DNA from: Squalus acanthias
Taxonomy: Eukaryota
Assembly (NCBI GenBank): GCA_030390025.1
Contig: CM059434.1
Coordinates: 104,780,001 to 104,844,000, forward strand
DNA length: 64,000 nucleotides
Reading direction: 5' to 3'
The notes under the pieces were generated by a model. It was not told the origin of the DNA. It searched no databases and saw only the letters and a list, made by a program, of their open reading frames with translations. The translations under genes and the position numbers were made by a program. Below are positions 1-64,000 of this stretch, one piece after another; positions within the stretch are counted from its first letter, which is position 1; each line of letters opens with the position of its first letter.

Positions 1-1500
1 TTACCAAAGAAGATCTGCTGTTCAGTTACCTGGACCTGTTATTTAGATCTCAAGGTACGAATAGACATTCTTGAAGAGATATGTGAGAAAGCTGAAATAA
101 TCTTGGGTTAAAAAAGGTTTAAAAAGACCCCAAAACATAACACTGGTAATTGAGTTGCTGAATTTTTGCTTAAATAAGTTGTCCTGCCAACCAGCCAAAG
201 GAAAGTAAATTTTCCAAATCCAGACAATGTAAGATGCTGGAGCCAGCATGCCTACTGATTTTCCTGTAAACTGACTGCCGTAGAGTTCTTTTTCACAATA
301 TCACCCCAACCACCGCTGCTCGAATGTACAGCTAGAAAAACTGGTAATTACATTCCCCAGAAACAAATCAGTACACAGTTAACACGTGTGTTTTCGCCCT
401 ATTCTGGTACAGAAAAATGTTCACATCGTGTGTAGATTGCCAATAAATTCTGGACGTTCCAAAGCAAATGGGCAATAGGTAAAATATTAATAAGGGTAAT
501 GAATTTTCTTTATGAACGTGCTACTTGCTCTGTCTTAGCTTTTTATAGTTCCTGGAAGGATAAGCAGTGAGTGAATTATATGACAATAAAGGAATGAATT
601 ATAATCAAATTAATAATAACAGCATGACTGGTTGTAGCATTTGTGCTCCACAGAGGGCTCTGACCCTAGAATGGAGTTTATCGATAGGCACCATGGCACA
701 AGCTAATTTCAAAGCTAAGGACTTTTGTTGACAGGGGGTTTAGTAATAAGATCAGTTATAGACCAGTTCAGGATGACTAAGGTTTTGCAAGGCTGTTTTG
801 TGCATGTTTTGTGTCCGCTGGGAATCAACTACACTGCACAGAATCTAATATGTATGAGATAATGTGAAATAGTCCTTCAGTAGAATGATATTAAGTTAGT
901 TATGACACACTATATTAAAGCATGGTAAAAATTAAAATGTCATATCTTTAAAGAAGCAGAATAATCTTTCTCGTCTTCTGTAGATTAGCTTTAAAACCTC
1001 AGGACTGTTATACTGCTGTGAGTGATACAGAGCTATCGTACCGGAGTTATACTACAAACTCCGTGTCATTCTTGGTCCTGGGACTCAGAGCTTCATTTAA
1101 TGGTAAATGAATGTTGGTTAAATGTTAATGTTAATAAAGAGCCAACAGAACAGTCAGTTGAACCATCTGAGAGCTTTTTAAACTCCTTTTCGTACTGATT
1201 GCAGTTGTATTGTGGCTGGTGTGAAGCTGTAGTTATGTCAGATTACCTTCTCCTAAAATGCAATGTAATGTTAGTTTGGCGACTTCTACTCCAGATCTTG
1301 AGCCAAATCCTCAATGCATTGATACAATATTTATGATATAATAATCCTATCAAATGCTAAAGTTCAGATTATTTAACAATAAATAGAAAGGTTAGTGAAT
1401 GGTAACAGTAATATTTTATCTTAAATGCTTATGCTTGCTTGGCATTAGTTTCAAGGATGCTTAACTCTCAAAATGATCTTATACATATAATGTATAATTA

Positions 1501-2040
1501 TCTGAGGAAGGATGTTCTTGCCATGGAAGGAGTTCAGTGAAGATTCACAAGGCTGATACCTGGGATGGCAGGAATGACATATGAGGAGAGATTGGGTCGA
1601 TTGGGCTTATACTCGCTGGAGTATAGAAGAATGAGAGGGGATCTCATCGAAACATATAAAATTCTGACAGGTCTGGACAAACTAGATGCAGGAAGAATGT
1701 TCCCAATGGTCGGAGAGTCCAGAACCAGGGGTCATAATCTAAGGATAAGGGGTAAGCCATTTAGGACAGAAATGAGGAAGACTTTCTTCACCCAGAGAGT
1801 GGTGAACCTGTGGAATTCTCTACCACAGAAGGTAGTTGAGGCCAAGTCATTAAATATATTGAAGAATGAGTTAGATATATTTCTTAAAGATAAAGGTATC
1901 AAGGGATATGGGGAGAAGGCAGGTACAGGGTACTGAGTTTGGATGATCAGCCATGATCTCATCGAATAGCGGAGCAGGCTCGAGGGGCCGAATGGCCTAC
2001 TCCTGCTCCTATCTTCTATGTTTCTATGTTTTTCTATGTA
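1501..2040 (+). mobile_element. CR1 LINE, 5'-truncated 3' fragment
   Basis: ORF 1565-1936 matches the CR1 ORF2 C-terminus (YEERL..LGLYSLE.RR.RGDLIE.YKI, FFTQRVVNLWNSLP); 3' UTR ends in (CTATGTTT)-type repeats. Confidence 0.95.
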
Positions 2041-2399
2041 AAATACCCTACATTTTAAATCAAAAAATTATAAAAAGTAATAGCCAATTTCATTATAGCT
2101 GGTATAAACTCCCCTAGTATATAGGAGCAATTTATATGCTAGCGTCATTCTATGACAGTGTGCTTTATATAACATGTTTAACAACAAGATTAGTTCTGAT
2201 AATGGCTGAGATGGGGAAGGTATTTTCCAGTGTTGCACTAAGCCATAGAGATCAGAAGTTCCCAGTTTCAATTCCTGGTCTGTGCTGAGTTAGCTAATCT
2301 TGAGCAGAATGACTTGCAACCAGGGATGGGCAATAAATACTGGCCTTGCCAGCGATGCTCACATCCTGAGAATTAATAAAGAAGCAAACTAAATTTAGT

Positions 2400-2930
2400 A
2401 TGGCTTGTTCCCTTGTCAGCTCTAAAATATATTGTTCTAGAAAACTGACCGGAATACATTGTAGAAATTCATTGCTTTTCCTACTTGTTCTGCCTCTCCC
2501 AGTCTACGTGAAAATTAAAATCTCCCATTATAGCCACATTATTTTTGCCACATGATTCCCTGATCTTAGTATTTATACATCTTCCCACTACATCACTACT
2601 ATCAGGAGGTCTGTAAACAACTCTTACCAAAAGTATTGCACCCTTTGCTGTTTCTTAACTCTGCCCATAGGGTTTCCACTGCCTGATCGCCCTTACTGAA
2701 ATCATTCCTTTCTACTGCTGCAATTGTGGCGTTTATCAATATTGCTACTTCCACTCCTTTCCAAATTTCCCTGTCCTTTCTAAAGATCCTATAGCCTTTA
2801 ATATTTAGCTCCCAACGATAGCCAGGTCTCTGTAATGGATACTGCATTATACCCTTTAAGCTGAATTTGTGCTTCTAACTCACTTGTTCTATTTCTTATG
2901 CTATGTGCATCTGTGTACAGAAGTCTTATT
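2400..2930 (-). mobile_element. Old CR1 LINE fragment (endonuclease region)
   Basis: Minus-strand peptides LYTDAHSIRN, SITETWL and LNIKGYRIFRKDR resemble the CR1 AP-endonuclease domain; frameshifted. Confidence 0.8.
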
Positions 2931-3584
2931 TGAGTAATGGTCCCCACCCTGCCCATATGTTCTGCTGGTCTTTTGCTCACACTTTTTGACTTACTGTGTG
3001 GATTTTTCGCTCTCATTTCTCCAAGGGTATTGTGAGGGAAATGTAGGGGAGCCCAAAACTCTGTTTAATTTGTACACATGCAGCTTGTAGATACCAGACA
3101 ATTATAATGTTAATAAGTGCCATTAAATTCCGGTCATTAGAGCAAGCTTTCCCTGTGATTCTATTTTTTCTCTGCATTGGGTAATAATACCCATAATAGC
3201 AAAGATGATCTGAATTATTTCCAAAAAGACCCACAAATTGCAGAAACTACTGCATCAACCTTTAGACAATCATCAGCTTCAGGGAATTCGGTGGTTCTTG
3301 GTCCAGCCATTCTTTGAGATTTCAGCTCCCGCACTCAGAGGCTGAAAAGAAAATAACCCAATTCTACAGCAACAATTCCACTGGAAAGTCAGGAGTATCC
3401 TTATTATTGTAATATTAATCCATACATTGTCTCCGTGAGCCACGTTTAACTCACACACACACTGGGGGTAATTTTGACTTTGGCCGATAGTGTAAAAGGG
3501 GCGATATCGATTCAGCCGCCCGTTACACATCTCTACCGATTGTCATTTCCATTGACTTCAACTGAAGTAGACAAGTAGACAATA

Positions 3585-3905
3585 AAGACCTCATGGCGTT
3601 ATTTAAAGAGAGGCGGGGAGTTTTGGCCAACAAGATACTGAAATGGCAAGGCAACTCCAAAGGCAGGCTCATGCCTGACTCCCTCTTCATTTACACCAAC
3701 TGGTTGAAAAAAAATATTTCAAGTGCTTCTTTGTTGCTAATGGTTGACAATTACATTGGCCAACCAAAAGCAAGTCGATCATCTCATTGCAGTTGGTAGG
3801 ATCTTGCTGTGTGCAAAATACCTGCCATGCTTACCATTTCAGGAAGTGCTTTGAGACATCTCTGAGTGATGTATAAAGTACTATATGAATACAAGCCTCT
3901 CTTCT
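3585..3905 (+). mobile_element. Degenerate Deu-domain (SacSINE1-like) SINE fragment interrupted by a local duplication
   Basis: Similar to the 3' half of the SINE at 7505-7962 (atctcattgc..cttgctgtg..ctatat.aat.caag). Confidence 0.6.
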
Positions 3906-5304
3906 ACAATCTTTTACTGTACAACGCATAGAAAACGTATTTAGATTTCTGCCTGCTGTCTATATAGTAGAAACAATATAAAAATGGCTTTGTCCCTTTT
4001 GCTTGATTGGGGATACCAGAACTGCTTTATTAAAATAGTTTAAATAGGAATTTTAATGAAGCAGAATAAAAATTAGCCTCTTATTTCAGCGGACTCCAGA
4101 AACAAGATACTGAAATGGCAAGGCAACTCCAAAGGCAGCTCATATTTCAAATGCTTCTTTGTTGCTAATGGTTGACAATTACATTTCCCTATCCCAGTAA
4201 GTAGAGTGCACCAGATTTCATTAATCAAGGGTATATTCTAAGTTCTGTGCAAGTCTTTCTGTCTGGGGTAAGTTAGCCTCAAAGTGTTTCCTATAGCCTG
4301 CTTGAGTAAGGCAATTCAGCTGAGCGAGACATGACCGGCATTCCATGTTCTCTGCTTAATTATCTGTGCAAATCACTTCAGACAAAAAAAATGCTGATTT
4401 TAAATTCAGCCAGAAAGAGTAATCAAAGCAAAATAGATCATGTACGGCCAAGTGGCAAATGTAATCCGTAACCTGAAGTGGTCCAAATGAGCCCTTCTGG
4501 AATCGTTTGTAAAGATCTGAATTTTGTTAAAGTCAAGTTCAGTGCCATCTGTCCTTTATTCTGTTAAATGGCAACACACATGTGCCAAAGGACAAAATGT
4601 TCCTCTGCACCCTGGCAACACCATTTTTAGTTGCATAAAAATGATGCATATTACTGAAAGTGCAGAATGAACAGAAATAAAAGTCAAATAATAAATAGCA
4701 AATTAAAAATGAGATAGTATTCCTCTTTCATAGATTTTTTTGCTGGCATGCCTTCATTATTTCAATGTTCTGAAAAGTCAGTTCCACGTTTGATACTGTA
4801 ATTACACAAGGAAGCTACACTCAAAAGGGAGTGTGAATCAGGGATAAGGTTACACTTTTGAGAGAAGGGCTGTTTGAGATCATGGGCTTGGAGATAAGAG
4901 GGTGAAGTCTGAAGCCTCCCCCAAGCGCATATCTAGTATCATTTTGATTTTCATTGCTTATCTTCTTACTTTATCTCTCTTTCAATCTCTCTCACACACA
5001 GGCCCACATTGCAATGTTACAGTCTAACACACTGCAAACTTTTGCCATGTGCAACTATGTTTCTAGGGGTGTGTTATTACATGCATTATAAAGTCTGTTC
5101 TTCTACTCCTGCAGGTGCCCAAGAGCAAGAGGCAACCGCGCCTATTGTTCAGCCTCAACCTAGCATCTCACAGCAACTTGCCATCTCACAGCAACTTGCC
5201 TCACCCACGCTTGCAGAGGCAAGCATCATCACAAATACAACAACTTACATTTATATAGTGCCGTTAATGTAGAAAACCGGAGTGTAATTGCTGATTGGAG
5301 GTGT

Positions 5305-5640
5305 TTTCTTATTGGAAATGGTCATTGTCTGTCACTTATGTGGCACAAATGTTACTTGCCACTTAGCAGCCCAAGCCTGGATGTTGTCCTGGTCTCGCTG
5401 CATATGGGCATGGACCACTTCATTATCTGGGGGGATTGTGAATTGAACCGAACACTGCAATCATCAGTAAACATCCCCACCTCTGACCTAACGAAAGCCA
5501 TTAATGAAGCAGCTGGAGATAGATGGGCCTAGGACACTGGCCTGAGAAAGTTCTGCAGCGATTTCCTGGGCTGAGATGATTGGCCTCCAACAACCACAAC
5601 CATTTTCCATTGTGCCACGTATGACTCCAACCACTGGAGC
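5305..5640 (-). mobile_element. CR1/L2-superfamily LINE RT fragment
   Basis: Colinear similarity to 45485-45770 (gttacttgccactt..cccagcctggatgttgtcc..aacatccccac..gggcctaggacactg). Confidence 0.8.
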
Positions 5641-5720
5641 TCCTCCTCTTGACTTATATTTAGGTTCCCTTGTACCACTGGTATTTTGTCCTCTTCCTCC
5701 ACTGTGAAAACAGATACAAA

Positions 5721-6805
5721 GGGGGGAATTTTCACTGGAAAAAACGGGTGGGTTGGAGGCAGGGGGAAGTAAAAGTTGTAAAAATCTAAAGCCCGACCCA
5801 GCTGGCCCACTTTCACCTTTTACTCAGGCGGGATGGGGGGCGGACAGCCAACCCGCTGCCAAGAGGCAGGTTTAACTGCAGGCGGCCGGGGATCCCGGGG
5901 CTCGGGATTTCTGGCAGCTGCAACGAGCAAAGAACAGCCTGGGGGGGGGCAATCCTTGTGGGCCAGGAGGAGCAGGAGTGCTTCCTCCCAGCCCCCAAGC
6001 TCCCCCACCAGCAGCCCGCACCCCCTGGGGTCGGGGAATTGGACCCCCCCGGGATCGCAGCTCCCCCCCGGGGACAGGGATCGGACCCTCCCGGGGATTG
6101 GACACCCCCCCTGGGTCAAGAATTGACCCCTCCCGGGGATTGGACATCCCCCAGGTCAAGAATTGACCCCTCCCGGGGATTGGACATCCCCCAGGTCAAG
6201 AATTGACCCCTCCTGGGGATTGGACACCCCCTGGGTCAAGAATTGACCCCTCCCGGGGATTGGACATCCCCCCAGGTCAAGAATTGACCCCACTGGGGAT
6301 TGGACATCCTCCAGGTCAAGAATTGACCCCTCCCGGGGATTGGACATCCCCCAGGTCAGGAATTGACCCCTCCCGGGGATCGCGACTCAGCACCCCGGGT
6401 CAAGAATCGACCCCTCCTGGGGATTGGACCCCCCCCCCGGGGTTGGGGATCAGACCCCTCCCGGGGATCAATCTCACCCCCACCCCGGGTTGCCCCCCCC
6501 ACCTAAGCTATCCTCCCCCCCGGGCCTGGAACCCAACCGGCCCCCTCCCCCCACCCCACCCCCCGCCCCACCTCACCTGGACCCAGCACTTACCTGTTGC
6601 TGCAGTGTCCAACCTGCGTTCCCCACCCAATTAGAAGCCAGCCCGTCAATCAAGCTGACTTCCGGGCAGGGAACCCACTCATTGCGTCACGCGCACGCTG
6701 TGAGGTTAAAACTCCACAGTGTGCCGGGAAACCCAAAACTCCAGGATCCCGCCGTCTACCGGGTCCCCCCGCACCGTGTGGGTGGGAAACGGGAAAATTC
6801 CAGCC
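5721..6805. mobile_element. Harbinger-type MITE containing a minisatellite
   Basis: Imperfect TIRs GGGGGGAATTTTC / GAAAATTCCAGCC, AAA on both flanks, GC-rich non-coding interior, inserted in a CR1 remnant. Confidence 0.75.
6036..6470. repeat. 40-bp GC-rich minisatellite, about 10 copies
   Basis: Unit AATTGACCCCTCCCGGGGATTGGACATCCCCCAGGTCAAG is repeated exactly at 6121-6160 and 6161-6200, with variant copies on either side. Confidence 0.95.
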
Positions 6806-7504
6806 AAAGTATTAATTTAACAAGTCTTCCATTTCCTTATTGCCGGCATCTGTCTTTAATGTGCTCACATCCCTCTTTACCACTCTCTTTTCCTTAAGCT
6901 GTTAGCTTTGATATCCCTTGCAAGTTGTTTTAAATATTCCCTATTTGCAACTCTGATGAATTTCTTTATAGCCCTTTGTAGTTTTTCATAGCTCTCCCAG
7001 TTCACTGGATTACAACTCCTTGCATTTGTGTGTAGCCTTTTCATTTAGTTTGATGCTGTCTCTTACCACATTTGTTGACCGTTGTTGCTTAACTACACAA
7101 GTAGAGCTTTTGCCTTTTAGGGGTCTGTATTGGTTTTGTATTGTAGCGAATATCTCTTTGAATACTTCCCAGTATTTGTAAGTTTACCCATTAACAGTTC
7201 AGCCCAGTTTACTGTAGTTAATTCATTTCTCATCCCTTCAAAGTTTGCCTTACTCAAATTTAAAATCTTGCTTTGTGATTCTCTTTTCTCCCTTTCAAAT
7301 CTAATATCAAATTCAATCATATTGTGGTCACTATTCCTAAGTTGTTCTCGTAACTACTTTGTAACTAATTCTGGTTCATTACTCATTGCTAAATCTAGTA
7401 TGGCCCATTCCCTTGATGGTTCTAAAACATATTGTTCTGGGACACTTTTCTGAACACATCTAGAAATTCATTACATTTACTTTTGCATGTTTGTGTGCAA
7501 GGTG

Positions 7505-7962
7505 TTAGCCTTGGCTCAGCAGTAGCACTCTCGCCTCTGGATCCGAAGGTTCAAGCCCCATGCCAGAGAGTTGAGCATGTAATCCAGGCTGACATCCCAG
7601 TGCAGTACTGAGGGAGTGCTGCACTATCAGAGGTGCTGTCTTTTGGATGAGATGTTAAACCGAGGCCCCGTCTGCCCTCTCAGGTGAACGTAAAATATTC
7701 CATTGCACTATTCAAAGAAGAGCGGGGAAGTTCTCCCCGATGTCCAGGCCAACGCTTAACCCTCAACCAAGATCACTAAAACAGATTATCTGGTCATTAT
7801 CTCATTGCTGTTTGTGCAACCTTGCTGTGCATAAATTGGGTGCTACGTATCCCTGCATTACAACAGTGACTGCACTTCAAAAGTACTTAATTGGCTATAA
7901 AGCACTTTGGGACATGCTGAGGTCATGAAAGGCGCTATATAAATGCAAGTCTTTCTTTCTTC
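7505..7962 (+). mobile_element. tRNA-derived Deu-domain SINE (SacSINE1-like), near full length
   Basis: A-box-like TGGCTCAG and B-box-like GGTTCAAGCC head, central gagatgttaaaccgaggccccgtctgcc core, L2-like tail ggcgctatataaatgcaagtctttcttt. Confidence 0.8.
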
Positions 7963-8524
7963 ATCAGGTGAGCACAACATCTTTGATGCCCCTATATGGT
8001 AAAATAAACTGCCAGTAATCAGTCAATAAAGGCACTTTAGCGAAGTACCAGAGAGCAATTGGCGCTTGTAGAACTGTATCCCAGCAAGAAGTCAAAGCCT
8101 TCAGGAAAGGGACTGGTGACAAATTGTGAGAAAAGAGGATCAAAATGTTTTGGGGCATGTGGTGGGAGAGGGGGAGTCTTGTGCTGAAATGGCTTGGGAT
8201 TCAAAATCTAAAATATTATGGCAAGGATCTTATGTGGAAAATCTAATCTCACTTAGATGCACTATTTGTACATGGGAAATATTTGATCAGGTGCTAACTC
8301 TCTCCAGCTTCTTATCAGAGTTTATTCTAAAGGTGAGTGACCCCAAAATATTTGTCCTGAAATTGTTAACACTGATCAAGATTTGCATATCCTGAAACAA
8401 TTGGAGTCAGTCACGAAAGGGGTCAGTTTATGGTTGATAGCATTTTAATACTTCCTTGGGTTGCTTCAGTGAATATGTATCTCAGAAAAGCCCATTAATA
8501 TTTGTTCCTTTTTGCACGCAGATT

Positions 8525-8930
8525 TCAGCTCGTCCAAAAACTCTGCTGCCAATATTCTATCCCAAGCCTCGATCCCCACCACCCCTGTGCTCGCTGACCT
8601 ACATTAGCTTCCTGTCCCCCACACCGCAACTTTAAATTCTCATCCTTTATGGCCTCACCTGTCTCAATCTCTGTAACCTCCTCCAGCCCTACAACTACCC
8701 CTCCTAAATTTTCCATTCCTCCAACTCTTGTGCATCCCTTCCCCCTCCATCCCACTATTGGCAGCCATGCTTCCAGCAGCCTAGATCCCACTCTCTGGAA
8801 TTCCTTCCTTGAACCTCCTGCCTCTGCACCTCCCTCTCCTCTTTTAGAACCCTCCTTAAAACCCACCTCTTTGGCCAAGCTTTTGGTCACCACTCCTAAT
8901 CTCTCCTATTTTGGCTCGGCATCTGTTTTC
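8525..8930 (+). mobile_element. L2 LINE 3' remnant
   Basis: cagctcgtccaaaaactctgctgcc..ctcgctgacctacatt..ctctggaattcc..ccttaaaacccacctcttt is typical of an L2 ORF2 end. Confidence 0.75.
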
Positions 8931-11709
8931 CTTGTGCTGTTTTTTAAACAATGAAAAATGATATCATTAGCCTGATCTTTCCTGGACATTGTCATTTTTG
9001 GAATCAGTACAGAAAGCTGCTGGGATATTCCTTCATTCTGTGGATATATTAACTCATCAACATATGTTTCTATTTGCTAATGTCCTATAAAGCTGTGGAA
9101 AAATAGACCATGCATCTGGAAAAGGATAAGGGCAGGAACGCCAATGATTTCTTCAGTTAAAAGGACCTTAGTCAAACCACAATGATGACATGTAGCTCCT
9201 TTAATACTACCTTGAACGCTCAAAAGGAAATCTTTTAAAGGTTATCTTTATATATTTACTTTCACCATAGGAGAGATTTTTGTGAACTTTGAAATCCCAC
9301 AAGTGTCTAGATACTTATATGTACTGTACCATCTTGAGCTGGGTGCACTTTGTGAGACATTAGTGTCCTTAGTTCATCGTGAAAACTTAAAACATTTTTA
9401 GGTTTTTCCCTTTGCTTCTTCATCCTTCCTGGTTTTTTTTACCTTCAAATAAGCCTAGCACAGATTGTTTTCTTAAGATAAAAGTGGGAAGTGGGCATTG
9501 ACTTGCATGATGCAATGTTGTTGGTCACTGACCAGCTGCACATTGATGGAGTAGAACCCCTTTCTTTTTACGTAGGTGACTGCATTGTGCCTAGAGGTCC
9601 AGATGGCCACATAGGTGCCAGCAATGACCCCCATATTTGCATGCTATTGGAGCTGATTTCACTCTGACACTCCTTGCAATCTTTCTTTGATCCTCCTCAT
9701 CCTCTTCCATTAAATAAAGTGAGAGTGATGCACTGAAATGAATCCCCATAGCTTACAAGGGTGTGGCAGCACAAAGAGATGTACACTAGAGCTTTAAAAT
9801 ATCAGGTGCTGAATATCTGTGGCCCTGTGGGTGAACTCTCACTTTAAGTTTAGCAGGAGTATGGCAGAAGGATTGGAAGTTAGGCTGGGACTCGCTCTTC
9901 CCCACGAGTTGTAGCGAGGCTTTGTTTGGGGCAAAGCACCAAACAAAGACACCCATGTCAGAAGTACATTGGCTAGGGTTGCGCCTCCCAGTCTAGAAGC
10001 TGGTAGGACCAGTGAAAGCAGATATACTGGCTTACAAGTCAAAGGAAATATGTTCCACTTGGGGATCCAGGCCTCGGACATAGGATAGACCCCCAAAAAA
10101 TTTTGACATTTTTAAAAGTATTTTTGGTTCCCTTTTAAAGATGGCCAGTGAGCCATTTTACACATTTTTTTGGGGGGGGGGCACCCTGGCAATCCTCCAT
10201 CCAGAGCAAGCACTCTCTACTGGGATTCCTGGCATCTCCTGATTGACAGATGCCCAAGATACGCCCCTAGAGGCACAGGTGCCCATGAGGAATATGTAAA
10301 GTAGGAAACCTCTCCCTGATCCTACATACTTCAGCAGGGACAATGGTCGAGGTTCCGGAGGAACATTGCGACACTTAACACCAAGATGTGGCTCCCAGAT
10401 AATTTTTGGGGCCCAGTTCTTAACATTCGAGAAGCTGGCTTGCCTTTAACACCCACTTGAATGGGTGAGAGGAGCGCACTGCACATACTGTGCGTGAAAA
10501 CAGGAAAGTTGCAGACTCTCTCATTAAGCAGTATTCATTTGCACTGGTAATAAAGGAATTGCGCATTCTTTGTAAGTGCAAGGTTTTCAAGCATTGTTTT
10601 TTAGCAAGCAGAAAGTGAGTGAATTCACAATTCGCTACTTTTCGGTCCCTGTATGCACAATTCCCGCCAGCATAAGCATTTGTGCTGACAGCCATTTACA
10701 GGATCTATGCCTTTCAACCTTGTTGATCTTCTACATTATCAGCCTTAGCCCTTCACTTAGATACCTCAATAAAAAAATTCAAGCCTTCACTGCAATCCCT
10801 TCATTGCAGTAAGAGTGGAAAATGCAGTTGAACAAAATACTTTGGAAGAGTCATTAAGGAAACCGTAGGTGCTTGAGACAGTCATTAAATCAGTCACAGA
10901 AATGGCATCAAAACTTGTAAAACCCCACAGATTAATAAATGCTTATTTATTTGGGACTGGCTTGGAGCTTTAGAAGATCTGTTGCAGATTAAAAATACCA
11001 GGCTGGATATTTAAAGCATGTCCAATTCTCTTGCCATTGGTACATTTTCTAGAATAATGATTTTGAATATTACAGCTTGAGGCATACTTAATAGTGCAAG
11101 AACTCTGTTTATGGTAGGAGTCTTAGCTGAACCACCTCACTTAATCCTGAAATCTGGCATATACTCAGTCACAGAAATTCACAATGATTCTGAAAACATT
11201 TACCCCATTTTTATTTCCTGTGGATGCACCTTTCCAAATATTTGAGACTTGCATTATCATTGCAGTAAAAGCTACTCAGAACAGAAGAATAATACAGATC
11301 AACATAATGGCGGTGAACAGCTCTACACTGTACCTTTAACTATAGGATCTGGACATCAGCAGTAGACTGCTTCTGTGTGGCATGATGTTTGCGCACATTG
11401 AAACTTCTTTGTTATCGCTATGTTACAATGTAAGTTAAATACAGCAATTGAGCATTGTTGCCCAAGTAGAAAAATCACCAATTAAACAAAAACAACCAAC
11501 AGACTAAAATAAGCCCAGTGAAGATTTTGCATCACTCTGGACCAGTAGAGGTCAAGCATGATATAAGTATATTACAGCCAATGAAATAACATAATGCAGT
11601 GGGGACATAGCAGAGCACTTTAGTGCTTAATGTCTGTGACAGAGTGACAAACTCCGTTACGTAGCACGAGAAGAGCTATGATGGGAATTTGATTTGTTTT
11701 GAAGGTTTT

Positions 11710-12100
11710 TATTTTCACATCAACCTGTGGAATACGTTGCCAGCTCATGCAGTGAGTACCGGTTCACTACAAGTCTTCAAAAGGGAGCTGGACAAGTTCT
11801 TCGCTCTGGCTAACTTCACAGCGAACAAAAGGTAGGTGGGGCGCTGGGCAATGTGTCTCATGGTCACTGGTCTCCTGGAACTTCTTGTACTCGCTTTCAG
11901 GGGCCAGAGAAGAATCCCTCAGATTTTCTTTTCCCTGAATTGGCCTAAGGTTTTTTTTGCTTCTCCCTGGAGACTGTATGAGGTGGGGCTGGGGAGGGGT
12001 GGGCGATGGTGATGATGATGCTCAGTTGCACGATGATGGTATGGAACAAGGTCTGTGGACCAGCTGGTCTTCACCTGTCTGCTATTTTTGTTCATATGTT
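11710..12100 (+). mobile_element. Old CR1-like 3' end with long 3' UTR
   Basis: Encodes NLWNTLPAHAVS..SLQVFKRELDKF; a related copy lies at 23690-24035. Confidence 0.6.
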
Positions 12101-14519
12101 CAAGAGTTTGACTTCAGACATGATTAAGCAGGGCCTCCAGATAATTGCAGCAAACAGTTCTTCACTGTTGCTTGACCTGACTCTAGTTACTGACAGTTCG
12201 AATCTTTGCTGCATGAGTATTGATTAGCATAAATGCCTATAAACCAAAGCATTAGTATGCATTCTCCCTTTGCCACCGATTCATAGAAGCTCCATAATGG
12301 ATGCAGAAACTGTGAAGGTTACTTCTGCTGAGTTGAAAGGGTTTCCATGCATCATATAAATGAAGGACTAAGGCCGATCATGTAGGAGATCAACAAGGTT
12401 GAAAAGTATAGATACTGTAGATATGTAGGCTGCGCACAAGGATATTATCATCAGCTTTGTTTAAGTTGAGTAAAATAACAAGTTTTTTTTATGATTCGTG
12501 CCCCATAGACTTCAATGGAATCAAATTGGGCAGGGTGTTTAACGGGCGGCCAATTTATTCCACAAGTTTTCCGCCCCCCCATTCATGTTGGAAGCTACCG
12601 CTATGTATATGGCTCCCGTGTAGGTCATCTTTAACAATGTTAGGAAACTGTCAGAATATAAGAGGTTATTTTATAAATTTTGCACTCACCTGCTGAGCGC
12701 GGGTATCGGAAATTCAGGCACACACCCCTACGATTAAAATGACTGGATGAAAAATCATGGGGCGCGCAAACCCAAAATCCTGATATTTACAACCAGAAGG
12801 CAAGGCTCTACATGGAGACTGCAAATTCATAAAAGGGCCCTACATTTGGGTAATCGTGAGGGTAATAGTGCATCTGGTGCGGGAAATAATGAATGATGCA
12901 GCATGTACCTATTTGAGCTCATGGAGCAGCTGTCTGAGTTTCTGACGATATCAAGAGCCTGGTGTGTGTGGTTATGTAGCCTGGTCAGCATGAGTAAGGC
13001 AGTGATATTTCATTAACTTCATTCAGACTGGCCAAGTAATTACTATTAAACCCAAATAGCTAAACAGCGGGTTACCCCTTAATACATTTCAAAGTTAATT
13101 TATAATAGTGGAAAGGTAAATTTATTCTGTTTGTTTTATTTTGTTGGAAAAGTTAACTTCATCTCCTCAGGAATCGAATGCTTTCATATTTTAAAAGTTT
13201 GGCTTACATTTAAATTCACAAATGTTTTGACCTTAATTCTCAGAATAAAGTTATAGATAAAATGTCTGTCTGAATAACAGGCAATGCTTTGACATGTGGT
13301 TAACTAATAAATCTACCCCCTACCCTGATCATCATCAGACCCTTGAGTGTTACACTAAAGTAACAATGGGATCTTCTAATTAAAAGCATAAAGAACTATA
13401 TTGATTAAATATGTGAATAACAAATGCAGCCCCCTTTTCAGGAGCAATCTGACAGGTTCCTGATATTGCTAATTGCTTTGGGATTTGCCTTTGTGTGGTT
13501 ATGTAAATAAGAATCTCCTCTAAAGTACGCATTCAGCTGCCTTTGTCTGTGGAAGCATAATTTTCCCAGGAGTCTTTCTTTGTAAACGAGCAGCTGGCGC
13601 AGCCTTGGTATTGTTAACCCCAGTCATATACATACATACCCAATGGAAGAAAGGGCCAATCAGTTGAAAAAAAGTTCAGGACCTTGCCTATCTCAGCTTT
13701 GTCTGCCTGGGTCACTTCTGGTAATATTTAGAAAGATCGGGAAAATACTTTTGGAAACATCAGAGCCTTCCAAAAGTACCATTTATGTGCAGCAAGAATA
13801 TATCAAAACAAATCGCGGAGTTCCAGAGAAGGAAGCCAGTGAACTCCGCCCTCACTATAACATTTCAAATTATAACACAATTGTTTGTGGAACTATAACA
13901 CTGTGTGTACATTCATTGTTCTCTGGTAATGAATCACACATTACTTGAAAATGCAGTTTGACTTATTTAAATAAACAGCATTCCATTTATTTTAATGCTT
14001 AAATTTGACTTTAACACACAATAAATAACTGGATAATAATGGCTCCAAATAGTTAAAACCCTTATTATGTCAACCTTCCTAAATAATGTACTTTGAAATG
14101 GTGCTGAAGTATTACAGTATTCATTTCAACTGTAGTTTGAAGGATAATCGTATTGGCCAGTGAGAGGTCTTTCATAAAAATGTATATAATAGATTCATAC
14201 AGCGCAGAAGGAGGCCATTCAGCCCATCATACTTGTGCCGGCTCTTTGAAAGAGTTATTCAATTAGTCCCACTCCCCTGCTATATCCCCATAGCCCTACA
14301 TTGACAAATGCTGTAAAATCTGTAAGATATATTTTTTCCACATAAACAAACACTAGTGGGCCTCCCATAGCATTGTTTATGGTAAATCAGGGGCCACACT
14401 CTCACTTTTACCTGTCTCTGTCACCTTCATCATAAGATCCCAAGATAATTACAGATAATAATTACTGCCCATATTAATTCATCCATCCAGAAACACCCTA
14501 CAGTCTCCCAATTACAGCA

Positions 14520-15020
14520 TCTAATTATTTCTCAAATGATTAAAGGGTCTTCGCTTCCACCACTCTCCATTCCAAGTGTTGATCACTCTCTGCATCAAGA
14601 AAAACTTCCTGAGATTAGTCTTAAAGTTACCTTTTACTAGTTTGAACCTATCACCCCTTGTCCTACTCCCACAATTTAATTTAAAGTAATATTTTGGAAT
14701 TATCTTTTCCATACCATATACTATTATTATGTATAAGATCACCTCTCAGATATCTCCTTTCCAGGCTAAAAAGCCTGTGTGCCTCCAGTCTTTCCTCATA
14801 ACTCAGATCCCTGACAAAAGGGACCAGCCTTGCAGATCTTCTCTGCATTGCTTCCAGCACTTGAATGTCTCCCTTGTGCCCCAGTGACCAGAACTGAATG
14901 CAGCACTTAAGGTGTGGTCCACAGTTTGATCATTATTTACTCTGACTTATATTTAACTTTTTGGATATATAGTTCAACATTCTGTTGGCTTTGTTGATTG
15001 GTGCTTTGCATTAGATGGAC
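14520..15020 (-). mobile_element. Old CR1 3' fragment
   Basis: Minus peptide SRTRGDRFKLVKGNFKTNLRKFFLMQRVINTWN. Confidence 0.75.
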
Positions 15021-15303
15021 AATGCTGCCTGCAAGCCCAGCTGGCTTCCTGCCCAGGAGTTAAAAGTTCCCCTTTGCTCTTTATAAATGAGTAAATAATA
15101 TCATATAGCTGGTACACAGACAAAATCTGCCCCCCTCCCACCCACCCACCCACCACGGTGGTATTCAAAATATTAATTTGGCGTAATGTGGAATATCACA
15201 CCCAACCTGACAAATTGAATATTGTTAATGATGTTTGTCCATTTAGGCCAATTTATCATCTCAGTTGGAACAATGGACATCACTGCTCTAAAATAGTTAT
15301 GTT

Positions 15304-15770
15304 GGGGTGGATTTTCTCCCGAGCAGACTTAGGACGGCTGGCCGATGGAACATGATAGTCCTAGCAGGAGGCTGGTCCACTTTGAGGGCCAAGCTTCATT
15401 AACATCGGCTGCGGCAGGAGATCCCGTCCCTTAAGCTTCAGAAGCACTACTGCTCCTCCCAGCTTCAGAAAATTAAAAAAATAACTTAGCTTTGAGATCC
15501 TCTTTGGTCACGCCAACAGTTGGATGCATGGCACACGTTCCGACCAGTTCTGTCCAACCATGGAAATCGGGGTACTTTGTGCATCTTAGGACCCTGATTC
15601 GCATTTTAAATGGCCCTATCACCTGACTCATGGGGACGCTCTGGACTCCCAGCAGTAGTCCCGGGAGAACATTGCCATGCCCACAGCGACGGTGGCAACG
15701 GGGCGGTAAGTTACTGTCCACCATTTTTGGAGTGTTACCACCACTAGGCGGGAGGCCTGAAAATTCAGCC
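15304..15770. mobile_element. Degenerate Harbinger-type MITE
   Basis: Imperfect TIRs GGGTGGATTTTC / GAAAATTCAGCC bounding a GC-richer island. Confidence 0.5.
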
Positions 15771-16907
15771 TGTGAACTCTGAATACTTGAACAACTTCTT
15801 AGCTTCTGAAGGAATCAGTAGCAAGTTTGTGGTGATCTGCGCCTTATAACAAATTATGTAACATACATTTATGAAGATAGATTTTGTTCTAAATGTAGTT
15901 CTGTGGATCGGAAGTCAGTTAAGACAAAGGACTTTTCATGTCTTTATTTATAAAAAAGATTAAGGAGGCAAACTGACAGCAAAATGCAATACATCTCACT
16001 TATAAATATAGACAACAAATTATATGAACGTATACTTATCAAAGGAAAAAAAAAGGTGTTGATTGTCATTTTTAAAAAGAGATTACACTTGTTTGCCTGT
16101 AAATTATGAAGTTAATTCCCAGCCTGTAGACTTAATTTGCTGCTAAAAATATGAATGTATTCCACCACAGTTATTTTTGGTTGCCTACCAAACATTTAAT
16201 TTCTTGCTGGTAGTATTCACATATTTGATGTGAAGAATAAAACCAGTGACACTGGAGAATATGTCTGGCCCAGCAATGAAGGATGGGCCAGATGCAACTT
16301 CATCAATAAATTATCTTCTCTACATCTCCAATAGATGTGACCTTACACAGCTAGAGTTCAGCTCTGCTGATCTGAAAAATATAATCTGGGAGGGTGGTGG
16401 TAAGGGGTATGTTTTGAATACAGAGCAGTTGTCAAAGGAAAATCTGAACAAGGTAGTAATTACTGCTGACCTGCCCTGATTAACATAATAGCCTGGAAAT
16501 GACTGTGAGTAATGTTATCATACGAATGTTTAATGCTCTTACATCAACATTTTCTCTCTGCTATTTTAACGGATGTTTAAAGGGGTTTGTTTTAAATAAG
16601 CCATTACTTCTCATGTGGACAACTTGCATATGGTGTTGAAGTCCAAATAACACCACTTTAGGTTTTCTTTACCTTCTTGCCTTCACAGAGCTAACAGAAA
16701 TATATTGGTTACTTTGAACACATTGAAAGTTATAACCAGAATATTATCACTGAGATAGCTACTGCAAGCCAAACTGACAACCAGCACATCATTATTTTCC
16801 TAAATAAAAATCAAGCAGTCGTTACTGGGGATGTAAACTGAGATTATTATGCTCTTCTTGATCAGCCAGGCTCAGATGTATTTTTTTATGGCACAGGTGG
16901 ATTGCTT

Positions 16908-17665
16908 GGCCCGTATTTTCCGATCCCCATGGGTGCGTACGTGTTGTGTACACACCCGTAGGGACATCGCAAGTGCCGGTTTCAGGCATGTGAAGCGCAC
17001 GCGCTGAAAACCGGCACTTCCGATCTGTCAAGAATCCTCTTGATAGATCCTCCGCCTGCCCTGGAGATGGGCCTCTGCGGGTGGAGAGTTCCACTTTCTG
17101 CAGAACCTCCGCCCGCTGAAAACCCTTAAAAATCTTACGCCTGGTAAAAGCAGGCGTAAGGCCTGCTTTTACCAACATAAGAGTTTAAAAAATAATTTTT
17201 TTTCACTCATTTATAATTTAAAAATACTTTTAAAAAAGGTAAGTTTATTTTTAGCCCCGTAAAAAACTTTAATTTTTTTTCAAAAAATTTAATTTTTGTT
17301 TAAAATATTTAATTTAATGTAATTTTAACTAATTTAAAAAATGTGATTAAAAAAAAATTATTTAATGTTTTGATGTGTTTTTTGAGTGATCCCCATTCAT
17401 ACTTTTGACGGGTCTAAGCTGAGAGACCTGTCAAAAGTATGAAGGGGGATTCCCTTCTTCCATTGATTCCCCATAGCCCATGTAATCTCAGGGACACTTG
17501 CGAACCACCTGCACCCCTGGGATACCTGGGCCTCTGCGCGCGTGCACCAGGAGAGGCCCAGGAGCTGAAGTGTTCGGACCTGCGGAGCCCTCAGGTAAGG
17601 GCGTAGATTTTTTCCAGATCGGCGGCATCCGCACACAGGAAGCCTCCGATCAGAAAATACGGGCT
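16908..17665. mobile_element. Harbinger-type MITE
   Basis: TIRs GGCCCGTATTTTCCGATC / GATCAGAAAATACGGGCT; GC-rich ends with an AT-rich core (17180-17390). Confidence 0.8.
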
Positions 17666-18235
17666 AATGTCATTTACTTTCAAGGTCATTTTCTTAGAAT
17701 GGAAGCTACACCAAGTGAACAAGCCTCCTTCAGGGCAGTGCACAGCTTAAACTTCTCGTGTTTTATGTGTTTTTATGTTGAAGAATGCACATCTTGGTGT
17801 GAAGGCCATTCTGAAACCTAATATACTCCATTATACTGAGTTTGTTGGTACAGTATTGGATCAGTTTTCAGAGTAGAAATAATCAGAAACTCGTCTGTTA
17901 TTAATCAGAAGAAAATACATGGGTAGTAACCGAGGAAACATGAGTTTTAGAAACAACCAATAAATGTGAGGGTGCTGTGTTGACTGCCTTTATGCTACAG
18001 CCGGCACACATGGAAATCATTGTTAGATGCCTCATGGTATTTGTCTCATTTTCACCTCTACAGCTGAGATCAACATGACTTGAGCGGCACTACTTTTCGC
18101 TGGGGCTGGCAGGATGAAAATCTCAATTGATCACTGCCTCAAACACACAATGCGGAGATGCCGGTGTTGGACTGGGGTGGACAAAAGTGAGAAGTCGCAC
18201 AACACCAGGTTATAGTCCAACAGTTTTATTTGAAA

Positions 18236-18273
18236 TCACAAGCTTTCGGAGCGGCTGCTCCTTCGTCAGGTGA
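18236..18273 (-). ncRNA. Minimal type I hammerhead ribozyme (Penelope-associated), left arm
   Basis: Minus strand reads UCAC-CUGACGA-A-GGAGC(agcc)GCUCC-GAAA-GCUU-GUGA. Confidence 0.75.
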
Positions 18274-18836
18274 AGTGAAGGAATACAAAATCGACAAAGC
18301 ATATATAGATAGAGAACAATGCATGTGTAACTTACAATGGCAGACGACTACATTTAATCCTCCTGACTGTTTATCTGCCGAGGTGTGACAAAAGGCAATC
18401 AGGTCAGCCAGGAAGGCACCACATCAAAGACATAGCAAGATACAACTGAGACAATGAGGTGGGGTTACAGGGGGTCTAATGTGTCAAAAGCTGCAGTCGG
18501 TATGGAAAACGATAAACTTTAAAATTTTTACTTTTTTACTGGGAATCACAGTAAAAATTACTGATTCCCAGTAAAAAAGTAAAAATTTTAAAGTTTATCG
18601 TTTTCCATACCGACTGCAGCTTTTGACACATTAGACCCCCTGTAACCCCACCTCATTGTCTCAGTTGTATCTTGCTATGTCTTTGATGTGGTGCCTTCCT
18701 GGCTGACCTGATTGCCTTTTGTCACACCTCGGCAGATAAACAGTCAGGAGGATTAAATGTAGTCGTCTGCCATTGTAAGTTACACATGCATTGTTCTCTA
18801 TCTATATATGCTTTGTCGATTTTGTATTCCTTCACT

Positions 18837-18874
18837 TCACCTGATGAAGGAGCAGCCGCTCCGAAAGCTTGTGA
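18837..18874 (+). ncRNA. Minimal type I hammerhead ribozyme (Penelope-associated), right arm
   Basis: UCAC-CUGAUGA-A-GGAGC(agcc)GCUCC-GAAA-GCUU-GUGA: stem I UCAC/GUGA, 5-bp stem II, palindromic AAGCUU in place of stem III. Confidence 0.75.
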
Positions 18875-19049
18875 TTTCAAATAAAACTGTTGGACTATAA
18901 CCTGGTGTTGTGCGACGTCAAACACACAAGGGTTCATAGTAAAAGCATATACAGTTTTGGTTCAACCAATGACTCAGTGGGTTTATCCTGTGAGTAACCA
19001 AGCCAAACAAATCAAAACGGTCCCATGGTCTATTCTGTGCTGATCATCA

Positions 19050-19440
19050 ACAATAACTACTGGCACCTTTAATGATAGGAAAATGTCCCAAGACACAGTT
19101 AGCCATCAGACCAAATAGGATTAGAAGGAAGACTGGGGGAGATATCAGAAGGCACTGCTGAAGACGGTTTTGAAGATGAGAAGAGATGTAGCAAAATGAA
19201 GGGATGTATCAAGGGAGCTCTAGAATGTGAGAGCTAGATAGCTAAAGGTTCTGCTATAGATGGTAGAGTGGAGGGAGAGGGTACATGCAGCAGATCCCTG
19301 CTGAAAGAACAGAGTGTATAGGCAGGGATTTGATGTTATAAAGGTAGGGCGAATCAAGGCCATGGACAGGTTTGAAAATGAGGACAAGGATTTTGAAGTT
19401 CATGCACTGGGGAATGAGGCTCTGGAAATGGAACTGGGAT
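19050..19440 (-). mobile_element. L2 LINE 3' remnant
   Basis: Minus peptide NFKILVLIFKPVHGL.SPYL; similar to the other L2 remnants in the window. Confidence 0.6.
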
Positions 19441-19479
19441 GTCGTTTTTTTTAGGGATGGAGGGTGAGGGATTGGGGAC

Positions 19480-20477
19480 TCCTGCTCCTCAGCTTCTCGA
19501 CTGATAGGTGGTGGCAAGGGCTGTTCCCTCATGATGGCAAGGTTGTGCAGCATGCAGCATACCATGACAAATCTTGAGACCCTCGCAGCCGAGTTCTGCA
19601 GGGCTCCTCCACAGCGGTCCAGGCAGCGGAATCATTGCTTTAAGACACCAATGGTCTGCTCTATAAGATGGCTTTCGTTGTGTGCCTGCTGTGCATGTGT
19701 GCATGGGTTGCGAACTGGCGTCATGAGACATCTCATCAGCGGATAACCCTTGCCGCCCAGTAGCCACCCTTTGGTTTGCCGTGGTGGTTGAAATACAGTT
19801 GGCACAGAGAACTGCCGCAGAATGAACGCATCATGATTGCTGCCAGGATACCGGGCATTGACCTGCATGATGTGATGCCTGTGGTGACAAACCAGCTGCA
19901 CATTGAGGGAGTGAAATCCCTTTCAGTCAGGTACATGGTAGAGTTGACATGAGGCGCACACAAAGCAATGTGTGTGCATTCAATGGCACCCTACACCATG
20001 GGGAAGCCTGCAATCCTTGCAAATCCTTGTGCTCACTCCCCCTACTTGTCTCTGGCAAGAGAGAATGAGATGAAGTTATCTCTCTTTGCATCAAGAGCCT
20101 CAGTGACCTCCCTTATGCAACAGTGCACTGAAAACTGAAAGATGTTGCTTATATTTCCAGCAGCAGCTTCGAAGGAGCCAGACGCATAGAAGTTCAGAGC
20201 CACAGTGACCCTGACAGCCACTGGCAATGCAGTCCATACCCGGCTCTGAGGTTGGAGTTGTGGCTGCAGCAGTTGGCAGATTTCAGGGATGAGCTCTTTA
20301 GTGAAGCACAGATGTCTCAAGCATTGGTCATCACTGAAGTTTACGTACGAGAATTGTTCCCTTAACACCTTTCTATTGAGAGCCCTTCTCCTCCTCCTCC
20401 TCCCTCATCTATCAGCTTGTCCTGCTCTGCATGGCCTCATGCTCAATGCCAAGAGGAAGGCCTACTAGTCCACCTAT
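19480..20477 (-). pseudogene. Harbinger DDE transposase pseudogene
   Basis: Frameshifted pieces: VAVRVTVALNFYASGSF, QLVCHH..VNARYPGSNHDAFILRQ, GWLLGGKGYPL (catalytic D changed to G), IEQTIGVLKQ, VCCMLHNLA. Confidence 0.92.
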
Positions 20478-20510
20478 GTCTGTTAGCAACTGATCTGTGT
20501 AGAAGCCTTT

Positions 20511-21368
20511 GGCCGCGATTTTGTGATCGGTGTCGGGATGGGTGCAGGACAGCTGGTTTCCGGGTTCCAGTCCTGCCCCCAGCTGCCTCCGCTCCACAGA
20601 CGTGATTTTCCCTTGATTGACCTTGTTAAGCCCGCCCTGCAGGCTTACCGACCAATTAACAGGAAGCGGGTCTGATGACGTCATTTGATGACACGTCATC
20701 TGCCGGTTTCCTTAAAGGGACCATGCACAATTTTATTTTGACAGTTGATTTCTCAGTGTTTGACAGCATTGAGGTGCTGAAAACACTGACAATCACTGCA
20801 CAAAGGTGAACTCTTGCACCCAGGCTCTCCATATGCTGAAATAGATGGCAGCTGCAGGTGAGATGGCAAAAGCGATCTGTCACTGGTGAGAGAGATTCTC
20901 TCAATGAGATGGCACTGGACATATAGTTGGATTTAAAAACTTGTAAGCTAAAGAAATCTGTAAATGTTTTAAAAATGCAGTTACCAACATTTTCTTTGTT
21001 CTGAAACTCACCATGTGCAACATTGCATCCTTCACACCACTTCTGCAGCTGTCATCGTTTCACAAACATTACACCAGACTCACAACACACCACACTTACC
21101 TGGCGTGGTGTCCGGATGTCGGGAAACCTGACCCAGAAGCGGGAAAATCCCAAAACAGGCTGAAAACTACTGACAAGTACCTGTTAATAGGCAGGTAATT
21201 GCTTTAATCCGTTTCCCGCCACTACGTGTCGGGTCCATTTGCAAATCAGGGATCCGACACTTGGGAACGCTGTTTGGAGGCTGGTTGACGGTGGGTTCGG
21301 GACCCGCCGTCAATCAATAGCACTTTAACCTCTGACCCGCCTCTCTGAGCGCTGGCAAAATCGCGGCC
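20511..21368. mobile_element. Harbinger-type MITE nested in the 5' region of a Harbinger transposase gene
   Basis: Perfect 13-bp TIRs GGCCGCGATTTTG / CAAAATCGCGGCC; the flanks join to match the uninterrupted homolog near 39180-39220. Confidence 0.85.
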
Positions 21369-22375
21369 TGAAAGTCAGCAGAAAAGTACTTCAGCACCTG
21401 TCACACCACTCCCTGAAGAATATTGAAAATTTAACCAACTACAGAAAGCACCCAAAACATGTAGAATTACAACACCAGCCAGAAGAAATCAATCAGCAAC
21501 TAACCTGTGAGTAGTTCATGATCCCTTTAACTAGCGCTGGTGGGGGGTCCTTCATGCCGTTTAATATCGTGTTCAGCTGTGCGAGGTTAAGGGCTGCAGC
21601 GTGGAGCTCCAAAATGGCAGCGCTGGCAACAAATCAGTGTTTCACGCTGTTTGATGTCATGATCTGCCTGTTCTGCATACTGCCGGTGGACGTTAGGTGT
21701 GTGCGCGCAAACACCTTCAGGAAGATGGCGTCCAGTGCACTTTCTGTCGGAAGTGTGCGCGCTCACCGCGTACGCCATTTTCAACACTTAAGGGGCCTTG
21801 AAGTGGCCACGAATCAGGCGCATCAGTGCCCAATTTTGTCCTCACTGGCTTCAGGGCAAAAGAGAATAAACTTAGAGAACAGAATAGATTTCCTCCTAAA
21901 CTCCAAATAATACAAAACCAAGAATAAAATGAAAAGATGTCTACCAATCTACTAACAAACTCGTAAGAAAAGTTCTCCGGGGGAAGTAACTCAGTAACAA
22001 TAAGGTCTCTCTCTTTCTCGAAAAACAGATGATATTTTACTTGCACTATACACTCTACACGTGCGTGTGTCTGCTTTACAGAATTACCAGCGTATGCCCA
22101 ATGTTTCCAATGTGGTGGTGTGCGCACTCTTGGGAAGCACTGCACACAAGCAAGTGGTTTTGCATCCTCTTAATGTGGTCTTCTTTGGTGTTTTGATTTT
22201 TGTTTCGCTGCCATTTTCAAGACAATGATCACAGTGTGTGTTTACAGGCCGCAAAAAAATATTTGTAAAGCAGAGGTGGTCACTCAGTGGGTGGCAACTT
22301 TAATTGTACCAACTTTTAAGAAATTTAAAGATACAATACCCTATCAATACTGTGCAAGAGACAAGAGTGACTCAA

Positions 22376-22726
22376 CAGTGTAGATGCTGAGAGGTTGTTT
22401 CCCCTGGCTGGAGTGTCTAGAACTAGGGGGCATAGTCTCAGGATAAAGGGTAGGCCATTTAAGACTGAGATGAGGAGGAATTTCTTCACTCAGAGGGTTG
22501 TGAATCTTTGGAATTCTCTGCCCCAGAGGGCTGTGAATGCTGAGTCTTTGAGTATATTCAAGGCTGAAATAGATAGATTTTTGGACTGTAGGGGAATCAA
22601 GGGATAAGGAGATCGGGCGGGAAAGTAAAGTTGAGGTCGATGATCAGCCATGATCTTATTGAATGGTGGAGCAGGCTCGAAAGGCCATATGGCCTACTCC
22701 TGCTTTTACTTCTTATGTTCTTATGT
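22376..22726 (+). mobile_element. CR1 3' fragment
   Basis: FPLAGVSRTRGHSL..FFTQRVVNLWNSLP followed by 3' UTR and (CTTATGTT) tail. Confidence 0.93.
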
Positions 22727-23159
22727 AACTCTAGACACTCGTCCATTAATTGTACATATTTAAGGAATGTATTACCTACCTATTTTACAGTGTACCATAT
22801 GCATTCACATTCTTCAGATGCAATTATATGCTGTTTCAGGTCTCAAAAATGAAAAAGCAAGGATGTTGATGAAATATATATGTGCTCTTGATAAAGTTAA
22901 CTGCCAGTACTGTCCTGTATCATCACATAGAAGGAAAGTTTATGTCTCATTCTAGTCTATAATGGACTTTTCAAGGTTTTGCAATGGATTGCTAAAAATC
23001 AGTGTAAAAGTTTCCAATCCATTGCTATTACAGTATTTGTTTTTGTGAATATAATGAAGGGTTCCCTAATTATTAAAAGTGATATTATTCCTAGCTGAAA
23101 TTAATACATATTTAGAACATGAATATTTTAGAACGTATTTGTTCAACATTGTCTATAAG

Positions 23160-24105
23160 AAGAAAGAAAGTATTTGCATCTCAAGGATGGCCCACTTGGG
23201 CACTCTCAGCAAGGAGTGATGCCCACAGAATCCTGGTCGGGAGAACATAGGCCTGCCGCTCCTGATTTCCCAACCATTCATTTAAATGGATGAAAAATCA
23301 AAGTCTGCAGGCATGCAATTTCTCAACCTGTGTTCTCTGAAAGTGCCGTCCCTCGCCGGGAGCGCCCAATTAAGGAATCAGCCCTATCAGGTATTACTTT
23401 GAAGTGTAGCCAGTGTTGCCATGTAGGCGAAAGCGACTGCTATTTTACAGTGAGATCAGAAAAACAGCAATGAATGACCAGTTAATCAGTCTGGGTAGTG
23501 TTGGTTAAGAGATGATTGTTGACTAGGACACAGAGTGAGCAATCCTGCTCTTCTTCAAATAGTGCCATGCAATCGTTAATGCTCACTCAGCGGGCAGATG
23601 GGACCTCATTTTAACATCTCACTTAAAGGACAGCACCTCTGAAAATGCAGCACTTCCTCAGTTCTGCACTCAAGTCTAAGTATAGAGTGTGGAACATGTC
23701 ACTTGCTCGTGTGGTGAACACTGATTTGCTAAATTCCATCAAAAGAAAGCTGGACCTGTTTCTGACTGGGACGGAGATAACCTCGTCCAAAAGCTAGGAT
23801 TCTTGTAACGTAAATTGGAGTGATTGTGACCTCCTGGACTATTTTCTGTCACCTGAAAGGGTCAGAGAGGAATTTACCAGATTTTTTTTCCCCTAATTGG
23901 CCTGAGTTTTTATTTGTTTTTTTCACCTCTCCCAGGGCTCCGGGTGAGTAGTGAGGGTTTGTATCATGATGCATAGGGCATCACAACTGTGTGGGCCAGT
24001 GGGTCTTTCGCTGTCCGTCATTTTCATATGTTTGTATTACGAGCTCAAATCCTGGAGTGGGACTTGAACCCACAATCTTATGGCGAGAGTACTACCAACT
24101 GACTT
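23160..24105 (-). mobile_element. Deu-domain SINE with two nested insertions (about 23190-23385 MITE-like; about 23690-24035 CR1-like 3' end)
   Basis: Reverse-complement similarity to 7505-7962 (ttcttcaaatagtgccatg, ttaacatctc, cagcacctctga, gggacttgaacccac). Confidence 0.65.
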
Positions 24106-26779
24106 AGACAGGAAAGTATTACATTGTGTTTTATATTATGAAGTAGAAATAAAAATAGAAATAGCAGAAATACACAGCAAGTTAATCAGATTCTGAAAGA
24201 GAAAGTTAGGTGATGGGACCCATCATTGGAACATTTAACAGACTCTACTGAAAATTCTGAGCAATTTATTAAAAATGTGGAATTTGAGAAACAAAGGAAA
24301 TGAGAAAAGTCTTACAAAAAATGGTGCACGGTTTTCCATTTTTATTATGGATCCGCATTGTTGACATAAAATAAATAGTCTACATAAAATAAACTCTGTC
24401 TACAAATCTTCCTATTGTAGTTTTATACTCTTACAAAGCTCTTCATGTTTTGAATAATATTGATTGAAAAGTGATGAAAGCACTGCAGAGGTAACTTATC
24501 ATTTTGTAGAGTGTGCAACATTGCAATCTGTTAAACGTGATGTTGTGAGCCACTTTAATGGTATTTAAATGCAAGATTCTGTTGTCTGAATAAAAAAAAA
24601 GTTATTTTTTTTTCAACTGACCGCACACTATACTTAATCAATACCGTGAAATTAATTAGTAATCAAACATTCAAATATAGAATTTGACCTTTAGCAACAA
24701 AATAAAAGTTGCTGTGGCAGTGATCTTAGACTGGAAGTGGTTCCCCTGTGCATCTTTGATCAAAGCAAATCAATTGTCATGTTATTCTACCCCTCAGTGC
24801 CCAGATTGTGTTTGAGAGGAAGAAAGTTAAACACTTTTTTCTGAACATTTGCTCTCAAAGAGTATCACATGGAACAAATAGAGAAGGTTCTTTGTGTCCT
24901 TCAGCAAATTGAGCATTGATGTGTGGTCACTAAGGTCAAAGAAGCTCTTGAGAAAAATCAATACAATTCATTTCCCAGACCTTACTCTCTTCCGTGAACC
25001 AGTCTCCTTGGGACAGTCGAAGTTCAGCATTGAGCTGCTCTGCAGATGAGGGATACCCCATGTAAAATACTCTGTTGACAGTTATACTGTGAGCTCGACA
25101 AGCCGCCATTCAAATGACGGAGTCAAACAAAAATTCAATACCAGGCTAAATGAGTGGGGAGCAGAGTAGGTTGATGTGCTGTAAATGAAATCTCATGGAA
25201 CCTAGAATGGTATTACATTGAAAAGTGTGTTGGACTTGACATACTTTAGATAAAATTGTTCCGGAAAAATAGAATTATAATGAAAATGATACAAGTATTT
25301 TTTGTCATTCTAATTTGACATAGATAACACTGTATTAATATCTGTATGGGACAATCAAGGTAGATCGAGTATGTGTTCGGCCATTAAAAGGCTCTAGATT
25401 TATCTATTTGTACCCAAATACAAATTCATTGGCCGTTTTTGTGCTCTCCGAAATCACTACGGTAGATATGTCAGACATGACCTTGTCACAGTTGATCCCA
25501 GCTGTACTGTGTTGTTATGTCATGTAATATTTATACATTGTATGAAAAATATATCTATTTTGTATTCTTAATTTTTTTTTAAATGCTTAAGTGCATTCAT
25601 TCTCAGAGATACAGCATTTCCGGATCATAATTATACGTTTCCTTTCAACTACAATTATTTCCTATATTTCCCCTAGAACTCTAGCTGGCTTACTTGTACA
25701 CACATAAGTAAGAATCTACCATGAAAAGTACAGCAACAATTTAACCAGCAAGATATTTTGTATACAGACAAATCACTAAGCCAGTACTAGGAAAAAAAAG
25801 AATTGTATTCAGGTAAAGAAAGCTACATATAAACCGAACACAAAGGTTAAGGAGAGAATCATCTGGTGTGTACTCTTTTTGGCATATCAGGTGGCATAAT
25901 AACAGAGTGCAACTAAAGGCAACAGCAATGAGGACAGATGCCTCACACAAATTGAACCTGCTGAGTCACAGAAAACGCTTGATTTAGGCAATATGTTTGT
26001 CAGGTTTGAGTTGGTTTGATCACTCATCCTTTGGTGCACATGTGACAAAAACAGGAACATTTGTCTTAGTAAATGCATATATTTAAAATTTATTTTAAAA
26101 GCAATTGCAACCCAGATTGAAAATGGAGGCAGTTCCTTCACCAAATTTAAAATAGAGGACAGAAATGGTCAATCTATGAGGATAGGCACATTCGCTTTGA
26201 TCAAGAATTACTCAAGACAAAGACTCTCTTTAATGAGAATAATTGCTAACTTTTCTATTCAGATTCGGCCAATAAATGAGCATGACTTGGACAAACCCAA
26301 ATGAAGAATAGGGTTGAAATCTGTAATGCCAGACTTCTGCCAAATTAGGGCGTCATGTGCATTTCCAGTTGGGTTTCTATGAAATTCTAATGATGTCCCC
26401 ATAACATCATTTAGACAGGAAAGCAATTTCTTGGCATTCCCACCCACATAGCACTGATTTATGTTCTCACACATTAAAGTGGGAGTCTAGGATTGCTAGG
26501 TTCAGATATATACGGAAATGGATTTTAAGAGCCTTTCTGAAGATTGTGAGGAGCATTTTCAGACCACTATTCAAACTTTTTTTCTTCTTTTTTGTCTTCT
26601 TTTATTGCTGTTCTCACATAAATAGTCAGATATCATTGTGGCAATTATTCTGGTGCAACAATTTTTGCTAATGGCACCAATAATGGTACCATGGACTTCC
26701 TCATGAGGATCCCCAATACCTGTTACTTTTATAGGAAGAAAAGGAGAACCAACAGAGGAATGTCCACAGGTCAGACTGC

Positions 26780-27190
26780 ACCAGAGGTGCTATGCGTTCA
26801 ACTGATAGCTGTAAATGGAACTCTCTCCTCAGGTACTGCCCCCACTTTCGAATCCTCCTTCATCACCCTCTCCTCATAGGCGATCATTACCAGAACATCA
26901 GCCACAATGGCTTCTCTTTCTAACCCCGCATCATTACCTCTGGAGTCCCTCAACAATCCATCTTTGGGCCCTCTCCTCTTCCTCACCTATCATCCGAAGA
27001 TCTGGGGTCACCTTGCACATGTATGCTGATGACACCCAGCTCTACCTTTCCACCACCTCTCCCGACCGCTCTGTGTTTTCAGACTGCTTGTCCAACATTC
27101 AGTATTGGATGAGCCGAAATTTCCTCCAGCTAAACATTGGGAAGACTGAAGCCATTTTCATCAGCCCCCGCGGACCTTCCCACACGTCTA
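26780..27190 (+). mobile_element. L2 LINE RT fragment
   Basis: HMYADDTQLYLS..CLSNIQYWMSRNFLQLNIGKTEAI is the L2 RT signature. Confidence 0.9.
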
Positions 27191-27619
27191 TCTCATTTGA
27201 GACTCTTCCAGTCGACATTCACACTTGAGATTGGGAGGAACGGAAGCCATGCTTGCATAGGATGAGGTGGTTTGGCCATGTCCCAATGGTGGAGGTGGAT
27301 TACCTGTTTTAACTGGTATCTGCACTAACAAACAACTGGGCAGGTCTCGGAGAATAGGACTGTCTAAGAAAAGTGAATGTTTTTTAGCCTGCTAAAAGTG
27401 TCACTGTGCTCTATCTTTTATTATTTGTTCTCTATATCAAGGAGGAACTGAAGTTAAAGTCAATTTGAGGTGAATTTGCAATAACTCTTACTATTTAGGT
27501 GCACTTACTAAATGTAAAATAAAATAGCTTAACAATTGGTATCTGGCCTCATCTCACTAATTTGTTAATCAGTCCACCTTCCAAAAGGTTGAAGAAGCAC
27601 ACATAGGGGCACATGCGAG

Positions 27620-27756
27620 TGTAATGTATTATCACATGGTTTGTCACACGGTTTGGTATGAGCATGCTCAGTTTGCTCTGGCCTAATAAAGCAAGTACAT
27701 GAACTCGCAACTCATCCTGTCTCTGTCCTTCATTTGTTCTACCCACATATATTACA
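27620..27756 (+). repeat. 5' LTR
   Basis: TGTAATG...ATTACA, direct repeat of 29119-29255, contains AATAAA. Confidence 0.95.
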
Positions 27757-28011
27757 TTTTGGCGACGAGGATGGGATCCCGAAGCCATTCTTAGGGATCA
27801 TGGAAGGACACAGTGTTTGACCTTGAGTGGAAAAGTTTAAGGTGAATTTGTGACACCTAAACTAAATTTTTGTGATGTTTTATTGTTAATGCTTATGCAG
27901 AATCATCTGTCCTTCACCTTCGCGGGTTTGTATACACAGCAACAGCAGAGTTCATTCTCACAGGTACAGAGGTAGCGTGCTGAGTCACTGTTCGATGGGA
28001 TTGGGACAATC

Positions 28012-28720
28012 ATGGCCGCGCCTACGGGATTCATCGGAAGCCTCGGCATGTATGACCGAGCTCGCGAACCATTCAGTTCTTACATTGAGTGGATGGAGAT
28101 TTTTTTTGGGCCAATAGCATTATTGAGACCGAAGGTGCAGATGAGAATGTTCAAGCTCAAAATAAAGTAATTCGTGAATATAGGAAAGCAATTTTTCTAA
28201 CGGAGATCGAGCCAGATGTCTACAGAATGTTGACAAACCTGCTCGCGCCAGGGAAAGTGAAGGATGTGTCATTTGAAGACATTGTCGAGACCCTCGAGGA
28301 CCATTTCAACCCAAAGCCGTTAGAAATAGCAGAGAGCTATAAGTTTGGTACCAAAAGCCGAAAACAAAGTGAAACCATCAGTGAGTACACTGTAGCTCTT
28401 AAGAACCTGTCTTTGCATTGTAACTTCAGCACATTTTTGGATTGTGCATTGTGAGATAAGTTCGTGTGTGGACTGGTGGATGAGCGCACACAGTCCAAGT
28501 TACTGAACAGTCCAAACCTAACGCTTGACATAACATGCAAAATTGCCCTATCTATGGAGATGGCATCTAAGAATGCTAGAGAGCTCCGTCCAACTCAAGG
28601 GACTAGTGCAGCTGAGGTCTACAGTCACAAAGCCACCGCCAAACCTAAAGCTGGAGACTGGGTCAAAAGCATGTTGGTGAGAACAGTTCAGTGAATTGTT
28701 ATCGCTGCAATGGAAATTAA
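28012..28720 (+). pseudogene. Gypsy gag remnant
   Basis: MAAP.GFIGSL..Y, AIFLTEI..DVYRML.NLLAP.K, HFNPKPLEIAESYKF, FVCGL, broken CYRC knuckle; frameshift and stop codons; no RT or RNase H seen. Confidence 0.85.
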
Positions 28721-29118
28721 TTTGGTGACAACAGCCGAAGTGTTCATGTAGATCAAATGATCTCTGCTAGAAATGAACCAAGACGTGATCTTGAACCACT
28801 TGATCATGAACACATACAGGAGTTTGACTCCGTTCAGACTTCAGTGACTGAAGTACCAGCTTCAAACAAATCTGAGATAGAAACAGGATCATCTTTGAGT
28901 TTGTAACCAAAACAAAACAGCCCGAAAATTGGTTCAACACCAAAACCTTCTGTAAGGAGATCCTTAAGGCTCCGCAAATCTGTTATTAAACTAGATTTGT
29001 AGTTCATTTAAAAGAAAAAAATCCAGGAGTTTTTGTTATCTGGTACATGGCAAAGGTGGGACCATAGTTTTGTTTTATTTCAGAGGGGAATACATACATT
29101 TTTTAAAGGGGAAAGCAG

Positions 29119-29255
29119 TGTAATGTATTATCACATGGTTTTTCACATGGTTTAGTATGAGCATGCTCAGTTCGCTCTGGCCTAGTAAAACAAGCACATG
29201 GACTCGCAACTCATCGTGTCTCAGTCCTTCATTTGTTCTACCCACATATATCACA
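29119..29255 (+). repeat. 3' LTR
   Basis: TGTAATG...ATCACA following the PPT; about 11 substitutions relative to the 5' LTR. Confidence 0.95.
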
Positions 29256-29713
29256 GCGAGGATCACAATATTGAATTATATAACAAGGGGATTGCTATTG
29301 TACATCTAGAATTTGGATAGCGAAAGTATACTCCTAATTGTGAGTGATACTGGTCCACCTATGGAAGAGACCAATGATGGAGGAGGTGGACCTGTGTGGG
29401 AGCGGCAGCGGGACCTGAGAGAAGGCGGAGCGGCCATAAAGGAGCACTGCAGAGGAGTGCTGCGAGTTGGGAAAGAGTCTGAGAGCGGGAGCAGTCAAAC
29501 AACAACAACTGCGAAACCGCTAAAGTGATGTCACAACCAGGGAAGGAGCTGATTGGTAAGTAGGACCTGGTGAATATTTCTACAGTCCGGTCGTTGAAGT
29601 AAAAGTAAGGTCTCTAGTTTAGAGTAAGTAGTGTTTAAAGTGAAGTAAGGTCCGTAGTGTATTTAATATTCTTTAATTTAAAGGAAGTAAAGGGAGTAAG
29701 TTAAGGTTAGGAC

Positions 29714-30663
29714 ATGGCAGGGCAGCTCGGCAGCGTGGAGTGCTCCTCCTGTGCTATGTGGGAAGTCAGGGACAATTTCAGTGTCCAGGGCGAACACATG
29801 TGCAGGAAGTGTCTCCAGCTGCAGCTACTCGAAATCTGCATTTCAGAGCTGGAGCTGTGGCTGGAGTCACTGTGGAGCATCCGCGAAGCTGAGATCTTCG
29901 TGGATAGCACGTTTAACGAGGTGGTCACACTGCAGGAAAAGAGTGCACAGGCAGACAGGGAATGGGTGACCGCCAGACAGAGTAAAAGAACTAGGAAGGT
30001 AGTGCAGGAGTCCCCTGGGTCCATCTTTCTCTCCAACAGATTTTCTGTTTTGGATACTGCTGGGGGAGATGGTTTCTCAGGGGAATGCAGCAAGAGCCAA
30101 GTCTGTGGCACTATGAGTGGCTCAGCTGCACGGGGGGGGAGGAAAAAGAGTGGGAGAGCAATAGTGATAGGGGATTCAATCGTAAGGGGAACAGATAGAC
30201 GTTTCTGTGGCCGCAGACGTGACTCGAGGATGGTATGTTGCCTCCCTGGTGCCAGGGTCAAGGATGTCACTGAACGGCTGCAGGGCATTCTGAAGGGAGA
30301 GGGCGAACAGTCAGAGGTTGTGGTTCACATTGGTACCAATGACATAGGTTAAAGAGGGATGAGGTCCTGCAACAAGAATTTAGGGAGCTAGGTAGCAGAT
30401 TAAAAAGCAGGACCTCAAAGGTTGTAATCTCTGGATTACTCTCGGTGCCACGTGCTAGTGAATATAGGAACAGGAGGATAGAGCAGATGAATGCGTGGCT
30501 AAAGAGTTGGTGCAGGAGGGAGGGCTTTAGTTTCCTGGATCACTGGGTCTGCTTCTGGGGAAGGTGGGACCTGTACAAGTCGGACGGGTTGCACCTGAAC
30601 CGGAACGGGACCAACATCCTTGGGGGGAGGTTTGCTAGTACTGTTGAGGGGGGTTTAAACTAA
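29714..30663 (+). pseudogene. CR1 ORF1 (zinc-finger/leucine zipper plus SGNH/GDSL esterase), frameshifted near 30350
   Basis: CSSCAMW..CRKC, heptad leucines, VIGDSIVR, HIGTND and DGLHL motifs across ORFs 29714-30352 and 30445-30663. Confidence 0.92.
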
Positions 30664-30782
30664 CTTGGCAGGGGGATGGGATACGGAGTGGAGCTATAGT
30701 AGGGGGTGATGCACAGCCAAATATAGAGGAAAAAACAAGTCAGCCTGGAAGGCAGAGCAAATCTGTAACAGCACAAGGGAGT

Positions 30783-33594
30783 ATGGCAAGGCTGGATGGC
30801 ATTTATTTTAATGCAAGGAGTCTTGCAAGTAAGGCAGATGAATTGAAGGTGTTGATGAACACTTGGGAGTATGATATTGTTGCTATCACAGAGACATGGT
30901 TGAGGGAGGGTCAGGACTGGCAGCTCAATATTCCGGGGTATAGAATCTTCAGGCGAGACAGAGGGGGGTGTAAAAGAGGAGCGGGTTGTCGCAATATTAA
31001 TCAAGGAGTCAATTACTGCTGTAAGGAGTGATGATATCTTAGCAAGTTCCTCTAATGAGGCCATATGGGTAGAACTTAAAAACGAAATGGGGGCAAGCAC
31101 TTTGCTGGGAGTGTACTATAGGCCCCCAAACAGTCAGGGGGAGATAGAGGAACAGATATGTAGGCAAATCTCAGAGAAGTGTAGAAATAATAGGGTAATA
31201 ATAGTAGGGGTTTTCAACTTCCGCAATATTAACTGGGATAGTCAGAGTGTGAAAGGCTTAGAGGGTGCGGAATTCTTAAAGTGCATCCAGGAGAGCTTTC
31301 TGAGCCAGCATGTAGAAAGTCCTACAAAAGAGGGGGCGGTACTGGACCTAATTCTAGGGAATGTAGCCAGGCAAGTGGTAGAAGTGTCAGTAGGAGAGCA
31401 TTTTGGTGACAGTGACCATAATTCGGTGAGATTTAAAGTAGTCATGGAAAAGGACAAAGCTGGACCGGAAATAAAGGTTCCAAATTGGGGGAAGGCCGAT
31501 TTGAATATGATAAGGCAGGATCTGGCCAAAGTGGATTGGGATAAGCTACTTGTAGGAAAATCCACATCAGAGCAATGGGAGTCTTTCAGAAAGGAAATAG
31601 AGAGAGTACAACGCCAACATGTTCCCGTAAAGGTTAAGGGTGGGACCAACAAGCCCAGGGAACCCTGGATGTCAAGGGATATACAAGAATGGATTAGGAA
31701 AAAAAGAGAGGCTTTTGGCAGATACAAATGACTAAAAACAGTGGAAGCCCTAGAGGAGTATAGAAAGTGCAGGGGGTACATAAAAAAGAAATTAGGAGAG
31801 CGAAGAGGGGGCATGAAAAAACACTGGCGGTCAAAATAAAGGAAAATCCCAAGGTGTTTTATAAGTATATTAAGGGCGAGAGGATAACCAGGGAAACAGT
31901 AGGGCCCATTAGGGACCAAAGTGGCAATCTGTGTGTAGAGCGGAAGATGTGGGTGAGGTTTTAAATGATTATTTGGCATCTGCGTTCACGATGGAGAAGG
32001 ACGATGTAGGCATAAAAATCAGGCAGGGGGATTGTGATATACTTGAACAAATTAGTATTGAGAGGGAGGAGGTACTAACGGTTTTAGCGAGCTTAAAAGT
32101 GGATAAATCCCCAGGCCCAGATGAGATGTATCCCAGGCTGATGTGTGAGGCAAGGGAGGAGATTGCAGGGGCTCTGACACAAATTTTCAGAACCTCTCTG
32201 GCCACAGGGGAGGTGCCAGAGGACTGGAGGACAGCTAACGTAGTACCATTATTCAAGAAGTGTAGTAGGGATAAACCAGGGAATTACAGGCCAGTGAGCC
32301 TAACATCAGTGGTAGGGAAATTATTGGAAAAAATTCTGAGGGACAGAATTAGTCTCCACTTGGAGAGGCAAGGATTAATCAAGGATAGTCAGCATGGCTT
32401 TGTCAGGGGGAGATCATGTCTAACCAATTTGATTGAATTTTTCGAGGGGGTGACTAGGTGTGTGGATGAGGGTAGTGCAGTTGATGTAGTCTACATGGAC
32501 TTCAGTAAGGCTTTTGACAAAGTCCCGCATGGGAGACTGGTCAAGAAGATAAGAGCCCATGGGATCCAGGGCAATTTGGCACATTGGATCCAAAATTGGC
32601 TTAGTGGCAGGAGGCAGAGGGTGATGGTCGAAGGTTGTTTTTGTGACTGGAAGCCTGTGTCCAGTGGCGTACCGCAGGGATCGGTGCTGATCCTTTGCTG
32701 TTTGTAGTGTACATTAATGATTTAGATATGAATGTAGGAGGTATGATCAGTAAGTTCGCAGATAACACGAAAATTGGTGGAGTGGTAAATAGCGAGGAGG
32801 GAAGCCTCAGGCTACAGGACGATATAGACGGGTTGGTCAGATGGGCAGAACAGTGGCAAATGGAATTTAACTCTGAAAAGTGTGAGGTGATGCATTTTGG
32901 GAAGTCTAACAAGGCAAGGGAATACACAATGAATGGTAGGATCCTAGGAAGGACAGAGGATCAGAGGGACCTTGGTGTGCATGTTCATAGATCCCTGAAG
33001 GCAGCAGGACAGCTAGATAAGGTGGTTAAAAAGGCATATGGGATACTTGACTTCATTAGCTGAGGCATAGAATATAAGAGCAGGGAGGTTATGATGGAGC
33101 TGTACAAAACGTTAGTTAGGCCACAGCTGGAATACTGTGTGCAGTTCTGGTCGCCACACTATTGGAAGGATGTGATTGCATTGGAGAGGGTGCTGAGGAG
33201 ATTCACCAGGATGTTACCTGGGCTGGAGCACTTCAGCTATGAAGAGAGACTGGACAGGCTGGGGTTGTTTTCCTTAGAGCAGAGAAGGCTGAGGGGGAAC
33301 CTGATTGAGGTGTACAAAATTATGTGGGGCATAAATAGGGTAGATAGAAAGGAACTTTTCCCCTTAGTAGAGGGGTCAATAACCAGGGGGCATAGTTTCA
33401 AGGTAAGGGGCAGGAGGTTTAGAGGGGATTTGAGGAAAAACTTTTTCACCCAGAGGGTGGTTGGAATATAGAACTCACTGCCTGAAAGGGTGGTAGAGGC
33501 AGGAACCCTCACAACATTCAAGAAGCATTTAGATGAGCACTTGAAACGCCATAGCATACAAGGCTACAGACCAAGTGCTGGAAAATGGGATTAG
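30783..33594 (+). pseudogene. CR1 ORF2 (AP endonuclease plus reverse transcriptase), multiple frameshifts and stops
   Basis: YFNARSL, AITETWL, YRPPN, SDHN, KSPGPD, NYRPVSLTS, DFSKAFDKVPH, GVPQGSVL; the catalytic FADD motif reads FADN; start position approximate. Confidence 0.95.
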
Positions 33595-33674
33595 AATAGA
33601 TAGGGCTTGATGGCCGGCGCAGATACGATGGTCCGAAGGGCCTCTTTCTGTGCTGTATAAATCTATGACTCTAT

Positions 33675-34571
33675 GCGGGAAAAATTCAGTATCGCCCCGT
33701 TTGGGGCGCAATTATCGGCCGGGCGCAAAGTTTAGCGCCTGCCGCTAATTATCGCCTCCGACTGCAAACTTGACTTTTATCGCCCCTGGAGGTGATTGGA
33801 GCGCTAAATCAGGCGCTACACATCTGTCTTAAGGCGTAAAGCCTGAGGAGCGAGGCGCTAACTCAGAGCGCTGGCGAAGCTCATGTGATGTCAGTCAGCA
33901 ATGGAACACAGACACAATGGCGCCGGCCAGTTCTTAAAGGGGAGGGTTGATCGTTCTTTCCATCCACATCCTGCTCATTGCAGCCTTGAATCTCGGCCTG
34001 GAGAGACCTGTACATCAAATCTGCTGGAAAGAACAATGGAGAGAACCAGGGAAAGAGCTCAGAGTGCAGCCCCCATAGTCTCTTCTAAATCGATACAAGG
34101 AAGGGCAAATCAAAATGAACCTGCAAAGTGCTGCTTAGTACCCAAAACTCCTTCACACAGCGTTGAATCTCTCCAGAAGTCTCTCTCTCTCTCTCTCTCT
34201 CAGAATGCGTGGTTCAAAAATGTCACCAACAAAAAAAGGCAGGAAGCGGTCGCCTTTAAATAGCGCTCCCCCAGTCCCTTCCTGACTGCAAAACGCTCCC
34301 CTCAACCTGTCGTTGCTAGCGGCAGGCGGTAAGGCAGGGAGCGCCACTCAATATCCGCTCCGGGGCGCTACCGGGGCGTTGCGCACTCGACTGACGTCAC
34401 GATCTGCTGGCGCAGGAGAGCGTGGCGGTAGTGTTTAGCGCCGCCGCAAAATGTCTAGTTAATTTCGTGAGCGGCGCAAACATCGCCGCGCCCGGGCGCT
34501 AGTTGCTTTGCGCCCCATTAGCGCCCTCTTAAGGCGCTAACGGGAGGCGCAACCAACTGAATTTTTCCCCC
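33675..34571 (+). mobile_element. Non-autonomous Harbinger internal-deletion derivative related to 58547-62688
   Basis: TIRs GCGGGAAAAATTCAGT / ACTGAATTTTTCCCCC, TAT TSD, both ends homologous to the autonomous-type element. Confidence 0.93.
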
Positions 34572-34589
34572 TATGACTCTATGATGTAA

Positions 34590-35308
34590 GAGAATATTGG
34601 AGTACAAATACACAAATCACTAAAAGTTGTGCCACATAAGGCCATTAAAAATGCAAACCAAGCACTAGGGTTTATTTCTAGAGGGATAGAATTGAAAAGT
34701 AGGGAAGTTATGCTAAACCTGTATCGACCCTTGGTTAGACCACACTTGGAGTACTGCATGCAGTTCTGGTCGCCGTATTATAAAACGGATATAGAGGCAC
34801 TGGAGAGGGTGCAGAGAAGATTTACAAGAATGATACCAGAAATGCGAGGGTATACATATCAGGAAAGGATGAACAGGCTGGGTCTCTTTTCTCTTGAAAA
34901 AAGAAGGCTGAGGGGTGACCTAATAGAGGTCTATAAAATTATGAAAGCTTTTGATAGAGTGGATACAGAGAGAATGTTTCCACTTGTGGGGAAGAGCATA
35001 ACTAGAGGCCATCAATATAAGATAGTCACCAAGAAAGCCAATAGGGATTTCAGAAGAAACTTATTTACCCAAAGAGTGATGAGAATGTGGAACTCGCTAC
35101 CACAGGGAGTGGTTGAAGCGAATAGTATTGATGCATTTAAGGGGAGGCTAGACAAGCATGTGAGGGAGAAGGGAATAGAGGGTTATGCTGATAGATTTAG
35201 ATGAGGAAAGAAGGGAGGAAGCTCGAGTGGAGCATTAACACCGGCATGGACTGGTTGGGCCGAATGGTCTGTTTCTGTGCCGTATATCCTATGTAATCCT
35301 ATGTAATC
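34590..35308 (+). mobile_element. CR1 3' fragment (different subfamily)
   Basis: ORF 34629-35204 encodes the CR1 C-terminus (LVRPHLEYCMQFWSP); (ATCCTATGTA) tail. Confidence 0.93.
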
Positions 35309-35700
35309 TAAGGCAAGCCTGAAATTTGTAACAAGCACTAGTATCAGAAGAAGACCATGTTTTAGAATGCTGGTCGTAAGATAGCCCTTGAAACAAAACT
35401 GACATGACAAGATAATTGGCCCCAACTTTGCTCTCCCTTATGTTAAGAGAACGCTCACTTCCCAAATGCTATGGAGAAGAAAATCTGTCATAAAGACTTA
35501 TGAAATAATACTGAGTGGCCTGCGGGTGGCGCTGTCCAGGGAGAGTATAAATACTCAGGCACGGGCCCAGCTTGCGCAGGACATTCTTAACAGGAACTAG
35601 TGAAGGACACAACTAGACCTCCATGTTGTAAAACAGTTGATTAAAGCTTTGTTTCACACTTAGACCAAGTGCCTAGTAGTTTTCTTACATCAGACCCATT

Positions 35701-36196
35701 GGGGGAAATTTTCACTTCCTGATGCACTGGGAGCGTGGGGTGGGGTGGGGGTGGGGGTTCTGGTCGCGCGGAAAACCTGGATGTCTGCATTTCCCCGCAT
35801 GCTATGGAGATTTAACTCCACAGTGTGCATATTTCGCCATTGACAGGTTCCCAGCCCAGAAGTCAGCCTGATTAATAGGCTTGGCTTCCAGTCGGGAGGG
35901 GAATGCTGGAGAAGAGGCCGCAGAACCAGGTAGCTCCAATCCCTGACCGCGGTGGGGGTCTGATTCCTAACCCGGGGTGGGGAAGGGGTGGTTCCGATCC
36001 CAAGGAGGACCGATCCCTGACTCAGGTTTAATCCGAGGCTTCCAGCCTCATTAACACCTCAGTAAAACCCGGAAGTCATCGGGTTGGAACTGGCTTACCG
36101 ACACGCTTCGATTTATTTTTTGTCCATTTAACCCCCCCCCCCCCCCCCCCAGCCCCCCACCACCCGCACCCACTCACCCATGTTAAAATTCCCCCC
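35701..36196. mobile_element. Harbinger-type MITE, related to 5721-6805 in opposite orientation
   Basis: TIRs GGGGGAAATTTT / AAAATTCCCCCC; G/C-run subterminal blocks. Confidence 0.65.
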
Positions 36197-37334
36197 AATA
36201 TGTCAGGTCTACGACCCATTACATTTTTCCCAGGATTCTCAGGGCTTTCCTAGAAGGCAATGCTGGGCCTGTGCCTGAAGCAGGTGTAGGCCAGACAGGG
36301 TAACAAGGTTTTTTGTTGTGGTATCTGAAGGGTGCCATCTCAATATATCTTTGGGCCTGCAAGCCTGCTATTCTCCAACGGCAACCAGAAAGCCTCAAGG
36401 TCAGCAGGAAATTCCGCCACTGGAAGCCTGAGAGACCTGCAGCTATGCTTCATTTCCCACCCTGTTCCCTGACACATGGCACTGCCAGGGATAGCTCTGC
36501 ACTAGCGAGCCAACTAAGCCATGCCAATAAACCACCCTACCAACTTCAAATGCTTTGGACAGATGGAGCACACATTGGATGCGCTCTGCCTATCCAGCAT
36601 CTGGGCAAGGAGGAACATTGGTACAGTTTGACTGTATCAGTGAATGAATGAATAAGCAGAGACAGAAAGAATAATAAGCAAAGGATGGTACTACCCTGTG
36701 CTTGGGGGAGGCTTCTGACCTCACCCCCTGCCACTCTTTCTATTCATCCAGCCCCAGAATTTAGATTGGCCTCTCCTTAGAGAGAGTCACAGATCATAGT
36801 TGTGAGGGTTCTCTCCAGCCTGCATTTGTTTCTGCCCATTATGTGAGACCTTTTCCTATAAGAAACTACAAAAGGTACATATGGTGGAATTTGGAAGAGC
36901 AGAGACTGTCACTCAAGCCCCCTGAGTATGTGCTACCTTCTGCGAGTCAATGAATCAGTAGTCTGCAAGCAGCTTGTATCGACAGCATGGCTAACTTGTA
37001 AGATTTATGTGCAACCTTGCTGTGCCAACCATAAAGTGAACTCTTCAGCGACATAAGCATGCATGCGCCTGTTCAACCAGCTGAAAGGTTGCTTGAGTGC
37101 TCTGCATGCTGCCTCAGTGAAGCAGCACCACGATGAGAATGAATGCTTGTTGGCAGTCATTCTAAGACCGTATACTAAAAGTAGGCCAAACTGCATTCTG
37201 AGTCCATTATATATTTCTGCTTCAATAACCTATGCATATATGAGACTGCATTGACTTAAATGGCCACATACACTCAGGTAATCCAAATTGTACTTTTTAT
37301 CAGAGGGTTTTCTCAGCTCCAAACAGGACAACCC

Positions 37335-38575
37335 GGGGGCGATTTTTCCCAGATATGTTAGGTATTAAAGAACCTCCGAGGTGGCCAAGATGGGGTCTTA
37401 AGCTGCAATGCCGGTTTAGTCCGCGTTTAGTGTAAAACACCACCTTGGTAAAGGAGTTGAAGCACACGCTAAGAACGGCCGCCCGGAGGGTCATTAAGGG
37501 GCTGATTGACAATTAAATTGCCTGCTGGCGCTCATTAAAGAGGCTGCACAGCATTTTGGTGGGCAGCGCTTTAATTAACGACCTCTCCTAACAGCGACCA
37601 GAAGTCGTTGGTGAGGATTGCGAGGGCTGCTTAAAGCCATGCTCAGCTTTCACTGTTCACTTGCTGATTGAGATGGACTGACTACACTGTGTTTGAAGAG
37701 GATTTTTGAGACACATCGGGAGACTTTCTGGGACACTTATTCAAGACTTCACCAACACTTTATCAACATTTTTCCCAGAAATTCTCTCAGGACATCACCT
37801 AAAAAGAGTGAGTGCTGTGCTACTGAACCTTATTGGAGACCTTATAGGAGTCACCAGGAGAATGGGAGTGCTTGGTCATGGGCATCTTGCTAGGGGTCCC
37901 CCTTGGTCTGCATGAGGAATGGGAGGAGGAGATGAGGCCGGGCAGAGCAGCACCAGCTGCTGCAGGAGAGAGGGACAGGAGGGCGAGGCGGGCTCTCAGC
38001 TAGAGGCCCAATCCACCCAGGGTTTTCAGAGAGCAATACTCCTACATTCACATGACCCAAGACCAGTGCATGAGGAGGCTGTGCTTTATCAAAAAAGTCA
38101 TCATAGAGATTTGTGGAACAAAGACTCAGACGTCGCAGCACAGCCAGGCTTGCATTGCCTGTGGCAGTCAAGGTCACAGTAGCACTTAATTTTTATGTTA
38201 CTGGAACCTTCCAGGCTGCCACAGGTGATATAAGTCACATGTTACAATCCTCTGTGTATTTCTGCATAAGGGAGGTTGCAGCGGCTCTATACGGTCTGAG
38301 GGACGACTATATATCATTCCGTATTGCCAGCAAAGACCAGAGGCAGACTTTCAGTGGAAGTGGGTGACTGGAGGCTACATCTACTGCTCCAAGAAATTTA
38401 CTTCTAATCAGCGCTTGAGTGCTAAAGTGTGCAGGTGTCTGTTTTAGTGCCTGCAGGCACATTTAAATCATGGTAATCATCAATTAGCCCCAAACTGCAT
38501 GCTAAATCCACACTTTCAAACAGGCACAGCACCCATTTAGCACCTGTTTTCACCCTTTCACCAAAATAACCCCCC
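37335..38575 (+). mobile_element. Decayed Harbinger element with 5' transposase remnant
   Basis: Remnant at 37862-38340: PPRVFREQYSYIHM..CMRRLCF, ALPVAVKVTVALNFYVTGTFQAATGDIS; imperfect GGGGG..TTTT ends. Confidence 0.8.
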
Positions 38576-38749
38576 ACCCCACTGCCTTCTTTACAGCACC
38601 TTCTATGTTATTCTGAGTGTTTAACTGCCTCCTAATTGATGTTCACAGCAAATTAAGGGGATTGGTACTTCTCTGGTTAGATGAACCTCAGGGATGTTTT
38701 TTGGCCCTATACACTCTTATGGTTCTATGCTTTTCATTGGCTGGATTTC

Positions 38750-40862
38750 TGTGTGAGATACTTGGACTCTGTAGCACCCATTTTTTAGGCACTATGCGGC
38801 CGCCTAACGCTCGAAAATGGGGTCCGAGATACGCGTGCACACTTCCGATGGGAAGTGCGCGGGACGCCATCTTGATAAAGGGGTTTGCGTGCGAGCACCT
38901 AACCACCGCCAGTAGCATGCAGAGCAGGCAGATTATGATGTCAATCAGTGTGCAATGCTGAATTGATGCCAGCGCTGCCATTTTTGAACTCCACACTCCA
39001 GCTGAACACGACAGTAAACGGAATGAAGGAACCCCCACCAGCGCTATTTAAAGGGATCATGAACTACTTATAGGTTCGTTGCTGGATTATTTCTTCTGGC
39101 TACTGGTACAATTGTACGCATTTTTGGAGCTTTCCTACACTTGGCCAAAATTTGAAGGGAGTGTTCTGGCTGGTGCTGAAATACTTTTCTGTTCATTTAA
39201 AAGCTTGTGCTGAAACAAGTTGCTTCTAGACAAGGGCGGCCTGGTAGGCCTTCCACTGGGAATTGAGCATGATAGGGAGGATGACAAGATGTCACACAGA
39301 ACAGGATAAGCTGCTAGAAGAGGGAGGAGGAGGAAGGGGAGAAGGGCTCTCATCAGGAGGCCTTATCCACCGATGGTCATTAGGGAGTAATTCTCTTACC
39401 TCAACTTCAGCGAGGACCAATGTATGAGACATCTTCACTTCACAAAAGAGGTCGTGACTGAAATCTGCCAGCTGCTGCAACCACAACTGCAACTCCTCAT
39501 CTGATTCCTCTGCAGCAGAACTAGTGTGCAATCTCGTCCTGGCTCCTGTGCACTTGTGCCCGGTGTCTCACCACGTGCAGATCTCTCCTCTATCCTAGCC
39601 TCTAAAATACGCACAGTGTCAGTCTCTGAGCTGGTGGCTGTGAGTGTAAGGTCAAGTGACGGTGTCTCTTCATTTTCACTGTCTTCTTCCTCTCCTCCTC
39701 TGACTGGGAAGGTTCCAGTTCTTGGGTATCTGAAATGAAAAAGGGACAAGTGTTGGGTTGTGGTGAGGAGAGAGGAGAAATGCGTGCTTGCACCATCTGC
39801 AGCTCGTGGCTCAGAAGAGATTGCATGATGAAGAAGAAGTGGGGTGTGAAAAGGAGGATTAGGTATGCAGATATGCTCATCATTGATCCCTTCAGCCCTG
39901 CCAGTGGCCACAGCCTCAATGATGCCCCTTCCCATGATGGCCACCACTGTGTTCCTCCATTGGGGGTTAAAACGTGCAGGCACGCTTGTCCTCTTCCAGT
40001 TCTTTGCTGCTGCCTCCTGTTATGCGCCACCTTCTCCTGCAAGAAAGATGGAAGTGTGTCAGTGAGTGTCCTGCAATATATTTGGGTGTTATGGCTGTCA
40101 TGGCTGAATAGCTGCCAGTGTGTGTGAGCTGTGAGTTGCAGGTGTGAGGCTTGCAACAGTGCTAAGTGTGTGAGGGTGAGGTAAAGCATATGAATTGAAG
40201 GGTTGAGTACTGATTGATAGAGATTGTTGGCATGTGGATGAGGGGAGTGTGGAGAATTAAGCAGTGGATGAGGCTAGTGGTGCAGTAGGATATACCATTT
40301 GAAGATGAACTCACTCACCTTAACAACTCGTGTCAGATCATTAAACTTCTTCCTGCACTGCATCCATGTCCTTGGAGCAACACTCTTGGCATTGACCTCT
40401 GCCGCTACTTCTTCCCACTGCCTCCTGAGCATCTGTCTGGAGAGCCTCCTGCCCCTCTGTGGATGCAGGATGTCTCTCCTTCTTTCCACCTCTTGCACCA
40501 AGACCTCCAGGGCATTGTCAGAAAACCTTGGTGCTCGCTCTCTCGCATGCCCAGCCATTCCTCAAATTATCACAGCCCAGATTCACTTTTCAAAAACCTC
40601 CCCACCACTTCTTGCAGCCACAATCCACCTCCCCTTTAAGAGGAGCAGGCTGATTTAACTAGCGATAGCCACTCGTGATATCGGGCCACCTGCTGATGCG
40701 TGCAGTCAATGAACAGCACGGGGAGTACTGGCTGCACGCAGCAATCAATTACAACAGCACTCAGCAATTTAACATGCTGCCTGCAATGCAATAAGCGGGC
40801 GCGGGTTTCTCACGTACCGTGATCCCCACGCCCGTTTTTGAGCGTTAGCCAATTTAACCCCC
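38750..40862. mobile_element. Harbinger element with internal deletion (5' transposase on +, Myb gene on -)
   Basis: 39230-39493 encodes GGLVGLPLGIEH..FSYLNFSEDQC..FTKEVVTEICQLLQPQL; right TIR CCAATTTAACCCCC at 40862; left end approximate. Confidence 0.85.
39495..40558 (-). pseudogene. Harbinger Myb/SANT-like gene, three exons (40558-40319, 40036 to about 39877, 39729 to truncation)
   Basis: RERAPRFSDNALEVLV..WEEVAAEVN..RTWMQCRKKFNDL then AAG|GTGAGT; exon 2 EKVAHNRRQQQRTG has a frameshift. Confidence 0.88.
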
Positions 40863-43029
40863 ATATAGTCCACATTTTAGCCCATAGCAAAATCATTAGT
40901 AAAGTATGCTTTGCTAATTTCAAAAACTGTTAGTAATCCACAGTTAACCCTCAGCAGCAATTTCTAGGCTGTTTTTACACAAGCATCCCTTAGCCCCCAG
41001 TCTGTGCTTTGTTTGCAATCCCAATAGCATTGTTGTGGCTGTGAAAGTGAAAATAAACACTCCTCAAACTGGACTTTGGTGTATTTGACATGTATAGAAA
41101 ACATTATATCCATTGCATTTTATTTGTCAGCTTCTAAATATTATCCAGTTAAGAGTCGGAGCCTGCTGTACGATCTTTCTTATCGCAAGTACACAGACCT
41201 TATCCTTTGCTTACTTCATGCTTGCAGTAGCCTTTCCTATTCTATTACACTGCACATCACCAAGACAACAAACATATCGCCAACCTGACTTTAATGCAGT
41301 TGGCAGACAGCCTACTGGTAGATGGAGGAACAAAAACAATTCAGTGTTCAAAGAGCAATGAAAAACCAAAGTCAATTGAATTACTTTTAATTTTTATTTT
41401 GTTTATTTGATATTTTAATACTGTGTTTCTTTTGGAGATGTTGCTGTAAATATTTCACCTGGATGTGGATTGTGTTCATTGTAACTGAATGTATTCAAAG
41501 TGACTAAGAAATTCTAAGAACATGACCTGAAATTCGATGCATTGACTCCGGTTCCATTTGAGTAATGTGATATTGTTGTGAGTGGTGGAAATTTTGGAAT
41601 TAATCAGCTGTCATAGCTTGGGTGCCTTAATATGGGTACTGAAATGGAACCCAAGTGGCACAATACCCATACTTAATCAAGTCAGATGAGTTCCAGCTCG
41701 AAACAAGGATACTGGCACTAAACTGTATTCATTAAAGGAAATGCCAAAGGAAAAAATGAGTGCAGTCTGAAATACATTCAATGGCTTATAACTCTACCTC
41801 TAAAGAATAAAATGCTGTGTGCTTTTGGCATCAAATAGAGGAAAGGGTAGGTGGAAAACAGATTGAGTGAAATGAAATTTAAAAAGGCACAAATAACTGA
41901 ACTAACCCAATATTTGTAACTTCTCTACCGATGAATAAGAAATTGTTCACGTAATCTAATAGTTTCATTTTGGAATCATATAGAAAATATCCCCTTCCAT
42001 GGTTTCCCAAAGTGCATGTGCACTTAAGATTATTTTTACGTGTAAATATTTGTGAAATATTTCTGCATCGCTTGTGTACAAACTTTAGACTTCAGTTCCT
42101 CCTAGTCTAGGCTGTGCACATATACAACACGCATTACTGATAGGGCAAAATTTGGCACAGGGAATAAACTTTTGCATATTTAAACACACATGTGCATATT
42201 CAACATTGCTCTTGAACAAGCTAAAAGACAGATTTAAGAATTAGGTTGAAGTGCTTAGGTGAATTTCTTACTTTCTTCAGTAGCATTTGAAATTGTCTAT
42301 TTTCACTTACGTTGCAAAGCATTGAACCAACAAAGGTGTCGGATGTTACAGTTCCTGGTGTGACAACAATTTACAGCATTAGTCGTTAATTAGTGTTTAC
42401 GATACTGTATGCGTGACATCTGTGTCAATAAACTCTGCTGCTAAATTTGCATCTACCACAATAAAATTGCATCAAAAGATTATTTGAACATTTGAGTAAG
42501 CAAACATAATGTGGAAACTGACGTCAGTACATTAAGGAGTCATTGATCATTTTGCCTTCATCAGGTCAAAGGTATCGACAACATCATGTCATAATGTGCA
42601 GAGAGGCAGTAAAGTATGAACTCAATTCATCACATTTCAAAGTCAAGGACACTGCTTTCCCTGGAAATGTAAAACAGTTACTGAAATGAACATACATTTT
42701 TAGCAGCAAAAAGAACAAAAAAGATCTGTAATTAAGGATAAGGGATGAAGTAAATGAAAGGCTGTTGTAAAACTATCAAAATCTAGGAAATCAATAAATG
42801 AGGCAATGTATTTACTATAGTTCTATATAATACTGAGACCATAAGTAATTTAAAATGATATAATTATCAATTATTTGCTCAAACTATTCAATTCATGATT
42901 TATTCAATCATTTTACATGACTTCCTATCTCATGATACAAAAGGGAAAACATGAATAACAACTCACACTTACATAGCATCTGTTAAGTTAAAGAACTGCA
43001 AGGTACTTAAATAGAATGAGATGGAAATT

Positions 43030-43795
43030 ACATAGAAACATAGAAGATAGGAGCAGGTGTAGGCCATTCAGCCCCTCGAGCTTGCTCCGCCATTTAATGA
43101 GATCATGGCTGATCATGCAAATTCAGTACCCTGTCCCTGCTTTCTCCCCATATCCCTTGATCCCTTTAGCCTTAAGAAATATATCTAACTCCTTCTTGAA
43201 TATATTTAATGAATTGGCCTCAACTGCCTTTTGTGGTAGAGAATTCCACAGGTTCACCACTCTCTGGGTGAAGAAATTCCTCCTCATCTCAGTCCTAAAT
43301 GGCTTACCCCTTATCCTTAGACTGTGACCCCTGGTTCTGGACTCCCCCACCATCGGGAACATCCTTCCTGCATCCAGTCTGTCTAGTCCTGTTAGAATTT
43401 TATAAGTTTCAATGAGATCCCTTCTCATTCTTCTAAACTCCAGCGAATATAAGCCCAATCGACCCAATCTCTCCTCATACGTCATTCCTGCCATCCCAGG
43501 TATCAGTCTGGTGAATCTTCGCTGCACTCCCTCCATGGCAAGAACATCCTTCCTCAGATAAGGCGACCAAAACTGCACACGATACTCAAGGTGTGGTCTC
43601 ACCAAGGCCCTGTACAACTGTAGCAAGACATCGTTGCTCCTGTACTCGATTGCCTTCTTAACCGCCTGCTGCACCTGCATGCTTACCTTCAGCGACTGGT
43701 GTACAAGGACACCCAGGTCTCGTTGCACTTCCCCTTTTCCCAATCTATTGCCGTTCAGATAATAATCTGCCTTCCTGTTTTTGCCACCAAATTGC
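43030..43795 (-). mobile_element. CR1 3' fragment, same subfamily as 1501-2040
   Basis: ORF 43123-43821 has a nearly identical C-terminus to ORF 1565-1936; small internal deletion (KKA|IEYRS). Confidence 0.95.
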
Positions 43796-44089
43796 ACCAT
43801 AGAAACAGGCCATTTGGTCAAAGCAGCCGTGTTGGTGTTTATCCTCTCGTAGCCCTAATCCCAGGTGCCCACCCTATTCCCACATCCCTTTATCCCCCTT
43901 TCTCTGAACCACCTATTTAAACTATTCTTAAAAGTTGATGTGATCGTGCTTCAATCTAAGCTGTGTAGTGCACAGTGTAAATCACAGCCTCATGATCCTC
44001 TGTGTAAAAAGGTTTCTCCTGCACTCTGTCCTCAGTCTCTCTACCTCTACGTCTTCACAAATAGGCATAATGAAAATAGAGGCCGAGTC

Positions 44090-44720
44090 GGGTAAGAATA
44101 GATTAGAAGAAGTGACCAAAGACTATGAGGTTTTTAAAGATGGAGAGAGGTGCAGAGATGGAAAGGTTTAGGGAGGGAGTTCCAAAGAGTAGAACCGAGG
44201 CAATTAAAGGCTCTGTCACCAATGGTGGGGGGAGGGTGCACAGAAGGCTGGATTCAAGGGAATGAAGCATTCAGGCGGGCATTTAGGGCAAAATGAGATT
44301 CCAGAGGTGGAGGTAGGGACAAGCCCATGGAGGGATTTGTAGATGAGGACAAAGATTTTGAATTGAGTGAATTTGGGATGGGGAGCTAGTGTCGGTCAGC
44401 GTGGATAGGAGCAGGACTTAGTGCAGAACAGGAAACATGTGACAGAGTTTTGGATACGTTGGATTTTGCTCAAGGGTGGAAGATGGGAGGCCAGCGGTTT
44501 CTGTAACGAGCGGGCGATCTGGAATGCCAATTATATGCCCAGGTGGCAAGTTGAAACTGTATCCCAGTGTTAGAGTCGTCAAGTTGAGGATGAACAAGAT
44601 GTGTGGTTTAAAGCCCAGGTCATGGTTGAACAGGATGCCAAGATTGTAAATGGACTGATTCAGCTTGACCAAGTGGCCAGGAGGGGGCTGGAGTCAATGG
44701 CAAGGGAGCAGAATTTGTAG
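44090..44720 (-). mobile_element. L2 LINE 3' remnant
   Basis: Minus peptide NLGILFNHDLGFKPHI and an L2-type 3' region. Confidence 0.65.
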
Positions 44721-44739
44721 AATTGGCCAAAGATAATTT

Positions 44740-45775
44740 TTTTTAAATGTATTCATTCACAGGATGTGGGCATTGCTGGCAAGGGCAGCATTTATTGACC
44801 ATCACTAATTGCTCTTCAGAAGGTGGTGATGAGTCACCTTCTTGAACTGCTGCAGTCCATGTGGTGAAGGTACTCCCACAGTGCTATCAGGGAGGGAGTT
44901 CCAGGATTTTGACCCAGTGACGATGAAGGAATGGTGATATATATCCAAGTCAGGATGGTGTGTGACTTGAAGGGGAACTTGGAGGTGGTGGTGTCCCCAT
45001 GCACCTGCTGCCCTTGTCCTTCTAGGTGGTAGAGGTCGCGGGTTTGGGAGCTGCTGTCGAAGAAGCCTTGATGAGTTGCTGCAGTGCATCTTGCAGATGG
45101 TACACACTGCAGTCACGTTGCACTGGTGGTGGAGGGAGTGAATGTTTAAGGTGGTGGATGGGGTGTCGATCAAGCGGGCTGCTTTGTCCTGGATGGTGTT
45201 GAGCTTCTTGAGTGTTGTTGGAGCTGCACTCATCAAGGCAAGTGTAGAATATTCCATCACACTCTTTACTTGTGCCTTGTAGGTGGTGGAAAGACTCTGG
45301 GGAGTCAGGAGATGAATCACTCACCGCAGAATACCCAGCCTCTGACCTGCTCTTGTAGCCACAGTATTTATGTGGCTGGTCCAGTTAAATATCTGGTCAA
45401 TGGTGACCCCCCAGGATGTTGATAGTGGGGGATTCGATGATGGTATTGCCATTGAATGTCAAGGGGAGGCGGTTGGATTCTCTCTTGTTGGAGATGGTCA
45501 TTACCTGGCACTTGTATGGCGCGAATGTTACTTGCCACTTATCAGCCCCAGCCTGGATGTTGTCCAGCTCTTGCTGCATGCAGGCACGGACTGCTTCATT
45601 ATCTGAGGAATTGCGAATGGAACTGAACATTGTGCAATCATCGGCGAACATCCCCACTTCTGACCTTATGATCAAGGGAAGGTCATTGATGAAGCAGCTG
45701 AAGATGGTTGGGCCTAGGACACTGCCCTGAGGAACTCCTGCAGTGATGTCCCGGAGCTGAGATGACTTTGACCTT
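44740..45775 (-). mobile_element. CR1/L2-superfamily LINE 3' fragment
   Basis: GVPQGSVLGPTIFSCFINDLP, MFADDCT, YKAQVKSVMEYS; tail caataaatgctg..ccttgccagc..cccacatcc..gaatgaat. Confidence 0.92.
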
Positions 45776-46115
45776 TCCAATGTTAAACTGGAGGAAGTTA
45801 TGACTCAACCAGAAATTGATGTCAAACAAGCAGTCAAAGTAGTTGATTGGTCGAAAGAAGTGATGGAGAGGTAGACTGCAGTGTCACCGTTATGCAAGTG
45901 AAAGGTGTCCCCGCGTCTTCAGATGATGCTGCTGAAAAGCAACATGTAAATAAGGAAGAGGAGGGTTCCAAGGATGGATCCTTTGAAGAAGTGCAGAGGA
46001 GGTAAAATGTTATCAATTTGCTGGCTATGTTTGAATTAAACCATTGAGCTGAACAACAGAGGAGAGGCTTTGGAGGAGGATGGCATATATATCACCAATA
46101 TATAATAACGCTATG

Positions 46116-46755
46116 GCCTGGACTTTCCTGAAACAAGGTAACCTGCAAATTGCGTCAAAAATTGGCACTTTTTTCCAGCAATGGTTTGATGGCTTTACAC
46201 TTTAATTTTCATGCATAAAATGTCCTTAGAATTGTCATTAGCTTCCGCCAGAACGTAAAATTCCGCATAAAACAAGTGGAAATCAGCGTAAGCAATTGAG
46301 GCCCAAGGAAAGTGCCATATTCGTTCATCAGCTCCCTCTTTATGCACAAAAATTAAAGTTTAAAGCCATCAAACCATCTTTTATGAACATTAGGCATGCA
46401 AGGATGTTTTTCAATTTTTAATGCAAATCATTATTATGCCATAAAAATGCATTCAAAGATACAGAAAATACATTTCAGGACTCAATGAGGAGAAAACAAA
46501 GAAATCGCTGAAAAAAAATTGCCAAATCTTAGGCATAAATTTAAAGCCCATGCATAACAGGCGTAAATTCAGGACATTTGCGTGAGCTGAAGATTTTGGT
46601 GGAAGTTTTGTTAAATTAGCGGAAATTTCAGCATAGCACAAAAACAGAAGTCAATCACTTTTGAATTTCGAATTTCCTCGATCTTTTGTGCCGGAAATTG
46701 GCACTAAGCTGTAATGATGCTGTGTTTTGGGGGAAATTTACAGAAATTTCCAGGA
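46116..46755. mobile_element. Old putative MITE
   Basis: Imperfect TIRs GCCTGGACTTTCCTG / CAGAAATTTCCAGGA, ATG on both flanks. Confidence 0.45.
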
Positions 46756-47819
46756 ATGCATAAAGTAGGAAATGCACTACTAGCAAGTTTAATAAGTATC
46801 ATGGGCCAATATTGTTTTTGAAAGAAGTTGTTCTGCTGAAATACTTGATCTTTAAATCCTTACAGAAATAAAGAGCTTATGTAAGCTTCTGAAGTGGCTA
46901 AGCTAGAGCCATGGAGTTCATTTTGGCTCCCATTGAAATTTTCATTGGCTTCAGGACTGTAGCAGAGGGCGGTTGGCCTAAATCAGTAAAACTCAACCCC
47001 TAGAGCTAAGTTGCTGATCAGTTTGGATTCTATGCTACTCAACAGACTTGTACAAATGCCCTTTCCAATTTATGGTCCTTTCTTGTAAGGATGACAAGGG
47101 ACATTTTAACAAAGACTGTGATTAATCAGTGGCATATAGAGGGGCTTAACTGAGCAGCATATTGTACAACAATCCACTTCACCAGGGTGGCAGGATGCGG
47201 GCTCACACCCACATATCCCCACAAGTTCCCAGTCTCAATCAAAGCCATCAATGGAAGCAACAAATGGATACACAGCTAAACCCTGCAGAGCAGAACAGAA
47301 CAGAAATTCAGAGGATGTGCCAACCAGTGCATTTCCTAATATCTGTCTCTCTGAATTGGCAGAAGATTTGGTCTGGTTGCCTAATAATGCGTCTTGCTGG
47401 AGAGATTCGGTAAACTTATGATGAATTGAATTAGTGTGCTCATGTTTGCAGTATTCTAATGCTACTTCATAGAACACTGTGTGAGCCAACAGCTCTGCAT
47501 AAGCAAGAGCAAAGGAACCTTAAAATAATCTTCTTATAAACTGATAGTGCCGTGAAGAATTCTGCAAAATGCTAACTCATCTGCATGTATATTATCAAGA
47601 ATGTAGATCAGTCCAGTGGCTTGAAGTAATGGCACTGGCATCCAGAATCACTACGTGCATTATGGGTTCTTAAGGTTTCCAGGATTATAAATGCTGTGGC
47701 CTAGATTTTCCAGTCGGGTTATATCATTTCCATCACAGAAAGTAAGGCCTAGGCAGCTGAAGGCAATGACTGTCAATAGTGGGGCGAAGTGGGGTCGGGG
47801 GGAGGGGGGGAGGAAGCAC

Positions 47820-49815
47820 AAGGGGACAGAGATTGAGGGTGAAAGGCTGTAGGGCTGGAGACATTTACAAAGGTAAGGAGGGGTGAGGCCATGAAAGAAT
47901 TTAAAGATAAAGATGAGAATTTTAAATTTGTTGGGGACTGGTAGTCAATGTTGGTCAGGAAGAACAGGACTGATGGGCTAGTGAGTCTTGATTCAGAATA
48001 GAATACGAGCAGCAGAGTTTTAGATGTGCTAAAATGTATGGAGCGTGAAGTACAGGAGGCTAGCCATTGGAATAATTGAGTATGGAGGTAACAAAAGCAT
48101 GAATGAGGGTTTCATCAACAGATGGGCTGAGGTAGGAGTGGAGGCAAGCAGTATTATGGAGGTGGAAGCAAATGGTCTTTGTGTTGCTGAGGGTATGGGT
48201 TTGGAAGCTCAGACTGGATATCAGACAAGCAATCTGAGAACACAGAGACAGTGGAGGGGTCAAGAGAGGTGTTGGAGAGGTAGAGCTATGTGTCATCAGC
48301 GTACATGTGGAGGTTGACCCAATGCTTGCAGATGATACTGCCAAGGGCTTGTAGATGAGGAACAGAAGGGGGCCAATGATAGATCTTTGAGTGACTCCAG
48401 AGGTAATGTCATGGAGCAGGAAGAAAAGCCATTGTTGGAGATGCTGTAGCTACGATTGGATAGGTAAGAGTGGAACCAAGCGAGGGCAGTCCCACTGAGC
48501 TGGACAATGGAGGAAGATGATGTCATCGGCCATGTCAAAGAACGCAGTGAGGACGAGGAGGACAAGGAGGAATAATACACCATGGTCACAGTCATAAAGG
48601 ATCACATTGGTGACTTTGGCTGGAGACATTCTGGTGCTGTGGCAGGGGCGGAAACCTGAATGGAGCGAATCAAACAGTGTTGCAGGAAAGATGGGTATTG
48701 ATTTTGGAGGAAACAAGGCGGTAGATATTTGTCTGGCCCGTTCCCGTGCCCAGACTTGGCGCGGTGCGACCAGTGTGTGCAGGCCTGAGAATTGATGGAA
48801 ATTGGTCCTTAGGCCTCATTAGCACACTCTGGCGCTGACCGCACCTCTGCAGGCAGCTCGTCCGAGCGAAGACATCAATGTCAGGCCGTCTGCCTCGCTG
48901 GCAGCAGGCCCTCAGGTAAGTCTCGAGAGGGGGGAATGGAGCAGGCTACGGGAGTCGATCACCTGCTGTGGAGTTGGAGCACCACTCCTGCGCCTCCTGG
49001 CTTCACAGGATGGTTTTTTGTAAATTTACAATTCTTTTTATTACTTTCCTCTAGTTGGCGGCCGTGGGAGCCACTGAAGAACCCTGAGTGGGCAGGCCCA
49101 ACACCTGCCCGGCTCATCCCCAACAAATTTTCAACAGAAGTCCTTTAACAGGTGTTAGGCCCCTAATTTATATTTTTAAGGTGCCTAATACCTTAAATGC
49201 ATCCACCCAGGAAGCCTTATAAAGTGCCCCATAAATTTACCAGTGGGGCCAACACCTACACAGATTGGGCACAGGTCATCCTACTGCTACATAGGTAAGC
49301 CTTGTGCCCATTTTACGCCCAAAAGACAGGTGTAACGCAAACCAATTTCTACCGCAATACGTTCAAGGACTTTGGAGATGAAAGGACTTGGAAATGGCAT
49401 GGCAGTTTGCAAGTAAGAGGGGGCAAAGTTGTTTTTTTTGAGGAGCAGGGTGATGATTGCAGATTTGAAAGGGAGAGGGACAGTACCTGAGGAAATGGAA
49501 CCATTTACAATGCCAGCTAGAATGGGAACCAGAAAGGGATGTTGGGTGCTCAGCTGTTTAGTGGTAATGGGTCAAGGGAGCTTGAGGTGGGTCTCATGGT
49601 TGAGATGAGCTTGGATTGGGCATGAGGGAAATAGGAGAGAAACGAAAGAGAGAGACATGGCTTCAGAGCTCAGGCAGGGGTGAGGGCCAGGGGTAAGGCT
49701 TGGCTTGATGGACAAGGGGAAGGGGGCAGCAGCTAGGCAGCTGAACAAATTGTCTCAATTTTGGTGACAAAGAAGTCCATGAGCTCCTCGCACTTGTTGT
49801 CGGAGGTGAGAGTGT
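47820..49815 (-). mobile_element. L2 LINE remnant interrupted by a MITE
   Basis: Minus peptides SGFRPCHST..KVTNVIL, LSGTALAWFHSYLSNRS, ETLIHAFVTSILNYSN. Confidence 0.85.
48718..49355. mobile_element. Harbinger-type MITE inserted in L2
   Basis: TIRs GCGGTAGATATT / AATTTCTACCGC; L2 sequence resumes immediately after. Confidence 0.75.
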
Positions 49816-50019
49816 CCCTCTAATTTTTTTTTGTACTGAGCGGGCTACAACCTCCTTTGAGCGCGACCTTTTCGCCCGTGACCAACTTTTAAAACAACAA
49901 CAACAACTTTTACAACAACAGCTTTTACAACAACGACAGCAACAGCAACCACTTCAAAGCATAAATACAGTAATGCCATATTGCCACCCCACCGTCTCAA
50001 GTCATGAGACAATCAGACA

Positions 50020-50305
50020 AGGTTCTATACAAGTTTAACATAACTTCTCTGCTTTTGAATTCTATTCCTCTAGAAATGAATGCCACTGCTTTATTTGCAC
50101 TTTTATGGCTTTTTTAATCTGCGTTGCTACTTTTAATGATTTGTGAATCTATACCCCTCGATCCCTTTGCACCTCTATCCCATTTAGATTCTTATTTTCC
50201 AAGGAGTAGGTCACCTCCTTATTTCTCCTACCAAAATGCACCACCTCACACTTATCTATATTGAAATTAATTTGTCATTTACATGCCCATTCTGCAAGTT
50301 TGTTT
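50020..50305 (-). mobile_element. CR1 fragment (subfamily of 34590-35308)
   Basis: Reverse-complement similarity to 34600-34740 (tttctagagg.atagaatt.aaaag..gaagttatg). Confidence 0.75.
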
Positions 50306-51101
50306 ATGGTAGAATTAATTGAAAGCTTTTAGTTCATCATGTACAAACTCTATTTTTAACAAGTGACTTGTGAGAAATGACTGGAATATAAAAGAACTGC
50401 ATAATAATGCATAATAATGCATTAACACTTCAGAAACATCACTCAGTTACACAGTTATGCATCGACAAACAATCCAAAAGCCCAAGTTGAGCTGAAAGAG
50501 GCATATCTATTCGTGCAATTTGTATTAATTTTAAAGTTTTCAACGTATTAGCCTTTCCCTCATGTCACAGGAGCAGCGGCTTTCCAATGGCGCTGACGTG
50601 CTGTACGTCCACATAAGTAATTAGAATATTAATCACAATGCAACCAGACAACCAACAAATATAAAGTGCTGTAGTTCTTTAGTTCACAGTATTAAAAGAA
50701 TTGAACAAGAATGGGTATCCATATTTCCAACTTCAATCACTTCCATTAAAAAACATGGTCTTCTTGAACCAGCGCACCCCCCATGTAACATGTCAGAAAT
50801 GCAGCACTTATTCACAAGTGCAGAAAAACACATACACAATTTACGTCTCCGAATTAAAAACAAAAAGCAGGAAAAGCTATGATTTAACAGAAATAAACAT
50901 TCCTCTTTCTTCCTGGACAGGAGAACCAATCAGACTGACTTGGAAATGTTTACTAATATGTTGACGTAAAGATGCAAATTTCGCTTCTAATGTTTTTCTC
51001 TCAAAAATTCTCCACAATATTAATCCCTGCTCGTATCACGAAAAGTGTTGAATTATTTTAGGTACTTCCCAATTAAATAGTGGGAAACAAACTTCATTGT
51101 A

Positions 51102-51465
51102 CAGGAAACTCTTTATTAACCGGCACCCAAATATCCGGAAATCTCTCTTAACCGGCAAAATTCTTGAGTAGGTAACCGGGGTTTTCCTTCATCTCTCGTT
51201 TAAAATTAACTTTAAAAAAAACCCCGAGGCGTTTGCCTTGTATCGGAGCGTGTAGATTGGGAGGGGAATGTGCAGCCCGGGTAGGCAGCGGACACGACAG
51301 ATGGTCAGCTGGCGGTTCCCGGGGAGACGGAGCTCCGAATGCAGGCGCATGTCAATGTGTACGGGGCTCTCGTACGTTGGGAGATATTACTCTCCATTAT
51401 CCGGACTTTTTGATTAACCGGCACCACGCCGGTCCCGTCGGTGCCGGTTAATAAAGAGTTTCCTG
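51102..51465. mobile_element. Tc1/mariner (pogo/Tigger-like) MITE, 364 bp
   Basis: Perfect 26-bp TIRs CAGGAAACTCTTTATTAACCGGCACC, TA TSD, internal TTAACCGGCA subterminal repeats. Confidence 0.92.
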
Positions 51466-52259
51466 TACTCTGAATTTTTTAATCTCCTATTTCAAACATT
51501 TATACCAAACCAAAATTGTACATTATCAGTTTAATCAAAGTATTTTCTGTGTCTTTCTCAATAAATAGCTTCCGGCAATTTTTATACATCATTACATAAC
51601 TCGTGTTTCTAGTAACACTCCACTAAACGTTTAAGAGGAAATCTATATTTACATTATTCCTGGGACTTGTTCGGACTATAGAACGACAGACAAAATAAAA
51701 TAGTTTGTGTTTTTCCCCTTTTATGGTTCTCTTTCTAAACGTCTTAATGATACTTTTTATTGACTTAAAAAAAAATATGTAACTCCTACAAATCCTCCTG
51801 CCCGCCCCCTCCTCAACAGTATGGTTGCATGTTTGTGTAAAGCTCCTCACTTCAATTGATCGCTCAAAATCAATATTTTGAGAAATTTCAATTTTAAAAT
51901 GTTTTAAGCATTTCAGACCCTCTTTAAAAATGTTTGGACATCGAGACCTGGTTGAAATTGTTTAGATGTTTCTACCAAAATCATATTCGAAACTTAGGGG
52001 GGAAAAAAGTGTTTTTAACACTAATTTTTTGTGAAAAGTTCATTAAAAATCTTTAAATTCTTTCAAGTCTCGTTGCAGCTTTGACAGAAGTTGCTCCAGC
52101 TTTCTCTTTCCCTCTTCAATGCTGTCATTAAACATACAACAGAAAAATAATAAAATAAATTCTAATTCCAAACGGAGCTCAAATAAGAAAGTAAATAAAG
52201 TGGTTAAACTTCCTAAGCATGCGGTGAGGTTATCTACCCCCAGTCTTGGCGATGAGTTG

Positions 52260-52337
52260 GGATCTCTCCCCCCCCCATTTCTCTTTCTCCCCAGTCTCTT
52301 TCTCTCTCTCTCTCCCCCCGTCTCTCTCTCTCTTCCC

Positions 52338-52374
<37 letters not shown>

Positions 52375-53290
52375 CATCTCTCTCTCTCTCTTCCCCAGTC
52401 TCTCTCTCTTCCCCAGTCTCTCTCCCTCTCCCCAAGTCTCTCTCTCTCCCAGACTCTCTCTCTCCCCCGTCTCTCTCTCCCCCCAGTCTCTCTCTCTCTC
52501 CCAGACTCTCTCTCCCCCGTCTCTCTCTCCCCCCGTCTCTCTCTCCCCCAGTCTCTCTCTCTCCCAGTCTCTCTCTGCCCCTAGTCTCTCTCTCTCTTCC
52601 CCAGTCTCTCTCTCTCTTCCCCAGTCTCTCTCCCTCTCCCCAAGTCTCTCTCTCTCCCAGACTCTCTCTCTCCCCCGTCTCTCTCTCCCCCCAGTCTCTC
52701 TCTCTCTCCCAGACTCTCTCTCCCCCGTCTCTCTCTCCCCCCAGTCTCTCTCTCCCCCAGTCTCTCTCTCTCCCAGTCTCTCTCTGCCCCTAGTCTCTCT
52801 CTCTCTTCCCCAGTCTCTCTCTCTCTTCCCCAGTCTCCCTCTCTCTCCCTAGTCTCTCTCTCCCAGTCTCTCTCTCCCCCCAGTCTCTCTCTCTCCCAGT
52901 CTCTCTCTCTCCCCCCAGTCTCTCTCTCTCCCAGTCTCTCTCTCTCCCAGTCTCTCTCTCCCCCCAGTCTCTCTCTCTCTCCCAGTCGCTCTCTCCCCCA
53001 TCTCTCTCTCCCCCATCTCTCTCTCCCCACAGTCTCTCTCCCCCAGTCTCTCTCTCCCCCAGTCTCTCTCTCTCTTCCCCAGTCTCTCTCTCTCTCCCCA
53101 TCTCTCTGTCTCTCCCCATCTCTCTCTCTTCCAGTCTCTCTCTTCCCCAGTCTCTCTCTCTCTCTTCCCTGTCCCTCTCTCTCTCATCCCCAGTCTCTCT
53201 CTTTCTCTCCCAGTCGCTCTCTCTCCCCCTCAGTCTCTCTCTCTCTCCCAGTCTCTCTCTCCCCCCAGTCTTTCTCTCTCTTCCCCCACT
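52260..53290. repeat. About 1-kb CT-rich compound satellite (CCCCAGTCTCTCTCT units)
   Basis: Almost pure pyrimidine + strand; 209-bp higher-order duplication. Confidence 0.97.
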
Positions 53291-53299
53291 CTCTCGCTC

Positions 53300-53740
53300 C
53301 CCTTTTGATCCTCGATCTTCCCCCCACCAGCCAACAACGGATCCCCTGACGTCCACACGAAAACGTGGCCCAACTGGATACTGCACATGCGCGGCTCCGG
53401 TATACCAAGCGCAGGCACAGAAGGCTGCAAAGGCAAATAATCACACAGCGGGGGGGGATCTCCCGCTGTCCGGCTGAAAGGTCAAAGTTCAAGGGAAAAA
53501 ACCAAACCGCTCCCGGCGTTACACAGCAGCCCATCAACCATCAGAACACACACTTCAAGAGCTGCAATTGGCTCTGAGGTCGCAAGCCTCGCAAGCGTCT
53601 CTGTCTGGATTCCCGGGGCCATTGTGTACTGGGCCCCTCCCCCGCCCCAGCTGCTGTCCAGTTCTCTGCGCGGCTTTTCAAATCAAGTGCGCGGGAGCTC
53701 TGGGATTAGTGCCCGCGCTCGCAGCCGCGTACCTTAGAGG
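53300..53740. promoter_or_regulatory. CpG-rich island, possible promoter
   Basis: Locally dense CpGs, no TIRs recognised, NRF1-like TGCACATGCGCG near 53382. Confidence 0.35.
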
Positions 53741-56127
53741 GAACAGTGGTGTGGAGGGGACAGAAGAGAGGTGTTTATGAACCCACGGGTTATCCTGGTC
53801 CTCCAAGATGATCCTGGAGCTGTGTGCGGTTTTGGCAGAGGAGAGTGGGATCTGATGTGCTTGATGTGGTCCAGGAAGATCTGGCAATGGCCGGCGAAAC
53901 TAGCTTTGCGGCAAATTCACTCAAGGCCGCTAACCAGTTGAATTTTTACTATAATTGGGCTGATTTCATGGTCAATTTTTCTGATGCCAGCTCGCAAATT
54001 AACAGATTTATGAAATTCAATTTCACAGCGTGCCTTGGATTTGACTCCACGAATTCTGGATTGCTGGTGCAGCACCATAACTATTACACAATGACATCCC
54101 CAAGTGAGCTTATTGTAATAATATAAAATTAGAGAAATACATTATTTGATGTATTTCCTGTCATTTTGCCATAGCAACGTTGAATACCAGAGACACCTGC
54201 TCATCCCTGGTAATTAGCTCTGCAATGGGAATTGCAGGGACCATTTCGAATTTAAATGGTCCAAAATGCCGATGCAATTGCTTGCTGAACAATCGATTGC
54301 CTCGGCCTTGGTGCCAGTTGTTTTGGTGGATTTCTACTGGCAGCACTGAGATGGCTGACACTGCTAGTCTCTTCCCCCATGCGAGACAGGCTACTCAGCA
54401 AAGACCAGGCAGCCCGCCACACTTGTGTAGCTGCCCCCAAGGCTGCAAAGTCGGCCGGGGTCAGAGCTACATCTTTATGGTAGGGGCTCCAATTCCACTA
54501 AAGTGAAAGATCTCAGCTTGTACCTGCAGAGTGCGAGCATTACTGGTGAGCTTCTTGGAGTCACTCCAAATATAAATGTAAACACAGTGCTGTCATTTTA
54601 ATGGTTCCTGTCTGGCTAGTGGAACTAGCTGGATACATTTCTTCATGACACAGAAGGTCATACACTGAAGCAATAGATGCTGTCTATCAAGTGAAGCAGT
54701 TGGACATCACGTTCCATTCCTTTTCATCTGGCCGATTCAACCTCTTAGAAAAGCTATCTAAGACTCAGCAGCTAAAGCTCTCTCCCCTCCATTGCAAAAG
54801 TTACAGTGTGGTGAATCAAAGTATTCGGATCTGGATGTGTAAGACTAAAGAAACAGGACAGATCTTTTATATTTTAAGGCTCTCAAGCAGTCTGCAATAC
54901 TACTTTTAACTTTCTAATGTTTAGAAAAGAGCCGATGGCAGTCAGAACCTTTCCAAAATGAGAAAGAGTCATCAGCTGTTGCACAGAGGTCTGCATTGTC
55001 GTACATGTAAATAGAGCTCGGGTTTAACCCTCCTACAGTATGGCCCTGGTATTTATGGGAAGGCGGGGAGAGAGCGGGGGTGTGACCCATTTTTAAGAAT
55101 TTAACCCCCGCTCCCACCCATCTTGGTTAAATTTCCCCCATTAGTCTATTGTTCTTCAATTATTTGGACTTTCAAAAAGCTGCCCAGCATTCTTTACCAA
55201 ACAGTTTACACTGTACTCATGCTATGAGTGACAACATTGACGCCAACTTTGCATGAACGCATATGAGTTCAATTCTTTTGATGCCATCTGCCAAGATAGC
55301 ACGTGTGCAATGGGCAATCGGGGATTGCAGAATTGAGAGAGTAAAAATCAGGTGGCATGGGTCTACGCCATAATATAGAGGTGAAAAATCTATCTTATTG
55401 TTACTAAAGATCTCCTGCTTATAGATCATTTTAAAATTCAGGACCTGTCCTCCTTACTTGGGTGCTGGGACATCTGTTCCAGAATGTGCCTCCTTTTAAG
55501 TTAATCCTTTCTCTGCTGTTATTGTTTTTGTATTCTCTTGCAGATACATATAAATAAACAAAGATTCAATAGTCTTCAATTATTTAATACACTATAAATA
55601 AACAGGCAAAGCAAGGTTTCACTTGTCACACTAGCACTGCAATGTACTGCTGACGTATATCGAATGGGTAGCAATTGCAATGCAGAAATCAGCGCACTTA
55701 ACAACCGGCCACTTGGTAATTTTAAAAAAACCTCTTCCCCCAGTACCATGGCCCCACTTACAATGTTGAGCGGCATTTATACTGCAAGCTTAGCATTGCC
55801 GCAAAGTGCTTTCCACTTCCCACCAATGTTAAACTTGCAGTGTAATTTTGGTATCCGTGTCTGACCTGACTGGGCACTTTTTAAACCTTACCTGCCCTTA
55901 ATTTAAATGTTTGGAGAACAGGCACTCTCCCCTCCGCGCTCCCAAAACATTTACATTTTAACTGTTTTGAAATGAAAAGCAGGCAGGTTCAATAACGGGT
56001 GGGCAATCTGCTCTGCCAGTTTACCACCCAAGCGGTGAAGGTGAAAATTACCCCCTTTATTTTAATGCATATGTCAAGTTACAAAAAAGTTAACACAGCC
56101 CGCAAAAGACTGACAACTCAAAAACTT

Positions 56128-56860
56128 TTCTTCTTCTTCTTAGGCAGTCCCTCGGAACCGAGGATGACTTGCTTCCACACTAAAAATGAGTTCTCAGGTG
56201 ACTGATGAGTCCAATGCGGGACCTACAGTCTCTGTCACAGGTGGGGCAGACGGTGCTTGAAGGGGCGGGTGGGTGGGGTGCTTGGGTTGACGTGCGCTCC
56301 TTCCGCTGTTTGCGCTTGGCTTCCGCTTGCTCCCGGCGAAGAGACTTGAGGTGTTCGGCGCCTTCCCAGATGCTTCTCCTCCACTTTGTGCAGTCTTGGG
56401 CCTGGGATTCCCAGGTGTCGGTGGGGATGTTGCACTTTTTCAAGGAGGCTTTGAGGGTGTCCTTGAAGCATTTCCTCTGCCCACCTGGGGCCCCCTTGCT
56501 GTGTCGGAGCTCCGAGTAGAGCGCTTGTTTTGGGAGTCTCGTATCGGGCATGCGGACGATGTGGCCCGTCCATCGGAGCTGATCGAGCGTGGTCAAAGCT
56601 TCGATGCTGGGGATGTTGGCCTGAGCGAGAACACTGACGTTGGTGCGCCTATCCTGCCAATGGATTTGCAGGATCTTGCGGAGGCAGCATTGGTGGTACC
56701 TCTACAGTGCTTTGAGGTGCCTGCTGTACATGGTCCTTGTCTCTGAAGCATACAGCAGGGCGGGTATCACTACTGCTCTGTAGACCATGAGCTTGGTGCT
56801 GGGTTTGAGGTCCTGGTCTTCAAACACTCTCTTCCTCAGGCGACTGAAGGCTGCACTGCA
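56128..56860 (-). mobile_element. RTE-clade LINE 3' fragment
   Basis: LRWTGHIVRMPDTRLPKQALYSEL..GGQRKCFKDTLK..CPTC..RIGLISHLRTH; (GAA)n tail on the minus strand. Confidence 0.92.
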
Positions 56861-57289
56861 ATGTACAACTGAAAGACAACCCTGAATAAAGGTCAATGAT
56901 CAAGGCCACTACTTCAAGGTCAATAAATAAGATAAATTCCTTTTTATTTCATTGCATTTCAGGATTTTTATTAGTGTTTTAGGATCATATTCTGTAATTC
57001 AGTTTGCTTTTCTGTTAAATGTTGCTTTTCATTCACCCCAAACTATCCCTTACTTTACCCACCATTACTCAGTATCAGCTAAGTCCTCCGCATGGATTGG
57101 ATGGATAACAATTTAAAGCTGGCAAACAACTCTAGCTAGGCAGGGAATATGAAGAGATGTACCTAGGTAAAGCATAGTTACCAGACATCCACCTTTGAAA
57201 GGTGTTAGTGGCTTCCTTTACCTCGGCTGACTATTAGGTCATTAATCCCTTCTGTCACTGCCTGACCAAGCAATTAGCGCTAGAGTTTT

Positions 57290-57640
57290 AAAAAATTTGT
57301 TCATGAGATGTGGGCATCGCTGGCAAGGCCAGCATTTATTGCCCATCCCTAATTGCCCTTGAGAAGGTGGTGGTGAGGCGCCTTCTTGAACCGCTGCAGT
57401 CCATGTGGTGAAGGTACTCCCACAGTGCTGTTAGGGAGGGAGTTTCAGGATTTTGACCCAGCGGCGATGAAGGAATGACGGTATATTTCCAAGTCAGGAT
57501 GGTGTGTGACTTGGAGGGGAACCTGTAGGTGATGGTGTTCCCATGTGCCTGCTGCCCTTGTCCTTCTAGGTGGGAGAGGTCGCGGGTTTGGGAGGTGCTG
57601 TCGAAGAAGCCTTGGCGAGTTGCTGCAGTGCATTTTGTAG
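57290..57640 (-). mobile_element. LINE 3' end, same family as 44740-45775
   Basis: Highly similar to 44745-45095. Confidence 0.92.
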
Positions 57641-58905
57641 TTGTACTTATTAGCCTCGTAATCGTCTTCCATTACCTATGGGCAGCTCTCTTTGGGGCAC
57701 TGTAGCACTCTGTGTTAAAAAATATCAATCTCCTTTCTCTTCCCTTACTTCTCACAGCAGTATTTGAAGCGCAACATCAGGAAACCTAAAGGCTATCTGC
57801 CCTCTTGCTGATCTGGCAGCCATTCTGTCATGTCAGACCTTCCTTTCCTGATCATGAATGGTAATGATAATGCCTATCCCTTTAAGCTGTTGCAGCCTTT
57901 AAATCCTGCAGCAGTGTGCTATGTCCCACCCCCTAACTGGGACAGCTCATAATTAGAGATATTTCTAACACCAGGAGCATGCCCAAAATATTATATTGAG
58001 GCTGGACGTGGCAATTCCAGCAGGGTCAGTGCCCGTCACAATGGGCAATACGAACCACGACTGTCTCACTTCCGGTTGGGCTCGCACTTGATCAGAAAAT
58101 CCAGCTTCCATGCCTTGGTTCATGTATGAAGATAGGCCACTTGGGCACTCGTGTACCTCAGCATGGAGTCAGCACCTTCAAGAGAGAAGAAGGGGAGGGG
58201 AGTAAACTTAGGGAAAAGAAGTAGAAAAGAATAAATAAAATACATATAAATAAGTAAAAAGAGCTGGTAATTGAGACAGGATTTCAATGCCACTCTCTTT
58301 CTTACTTGGGAATTCAGTGTTCCAGTACTGTGCTGACCAGGCTGTTCCCTACTTAGTAGGTTTCACTTGTAACTGTTAAATAAGAGGCAAGGGGCTTTAC
58401 ATATTCTTTAACCACTAAGTGTTAAAGTTGTAGCATTCAGTATGCCAGAATTTAGAATTCCTGCAGTTAGTAGCATTGGTCCAAATATTTTCTTCAGTTA
58501 ACTGGCAGCAATGTTATATTTTTTCTGTACTCGGATTGAATTCTAAGGGGGAAAAATTAGGTTGCACCCCATTTGGGGCGCAAATATCGTCTGGACGCAA
58601 ATATTAGCGCCTGGCGCTAATTATCGCCACTGACTGGAAACTTCACTTTTACCGCCCCAGGAGGTGAGTGGAGCGCTAAATCAGGCGCTGCACACCTGTC
58701 TTAAGGCGCAAAGGCCGAGCACTGAGGCGCTAACTCAGAGCGCGAGCGCAGCGCAGGTGCTGCCAGTTAGCGAGGGAACACAGACACACTGGCGCCGGCC
58801 AGTTCTTAAAGCGGGGGGGGCCAACTTGCTCCCCAGCCACACCCTGCTCATTGCAGCCTTGAATCTCGGCCTGGAGAGACCTGTGAATCCATTTTGCTGC
58901 CAAGG

Positions 58906-60725
58906 ATGGAGAGGGTGAGAGAACGAGCTCATCGCTTCACCGAGCGGGCCTTGGATGCTCTGGTTGGCGCGGTGGAGCGCAGAAGATGTATACTCTTCCC
59001 TGAGAGTGGCAGGAGGCCTTTGCCACGCGAGTACAGAAGAGTGTGGAGGGAGGTGGCTCAGAGCGTCTCCTCCAGGAGCATGGTGCTCAGGACCCATGTT
59101 CAATGCCGCAAAAAGTTCAACGACCTCACTCGGGTCGTCAGGGTGAGTGGCTTTTTCTCAATACCTCTCCATCCCTCCATCTCAACCTCACTCTATGGCC
59201 AGAGGGTCTTAAAACCCCAATGCACAACACTCATCCAACACCTATGGCCCTTTCATGAAACACACACACACATTCCACACTTTGCATACAGTAAGGGCTA
59301 TTCACCTATGGGAGGCACATCAGGCAAGACCATGGCTGCATATAGTAAGGGCTATTCACCTATGGGAGGCACATCAGGCAAGACCATGGCTGTATATTTA
59401 CTCAAATGCTGTCCTTTTTCTTACAGGCCAAGCTGGCGCATAATCGGAGACAGCAGCAACGGACAGGTGGAGGGCGGCCTCAGCTGCAACCCCTCAGCGA
59501 TCTTGAGGAGCGCGTCCACAGGATTGTGGCAAGCCGGGTGATCGGTCCCGTCGCCACTGGAGACGCCGACCCCGTTCTGGACAGCAATGGTAAGGTCATC
59601 ACCTTTTTGTCCTCTGTCCTTCCACTTGTCCCACACAACACCAGCCTTTGACACTTTCAATCCAACTTGCTAACTCGCTGCACTTATTCCTCCCTTACTG
59701 CCACCCTGTCCTCACGCTAAAGCCACTCTTGTACCTCCCTGCTTTCAGATGGTGATTAACCAGCTGAGGAGACGGGCCCTAAAGCTGCCACTGGGAGTGA
59801 AGCTGCAGCCGAGGAGGAAGAGGAAGTCGGAGCATCAGTGCCACCCTCTCCCGAGGAAGCCCATGCCCACACTGGGAACACGCCTTCCCTGGAGGGAAGC
59901 AGGGGGGAAGGGTCTGATGAGGATGAAGCTCCAGGACCCAGCGGGCTGCAGCAACGCCATGGGGGTAGGGAAGAACGGGGGCCTTCTCCCCAGAGGGAGA
60001 GTATGCCAGAGACTCCTACTGCAATGGACGCAGAGGAGGAGCGGCTGATCGCAGAAATGAACACCCAGGCGGTGGGCATGCACACTGAGCTCATGGGTGC
60101 AGTGGGAAGGGTGCCCGAATGCATTGAGTCACTGGCAAGGAGTGTGGAGCACTTCGCTGTAGCACAGGCGGATGCCACACTAACGCTTAGTGCTGCAATT
60201 CAGTCACTGGCTGCCGTGATCCCATCTCTGACTGCTCTCATGCAGACTCAGATTGAGGCCACGCGAGCACAGACTGCTGCCAACCTCGATGGTTCGTTCA
60301 CATGTCCCCGGGGCTCTCACCGCGCCGCAGCAGGCCAGCAATCTGTTCTCCAGCAGATTGCTCCGGATGCTGAAGTGCTGCCCCGTGGGAGTGCCAGTGT
60401 GTCGGGCGAGCAGGGAGTTGCTGTCCTCTCTCACGATGACAGCATTCCTGCTGCCAACACTGTCACTTCTCCACTGCACTTGCCACCGCCTGTAGGACAG
60501 ACTGCTGCCGCCCATGCAGAGTTGGTGCAGTCTGCAGCCGTGCCCTCCAGGCCCAGAACTGGTCGAGGCCGTCCTTCAGGGGCATCTGCAGTGTCAGGGT
60601 CTGACGATCAGCAGCCTTCCACCAGCCTTGCTGCAGCCACTGAGGTCCCATTACGGAGGAGCAGTAGGGTTAGAAGGGGGGAAGTGCGCAAGGGAAGGAG
60701 ATCATCCTCGAAGGGCAAAAAGTAG
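58906..60725 (+). CDS. Harbinger Myb/SANT-like DNA-binding protein; predicted exons 58906-59142, 59427-59589 and 59749 (or 59764)-60725
   Basis: RFTERALDALV..WREVAQSVS..RTHVQCRKKFNDL; GT-AG sites with compatible phases 0 and 1; basic NLS-like C-terminus; in-frame TAA at 59757 if the first acceptor is used. Confidence 0.85.
59283..59390. repeat. 54-bp tandem duplication in Myb intron 1
   Basis: Two copies of TGCATA(C/T)AGTAAGGGCTATTCACCTATGGGAGGCACATCAGGCAAGACCATGGC. Confidence 0.95.
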
Positions 60726-60944
60726 GAGGTGTGACAAAATGCTGGTCATTTTTTTATTAAAGGCTGAGGTTCATGGTCCAACTTTTGTTTAGTGTTTTGG
60801 ACATTATCTCCAGGTTGTGAGAACATGTTATTGACTGTTTTTTTGTGTTTATTTCTATGAGTTTGTCATGAGGAATTGACACACACAGAGTTTGTAAAAT
60901 AAATAAGTTTCTGTATTCAAAATATACATGGTTGGTGTTTGGAA

Positions 60945-62177
60945 TTATTGGTGCCTTGGCCGGCTTAGGGGTTGCGTGCTGGGTTCATTGATGTTGTTAG
61001 CAATGGCAGAAGCCATTTCCACAGCAGGGGCTATCAGCCGTTGACGGACGGCCCTTGCAGTTTCACCATTGTGGGCCGCCCTCCCGCCTTGGTGCTGCTG
61101 ATGATCATCCTCCTCGTCCTCTTCCTCCTCTTCCTCCTCCTCCTCTGGTGGTGCTCCAAGGCCTGGTGGCATTGGCTGGGTCCTGACGATTGCCATGTTA
61201 TGCAACATGCAGCACACAACTACGAAGTTGGATACTCGCTCAGGCGAGTACTGCAGGGCTCCTCTAGAATGGTCGAGACAGCGGAACCGTTGCTTCAGCA
61301 CGCCGATTGTGCGCTCAATGATGTTCCTGGTAGCTTGATGGCTCTCATTGTACCGCAGCTCAGCAGGGGTGTTGGGCGTACGGAGCGGTGTCATCAGCCA
61401 GGTGCTCAATGGATACCCCTTGTCCCCGAGAAGCCAACCAACTGGCTGATGCGGTGCCTCGAAAAGTTCTGCCACAGTAGTCTGGCGCAGGATGAAAGCA
61501 TCGTGGCAGCTGCCAGGATAGTGGGCATTGACAGCGAGTATCAGCTGTCTGTGGTCACAGACCAACTGAACATTCAAGGAATGGAACCCCTTTCTGTTCC
61601 GGAAATCCTCGGCATTCTCATGTGGAGCACGCAAAGCCACATGCGTGCAGTCAATGGCGCCCTGCACCATGGGGAAGCCCGCTATCCTCGCAAAGCCCAG
61701 AGCGCGGTCACGCTGCTTGCCTGGGGTCATGGGGAAAGAGATGAACTCTCGTCTCCTTTTAAAGAGGGCATTTGTGACCTGCCGGATGCAGCAATGCACC
61801 GCGAACTGGGAGATATTGGCGAGGTCCCCAGCAGCAGCTTGAAATGAGCCAGTAGCATAGAAGTTGAGAGCCACTGTGACCTTCACTGCCACCGACAGAG
61901 ACGTCCTGGACCTCAGTTGAGGCTGCAGATCTGGCTGCAGCAGGTGGCAGAGCTCAGTGACCACCTCCTTGCTGAATCGCAGCCTTCGCAAACACAGCTC
62001 CTCAGACATATGAATGTAGGAGAGCTGTTCATGATATACCCTGGGAGGGTAAGCTCTCCTGTACAGACGCCTATTGGCCCTCCTCCGTCTGGCCATCATT
62101 GCCACTCTCTCTCTGCGTCTCTGTGTCCTCCGATTCAGCTGGAGCAGGACGACGCCCCCAATCAGTGCAGCCCCCAT
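60945..62177 (-). CDS. Harbinger (HARBI1-family, DDE_Tnp_4) transposase, uninterrupted, about 410 aa
   Basis: From ATG 62177 (MGAALIG): VALNFYATGSFQ, GAIDCTHV, NRKGFHSLNVQLVCD, YPGSCHDAFI, LLGDKGYP, RNIIERTIGVLKQRFRCL, CCMLHN. Confidence 0.95.
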   Translation of the reverse strand: MGAALIGGVVLLQLNRRTQRRRERVAMMARRRRANRRLYRRAYPPRVYHEQLSYIHMSEELCLRRLRFSKEVVTELCHLLQPDLQPQLRSRTSLSVAVKVTVALNFYATGSFQAAAGDLANISQFAVHCCIRQVTNALFKRRREFISFPMTPGKQRDRALGFARIAGFPMVQGAIDCTHVALRAPHENAEDFRNRKGFHSLNVQLVCDHRQLILAVNAHYPGSCHDAFILRQTTVAELFEAPHQPVGWLLGDKGYPLSTWLMTPLRTPNTPAELRYNESHQATRNIIERTIGVLKQRFRCLDHSRGALQYSPERVSNFVVVCCMLHNMAIVRTQPMPPGLGAPPEEEEEEEEEDEEDDHQQHQGGRAAHNGETARAVRQRLIAPAVEMASAIANNINEPSTQPLSRPRHQ

Positions 62178-62815
62178 AGTCTCTTTGCAAGCAAAGTAAT
62201 GAAGGACAGCAACCAAAGTACTAGCGAAGTTAGGATCAGTAGGCAAAACTACCTCACAAAGCGTTGAGTCAATGCAGAAGTCTCTCTTTCTCTCTCTCCG
62301 AATCTCTCTCTCTCTCTCAGAACGAGTGGTGCATAAATGTCAACCACAGAAAAAGACAGGAAGAGGCCCCCTTTAAGTAGCGCCCCCCCCAGCCCCACAG
62401 CGATTGATAGCGTTCCAGTCTTCCGGTCGTTGGATGCGCCAGGCGGTAAGGCAGGGGGCGCCACTCAATTTCCGCTCCGGGGCACCACAAGGGCGTTGCA
62501 CCATGGAATGACGTCACAATCTGCGCGCGCAGGTGGTCGCAGCGGTAAAGTTTAGCGCCGCCGCACAATGTCTAGTTAAGTTCCCGAGCAGCGCAAACAT
62601 CGCTGCGCCCGGGCGTTAGCGGCTTTGCGCCCCATTAGCGCCCTCTTAAGGCGCTAACGGGAGGCGCAACCAACTGAATTTTTACCCCTAAATGTTTTAG
62701 TGTTATTAATTTGGACAGATGCTATTTTAACCGGACTGTGGGCACATCACAGAATTACCCCTTTCCTGCCTACGAAAGTCTCAATTATGACTGACAAGTA
62801 CCCACCACATATAAT

Positions 62816-63550
62816 GGGGGGAAAATTGGGTGCTGCCCATTTTGGGGCACTAACGTCGTCAGGGCGCTAATTTTAGCACCCTGAAAAAGTTAGCGCCCCT
62901 CCGCCATAAATTCAGTCGTAGCACCCCAAGCAGGAGGTGGGGCGCTACTGGAATCACTCCACCCCCTGCTTGGGGCGCTACTACTGAATATCACGGTGCT
63001 ACGTGCCGCTGCGCCACGTGCGTCGGCACGTAGCACCGCGTCATTGCAGGCCTCCTCCCCTGATTAAAGGGGAGGGGCCTAGTGCTGCGCGCACCGGGGC
63101 CCCACTGGACCACCGGGGAGCGGGTGCCGTGAAAACAGCTCGGCACTCAAGAGGAGTGCCGGGCTGAACGATCGCGGCCGGCACCCCGCATAGAAATGTT
63201 AAAGGGGGCAGGTGCTGACAGTCAGCCAAAATAAAAATGGCCCCCCGACACCAGCCCTTTAAGTAGCGTCGCCACTGCTGCAAAAACGCCCCCTGATCCT
63301 ATTGGACCATATCGTCCAGCGATAGGTCAGGGGGCGCAAGGGAAGTTGGCGGCCGGGGCGCAAGCGGGGTGCTGTGCACGGCGATGACGTCATTGCCGGT
63401 GGCGCAGCGCCGCGGGGCGCTACCGGCTACCGCCACCGCTAACCTCCCGTTGAATTTCGCAGGAAGCGTTAGCGGCGCTGCACCCAGGCGCTAGGGGATT
63501 TGCGCCCCCGGGATACTAACGAGAGTTGCAAACCAACTCAATTTTTCCCC
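62816..63550. mobile_element. Harbinger-type MITE
   Basis: TIRs GGGGGGAAAATTG / CAATTTTTCCCC, AAT flanks, GGCGCTA-rich subterminal repeats as in the adjacent element. Confidence 0.88.
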
Positions 63551-63894
63551 AATATGCCATAGCTTCTTCAGTCCACCTACTGTCTTGTTTTAAAATTAAA
63601 AATGTTGCCCATGCAAATATGTAGCATATACACAAGTGTATAGGCAAAAAAGATAAACACCAATCATGTAGTGTTACCCTGCACTGTTGGTAAACCATCC
63701 ACACTTATTCCAAACAAGGGTGGTGGAGTTGGCACTTATTACCCTGGTTATCTCCTTCCTGAAACTGGATTATGGCATAGTGTCTCAATGATACTGAGAA
63801 GTTGTTTTGCGGTTTAAGTACCTACTGATCAATATTACTTTATCATTTTTAACCTTTTTTTGTCTGGGGAAGGTGTGTTAACAATATTCTGAAA

Positions 63895-64000
63895 TAAATC
63901 ACAGAAGGAGGCCATTCGGCCCATCGAGTTTGCGCCGGCTCTTTCGAAGAGCAGTCCAGTTAGTCCCACTCCACCGCTCTTTCCCCGTATCCCTGCAACT
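63895..64000 (-). mobile_element. CR1/SINE 3' tail running off the window
   Basis: cacagaaggaggccattcggcccatc..ttagtcccactcc; same motif at 14200-14295. Confidence 0.7.

Follow-up and report, generated by a model that had tools for sequence, protein, structure and literature searches.

Here, we describe a 767-bp insert at positions 18151-18917 of a 64,000-nt stretch of Squalus acanthias DNA (contig CM059434.1 of assembly GCA_030390025.1), which we refer to as the window. Based on direct analysis of the sequence, most of the insert is a 723-bp palindrome made of two 355-bp arms and a 13-nt spacer, and this palindrome is real at the sequence level. In the order of their coordinates, the features of the insert and its immediate borders are as follows.

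18139-18150, plus strand: left copy of the 12-bp target-site duplication, TCAAACACACAA, an exact 12-mer with two copies in the window
18151-18193, minus strand: tail of 43 nt, by which the left terminal repeat is extended at its 3' end; reverse transcription putatively had its distal start at the outer end of the tail
18194-18548, minus strand: left arm of 355 bp, a probable 5'-truncated Penelope-like terminal repeat (pLTR), with the minus strand as the element sense
18236-18273, minus strand: minimal type I hammerhead motif with the core CUGACGA from 18269 and a predicted cut at 18240/18239, from a descriptor search with the published consensus
18273-18307, minus strand: mirror of the putative TATA and initiator pair at 18803-18837, directed outward (left)
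18549-18561, no strand: 13-nt centre, CAGTAAAAATTAC, hairpin-forming and likely a record of snap-back synthesis
18562-18916, plus strand: right arm of 355 bp, a probable inverted pLTR copy without the tail, ending 70 nt after the hammerhead A9
18803-18837, plus strand: putative TATA (18803) and initiator-like TCACTT (18832), a pattern match just upstream of the hammerhead, directed outward (right)
18837-18874, plus strand: minimal type I hammerhead motif with the core CUGAUGA, an extra A, and a predicted cut at 18870/18871, from the same descriptor search with the published consensus
18917, plus strand: single extra base (G) of the right junction; the next 2 nt are common to the element and the target
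18918-18929, plus strand: right copy of the 12-bp target-site duplication, TCAAACACACAA, an exact 12-mer

A previous reading of this locus from sequence only (the sequence-only reading) had reported 355-bp arms with one mismatch, a 13-nt spacer, a 43-nt tail on the left arm only, and a 12-bp duplication framing the insert. We recovered all of these elements. The arms differ at exactly one position (18265, G, versus 18845, T, on the plus strand), the spacer occupies 18549-18561, the right side has no partner for 18151-18193, and TCAAACACACAA is present in the window in two copies on the plus strand and none on the minus strand. The extra G at 18917, which lies between the right arm and the duplication, was absent from that description. 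Because the bases adjoining the two copies differ on either side, the duplication is exactly 12 bp; a 12-mer shared in such geometry arose by chance in 34 of ~200,000 random position pairs. The divergence between the arms is 1/355 (95% interval, 0.007-1.6%), which suggests that the insertion is young, although homogenization from arm to arm would look alike. The arm contains nine CpGs, and the lone mismatch is a CpG/TpG difference, of which the simplest reading is the decay of a methylated C in the right arm. Palindromes that are nearly perfect and have short spacers form a known class of artefact, and the palindrome could have arisen as a fold-back during assembly or library preparation. However, the mirror symmetry ends at a boundary that makes biological sense, unique sequence flanks the insert on both sides, the 12-bp duplication frames the insert, and the lone difference is a CpG transition; we consider an artefact extremely unlikely. 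In the 64-kb window, no second copy of the arm was found, the best other match having an E value of 0.07, and at the insert locus there is no tandem array, the units being inverted.

In agreement with the earlier statement that the insert has no reverse transcriptase (RT) or GIY-YIG ORF, a Pfam search with six frames of the tail, left arm, and spacer, read through with X, returned no family at E≤0.05, and the only match beyond this cutoff was Cox20 (E 0.087). As judged from its reading frames, this copy encodes no protein. Using the frame that runs from the ribozyme motif to the tail, we searched 1.84 billion proteins without a profile and obtained two matches, P0001 and P0002. P0001 (E 1.6e-14) is a 4,818-aa repeat protein whose score was summed over 15 weak stretches, and it was rejected as an artefact. 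P0002, a weak match (80 aa; E 9e-4), is 57% identical over 37 residues, has 27/56 identical residues in a second alignment, and runs on into a Met two residues past the end of the insert's tail. From its sequence, P0002 looks like the translation of a related repeat; because it matches the frame and continues beyond the tail end, it indicates that a related sequence exists elsewhere. The extension of P0002 had no match in Pfam, and P0002 led to no longer protein in protein searches. Searches of protein sets for an RT or GIY-YIG domain tied to the arms yielded none among 3 candidates, none among 13, and then only P0002 among 3. A search of the ESM Atlas was uninformative (best value, 0.76), two scans of prokaryote genomes with exact patterns, meant to detect contaminating copies, gave 0 and 0, and searches of plasmids and phages for copies of the arm gave no match. 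In literature searches, as judged by title or the start of the abstract, no paper dealt with the family of this insert, which, with the limited coverage of these searches, is weak evidence.

Each arm carries a candidate ribozyme. Read outward, both arms contain UCAC CUGAYGA A GGAGC AGCC GCUCC GAAA GCUU GUGA (18837-18874 on the plus strand; 18273-18236 on the minus strand), and in the right-arm motif these parts make up stem I (UCAC/GUGA), stem II (GGAGC/GCUCC), GAAA, and a palindromic AGCU. The descriptor for a minimal type I hammerhead had two matches in the window, both of them in the arms, and none in 100 exact dinucleotide-shuffled windows. The cores start at 18841 (plus strand) and 18269 (minus strand), 572 bp apart and on opposite strands. 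The single mismatch between the arms (18845) falls on N7, the variable position of the core, and because this position is free, both motifs still conform to the consensus. The consensus for the minimal hammerheads of metazoan Penelope-like elements (PLEs) includes one additional base following A9, pairing of G10.1 with C11.1, and a palindromic 15.2/16.2 (Cervera and de la Pena 2014, PMC4209133), and its further traits are CUGANGA, UH, a short helix I, a U-rich 5' flank, and an AU-rich 3' flank (PMC4209133). The arm motifs satisfy every element of this consensus, including GAAA and both flanks. In addition, dual minimal hammerheads located ~100-700 bp apart on opposite strands are already in print (PMC4209133), and the distance between the cores described here lies within this spacing. 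In the same source, a motif associated with lamprey Poseidon has a stem I identical to that of the arm motif; the exact arm motif is absent from the 56 parsed representatives in one of its supplementary files, in which cartilaginous fish are also absent (PMC4209133).

None of the 31 Rfam matches up to E 10 in the region 18000-19100 is to a hammerhead family, which counts against a canonical ribozyme. The microRNA and small RNA matches in Rfam are below threshold and were rejected as artefacts of the palindrome; those to microRNAs are far under the gathering threshold (best, 86 of 180 bits) and occur on both strands, which reflects the palindromic sequence. In folding calculations with the 38-nt fragment, the active hammerhead dimer had an energy of -21.7 kcal/mol compared with -22.6 kcal/mol for two open monomers and -30.7 kcal/mol for the free co-fold; according to this model, the active dimer is energetically unfavoured in the fragment. 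This agrees with the low activity on record for the minimal hammerheads of PLEs (PMC4209133). Because the two motifs lie on opposite strands, dimerization in cis is excluded.

The hammerheads orient the arms head-to-head with their 3' ends outward, and this is the commonest arrangement among PLEs (Arkhipova 2013, PMC3846280). Relative to the hammerhead, the end of the tail lies 113 nt past A9 and 89 nt past the predicted cut, and the right arm ends 70 nt after A9. For Poseidon of Anolis carolinensis (PAc), Frangieh 2024 (PMC11167929) reported that the RT initiates 111-118 nt into an ORF beginning at the hammerhead A9, that a second start site is one tail-length away, that uncleaved RNA is the template, and that the protein, a predicted dimer, nicks and extends both strands with the two starts bracketing the tail. 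As in PAc, the hammerhead in the insert is upstream of a pair of end points on either side of the tail, the distal end being at 113 nt from A9 here versus 111-118 nt in PAc, and, when read by eye, a TATA-like run and a pyrimidine-rich stretch precede the ribozyme in both. In contrast, no sequence similarity between PAc and the insert is evident by eye, and while the ORF of PAc starts at A9, the insert has no ATG after the core, making the logic of an A9 frame inapplicable. Moreover, Anolis Poseidon prefers AT-rich ATT sites (PMC11167929), whereas the target here is CA-rich. We note that the tail can pair with the arm just upstream (18151-18240, minus strand) in two alternative 8- to 9-bp helices; this pairing resembles the stem-loop at the Anolis start site, but it folds no better than shuffled sequences (z, -0.7 to -1.2).

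An adjacent, inverted, truncated copy and a one-sided tail of 30-40 bp are general features of PLEs (Craig 2021, PMC8557442), and Arkhipova 2013 (PMC3846280) describes a tail of 31 bp and a pLTR motif of TATA plus TCACT, along with, in Adineta, duplications of 8-10 bp and short palindromes where the inverted copies meet. The premise of the sequence-only reading that PLEs often insert as inverted pLTRs with one short tail agrees with these descriptions (PMC8557442, PMC3846280). With endonuclease-containing (EN+) PLEs (Penelope/Poseidon, Neptune, plus Nematis), the insert has in common the head-to-head terminal repeats, the one-sided tail, the short target duplication, the short palindrome at the inverted junction, and the TATA and TCACT-like motif in the repeat. 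It differs from them in having neither an ORF nor a tandem part, its 43-nt tail is 3 nt above the published range of 30-40, and its duplication is 12 bp versus 8-10 bp in Adineta. Because the hammerheads and the distance to the tail end match those of PLEs, we conclude from the sequence that the insert is likely a single 5'-truncated PLE insertion with two head-to-head terminal repeats. The Penelope-like assignment, which had been proposed without knowledge of the ribozyme motifs, is strengthened by the presence in each arm of a PLE-type minimal hammerhead that is placed and oriented as in terminal repeats, and by a tail that ends, by distance from the ribozyme, where the Anolis Poseidon RT initiates. 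With all PLE readings taken together, we are highly confident that the insert is of Penelope-like origin. The insert had also been taken for a non-autonomous element; however, the sequence is equally compatible with truncation of an autonomous element and with membership of a non-autonomous family.

Two other kinds of mobile element share some of these features. The long inverted arms and the target duplication would suit a DNA transposon of the foldback or MITE type, which ends in long inverted repeats, and DNA-transposon remnants are close by (a Harbinger-like DDE fragment at 19635-19922). However, the arms fail to abut the duplication, from which they are separated by the 43-nt tail on the left and 1 nt on the right, and the occurrence of a PLE-type hammerhead (0/100 shuffles) together with a PLE-type end spacing would have to be a coincidence, such that we give this origin hardly any credence. 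It is also conceivable, but improbable, that the insert belongs to a dedicated non-autonomous family whose members move as inverted doublets lacking an ORF, in the manner of either a retrozyme or a MITE. The arms hold no coding remnant (Pfam, six frames), and non-LTR retrozymes derive from pLTRs and have a mean length of 363 bp in the single cartilaginous fish sampled (bioRxiv 10.64898/2026.07.22.740005); like the insert, they are ORF-less, hammerhead-bearing, PLE-derived, and built on a unit of a few hundred bp. Retrozymes, however, as described in the same preprint, are direct, head-to-tail tandem repeats whose two ribozymes share a strand, whereas the insert is head-to-head with the ribozymes on opposite strands. 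Furthermore, folding predicts that the transcript of such a doublet would be a closed duplex in which the ribozyme and the partner of the RT start region are buried, and a second copy is absent from the window.

How PLEs acquire inverted repeats and tails is still a question in the literature (PMC8557442, PMC11167929), and the centre of the palindrome bears on this question. As stated in the sequence-only reading, the spacer repeats adjacent arm sequence; within 40 nt of the centre we found a match of 10 nt, a length that 24 of 20,000 shuffled spacers also reached. The spacer also forms the mini-hairpin that had been noted, but its extent as GTAA/TTAC was too small: the actual hairpin is CAGTAA-AAA-TTACTG, which extends the pairing of the arms across a 2-nt bulge (CA). 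A second hairpin, of 9 bp, forms between the spacer and the end of the left arm, and the two hairpins are nested. The suggestion of fold-back priming fits the self-priming model of Arkhipova 2013, which is based on junction palindromes (PMC3846280), and it fits the templated spacer, but another model is possible. Because the arms end within 13 nt of one another, the spacer is templated and hairpin-forming, and junction palindromes underlie the published model, we favour fold-back self-priming over twin priming and consider it the probable source of the second arm.

According to the fold-back explanation, which as a whole we hold with moderate confidence, the insertion would have proceeded in five steps. 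First, a GIY-YIG/RT protein, encoded by an element at another genomic site and acting in trans, would have cut the target with a 12-nt stagger. Second, with the top-strand end at 18150 as primer, reverse transcription would have set out from the distal start of an element RNA that had escaped cleavage; the left end would carry the tail because priming began at this distal start, 113 nt past the hammerhead A9. Third, synthesis would have halted at ~400 nt, and the cDNA end would have snapped back on short local repeats, giving the 13-nt centre, and been copied on itself to generate the second arm. Fourth, this copy would have stopped at the tail boundary, and its junction with the remaining target end would have gained one extra base. 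Fifth, one CpG in the right arm would later have decayed to TpG. Two points argue against fold-back: alone, it gives no reason why the second arm stops exactly one tail-length short, and a 2-nt CA slip at the centre has to be assumed. Also, the spacer could be native element sequence instead of a product of snap-back.

In twin priming, the PLE origin is the same, and both target nicks would have been used as primers, that of the top strand for synthesis from the distal start, with the tail included, and that of the bottom strand for synthesis from the proximal, tail-less one. This is supported by the Anolis Poseidon protein, which nicks both strands and starts at two sites bracketing the tail (PMC11167929), and it accounts directly for the end of the right arm. 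The right junction, where 2 nt in common with the element follow one mismatch, also speaks for it, if weakly (~1/16 by chance). The two cDNAs would have stalled near the same place and been fused by 2-nt TG/CA microhomology, and if they were joined at TG/CA, the centre would need no slip. However, two independent cDNAs must then halt no more than 13 nt apart, at a point ~280 nt upstream of the ribozyme, and twin priming by itself leaves the spacer's repeat of adjacent sequence unaccounted for. Moreover, among the papers listed by a literature search on twin priming in Penelope elements, none, as judged by title and the start of the abstract, dealt with the mechanism of PLEs. We regard twin priming as a serious but less probable alternative, and fold-back self-priming as the more probable origin.

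If the insert is transcribed, the outcome would depend on where transcription begins. The putative TATA and initiator pair in each arm was chosen as a pattern post hoc and arose in 37 of 5,000 shuffled arms; nine such pairs are present in the window, and the same arrangement is known from Pen2a of Adineta (PMC3846280). Transcripts from these putative internal promoters would, in this model, run outward and have no double strand, and only a transcript spanning both arms would be expected to give ~355 bp of dsRNA. In folding calculations, a transcript across both arms formed one long duplex (~-700 kcal/mol), in which, on the plus strand, the mismatch between the arms becomes a G-U pair and the whole ribozyme is paired to the opposite arm. 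Because the ribozyme is predicted to be fully paired, such a read-through RNA would be a Dicer/ADAR substrate and not a ribozyme. In Drosophila, siRNAs have been mapped to Penelope inverted repeats, and rearranged Penelope copies with long inverted repeats likewise yield dsRNA (PMC3681739). The right arm also contains a GTAAGT at 18775 that is followed by 68 nt without AG, the first later AG being at 18848-18849 (18775-18849, plus strand). The Penelope element of Drosophila has a 75-bp intron (Schostak 2008); however, we rejected a 75-nt intron at 18775-18849, the donor occurring in 473 of 5,000 shuffles and the acceptor lying inside the ribozyme core.

By itself, the locus is one more PLE insertion of an ordinary kind in animal genomes, and the literature already covers inverted repeats and tails, palindromes at the junction, hammerheads paired on opposite strands, and siRNAs derived from such repeats. 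It is a tidy test case in that, in this minimal copy, hardly any mutation has touched the two junctions, the centre, or the ribozyme. The short, AT-rich centre of the palindrome makes cruciform extrusion plausible. Should palindromes of such near-perfection be common in this genome, dsRNA, instability of the surrounding DNA, and errors of assembly might be traced to them. Going further, we speculate, while considering it doubtful, that the locus is a clean natural snapshot of the integration step of PLEs, that the outer ends of the insert correspond to the two RT start sites seen in vitro, that ORF-less hammerhead palindromes are a common product in this genome and a comparison of their centres would discriminate between self-priming and twin priming, and that each copy plants two outward promoters together with a Dicer/ADAR substrate that silences its own family.

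The insert lies in non-coding DNA with LINE-type RT fragments and remnants of Harbinger-like transposases, and in its flanks, no recognizable repeat is interrupted by it. Pfam searches with 18 of the 59 frames of ≥120 aa and with all 50 frames of 70-119 aa starting at 8,000-30,000 identified neither a GIY-YIG domain nor a host-gene domain, and the RT matches in the frames of the window are to LINE-type fragments far from the insert. A small palindrome is located 700 bp left of the insert (17389-17450; 27-nt arms, 93% complementary, 8-nt loop) and is unrelated to it in sequence. On the other side, ~330 bp to the right, is a decayed Harbinger-like transposase (19254-20480, minus strand) that is ~72% identical to a copy at 61-62 kb. 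There, an uninterrupted 464-aa frame (60945-62339, minus strand) matches DDE_Tnp_4 (E 6e-41) and is convergent with a Myb/SANT frame (58810-59541, plus strand; E 2e-8); together, these two frames may be a little-decayed PIF/Harbinger-like transposon pair. Other inverted arms in the window are MITE-like at 51075-51492 (53 nt, 83%, 312 nt apart) and of 39 nt at 46181-46377 (92%, 119 nt apart). The window also contains a GC-rich minisatellite with ~10 copies of a 40-bp unit (6042-6481) and a 1-kb TC-rich satellite with an internal duplication of ~208 bp period (52295-53299). Finally, a disrupted LINE, of which endonuclease and RT fragments match Pfam Exo_endo_phos_2 and RVT_1, is present at 29700-33500 on the plus strand, and 3' fragments related to it are found at 1498-2029 and 43030-43561, 92% alike and in inverted orientation.

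Follow-up and report, generated by a model that had tools for sequence, protein, structure and literature searches.

A full-length, probably non-autonomous two-gene PIF/Harbinger transposon copy in the genome of the shark Squalus acanthias

Both proteins are required for Harbinger transposition, as had been held in the first-pass annotation of this locus (PMC2836001, PMC9710019). Zebrafish Harbinger3_DR was rebuilt from a consensus, is active in human cells and has a 15-bp palindromic target (PMC2836001, PMC9710019, PMC3016246, PMC3158080). In the plant HDP1/HDP2 pair, the C-terminal region of the Myb partner is needed for binding, and the domesticated HDP1 is without terminal inverted repeats (TIRs) and target-site duplications (TSDs) (PMC5339849). 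Rice Ping/Pong, with proven activity, use two proteins, a TAA duplication and 15-bp TIRs opening with a run of G, and Tourist-like MITEs such as mPing are moved in trans (PMC2836001, PMC9921582). Harbinger-Snek of sea kraits, of horizontal origin, is expressed and occupies 8–12% of the genome, with 269 intact copies in Laticauda colubrina beside solo-ORF and short non-autonomous variants (PMC8437027). A recent burst or expression has been reported for the Harbingers of newt (Pleurodeles; PMC5741667) and coelacanth (PMC9179366). Of the cartilaginous fishes, the elephant shark was found to lack Harbinger in a 2022 survey, which proposed others for testing (PMC9179366); for the whale shark and the grey reef shark, its presence is mentioned in a single sentence of the respective paper.

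The element found in the 64,000 nucleotides from S. acanthias (the window) is an ordinary new member of the well-known vertebrate two-gene Harbinger type. Its features are as follows.

58547-62688: whole PIF/Harbinger element, 4,142 bp, TAA-flanked, with two genes
58544..58546, no strand: left TSD, TAA, read from the sequence
58547..58558, plus strand: left TIR, 12 bp, 11 of 12 bases matching the right TIR
58559..58905, plus strand: left subterminal region, CpG-rich (CpG observed/expected 0.70), six copies of GCGC(A/T)AA; presumed promoter/5′ UTR of the Myb gene
58906..59142, plus strand: Myb/SANT exon 1, 79 aa, DNA-binding domain (PF13873, E 2.2e-09)
59143..59426, plus strand: Myb intron 1, 284 bp, GT..AG ends
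59427..59589, plus strand: Myb exon 2, 163 nt, alignable to two relatives (P0125, P0124) and to the second Myb gene of the window
59590..59748, plus strand: Myb intron 2, 159 bp, GT..AG, ending at the strongest acceptor
59749..60725, plus strand: Myb exon 3, with acidic linker, helical region and basic C-terminal tail; natural stop TAG at 60723-60725
59757..59759, plus strand: premature in-frame TAA, codon 137, read with the acceptor at 59748 and bypassed by the AG at 59762-59763
60726..60944, no strand: AT-rich gap of 219 bp between the convergent stops, AATAAA on both strands; presumably overlapping 3′ UTRs
60945..62177, minus strand: intronless DDE transposase, 410 aa, ATG at 62177, TAA at 60947-60945; the last 28 residues leave the family ending
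62178..62676, minus strand: right subterminal region, CpG-rich (CpG observed/expected 0.94), five copies of GCGC(A/T)AA; presumed promoter/5′ UTR of the transposase gene
62677..62688, minus strand: right TIR, 12 bp; its position 5 is T, against G in both the left TIR and the right-hand TIR of the MITE at 33675
62689..62691, no strand: right TSD, TAA, read from the sequence
33675..34571, plus strand: MITE, 897 bp, TAT/TAT duplication, both ends and both start codons kept
62816..63550, plus strand: MITE, 735 bp, target duplication ambiguous; TIRs similar, rest distinct

With Harbinger3_DR the element shares a vertebrate DDE transposase, a Myb-like protein and non-autonomous derivatives; it differs from that rebuilt, active system in being a single natural copy with a TAA target and a probably truncated Myb protein, the two being set apart by description and not by sequence. 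Harbinger3_DR has a repeated subterminal motif of 9 bp, for which GCGC(A/T)AA is the candidate counterpart in the element. Like Harbinger-Snek, the element appears to be a young native vertebrate two-gene Harbinger, but one lesioned copy that groups with elasmobranch sequences stands against many intact copies, and the novelty implied for a near-native vertebrate Harbinger is accordingly low. Rice Ping/Pong resemble it in their two proteins, TAA duplication, short G-initial TIRs and associated MITEs and differ in being active plant elements; kinship of the transposase to plant elements is distant (Plant_tran, E 3.2e-11). The newt and coelacanth Harbingers are vertebrate as well, but have sarcopterygian hosts and a documented genome-wide expansion (PMC5741667, PMC9179366).

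The ends of the element could be read directly, and the TSDs, TIRs and CpG-rich ends named in the first-pass annotation were all found. The 12-bp TIRs together with the 3-bp TAA duplication are as expected of the PIF/Harbinger superfamily, in which TAA/TTA is typical, although the usual TIR length is given as 25–50 bp (PMC9179366) and the shark TIRs are nearer to the 15 bp of Ping/Pong. Over the first 18 bases 15 are paired, and the sole mismatch within 12 bp lies at right-end position 5, where the adjoining bases are identical in the alignment with the sister MITE at 33675. In rice Pong, one TIR mismatch need not stop movement (PMC9921582). The CpG observed/expected ratio was 0.70 in the left 359 bp and 0.94 in the right 511 bp, compared to 0.42 in the window. 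GCGC(A/T)AA occurred six times in the left 254 bp (shuffle mean 0.25, maximum 3 in 300 shuffles) and five times in the right 259 bp (shuffle mean 0.32), counts that are circular in that the motif was chosen from these ends; it was absent from the 3,629 interior bases. These copies are candidate binding sites of the Myb protein. The gap between the stop codons, previously put at 220 bp, measured 219 bp and did contain AATAAA on both strands, once on the plus strand (60898) and twice on the minus strand (60753, 60848). Since the same arrangement arose in 813 of 20,000 base shuffles (216 of the 219 gap bases; P 0.04), it is weak evidence by itself and was dropped as a strong argument. Rfam gave no match in the window.

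The transposase ORF has no internal stop and contains the GAID, GDKGY and IER motifs, in agreement with the earlier description of an uninterrupted protein of about 410 aa. It matched Pfam DDE_Tnp_4 (PF13359) with an E value of 4.8e-41, as expected of a Harbinger/HARBI1-type DDE transposase. It has D176 (61652-50), D226, D252 (61424-22) and E288 (61316-14), and we take D176, D252 and E288 to be the catalytic triad. Ninety-one columns are conserved across 80% or more of 120 relatives; the core keeps 90 of them, and in departures at conserved columns it tied for the lowest among the 88 sequences covering them. The predicted structure is a confident RNase-H-like fold (pLDDT 88.6), the last helix of which runs on to residue 396. 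A sequence search of the PDB gave nothing meaningful, and in a fold search the top match, a piggyBac transposase at E 3e-3, fell short of the E 0.001 cut-off; neither returned a solved Harbinger transposase structure.

The C-terminus had been named as a possible deletion fusion, and it does depart from the family: the ending LIxxxF-stop is missing and 28 extra residues follow. The terminal L-I helix is aligned in 54 relatives, of which 43 have F or Y 3–4 residues past it and 45 end within 9 residues; the element has neither the phenylalanine nor the early stop. No xRFx-stop ending was recoverable from the other two frames of the 3′ end. The closest transposase, P0001, likewise ends without the terminal Phe, and the long tail could therefore be a family trait. 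The transposase core looks catalytically whole, but the conserved last turn appears to be lost.

A total of 420 transposase relatives were collected, nearly all of those among the matches listed being named HARBI1-like. The closest of those listed come from sharks and rays, Pristiophorus japonicus and Heptranchias perlo among them, and are annotated as "putative nuclease HARBI1"; the top three share 61–71% identity, the best (71%) being from Pristiophorus. No listed match reaches 90%, and the element's family is therefore absent among the matches listed. These HARBI1-annotated proteins have the same motifs, but at least one of D, D and E is lost in 58 of the 111 relatives covering the triad (all three are retained in only 53), whereas the element keeps all three. 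A quick tree of 47 of 120 relatives and two window sequences places the element among elasmobranch sequences and names no sister; it groups with 14 Pristiophorus sequences (SH-aLRT 93). Several shark and ray relatives form short-branch cross-species pairs that would resemble domesticated genes. Together with the very highly conserved core, such pairs could suggest that the locus is a host gene pair of the HARBI1/NAIF1 kind maintained by selection for a cellular role. We regard this as the least probable account: the element lies with the Pristiophorus group and not in a short-branch pair, no cross-species orthologue is present among the matches listed, the triad is kept, TIRs and TSDs are present, unlike in HDP1 (PMC5339849), and the Myb stop argues against selection.

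The second gene encodes the Myb/SANT protein expected of PIF/Harbinger, exon 1 scoring 37.6 bits against Myb_DNA-bind_5 (PF13873; cut-off 21.7). Relatives were taken from a full HMMER search (72 matches); a word-index search with exon 1 found 1 of 193. Exon 3 alone had no homologue at E 0.01 among 8,000 candidates, and all ESM Atlas scores for its helical region were under 0.9. P0125 aligned over the whole protein (38% identity over 493 columns, E 7e-88), and past the TAA the reading frame still aligned with it as far as the C-terminal LRRS motif. The convergent spliced gene reported earlier was thus recovered, with three exons and GT..AG introns, but the in-frame TAA had been overlooked. With this stop, the altered transposase ending and the right-TIR mismatch, the description "structurally complete" fails.

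The consequence of the TAA depends on the acceptor of exon 3. The acceptor at 59748 has a pyrimidine fraction of 0.85, the top of 21 AGs scored in 59600-59900, and gives a product of 136 aa, compared to about 458 without the TAA. The AG at 59762-59763, 15 nt downstream, opens a 453-aa protein that lacks only five residues of the poorly conserved acidic linker. In BLAST against P0125 the two readings scored almost alike (267 vs 264 bits), and therefore protein alignment alone does not decide the acceptor. In the window's second Myb gene the corresponding junction, identical in position and phase, is TTTCAG|AT and reads D-T-Q-E without a stop. P0125, P0124 and P0122 read D-D-Q-P or D-T-Q-E-P where the element has D-G-D-stop-P, although a clear DDQ/TQE motif is absent in 7 of 10 or 11 aligned relatives. 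The most likely Myb product, judging from the pyrimidine tract and these junctions, is the 136-aa protein with the early stop.

If splicing used 59763 often enough, and if the longer transposase tail were harmless, the copy would be autonomous, and its essentially perfect, well-folded transposase core and its CpG-rich ends with many GCGC(A/T)AA copies would suit that account. We consider it unlikely, given that this AG has a pyrimidine fraction of only 0.50 and lies behind a stronger one, that the junction of the second Myb gene corresponds to the upstream AG, that the terminal Phe is missing, that the TIRs carry a mismatch, and that the 64-kb window holds no near-identical second copy. The full-length Myb gene is closed with the best-supported acceptor and open only via the weaker one.

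The TAA sits exactly between the two in-frame acceptors, in the last exon, and the 136-aa product retains the whole Myb domain. It might thus be a family-wide splice switch, by which the upstream acceptor would yield a repressor acting on GCGC(A/T)AA and the downstream one the 453-aa helper. The P-element repressor isoform is a parallel for such a short repressor, and an mRNA with its stop in the last exon is expected to escape junction-dependent decay, as the short Myb mRNA therefore would. If true, this would be a living shark Harbinger family with splice-based self-regulation, which our literature searches on Harbingers, run without naming it, did not return. We hold it to be very improbable: relatives read Q or E at the junction, where the second Myb gene is stop-free, one substitution suffices for a TAA, and in-frame AGs are common in the purine-rich exon 3, 9 of the 18 scored downstream of 59748 opening frames of more than 400 aa. 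Just as poor a prospect is an assembly error or a single allele at an otherwise intact locus. Each change could be a single event, and both ORFs are open elsewhere, but there are three separate departures (stop, tail and TIR), and ordinary decay, with numerous stops, is seen in other copies within the window.

The locus is best explained, and with fair assurance, as a full-length elasmobranch PIF/Harbinger copy, a cut-and-paste transposon that would have landed at a TAA site and then gathered a few lesions, and that is probably non-autonomous. The Myb protein of Harbinger3_DR reportedly binds the transposase through its C-terminal domain, in work attributed to Sinzelle et al. from 2008. In a working family, by analogy with Harbinger3_DR and Ping/Pong, the Myb/SANT protein would bind the repeated subterminal motifs, its C-terminal region would bind the transposase and bring it into the nucleus, and the DDE transposase would cut at the TIRs and insert with a 3-bp duplication. 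Normal splicing of the present copy would leave the DNA-binding domain and remove about 320 residues, among them the basic tail and, by the same analogy, the region that binds the transposase. The most that such a copy could do is provide transposase, or serve as a substrate mobilized in trans by an intact sister. Self-driven transposition is unsupported, since Harbinger movement needs both proteins (PMC2836001) and the Myb protein most likely ends at 136 aa.

The age of the copy was approached by a neutral simulation scoring the joint outcome of an open transposase, no conserved change and one Myb lesion. Indels were set to 0.1 times the substitution rate, and the choice of the copy for its open ORF was left out of account. 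The probability of this outcome was about 0.10 at 0.2% divergence, 0.07 at 0.5%, 0.014–0.018 at 1% and 0.001 or less at 2%, which suggests that the copy lies about 0.2–1% from its master and is young in sequence. Compared to the MITE at 33675, 11 of 54 CpG sites are lost, which would point nearer to 2% decay, though divergence of the sister family is included. At 7e-10 mutations per base per generation, a rate from a different shark (PMC10587355), 0.2–1% corresponds to about 3–14 million generations; "recently active" therefore holds as to slight decay and not as to elapsed time.

The locus is of modest significance. It supplies, for an elasmobranch Harbinger, the gene structure, the ends and a candidate binding motif; present activity is not demonstrated and no concept is changed. 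No paper describing a full-length shark Harbinger was found in a search that left most subscription papers and Repbase/Dfam outside, and the element may already be on record. Lying within about 1% of the master, the copy would lend itself readily to reconstruction of a consensus, and cell assays would thereby gain a second vertebrate Harbinger.

Mobilization of both neighbouring MITEs had been proposed, and this is plausible for the one at 33675. It aligns with the element at 83% over 383 columns and 82% over 506 columns, shares its TIRs and carries 4 + 5 copies of GCGC(A/T)AA at its ends, as would an internal-deletion, non-autonomous derivative of a sister family and a possible substrate in trans. 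For the MITE at 62816, which is weakly related, mobilization is poorly supported: it aligns only over its terminal 64 + 74 bases, at about 80%, and has 2 + 1 copies of the motif. Myb intron 1 of the element contains a 54-bp tandem duplication (59283-59390) with one mismatch.

The main element is a two-gene PIF/Harbinger copy with the following features.

58547-62688, 4,142 bp: main Harbinger element, flanked by two TAA triplets
ATG 62177 to TAA 60947-60945, minus strand: intronless transposase ORF of 410 aa with GAID, GDKGY and IER motifs
ATG 58906, plus strand: three-exon Myb/SANT gene, with the Myb/SANT domain in exon 1, above the Pfam cut-off

The terminal inverted repeats (TIRs) share 11 of their 12 bases (15 of 18 over a longer stretch); the exception is the fifth base of the right TIR, a T. 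The CpG observed/expected ratio is 0.70 and 0.94 at the two ends versus 0.42 window-wide. The convergent stop codons are separated by 219 bp carrying AATAAA on each strand, a pattern also found in 813 of 20,000 shuffles (216 of the 219 gap bases shuffled); taken alone, it is weak evidence. The combination of target-site duplication, TIRs and two family genes is far beyond chance. The element shows each of the four structural hallmarks of the PIF/Harbinger superfamily. The structural completeness claimed in the first-pass annotation holds for the duplications, TIRs, CpG-rich ends and presence of both genes; the Myb reading frame most likely falls short of that of an autonomous copy, and the transposase tail may or may not.

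The transposase matched Pfam DDE_Tnp_4 (E value, 4.8e-41). There are 91 alignment columns conserved in 80% or more of the 120 listed relatives; the main-element protein keeps 90 of them, which ties for best among the 88 sequences covering those columns. D176, D252 and E288 are all present, as is D226; the D,D,E triad is retained in only 53 of the 111 relatives that cover it. AlphaFold, given 71 aligned rows, predicted an RNase-H-like core with confidence (pLDDT 88.6), and no solved Harbinger transposase structure was found in the PDB by sequence or by fold. The single missing column is the terminal Phe. The final L-I helix is alignable in 54 relatives of the 71-row alignment: F/Y stands 3–4 residues beyond it in 43, and 45 end within 9 residues of it; the main-element protein continues for 28. 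Loss of the final codons and stop in a small deletion would produce such an extended tail and is its probable origin. Such a C-terminal deletion fusion, which the earlier annotation had itself raised against its reading, is favored by the absence of the terminal Phe and early stop, but P0001, the nearest transposase relative, likewise lacks the Phe.

Exon 2 of the Myb gene ends at 59589 in phase 1. When the 21 AGs in 59600–59900 were ranked by pyrimidine tract, the acceptor at 59748 came first (0.85), and splicing to it reads D-G-D-stop, giving a 136-aa product terminated by TAA 59757–59759. A second, older Harbinger Myb gene (minus strand, about 40560–39700) has TTTCAG|AT at the equivalent junction and reads D-T-Q-E, and the nearest full-length Myb relatives read D-D-Q-P (P0125) and D-T-Q-E-P (P0124 and P0122); the junction alignment is not clear in more distant relatives. 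These two independent lines both point to 59748 as the real intron-2 acceptor. The TAA looks like one nonsense change, because the following 321 codons stay open and align to the end of P0125 (38%; E value, 7e-88). Intron 1 contains a 54-bp tandem duplication (59283–59390, one mismatch), a marker to distinguish sister copies. The helical C-terminal region of exon 3 (about 60130–60290) falls short of its counterparts in P0124, P0125 and P0131 by ~20–45 residues, a figure that varies with the alignment; the difference could be either a family trait or an in-frame deletion.

The 136-aa product would retain DNA binding and would lose the putative C-terminal transposase-binding region and basic tail; the main copy is therefore probably non-autonomous. 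The C-terminal part of the Harbinger3_DR Myb protein is needed for transposase binding. The same part of the Myb partner is required for binding in plant HDP1/HDP2 (PMC5339849). In Harbinger3_DR and Ping/Pong, the analogues for this reading, transposition needs both proteins: subterminal sites are bound by the Myb protein, which also carries the transposase to the nucleus (PMC2836001, PMC9710019 and PMC3158080). Autonomy through an alternative AG 15 nt downstream (59763) is unlikely: this site opens a 453-aa protein, and the two splice readings score nearly equally against P0125 (267 vs 264 bits), but its pyrimidine fraction is 0.50 compared with 0.85 at 59748, and the homologous junction supports 59748. 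Two further readings are improbable to the same degree: one is a conserved splice switch that makes a repressor, the other an assembly error.

Shark or ray names are carried by 111 of the best 120 of 420 transposase relatives; the best match among those listed was from Pristiophorus japonicus (71% identity), and no member of the element's own family was among the listed matches. In a quick tree of 47 of the 120 listed relatives, the transposase grouped with 14 Pristiophorus sequences (SH-aLRT 93), nested in a 27-row elasmobranch clade (support 99). Based on these relatives and this placement, the element most likely belongs to an elasmobranch lineage. Short-branch cross-species pairs among the shark and ray relatives look like domesticated genes, but none adjoins the main-element transposase in the quick tree, and its domestication as host genes is very improbable.

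Two short non-autonomous elements (MITEs) had been proposed as mobilizable by the main element's family.

33675-34571, 897 bp: MITE 33675, with a TAT/TAT duplication rather than TAA/TTA
62816-63550: MITE 62816

MITE 33675 is 83% and 82% identical to the main-element ends and keeps both start codons. Its transversions exceed transitions (91 vs 66), which indicates, at the sequence level, descent from a sister family rather than the element's own. The commonest heptamer of the main-element ends, GCGC(A/T)AA, occurs there in 6 + 5 copies, in none across the 3,629-bp interior, in 4 + 5 copies in MITE 33675 (shuffle means, about 0.3) and in 2 + 1 in MITE 62816. Movement of MITE 33675 in trans is plausible, through an intact family member. 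MITE 62816 aligns with the main element only over its terminal 64 and 74 bases (about 80%), and the case for its mobilization by this family is weak. MITE 33675 is embedded in a short tandem tail that has a LINE-like piece on either side, and MITE 62816 holds two hairpin-type inverted repeats (62910–62989, 31-nt arms; 62987–63045, 22-nt arms).

In neutral-decay simulations (1,500 runs per setting; indels at 0.1 of substitutions), the joint pattern of open transposase, no conserved-site change and one Myb lesion was likeliest at 0.2–0.5% divergence, a figure biased low because the copy was chosen for its open ORF; its probability was 0.014–0.018 at 1% and ≤0.001 at 2%. The main element has lost 11 of 54 CpG sites relative to MITE 33675 (6 of 49 in reverse), which would put the upper figure near 2%, sister-family divergence included. 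If bases mutate as in the epaulette shark, at 7e-10 per base per generation (PMC10587355), 0.2–1% corresponds to about 3–14 million generations. Among shark transposons the copy counts as young. Present activity does not follow from that youth, and "recently active" holds only in the sense of little sequence decay.

The supposed novelty of a near-native vertebrate Harbinger is anticipated in print: Laticauda colubrina has 269 intact copies of a native, young Harbinger (PMC8437027), and Pleurodeles has seen a recent burst accompanied by expression (PMC5741667). A survey of elephant shark did not detect Harbingers (PMC9179366), and they are among the repeats listed for whale shark and grey reef shark; PMC9392472, PMC3016246 and PMC9921582 were also part of the comparison. 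No published description of a full-length shark Harbinger was found in an open-access library. The value of the main copy lies in guiding the reconstruction of a consensus; it should not be taken for an intact active element.

The window is rich in DNA of Harbinger origin. An older decayed transposase of another family (19476–20371, minus strand; 59–63% aa to the main one) has several stops, a frameshift, a truncated 3' end and a CpG observed/expected ratio of 0.31, and another Harbinger end region occurs at 21379–21782 and 38813–39191 (75% alike). Nested older remains span about 37340–40865.

38004-38343 and 39349-39468, plus strand: transposase 5' fragments in the nested remains
about 40560-39700, minus strand: spliced Myb gene in the nested remains, whose intron-2 acceptor is the control for the main element
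9485-9631, minus strand: small transposase fragment
29711-32707, 34590-35204, 43123-43854 and 56180-56701: LINE-like ORFs, inspected by eye

The LINE-like ORFs are presumably CR1/L2- and RTE-type fragments. A near-perfect palindrome of about 729 bp (18191–18919; ~360-bp arms differing at one base, short irregular center), one end of which may resemble a common shark repeat, has three possible origins: inverted duplication in the very recent past, a fold-back element, or an artefact of assembly.
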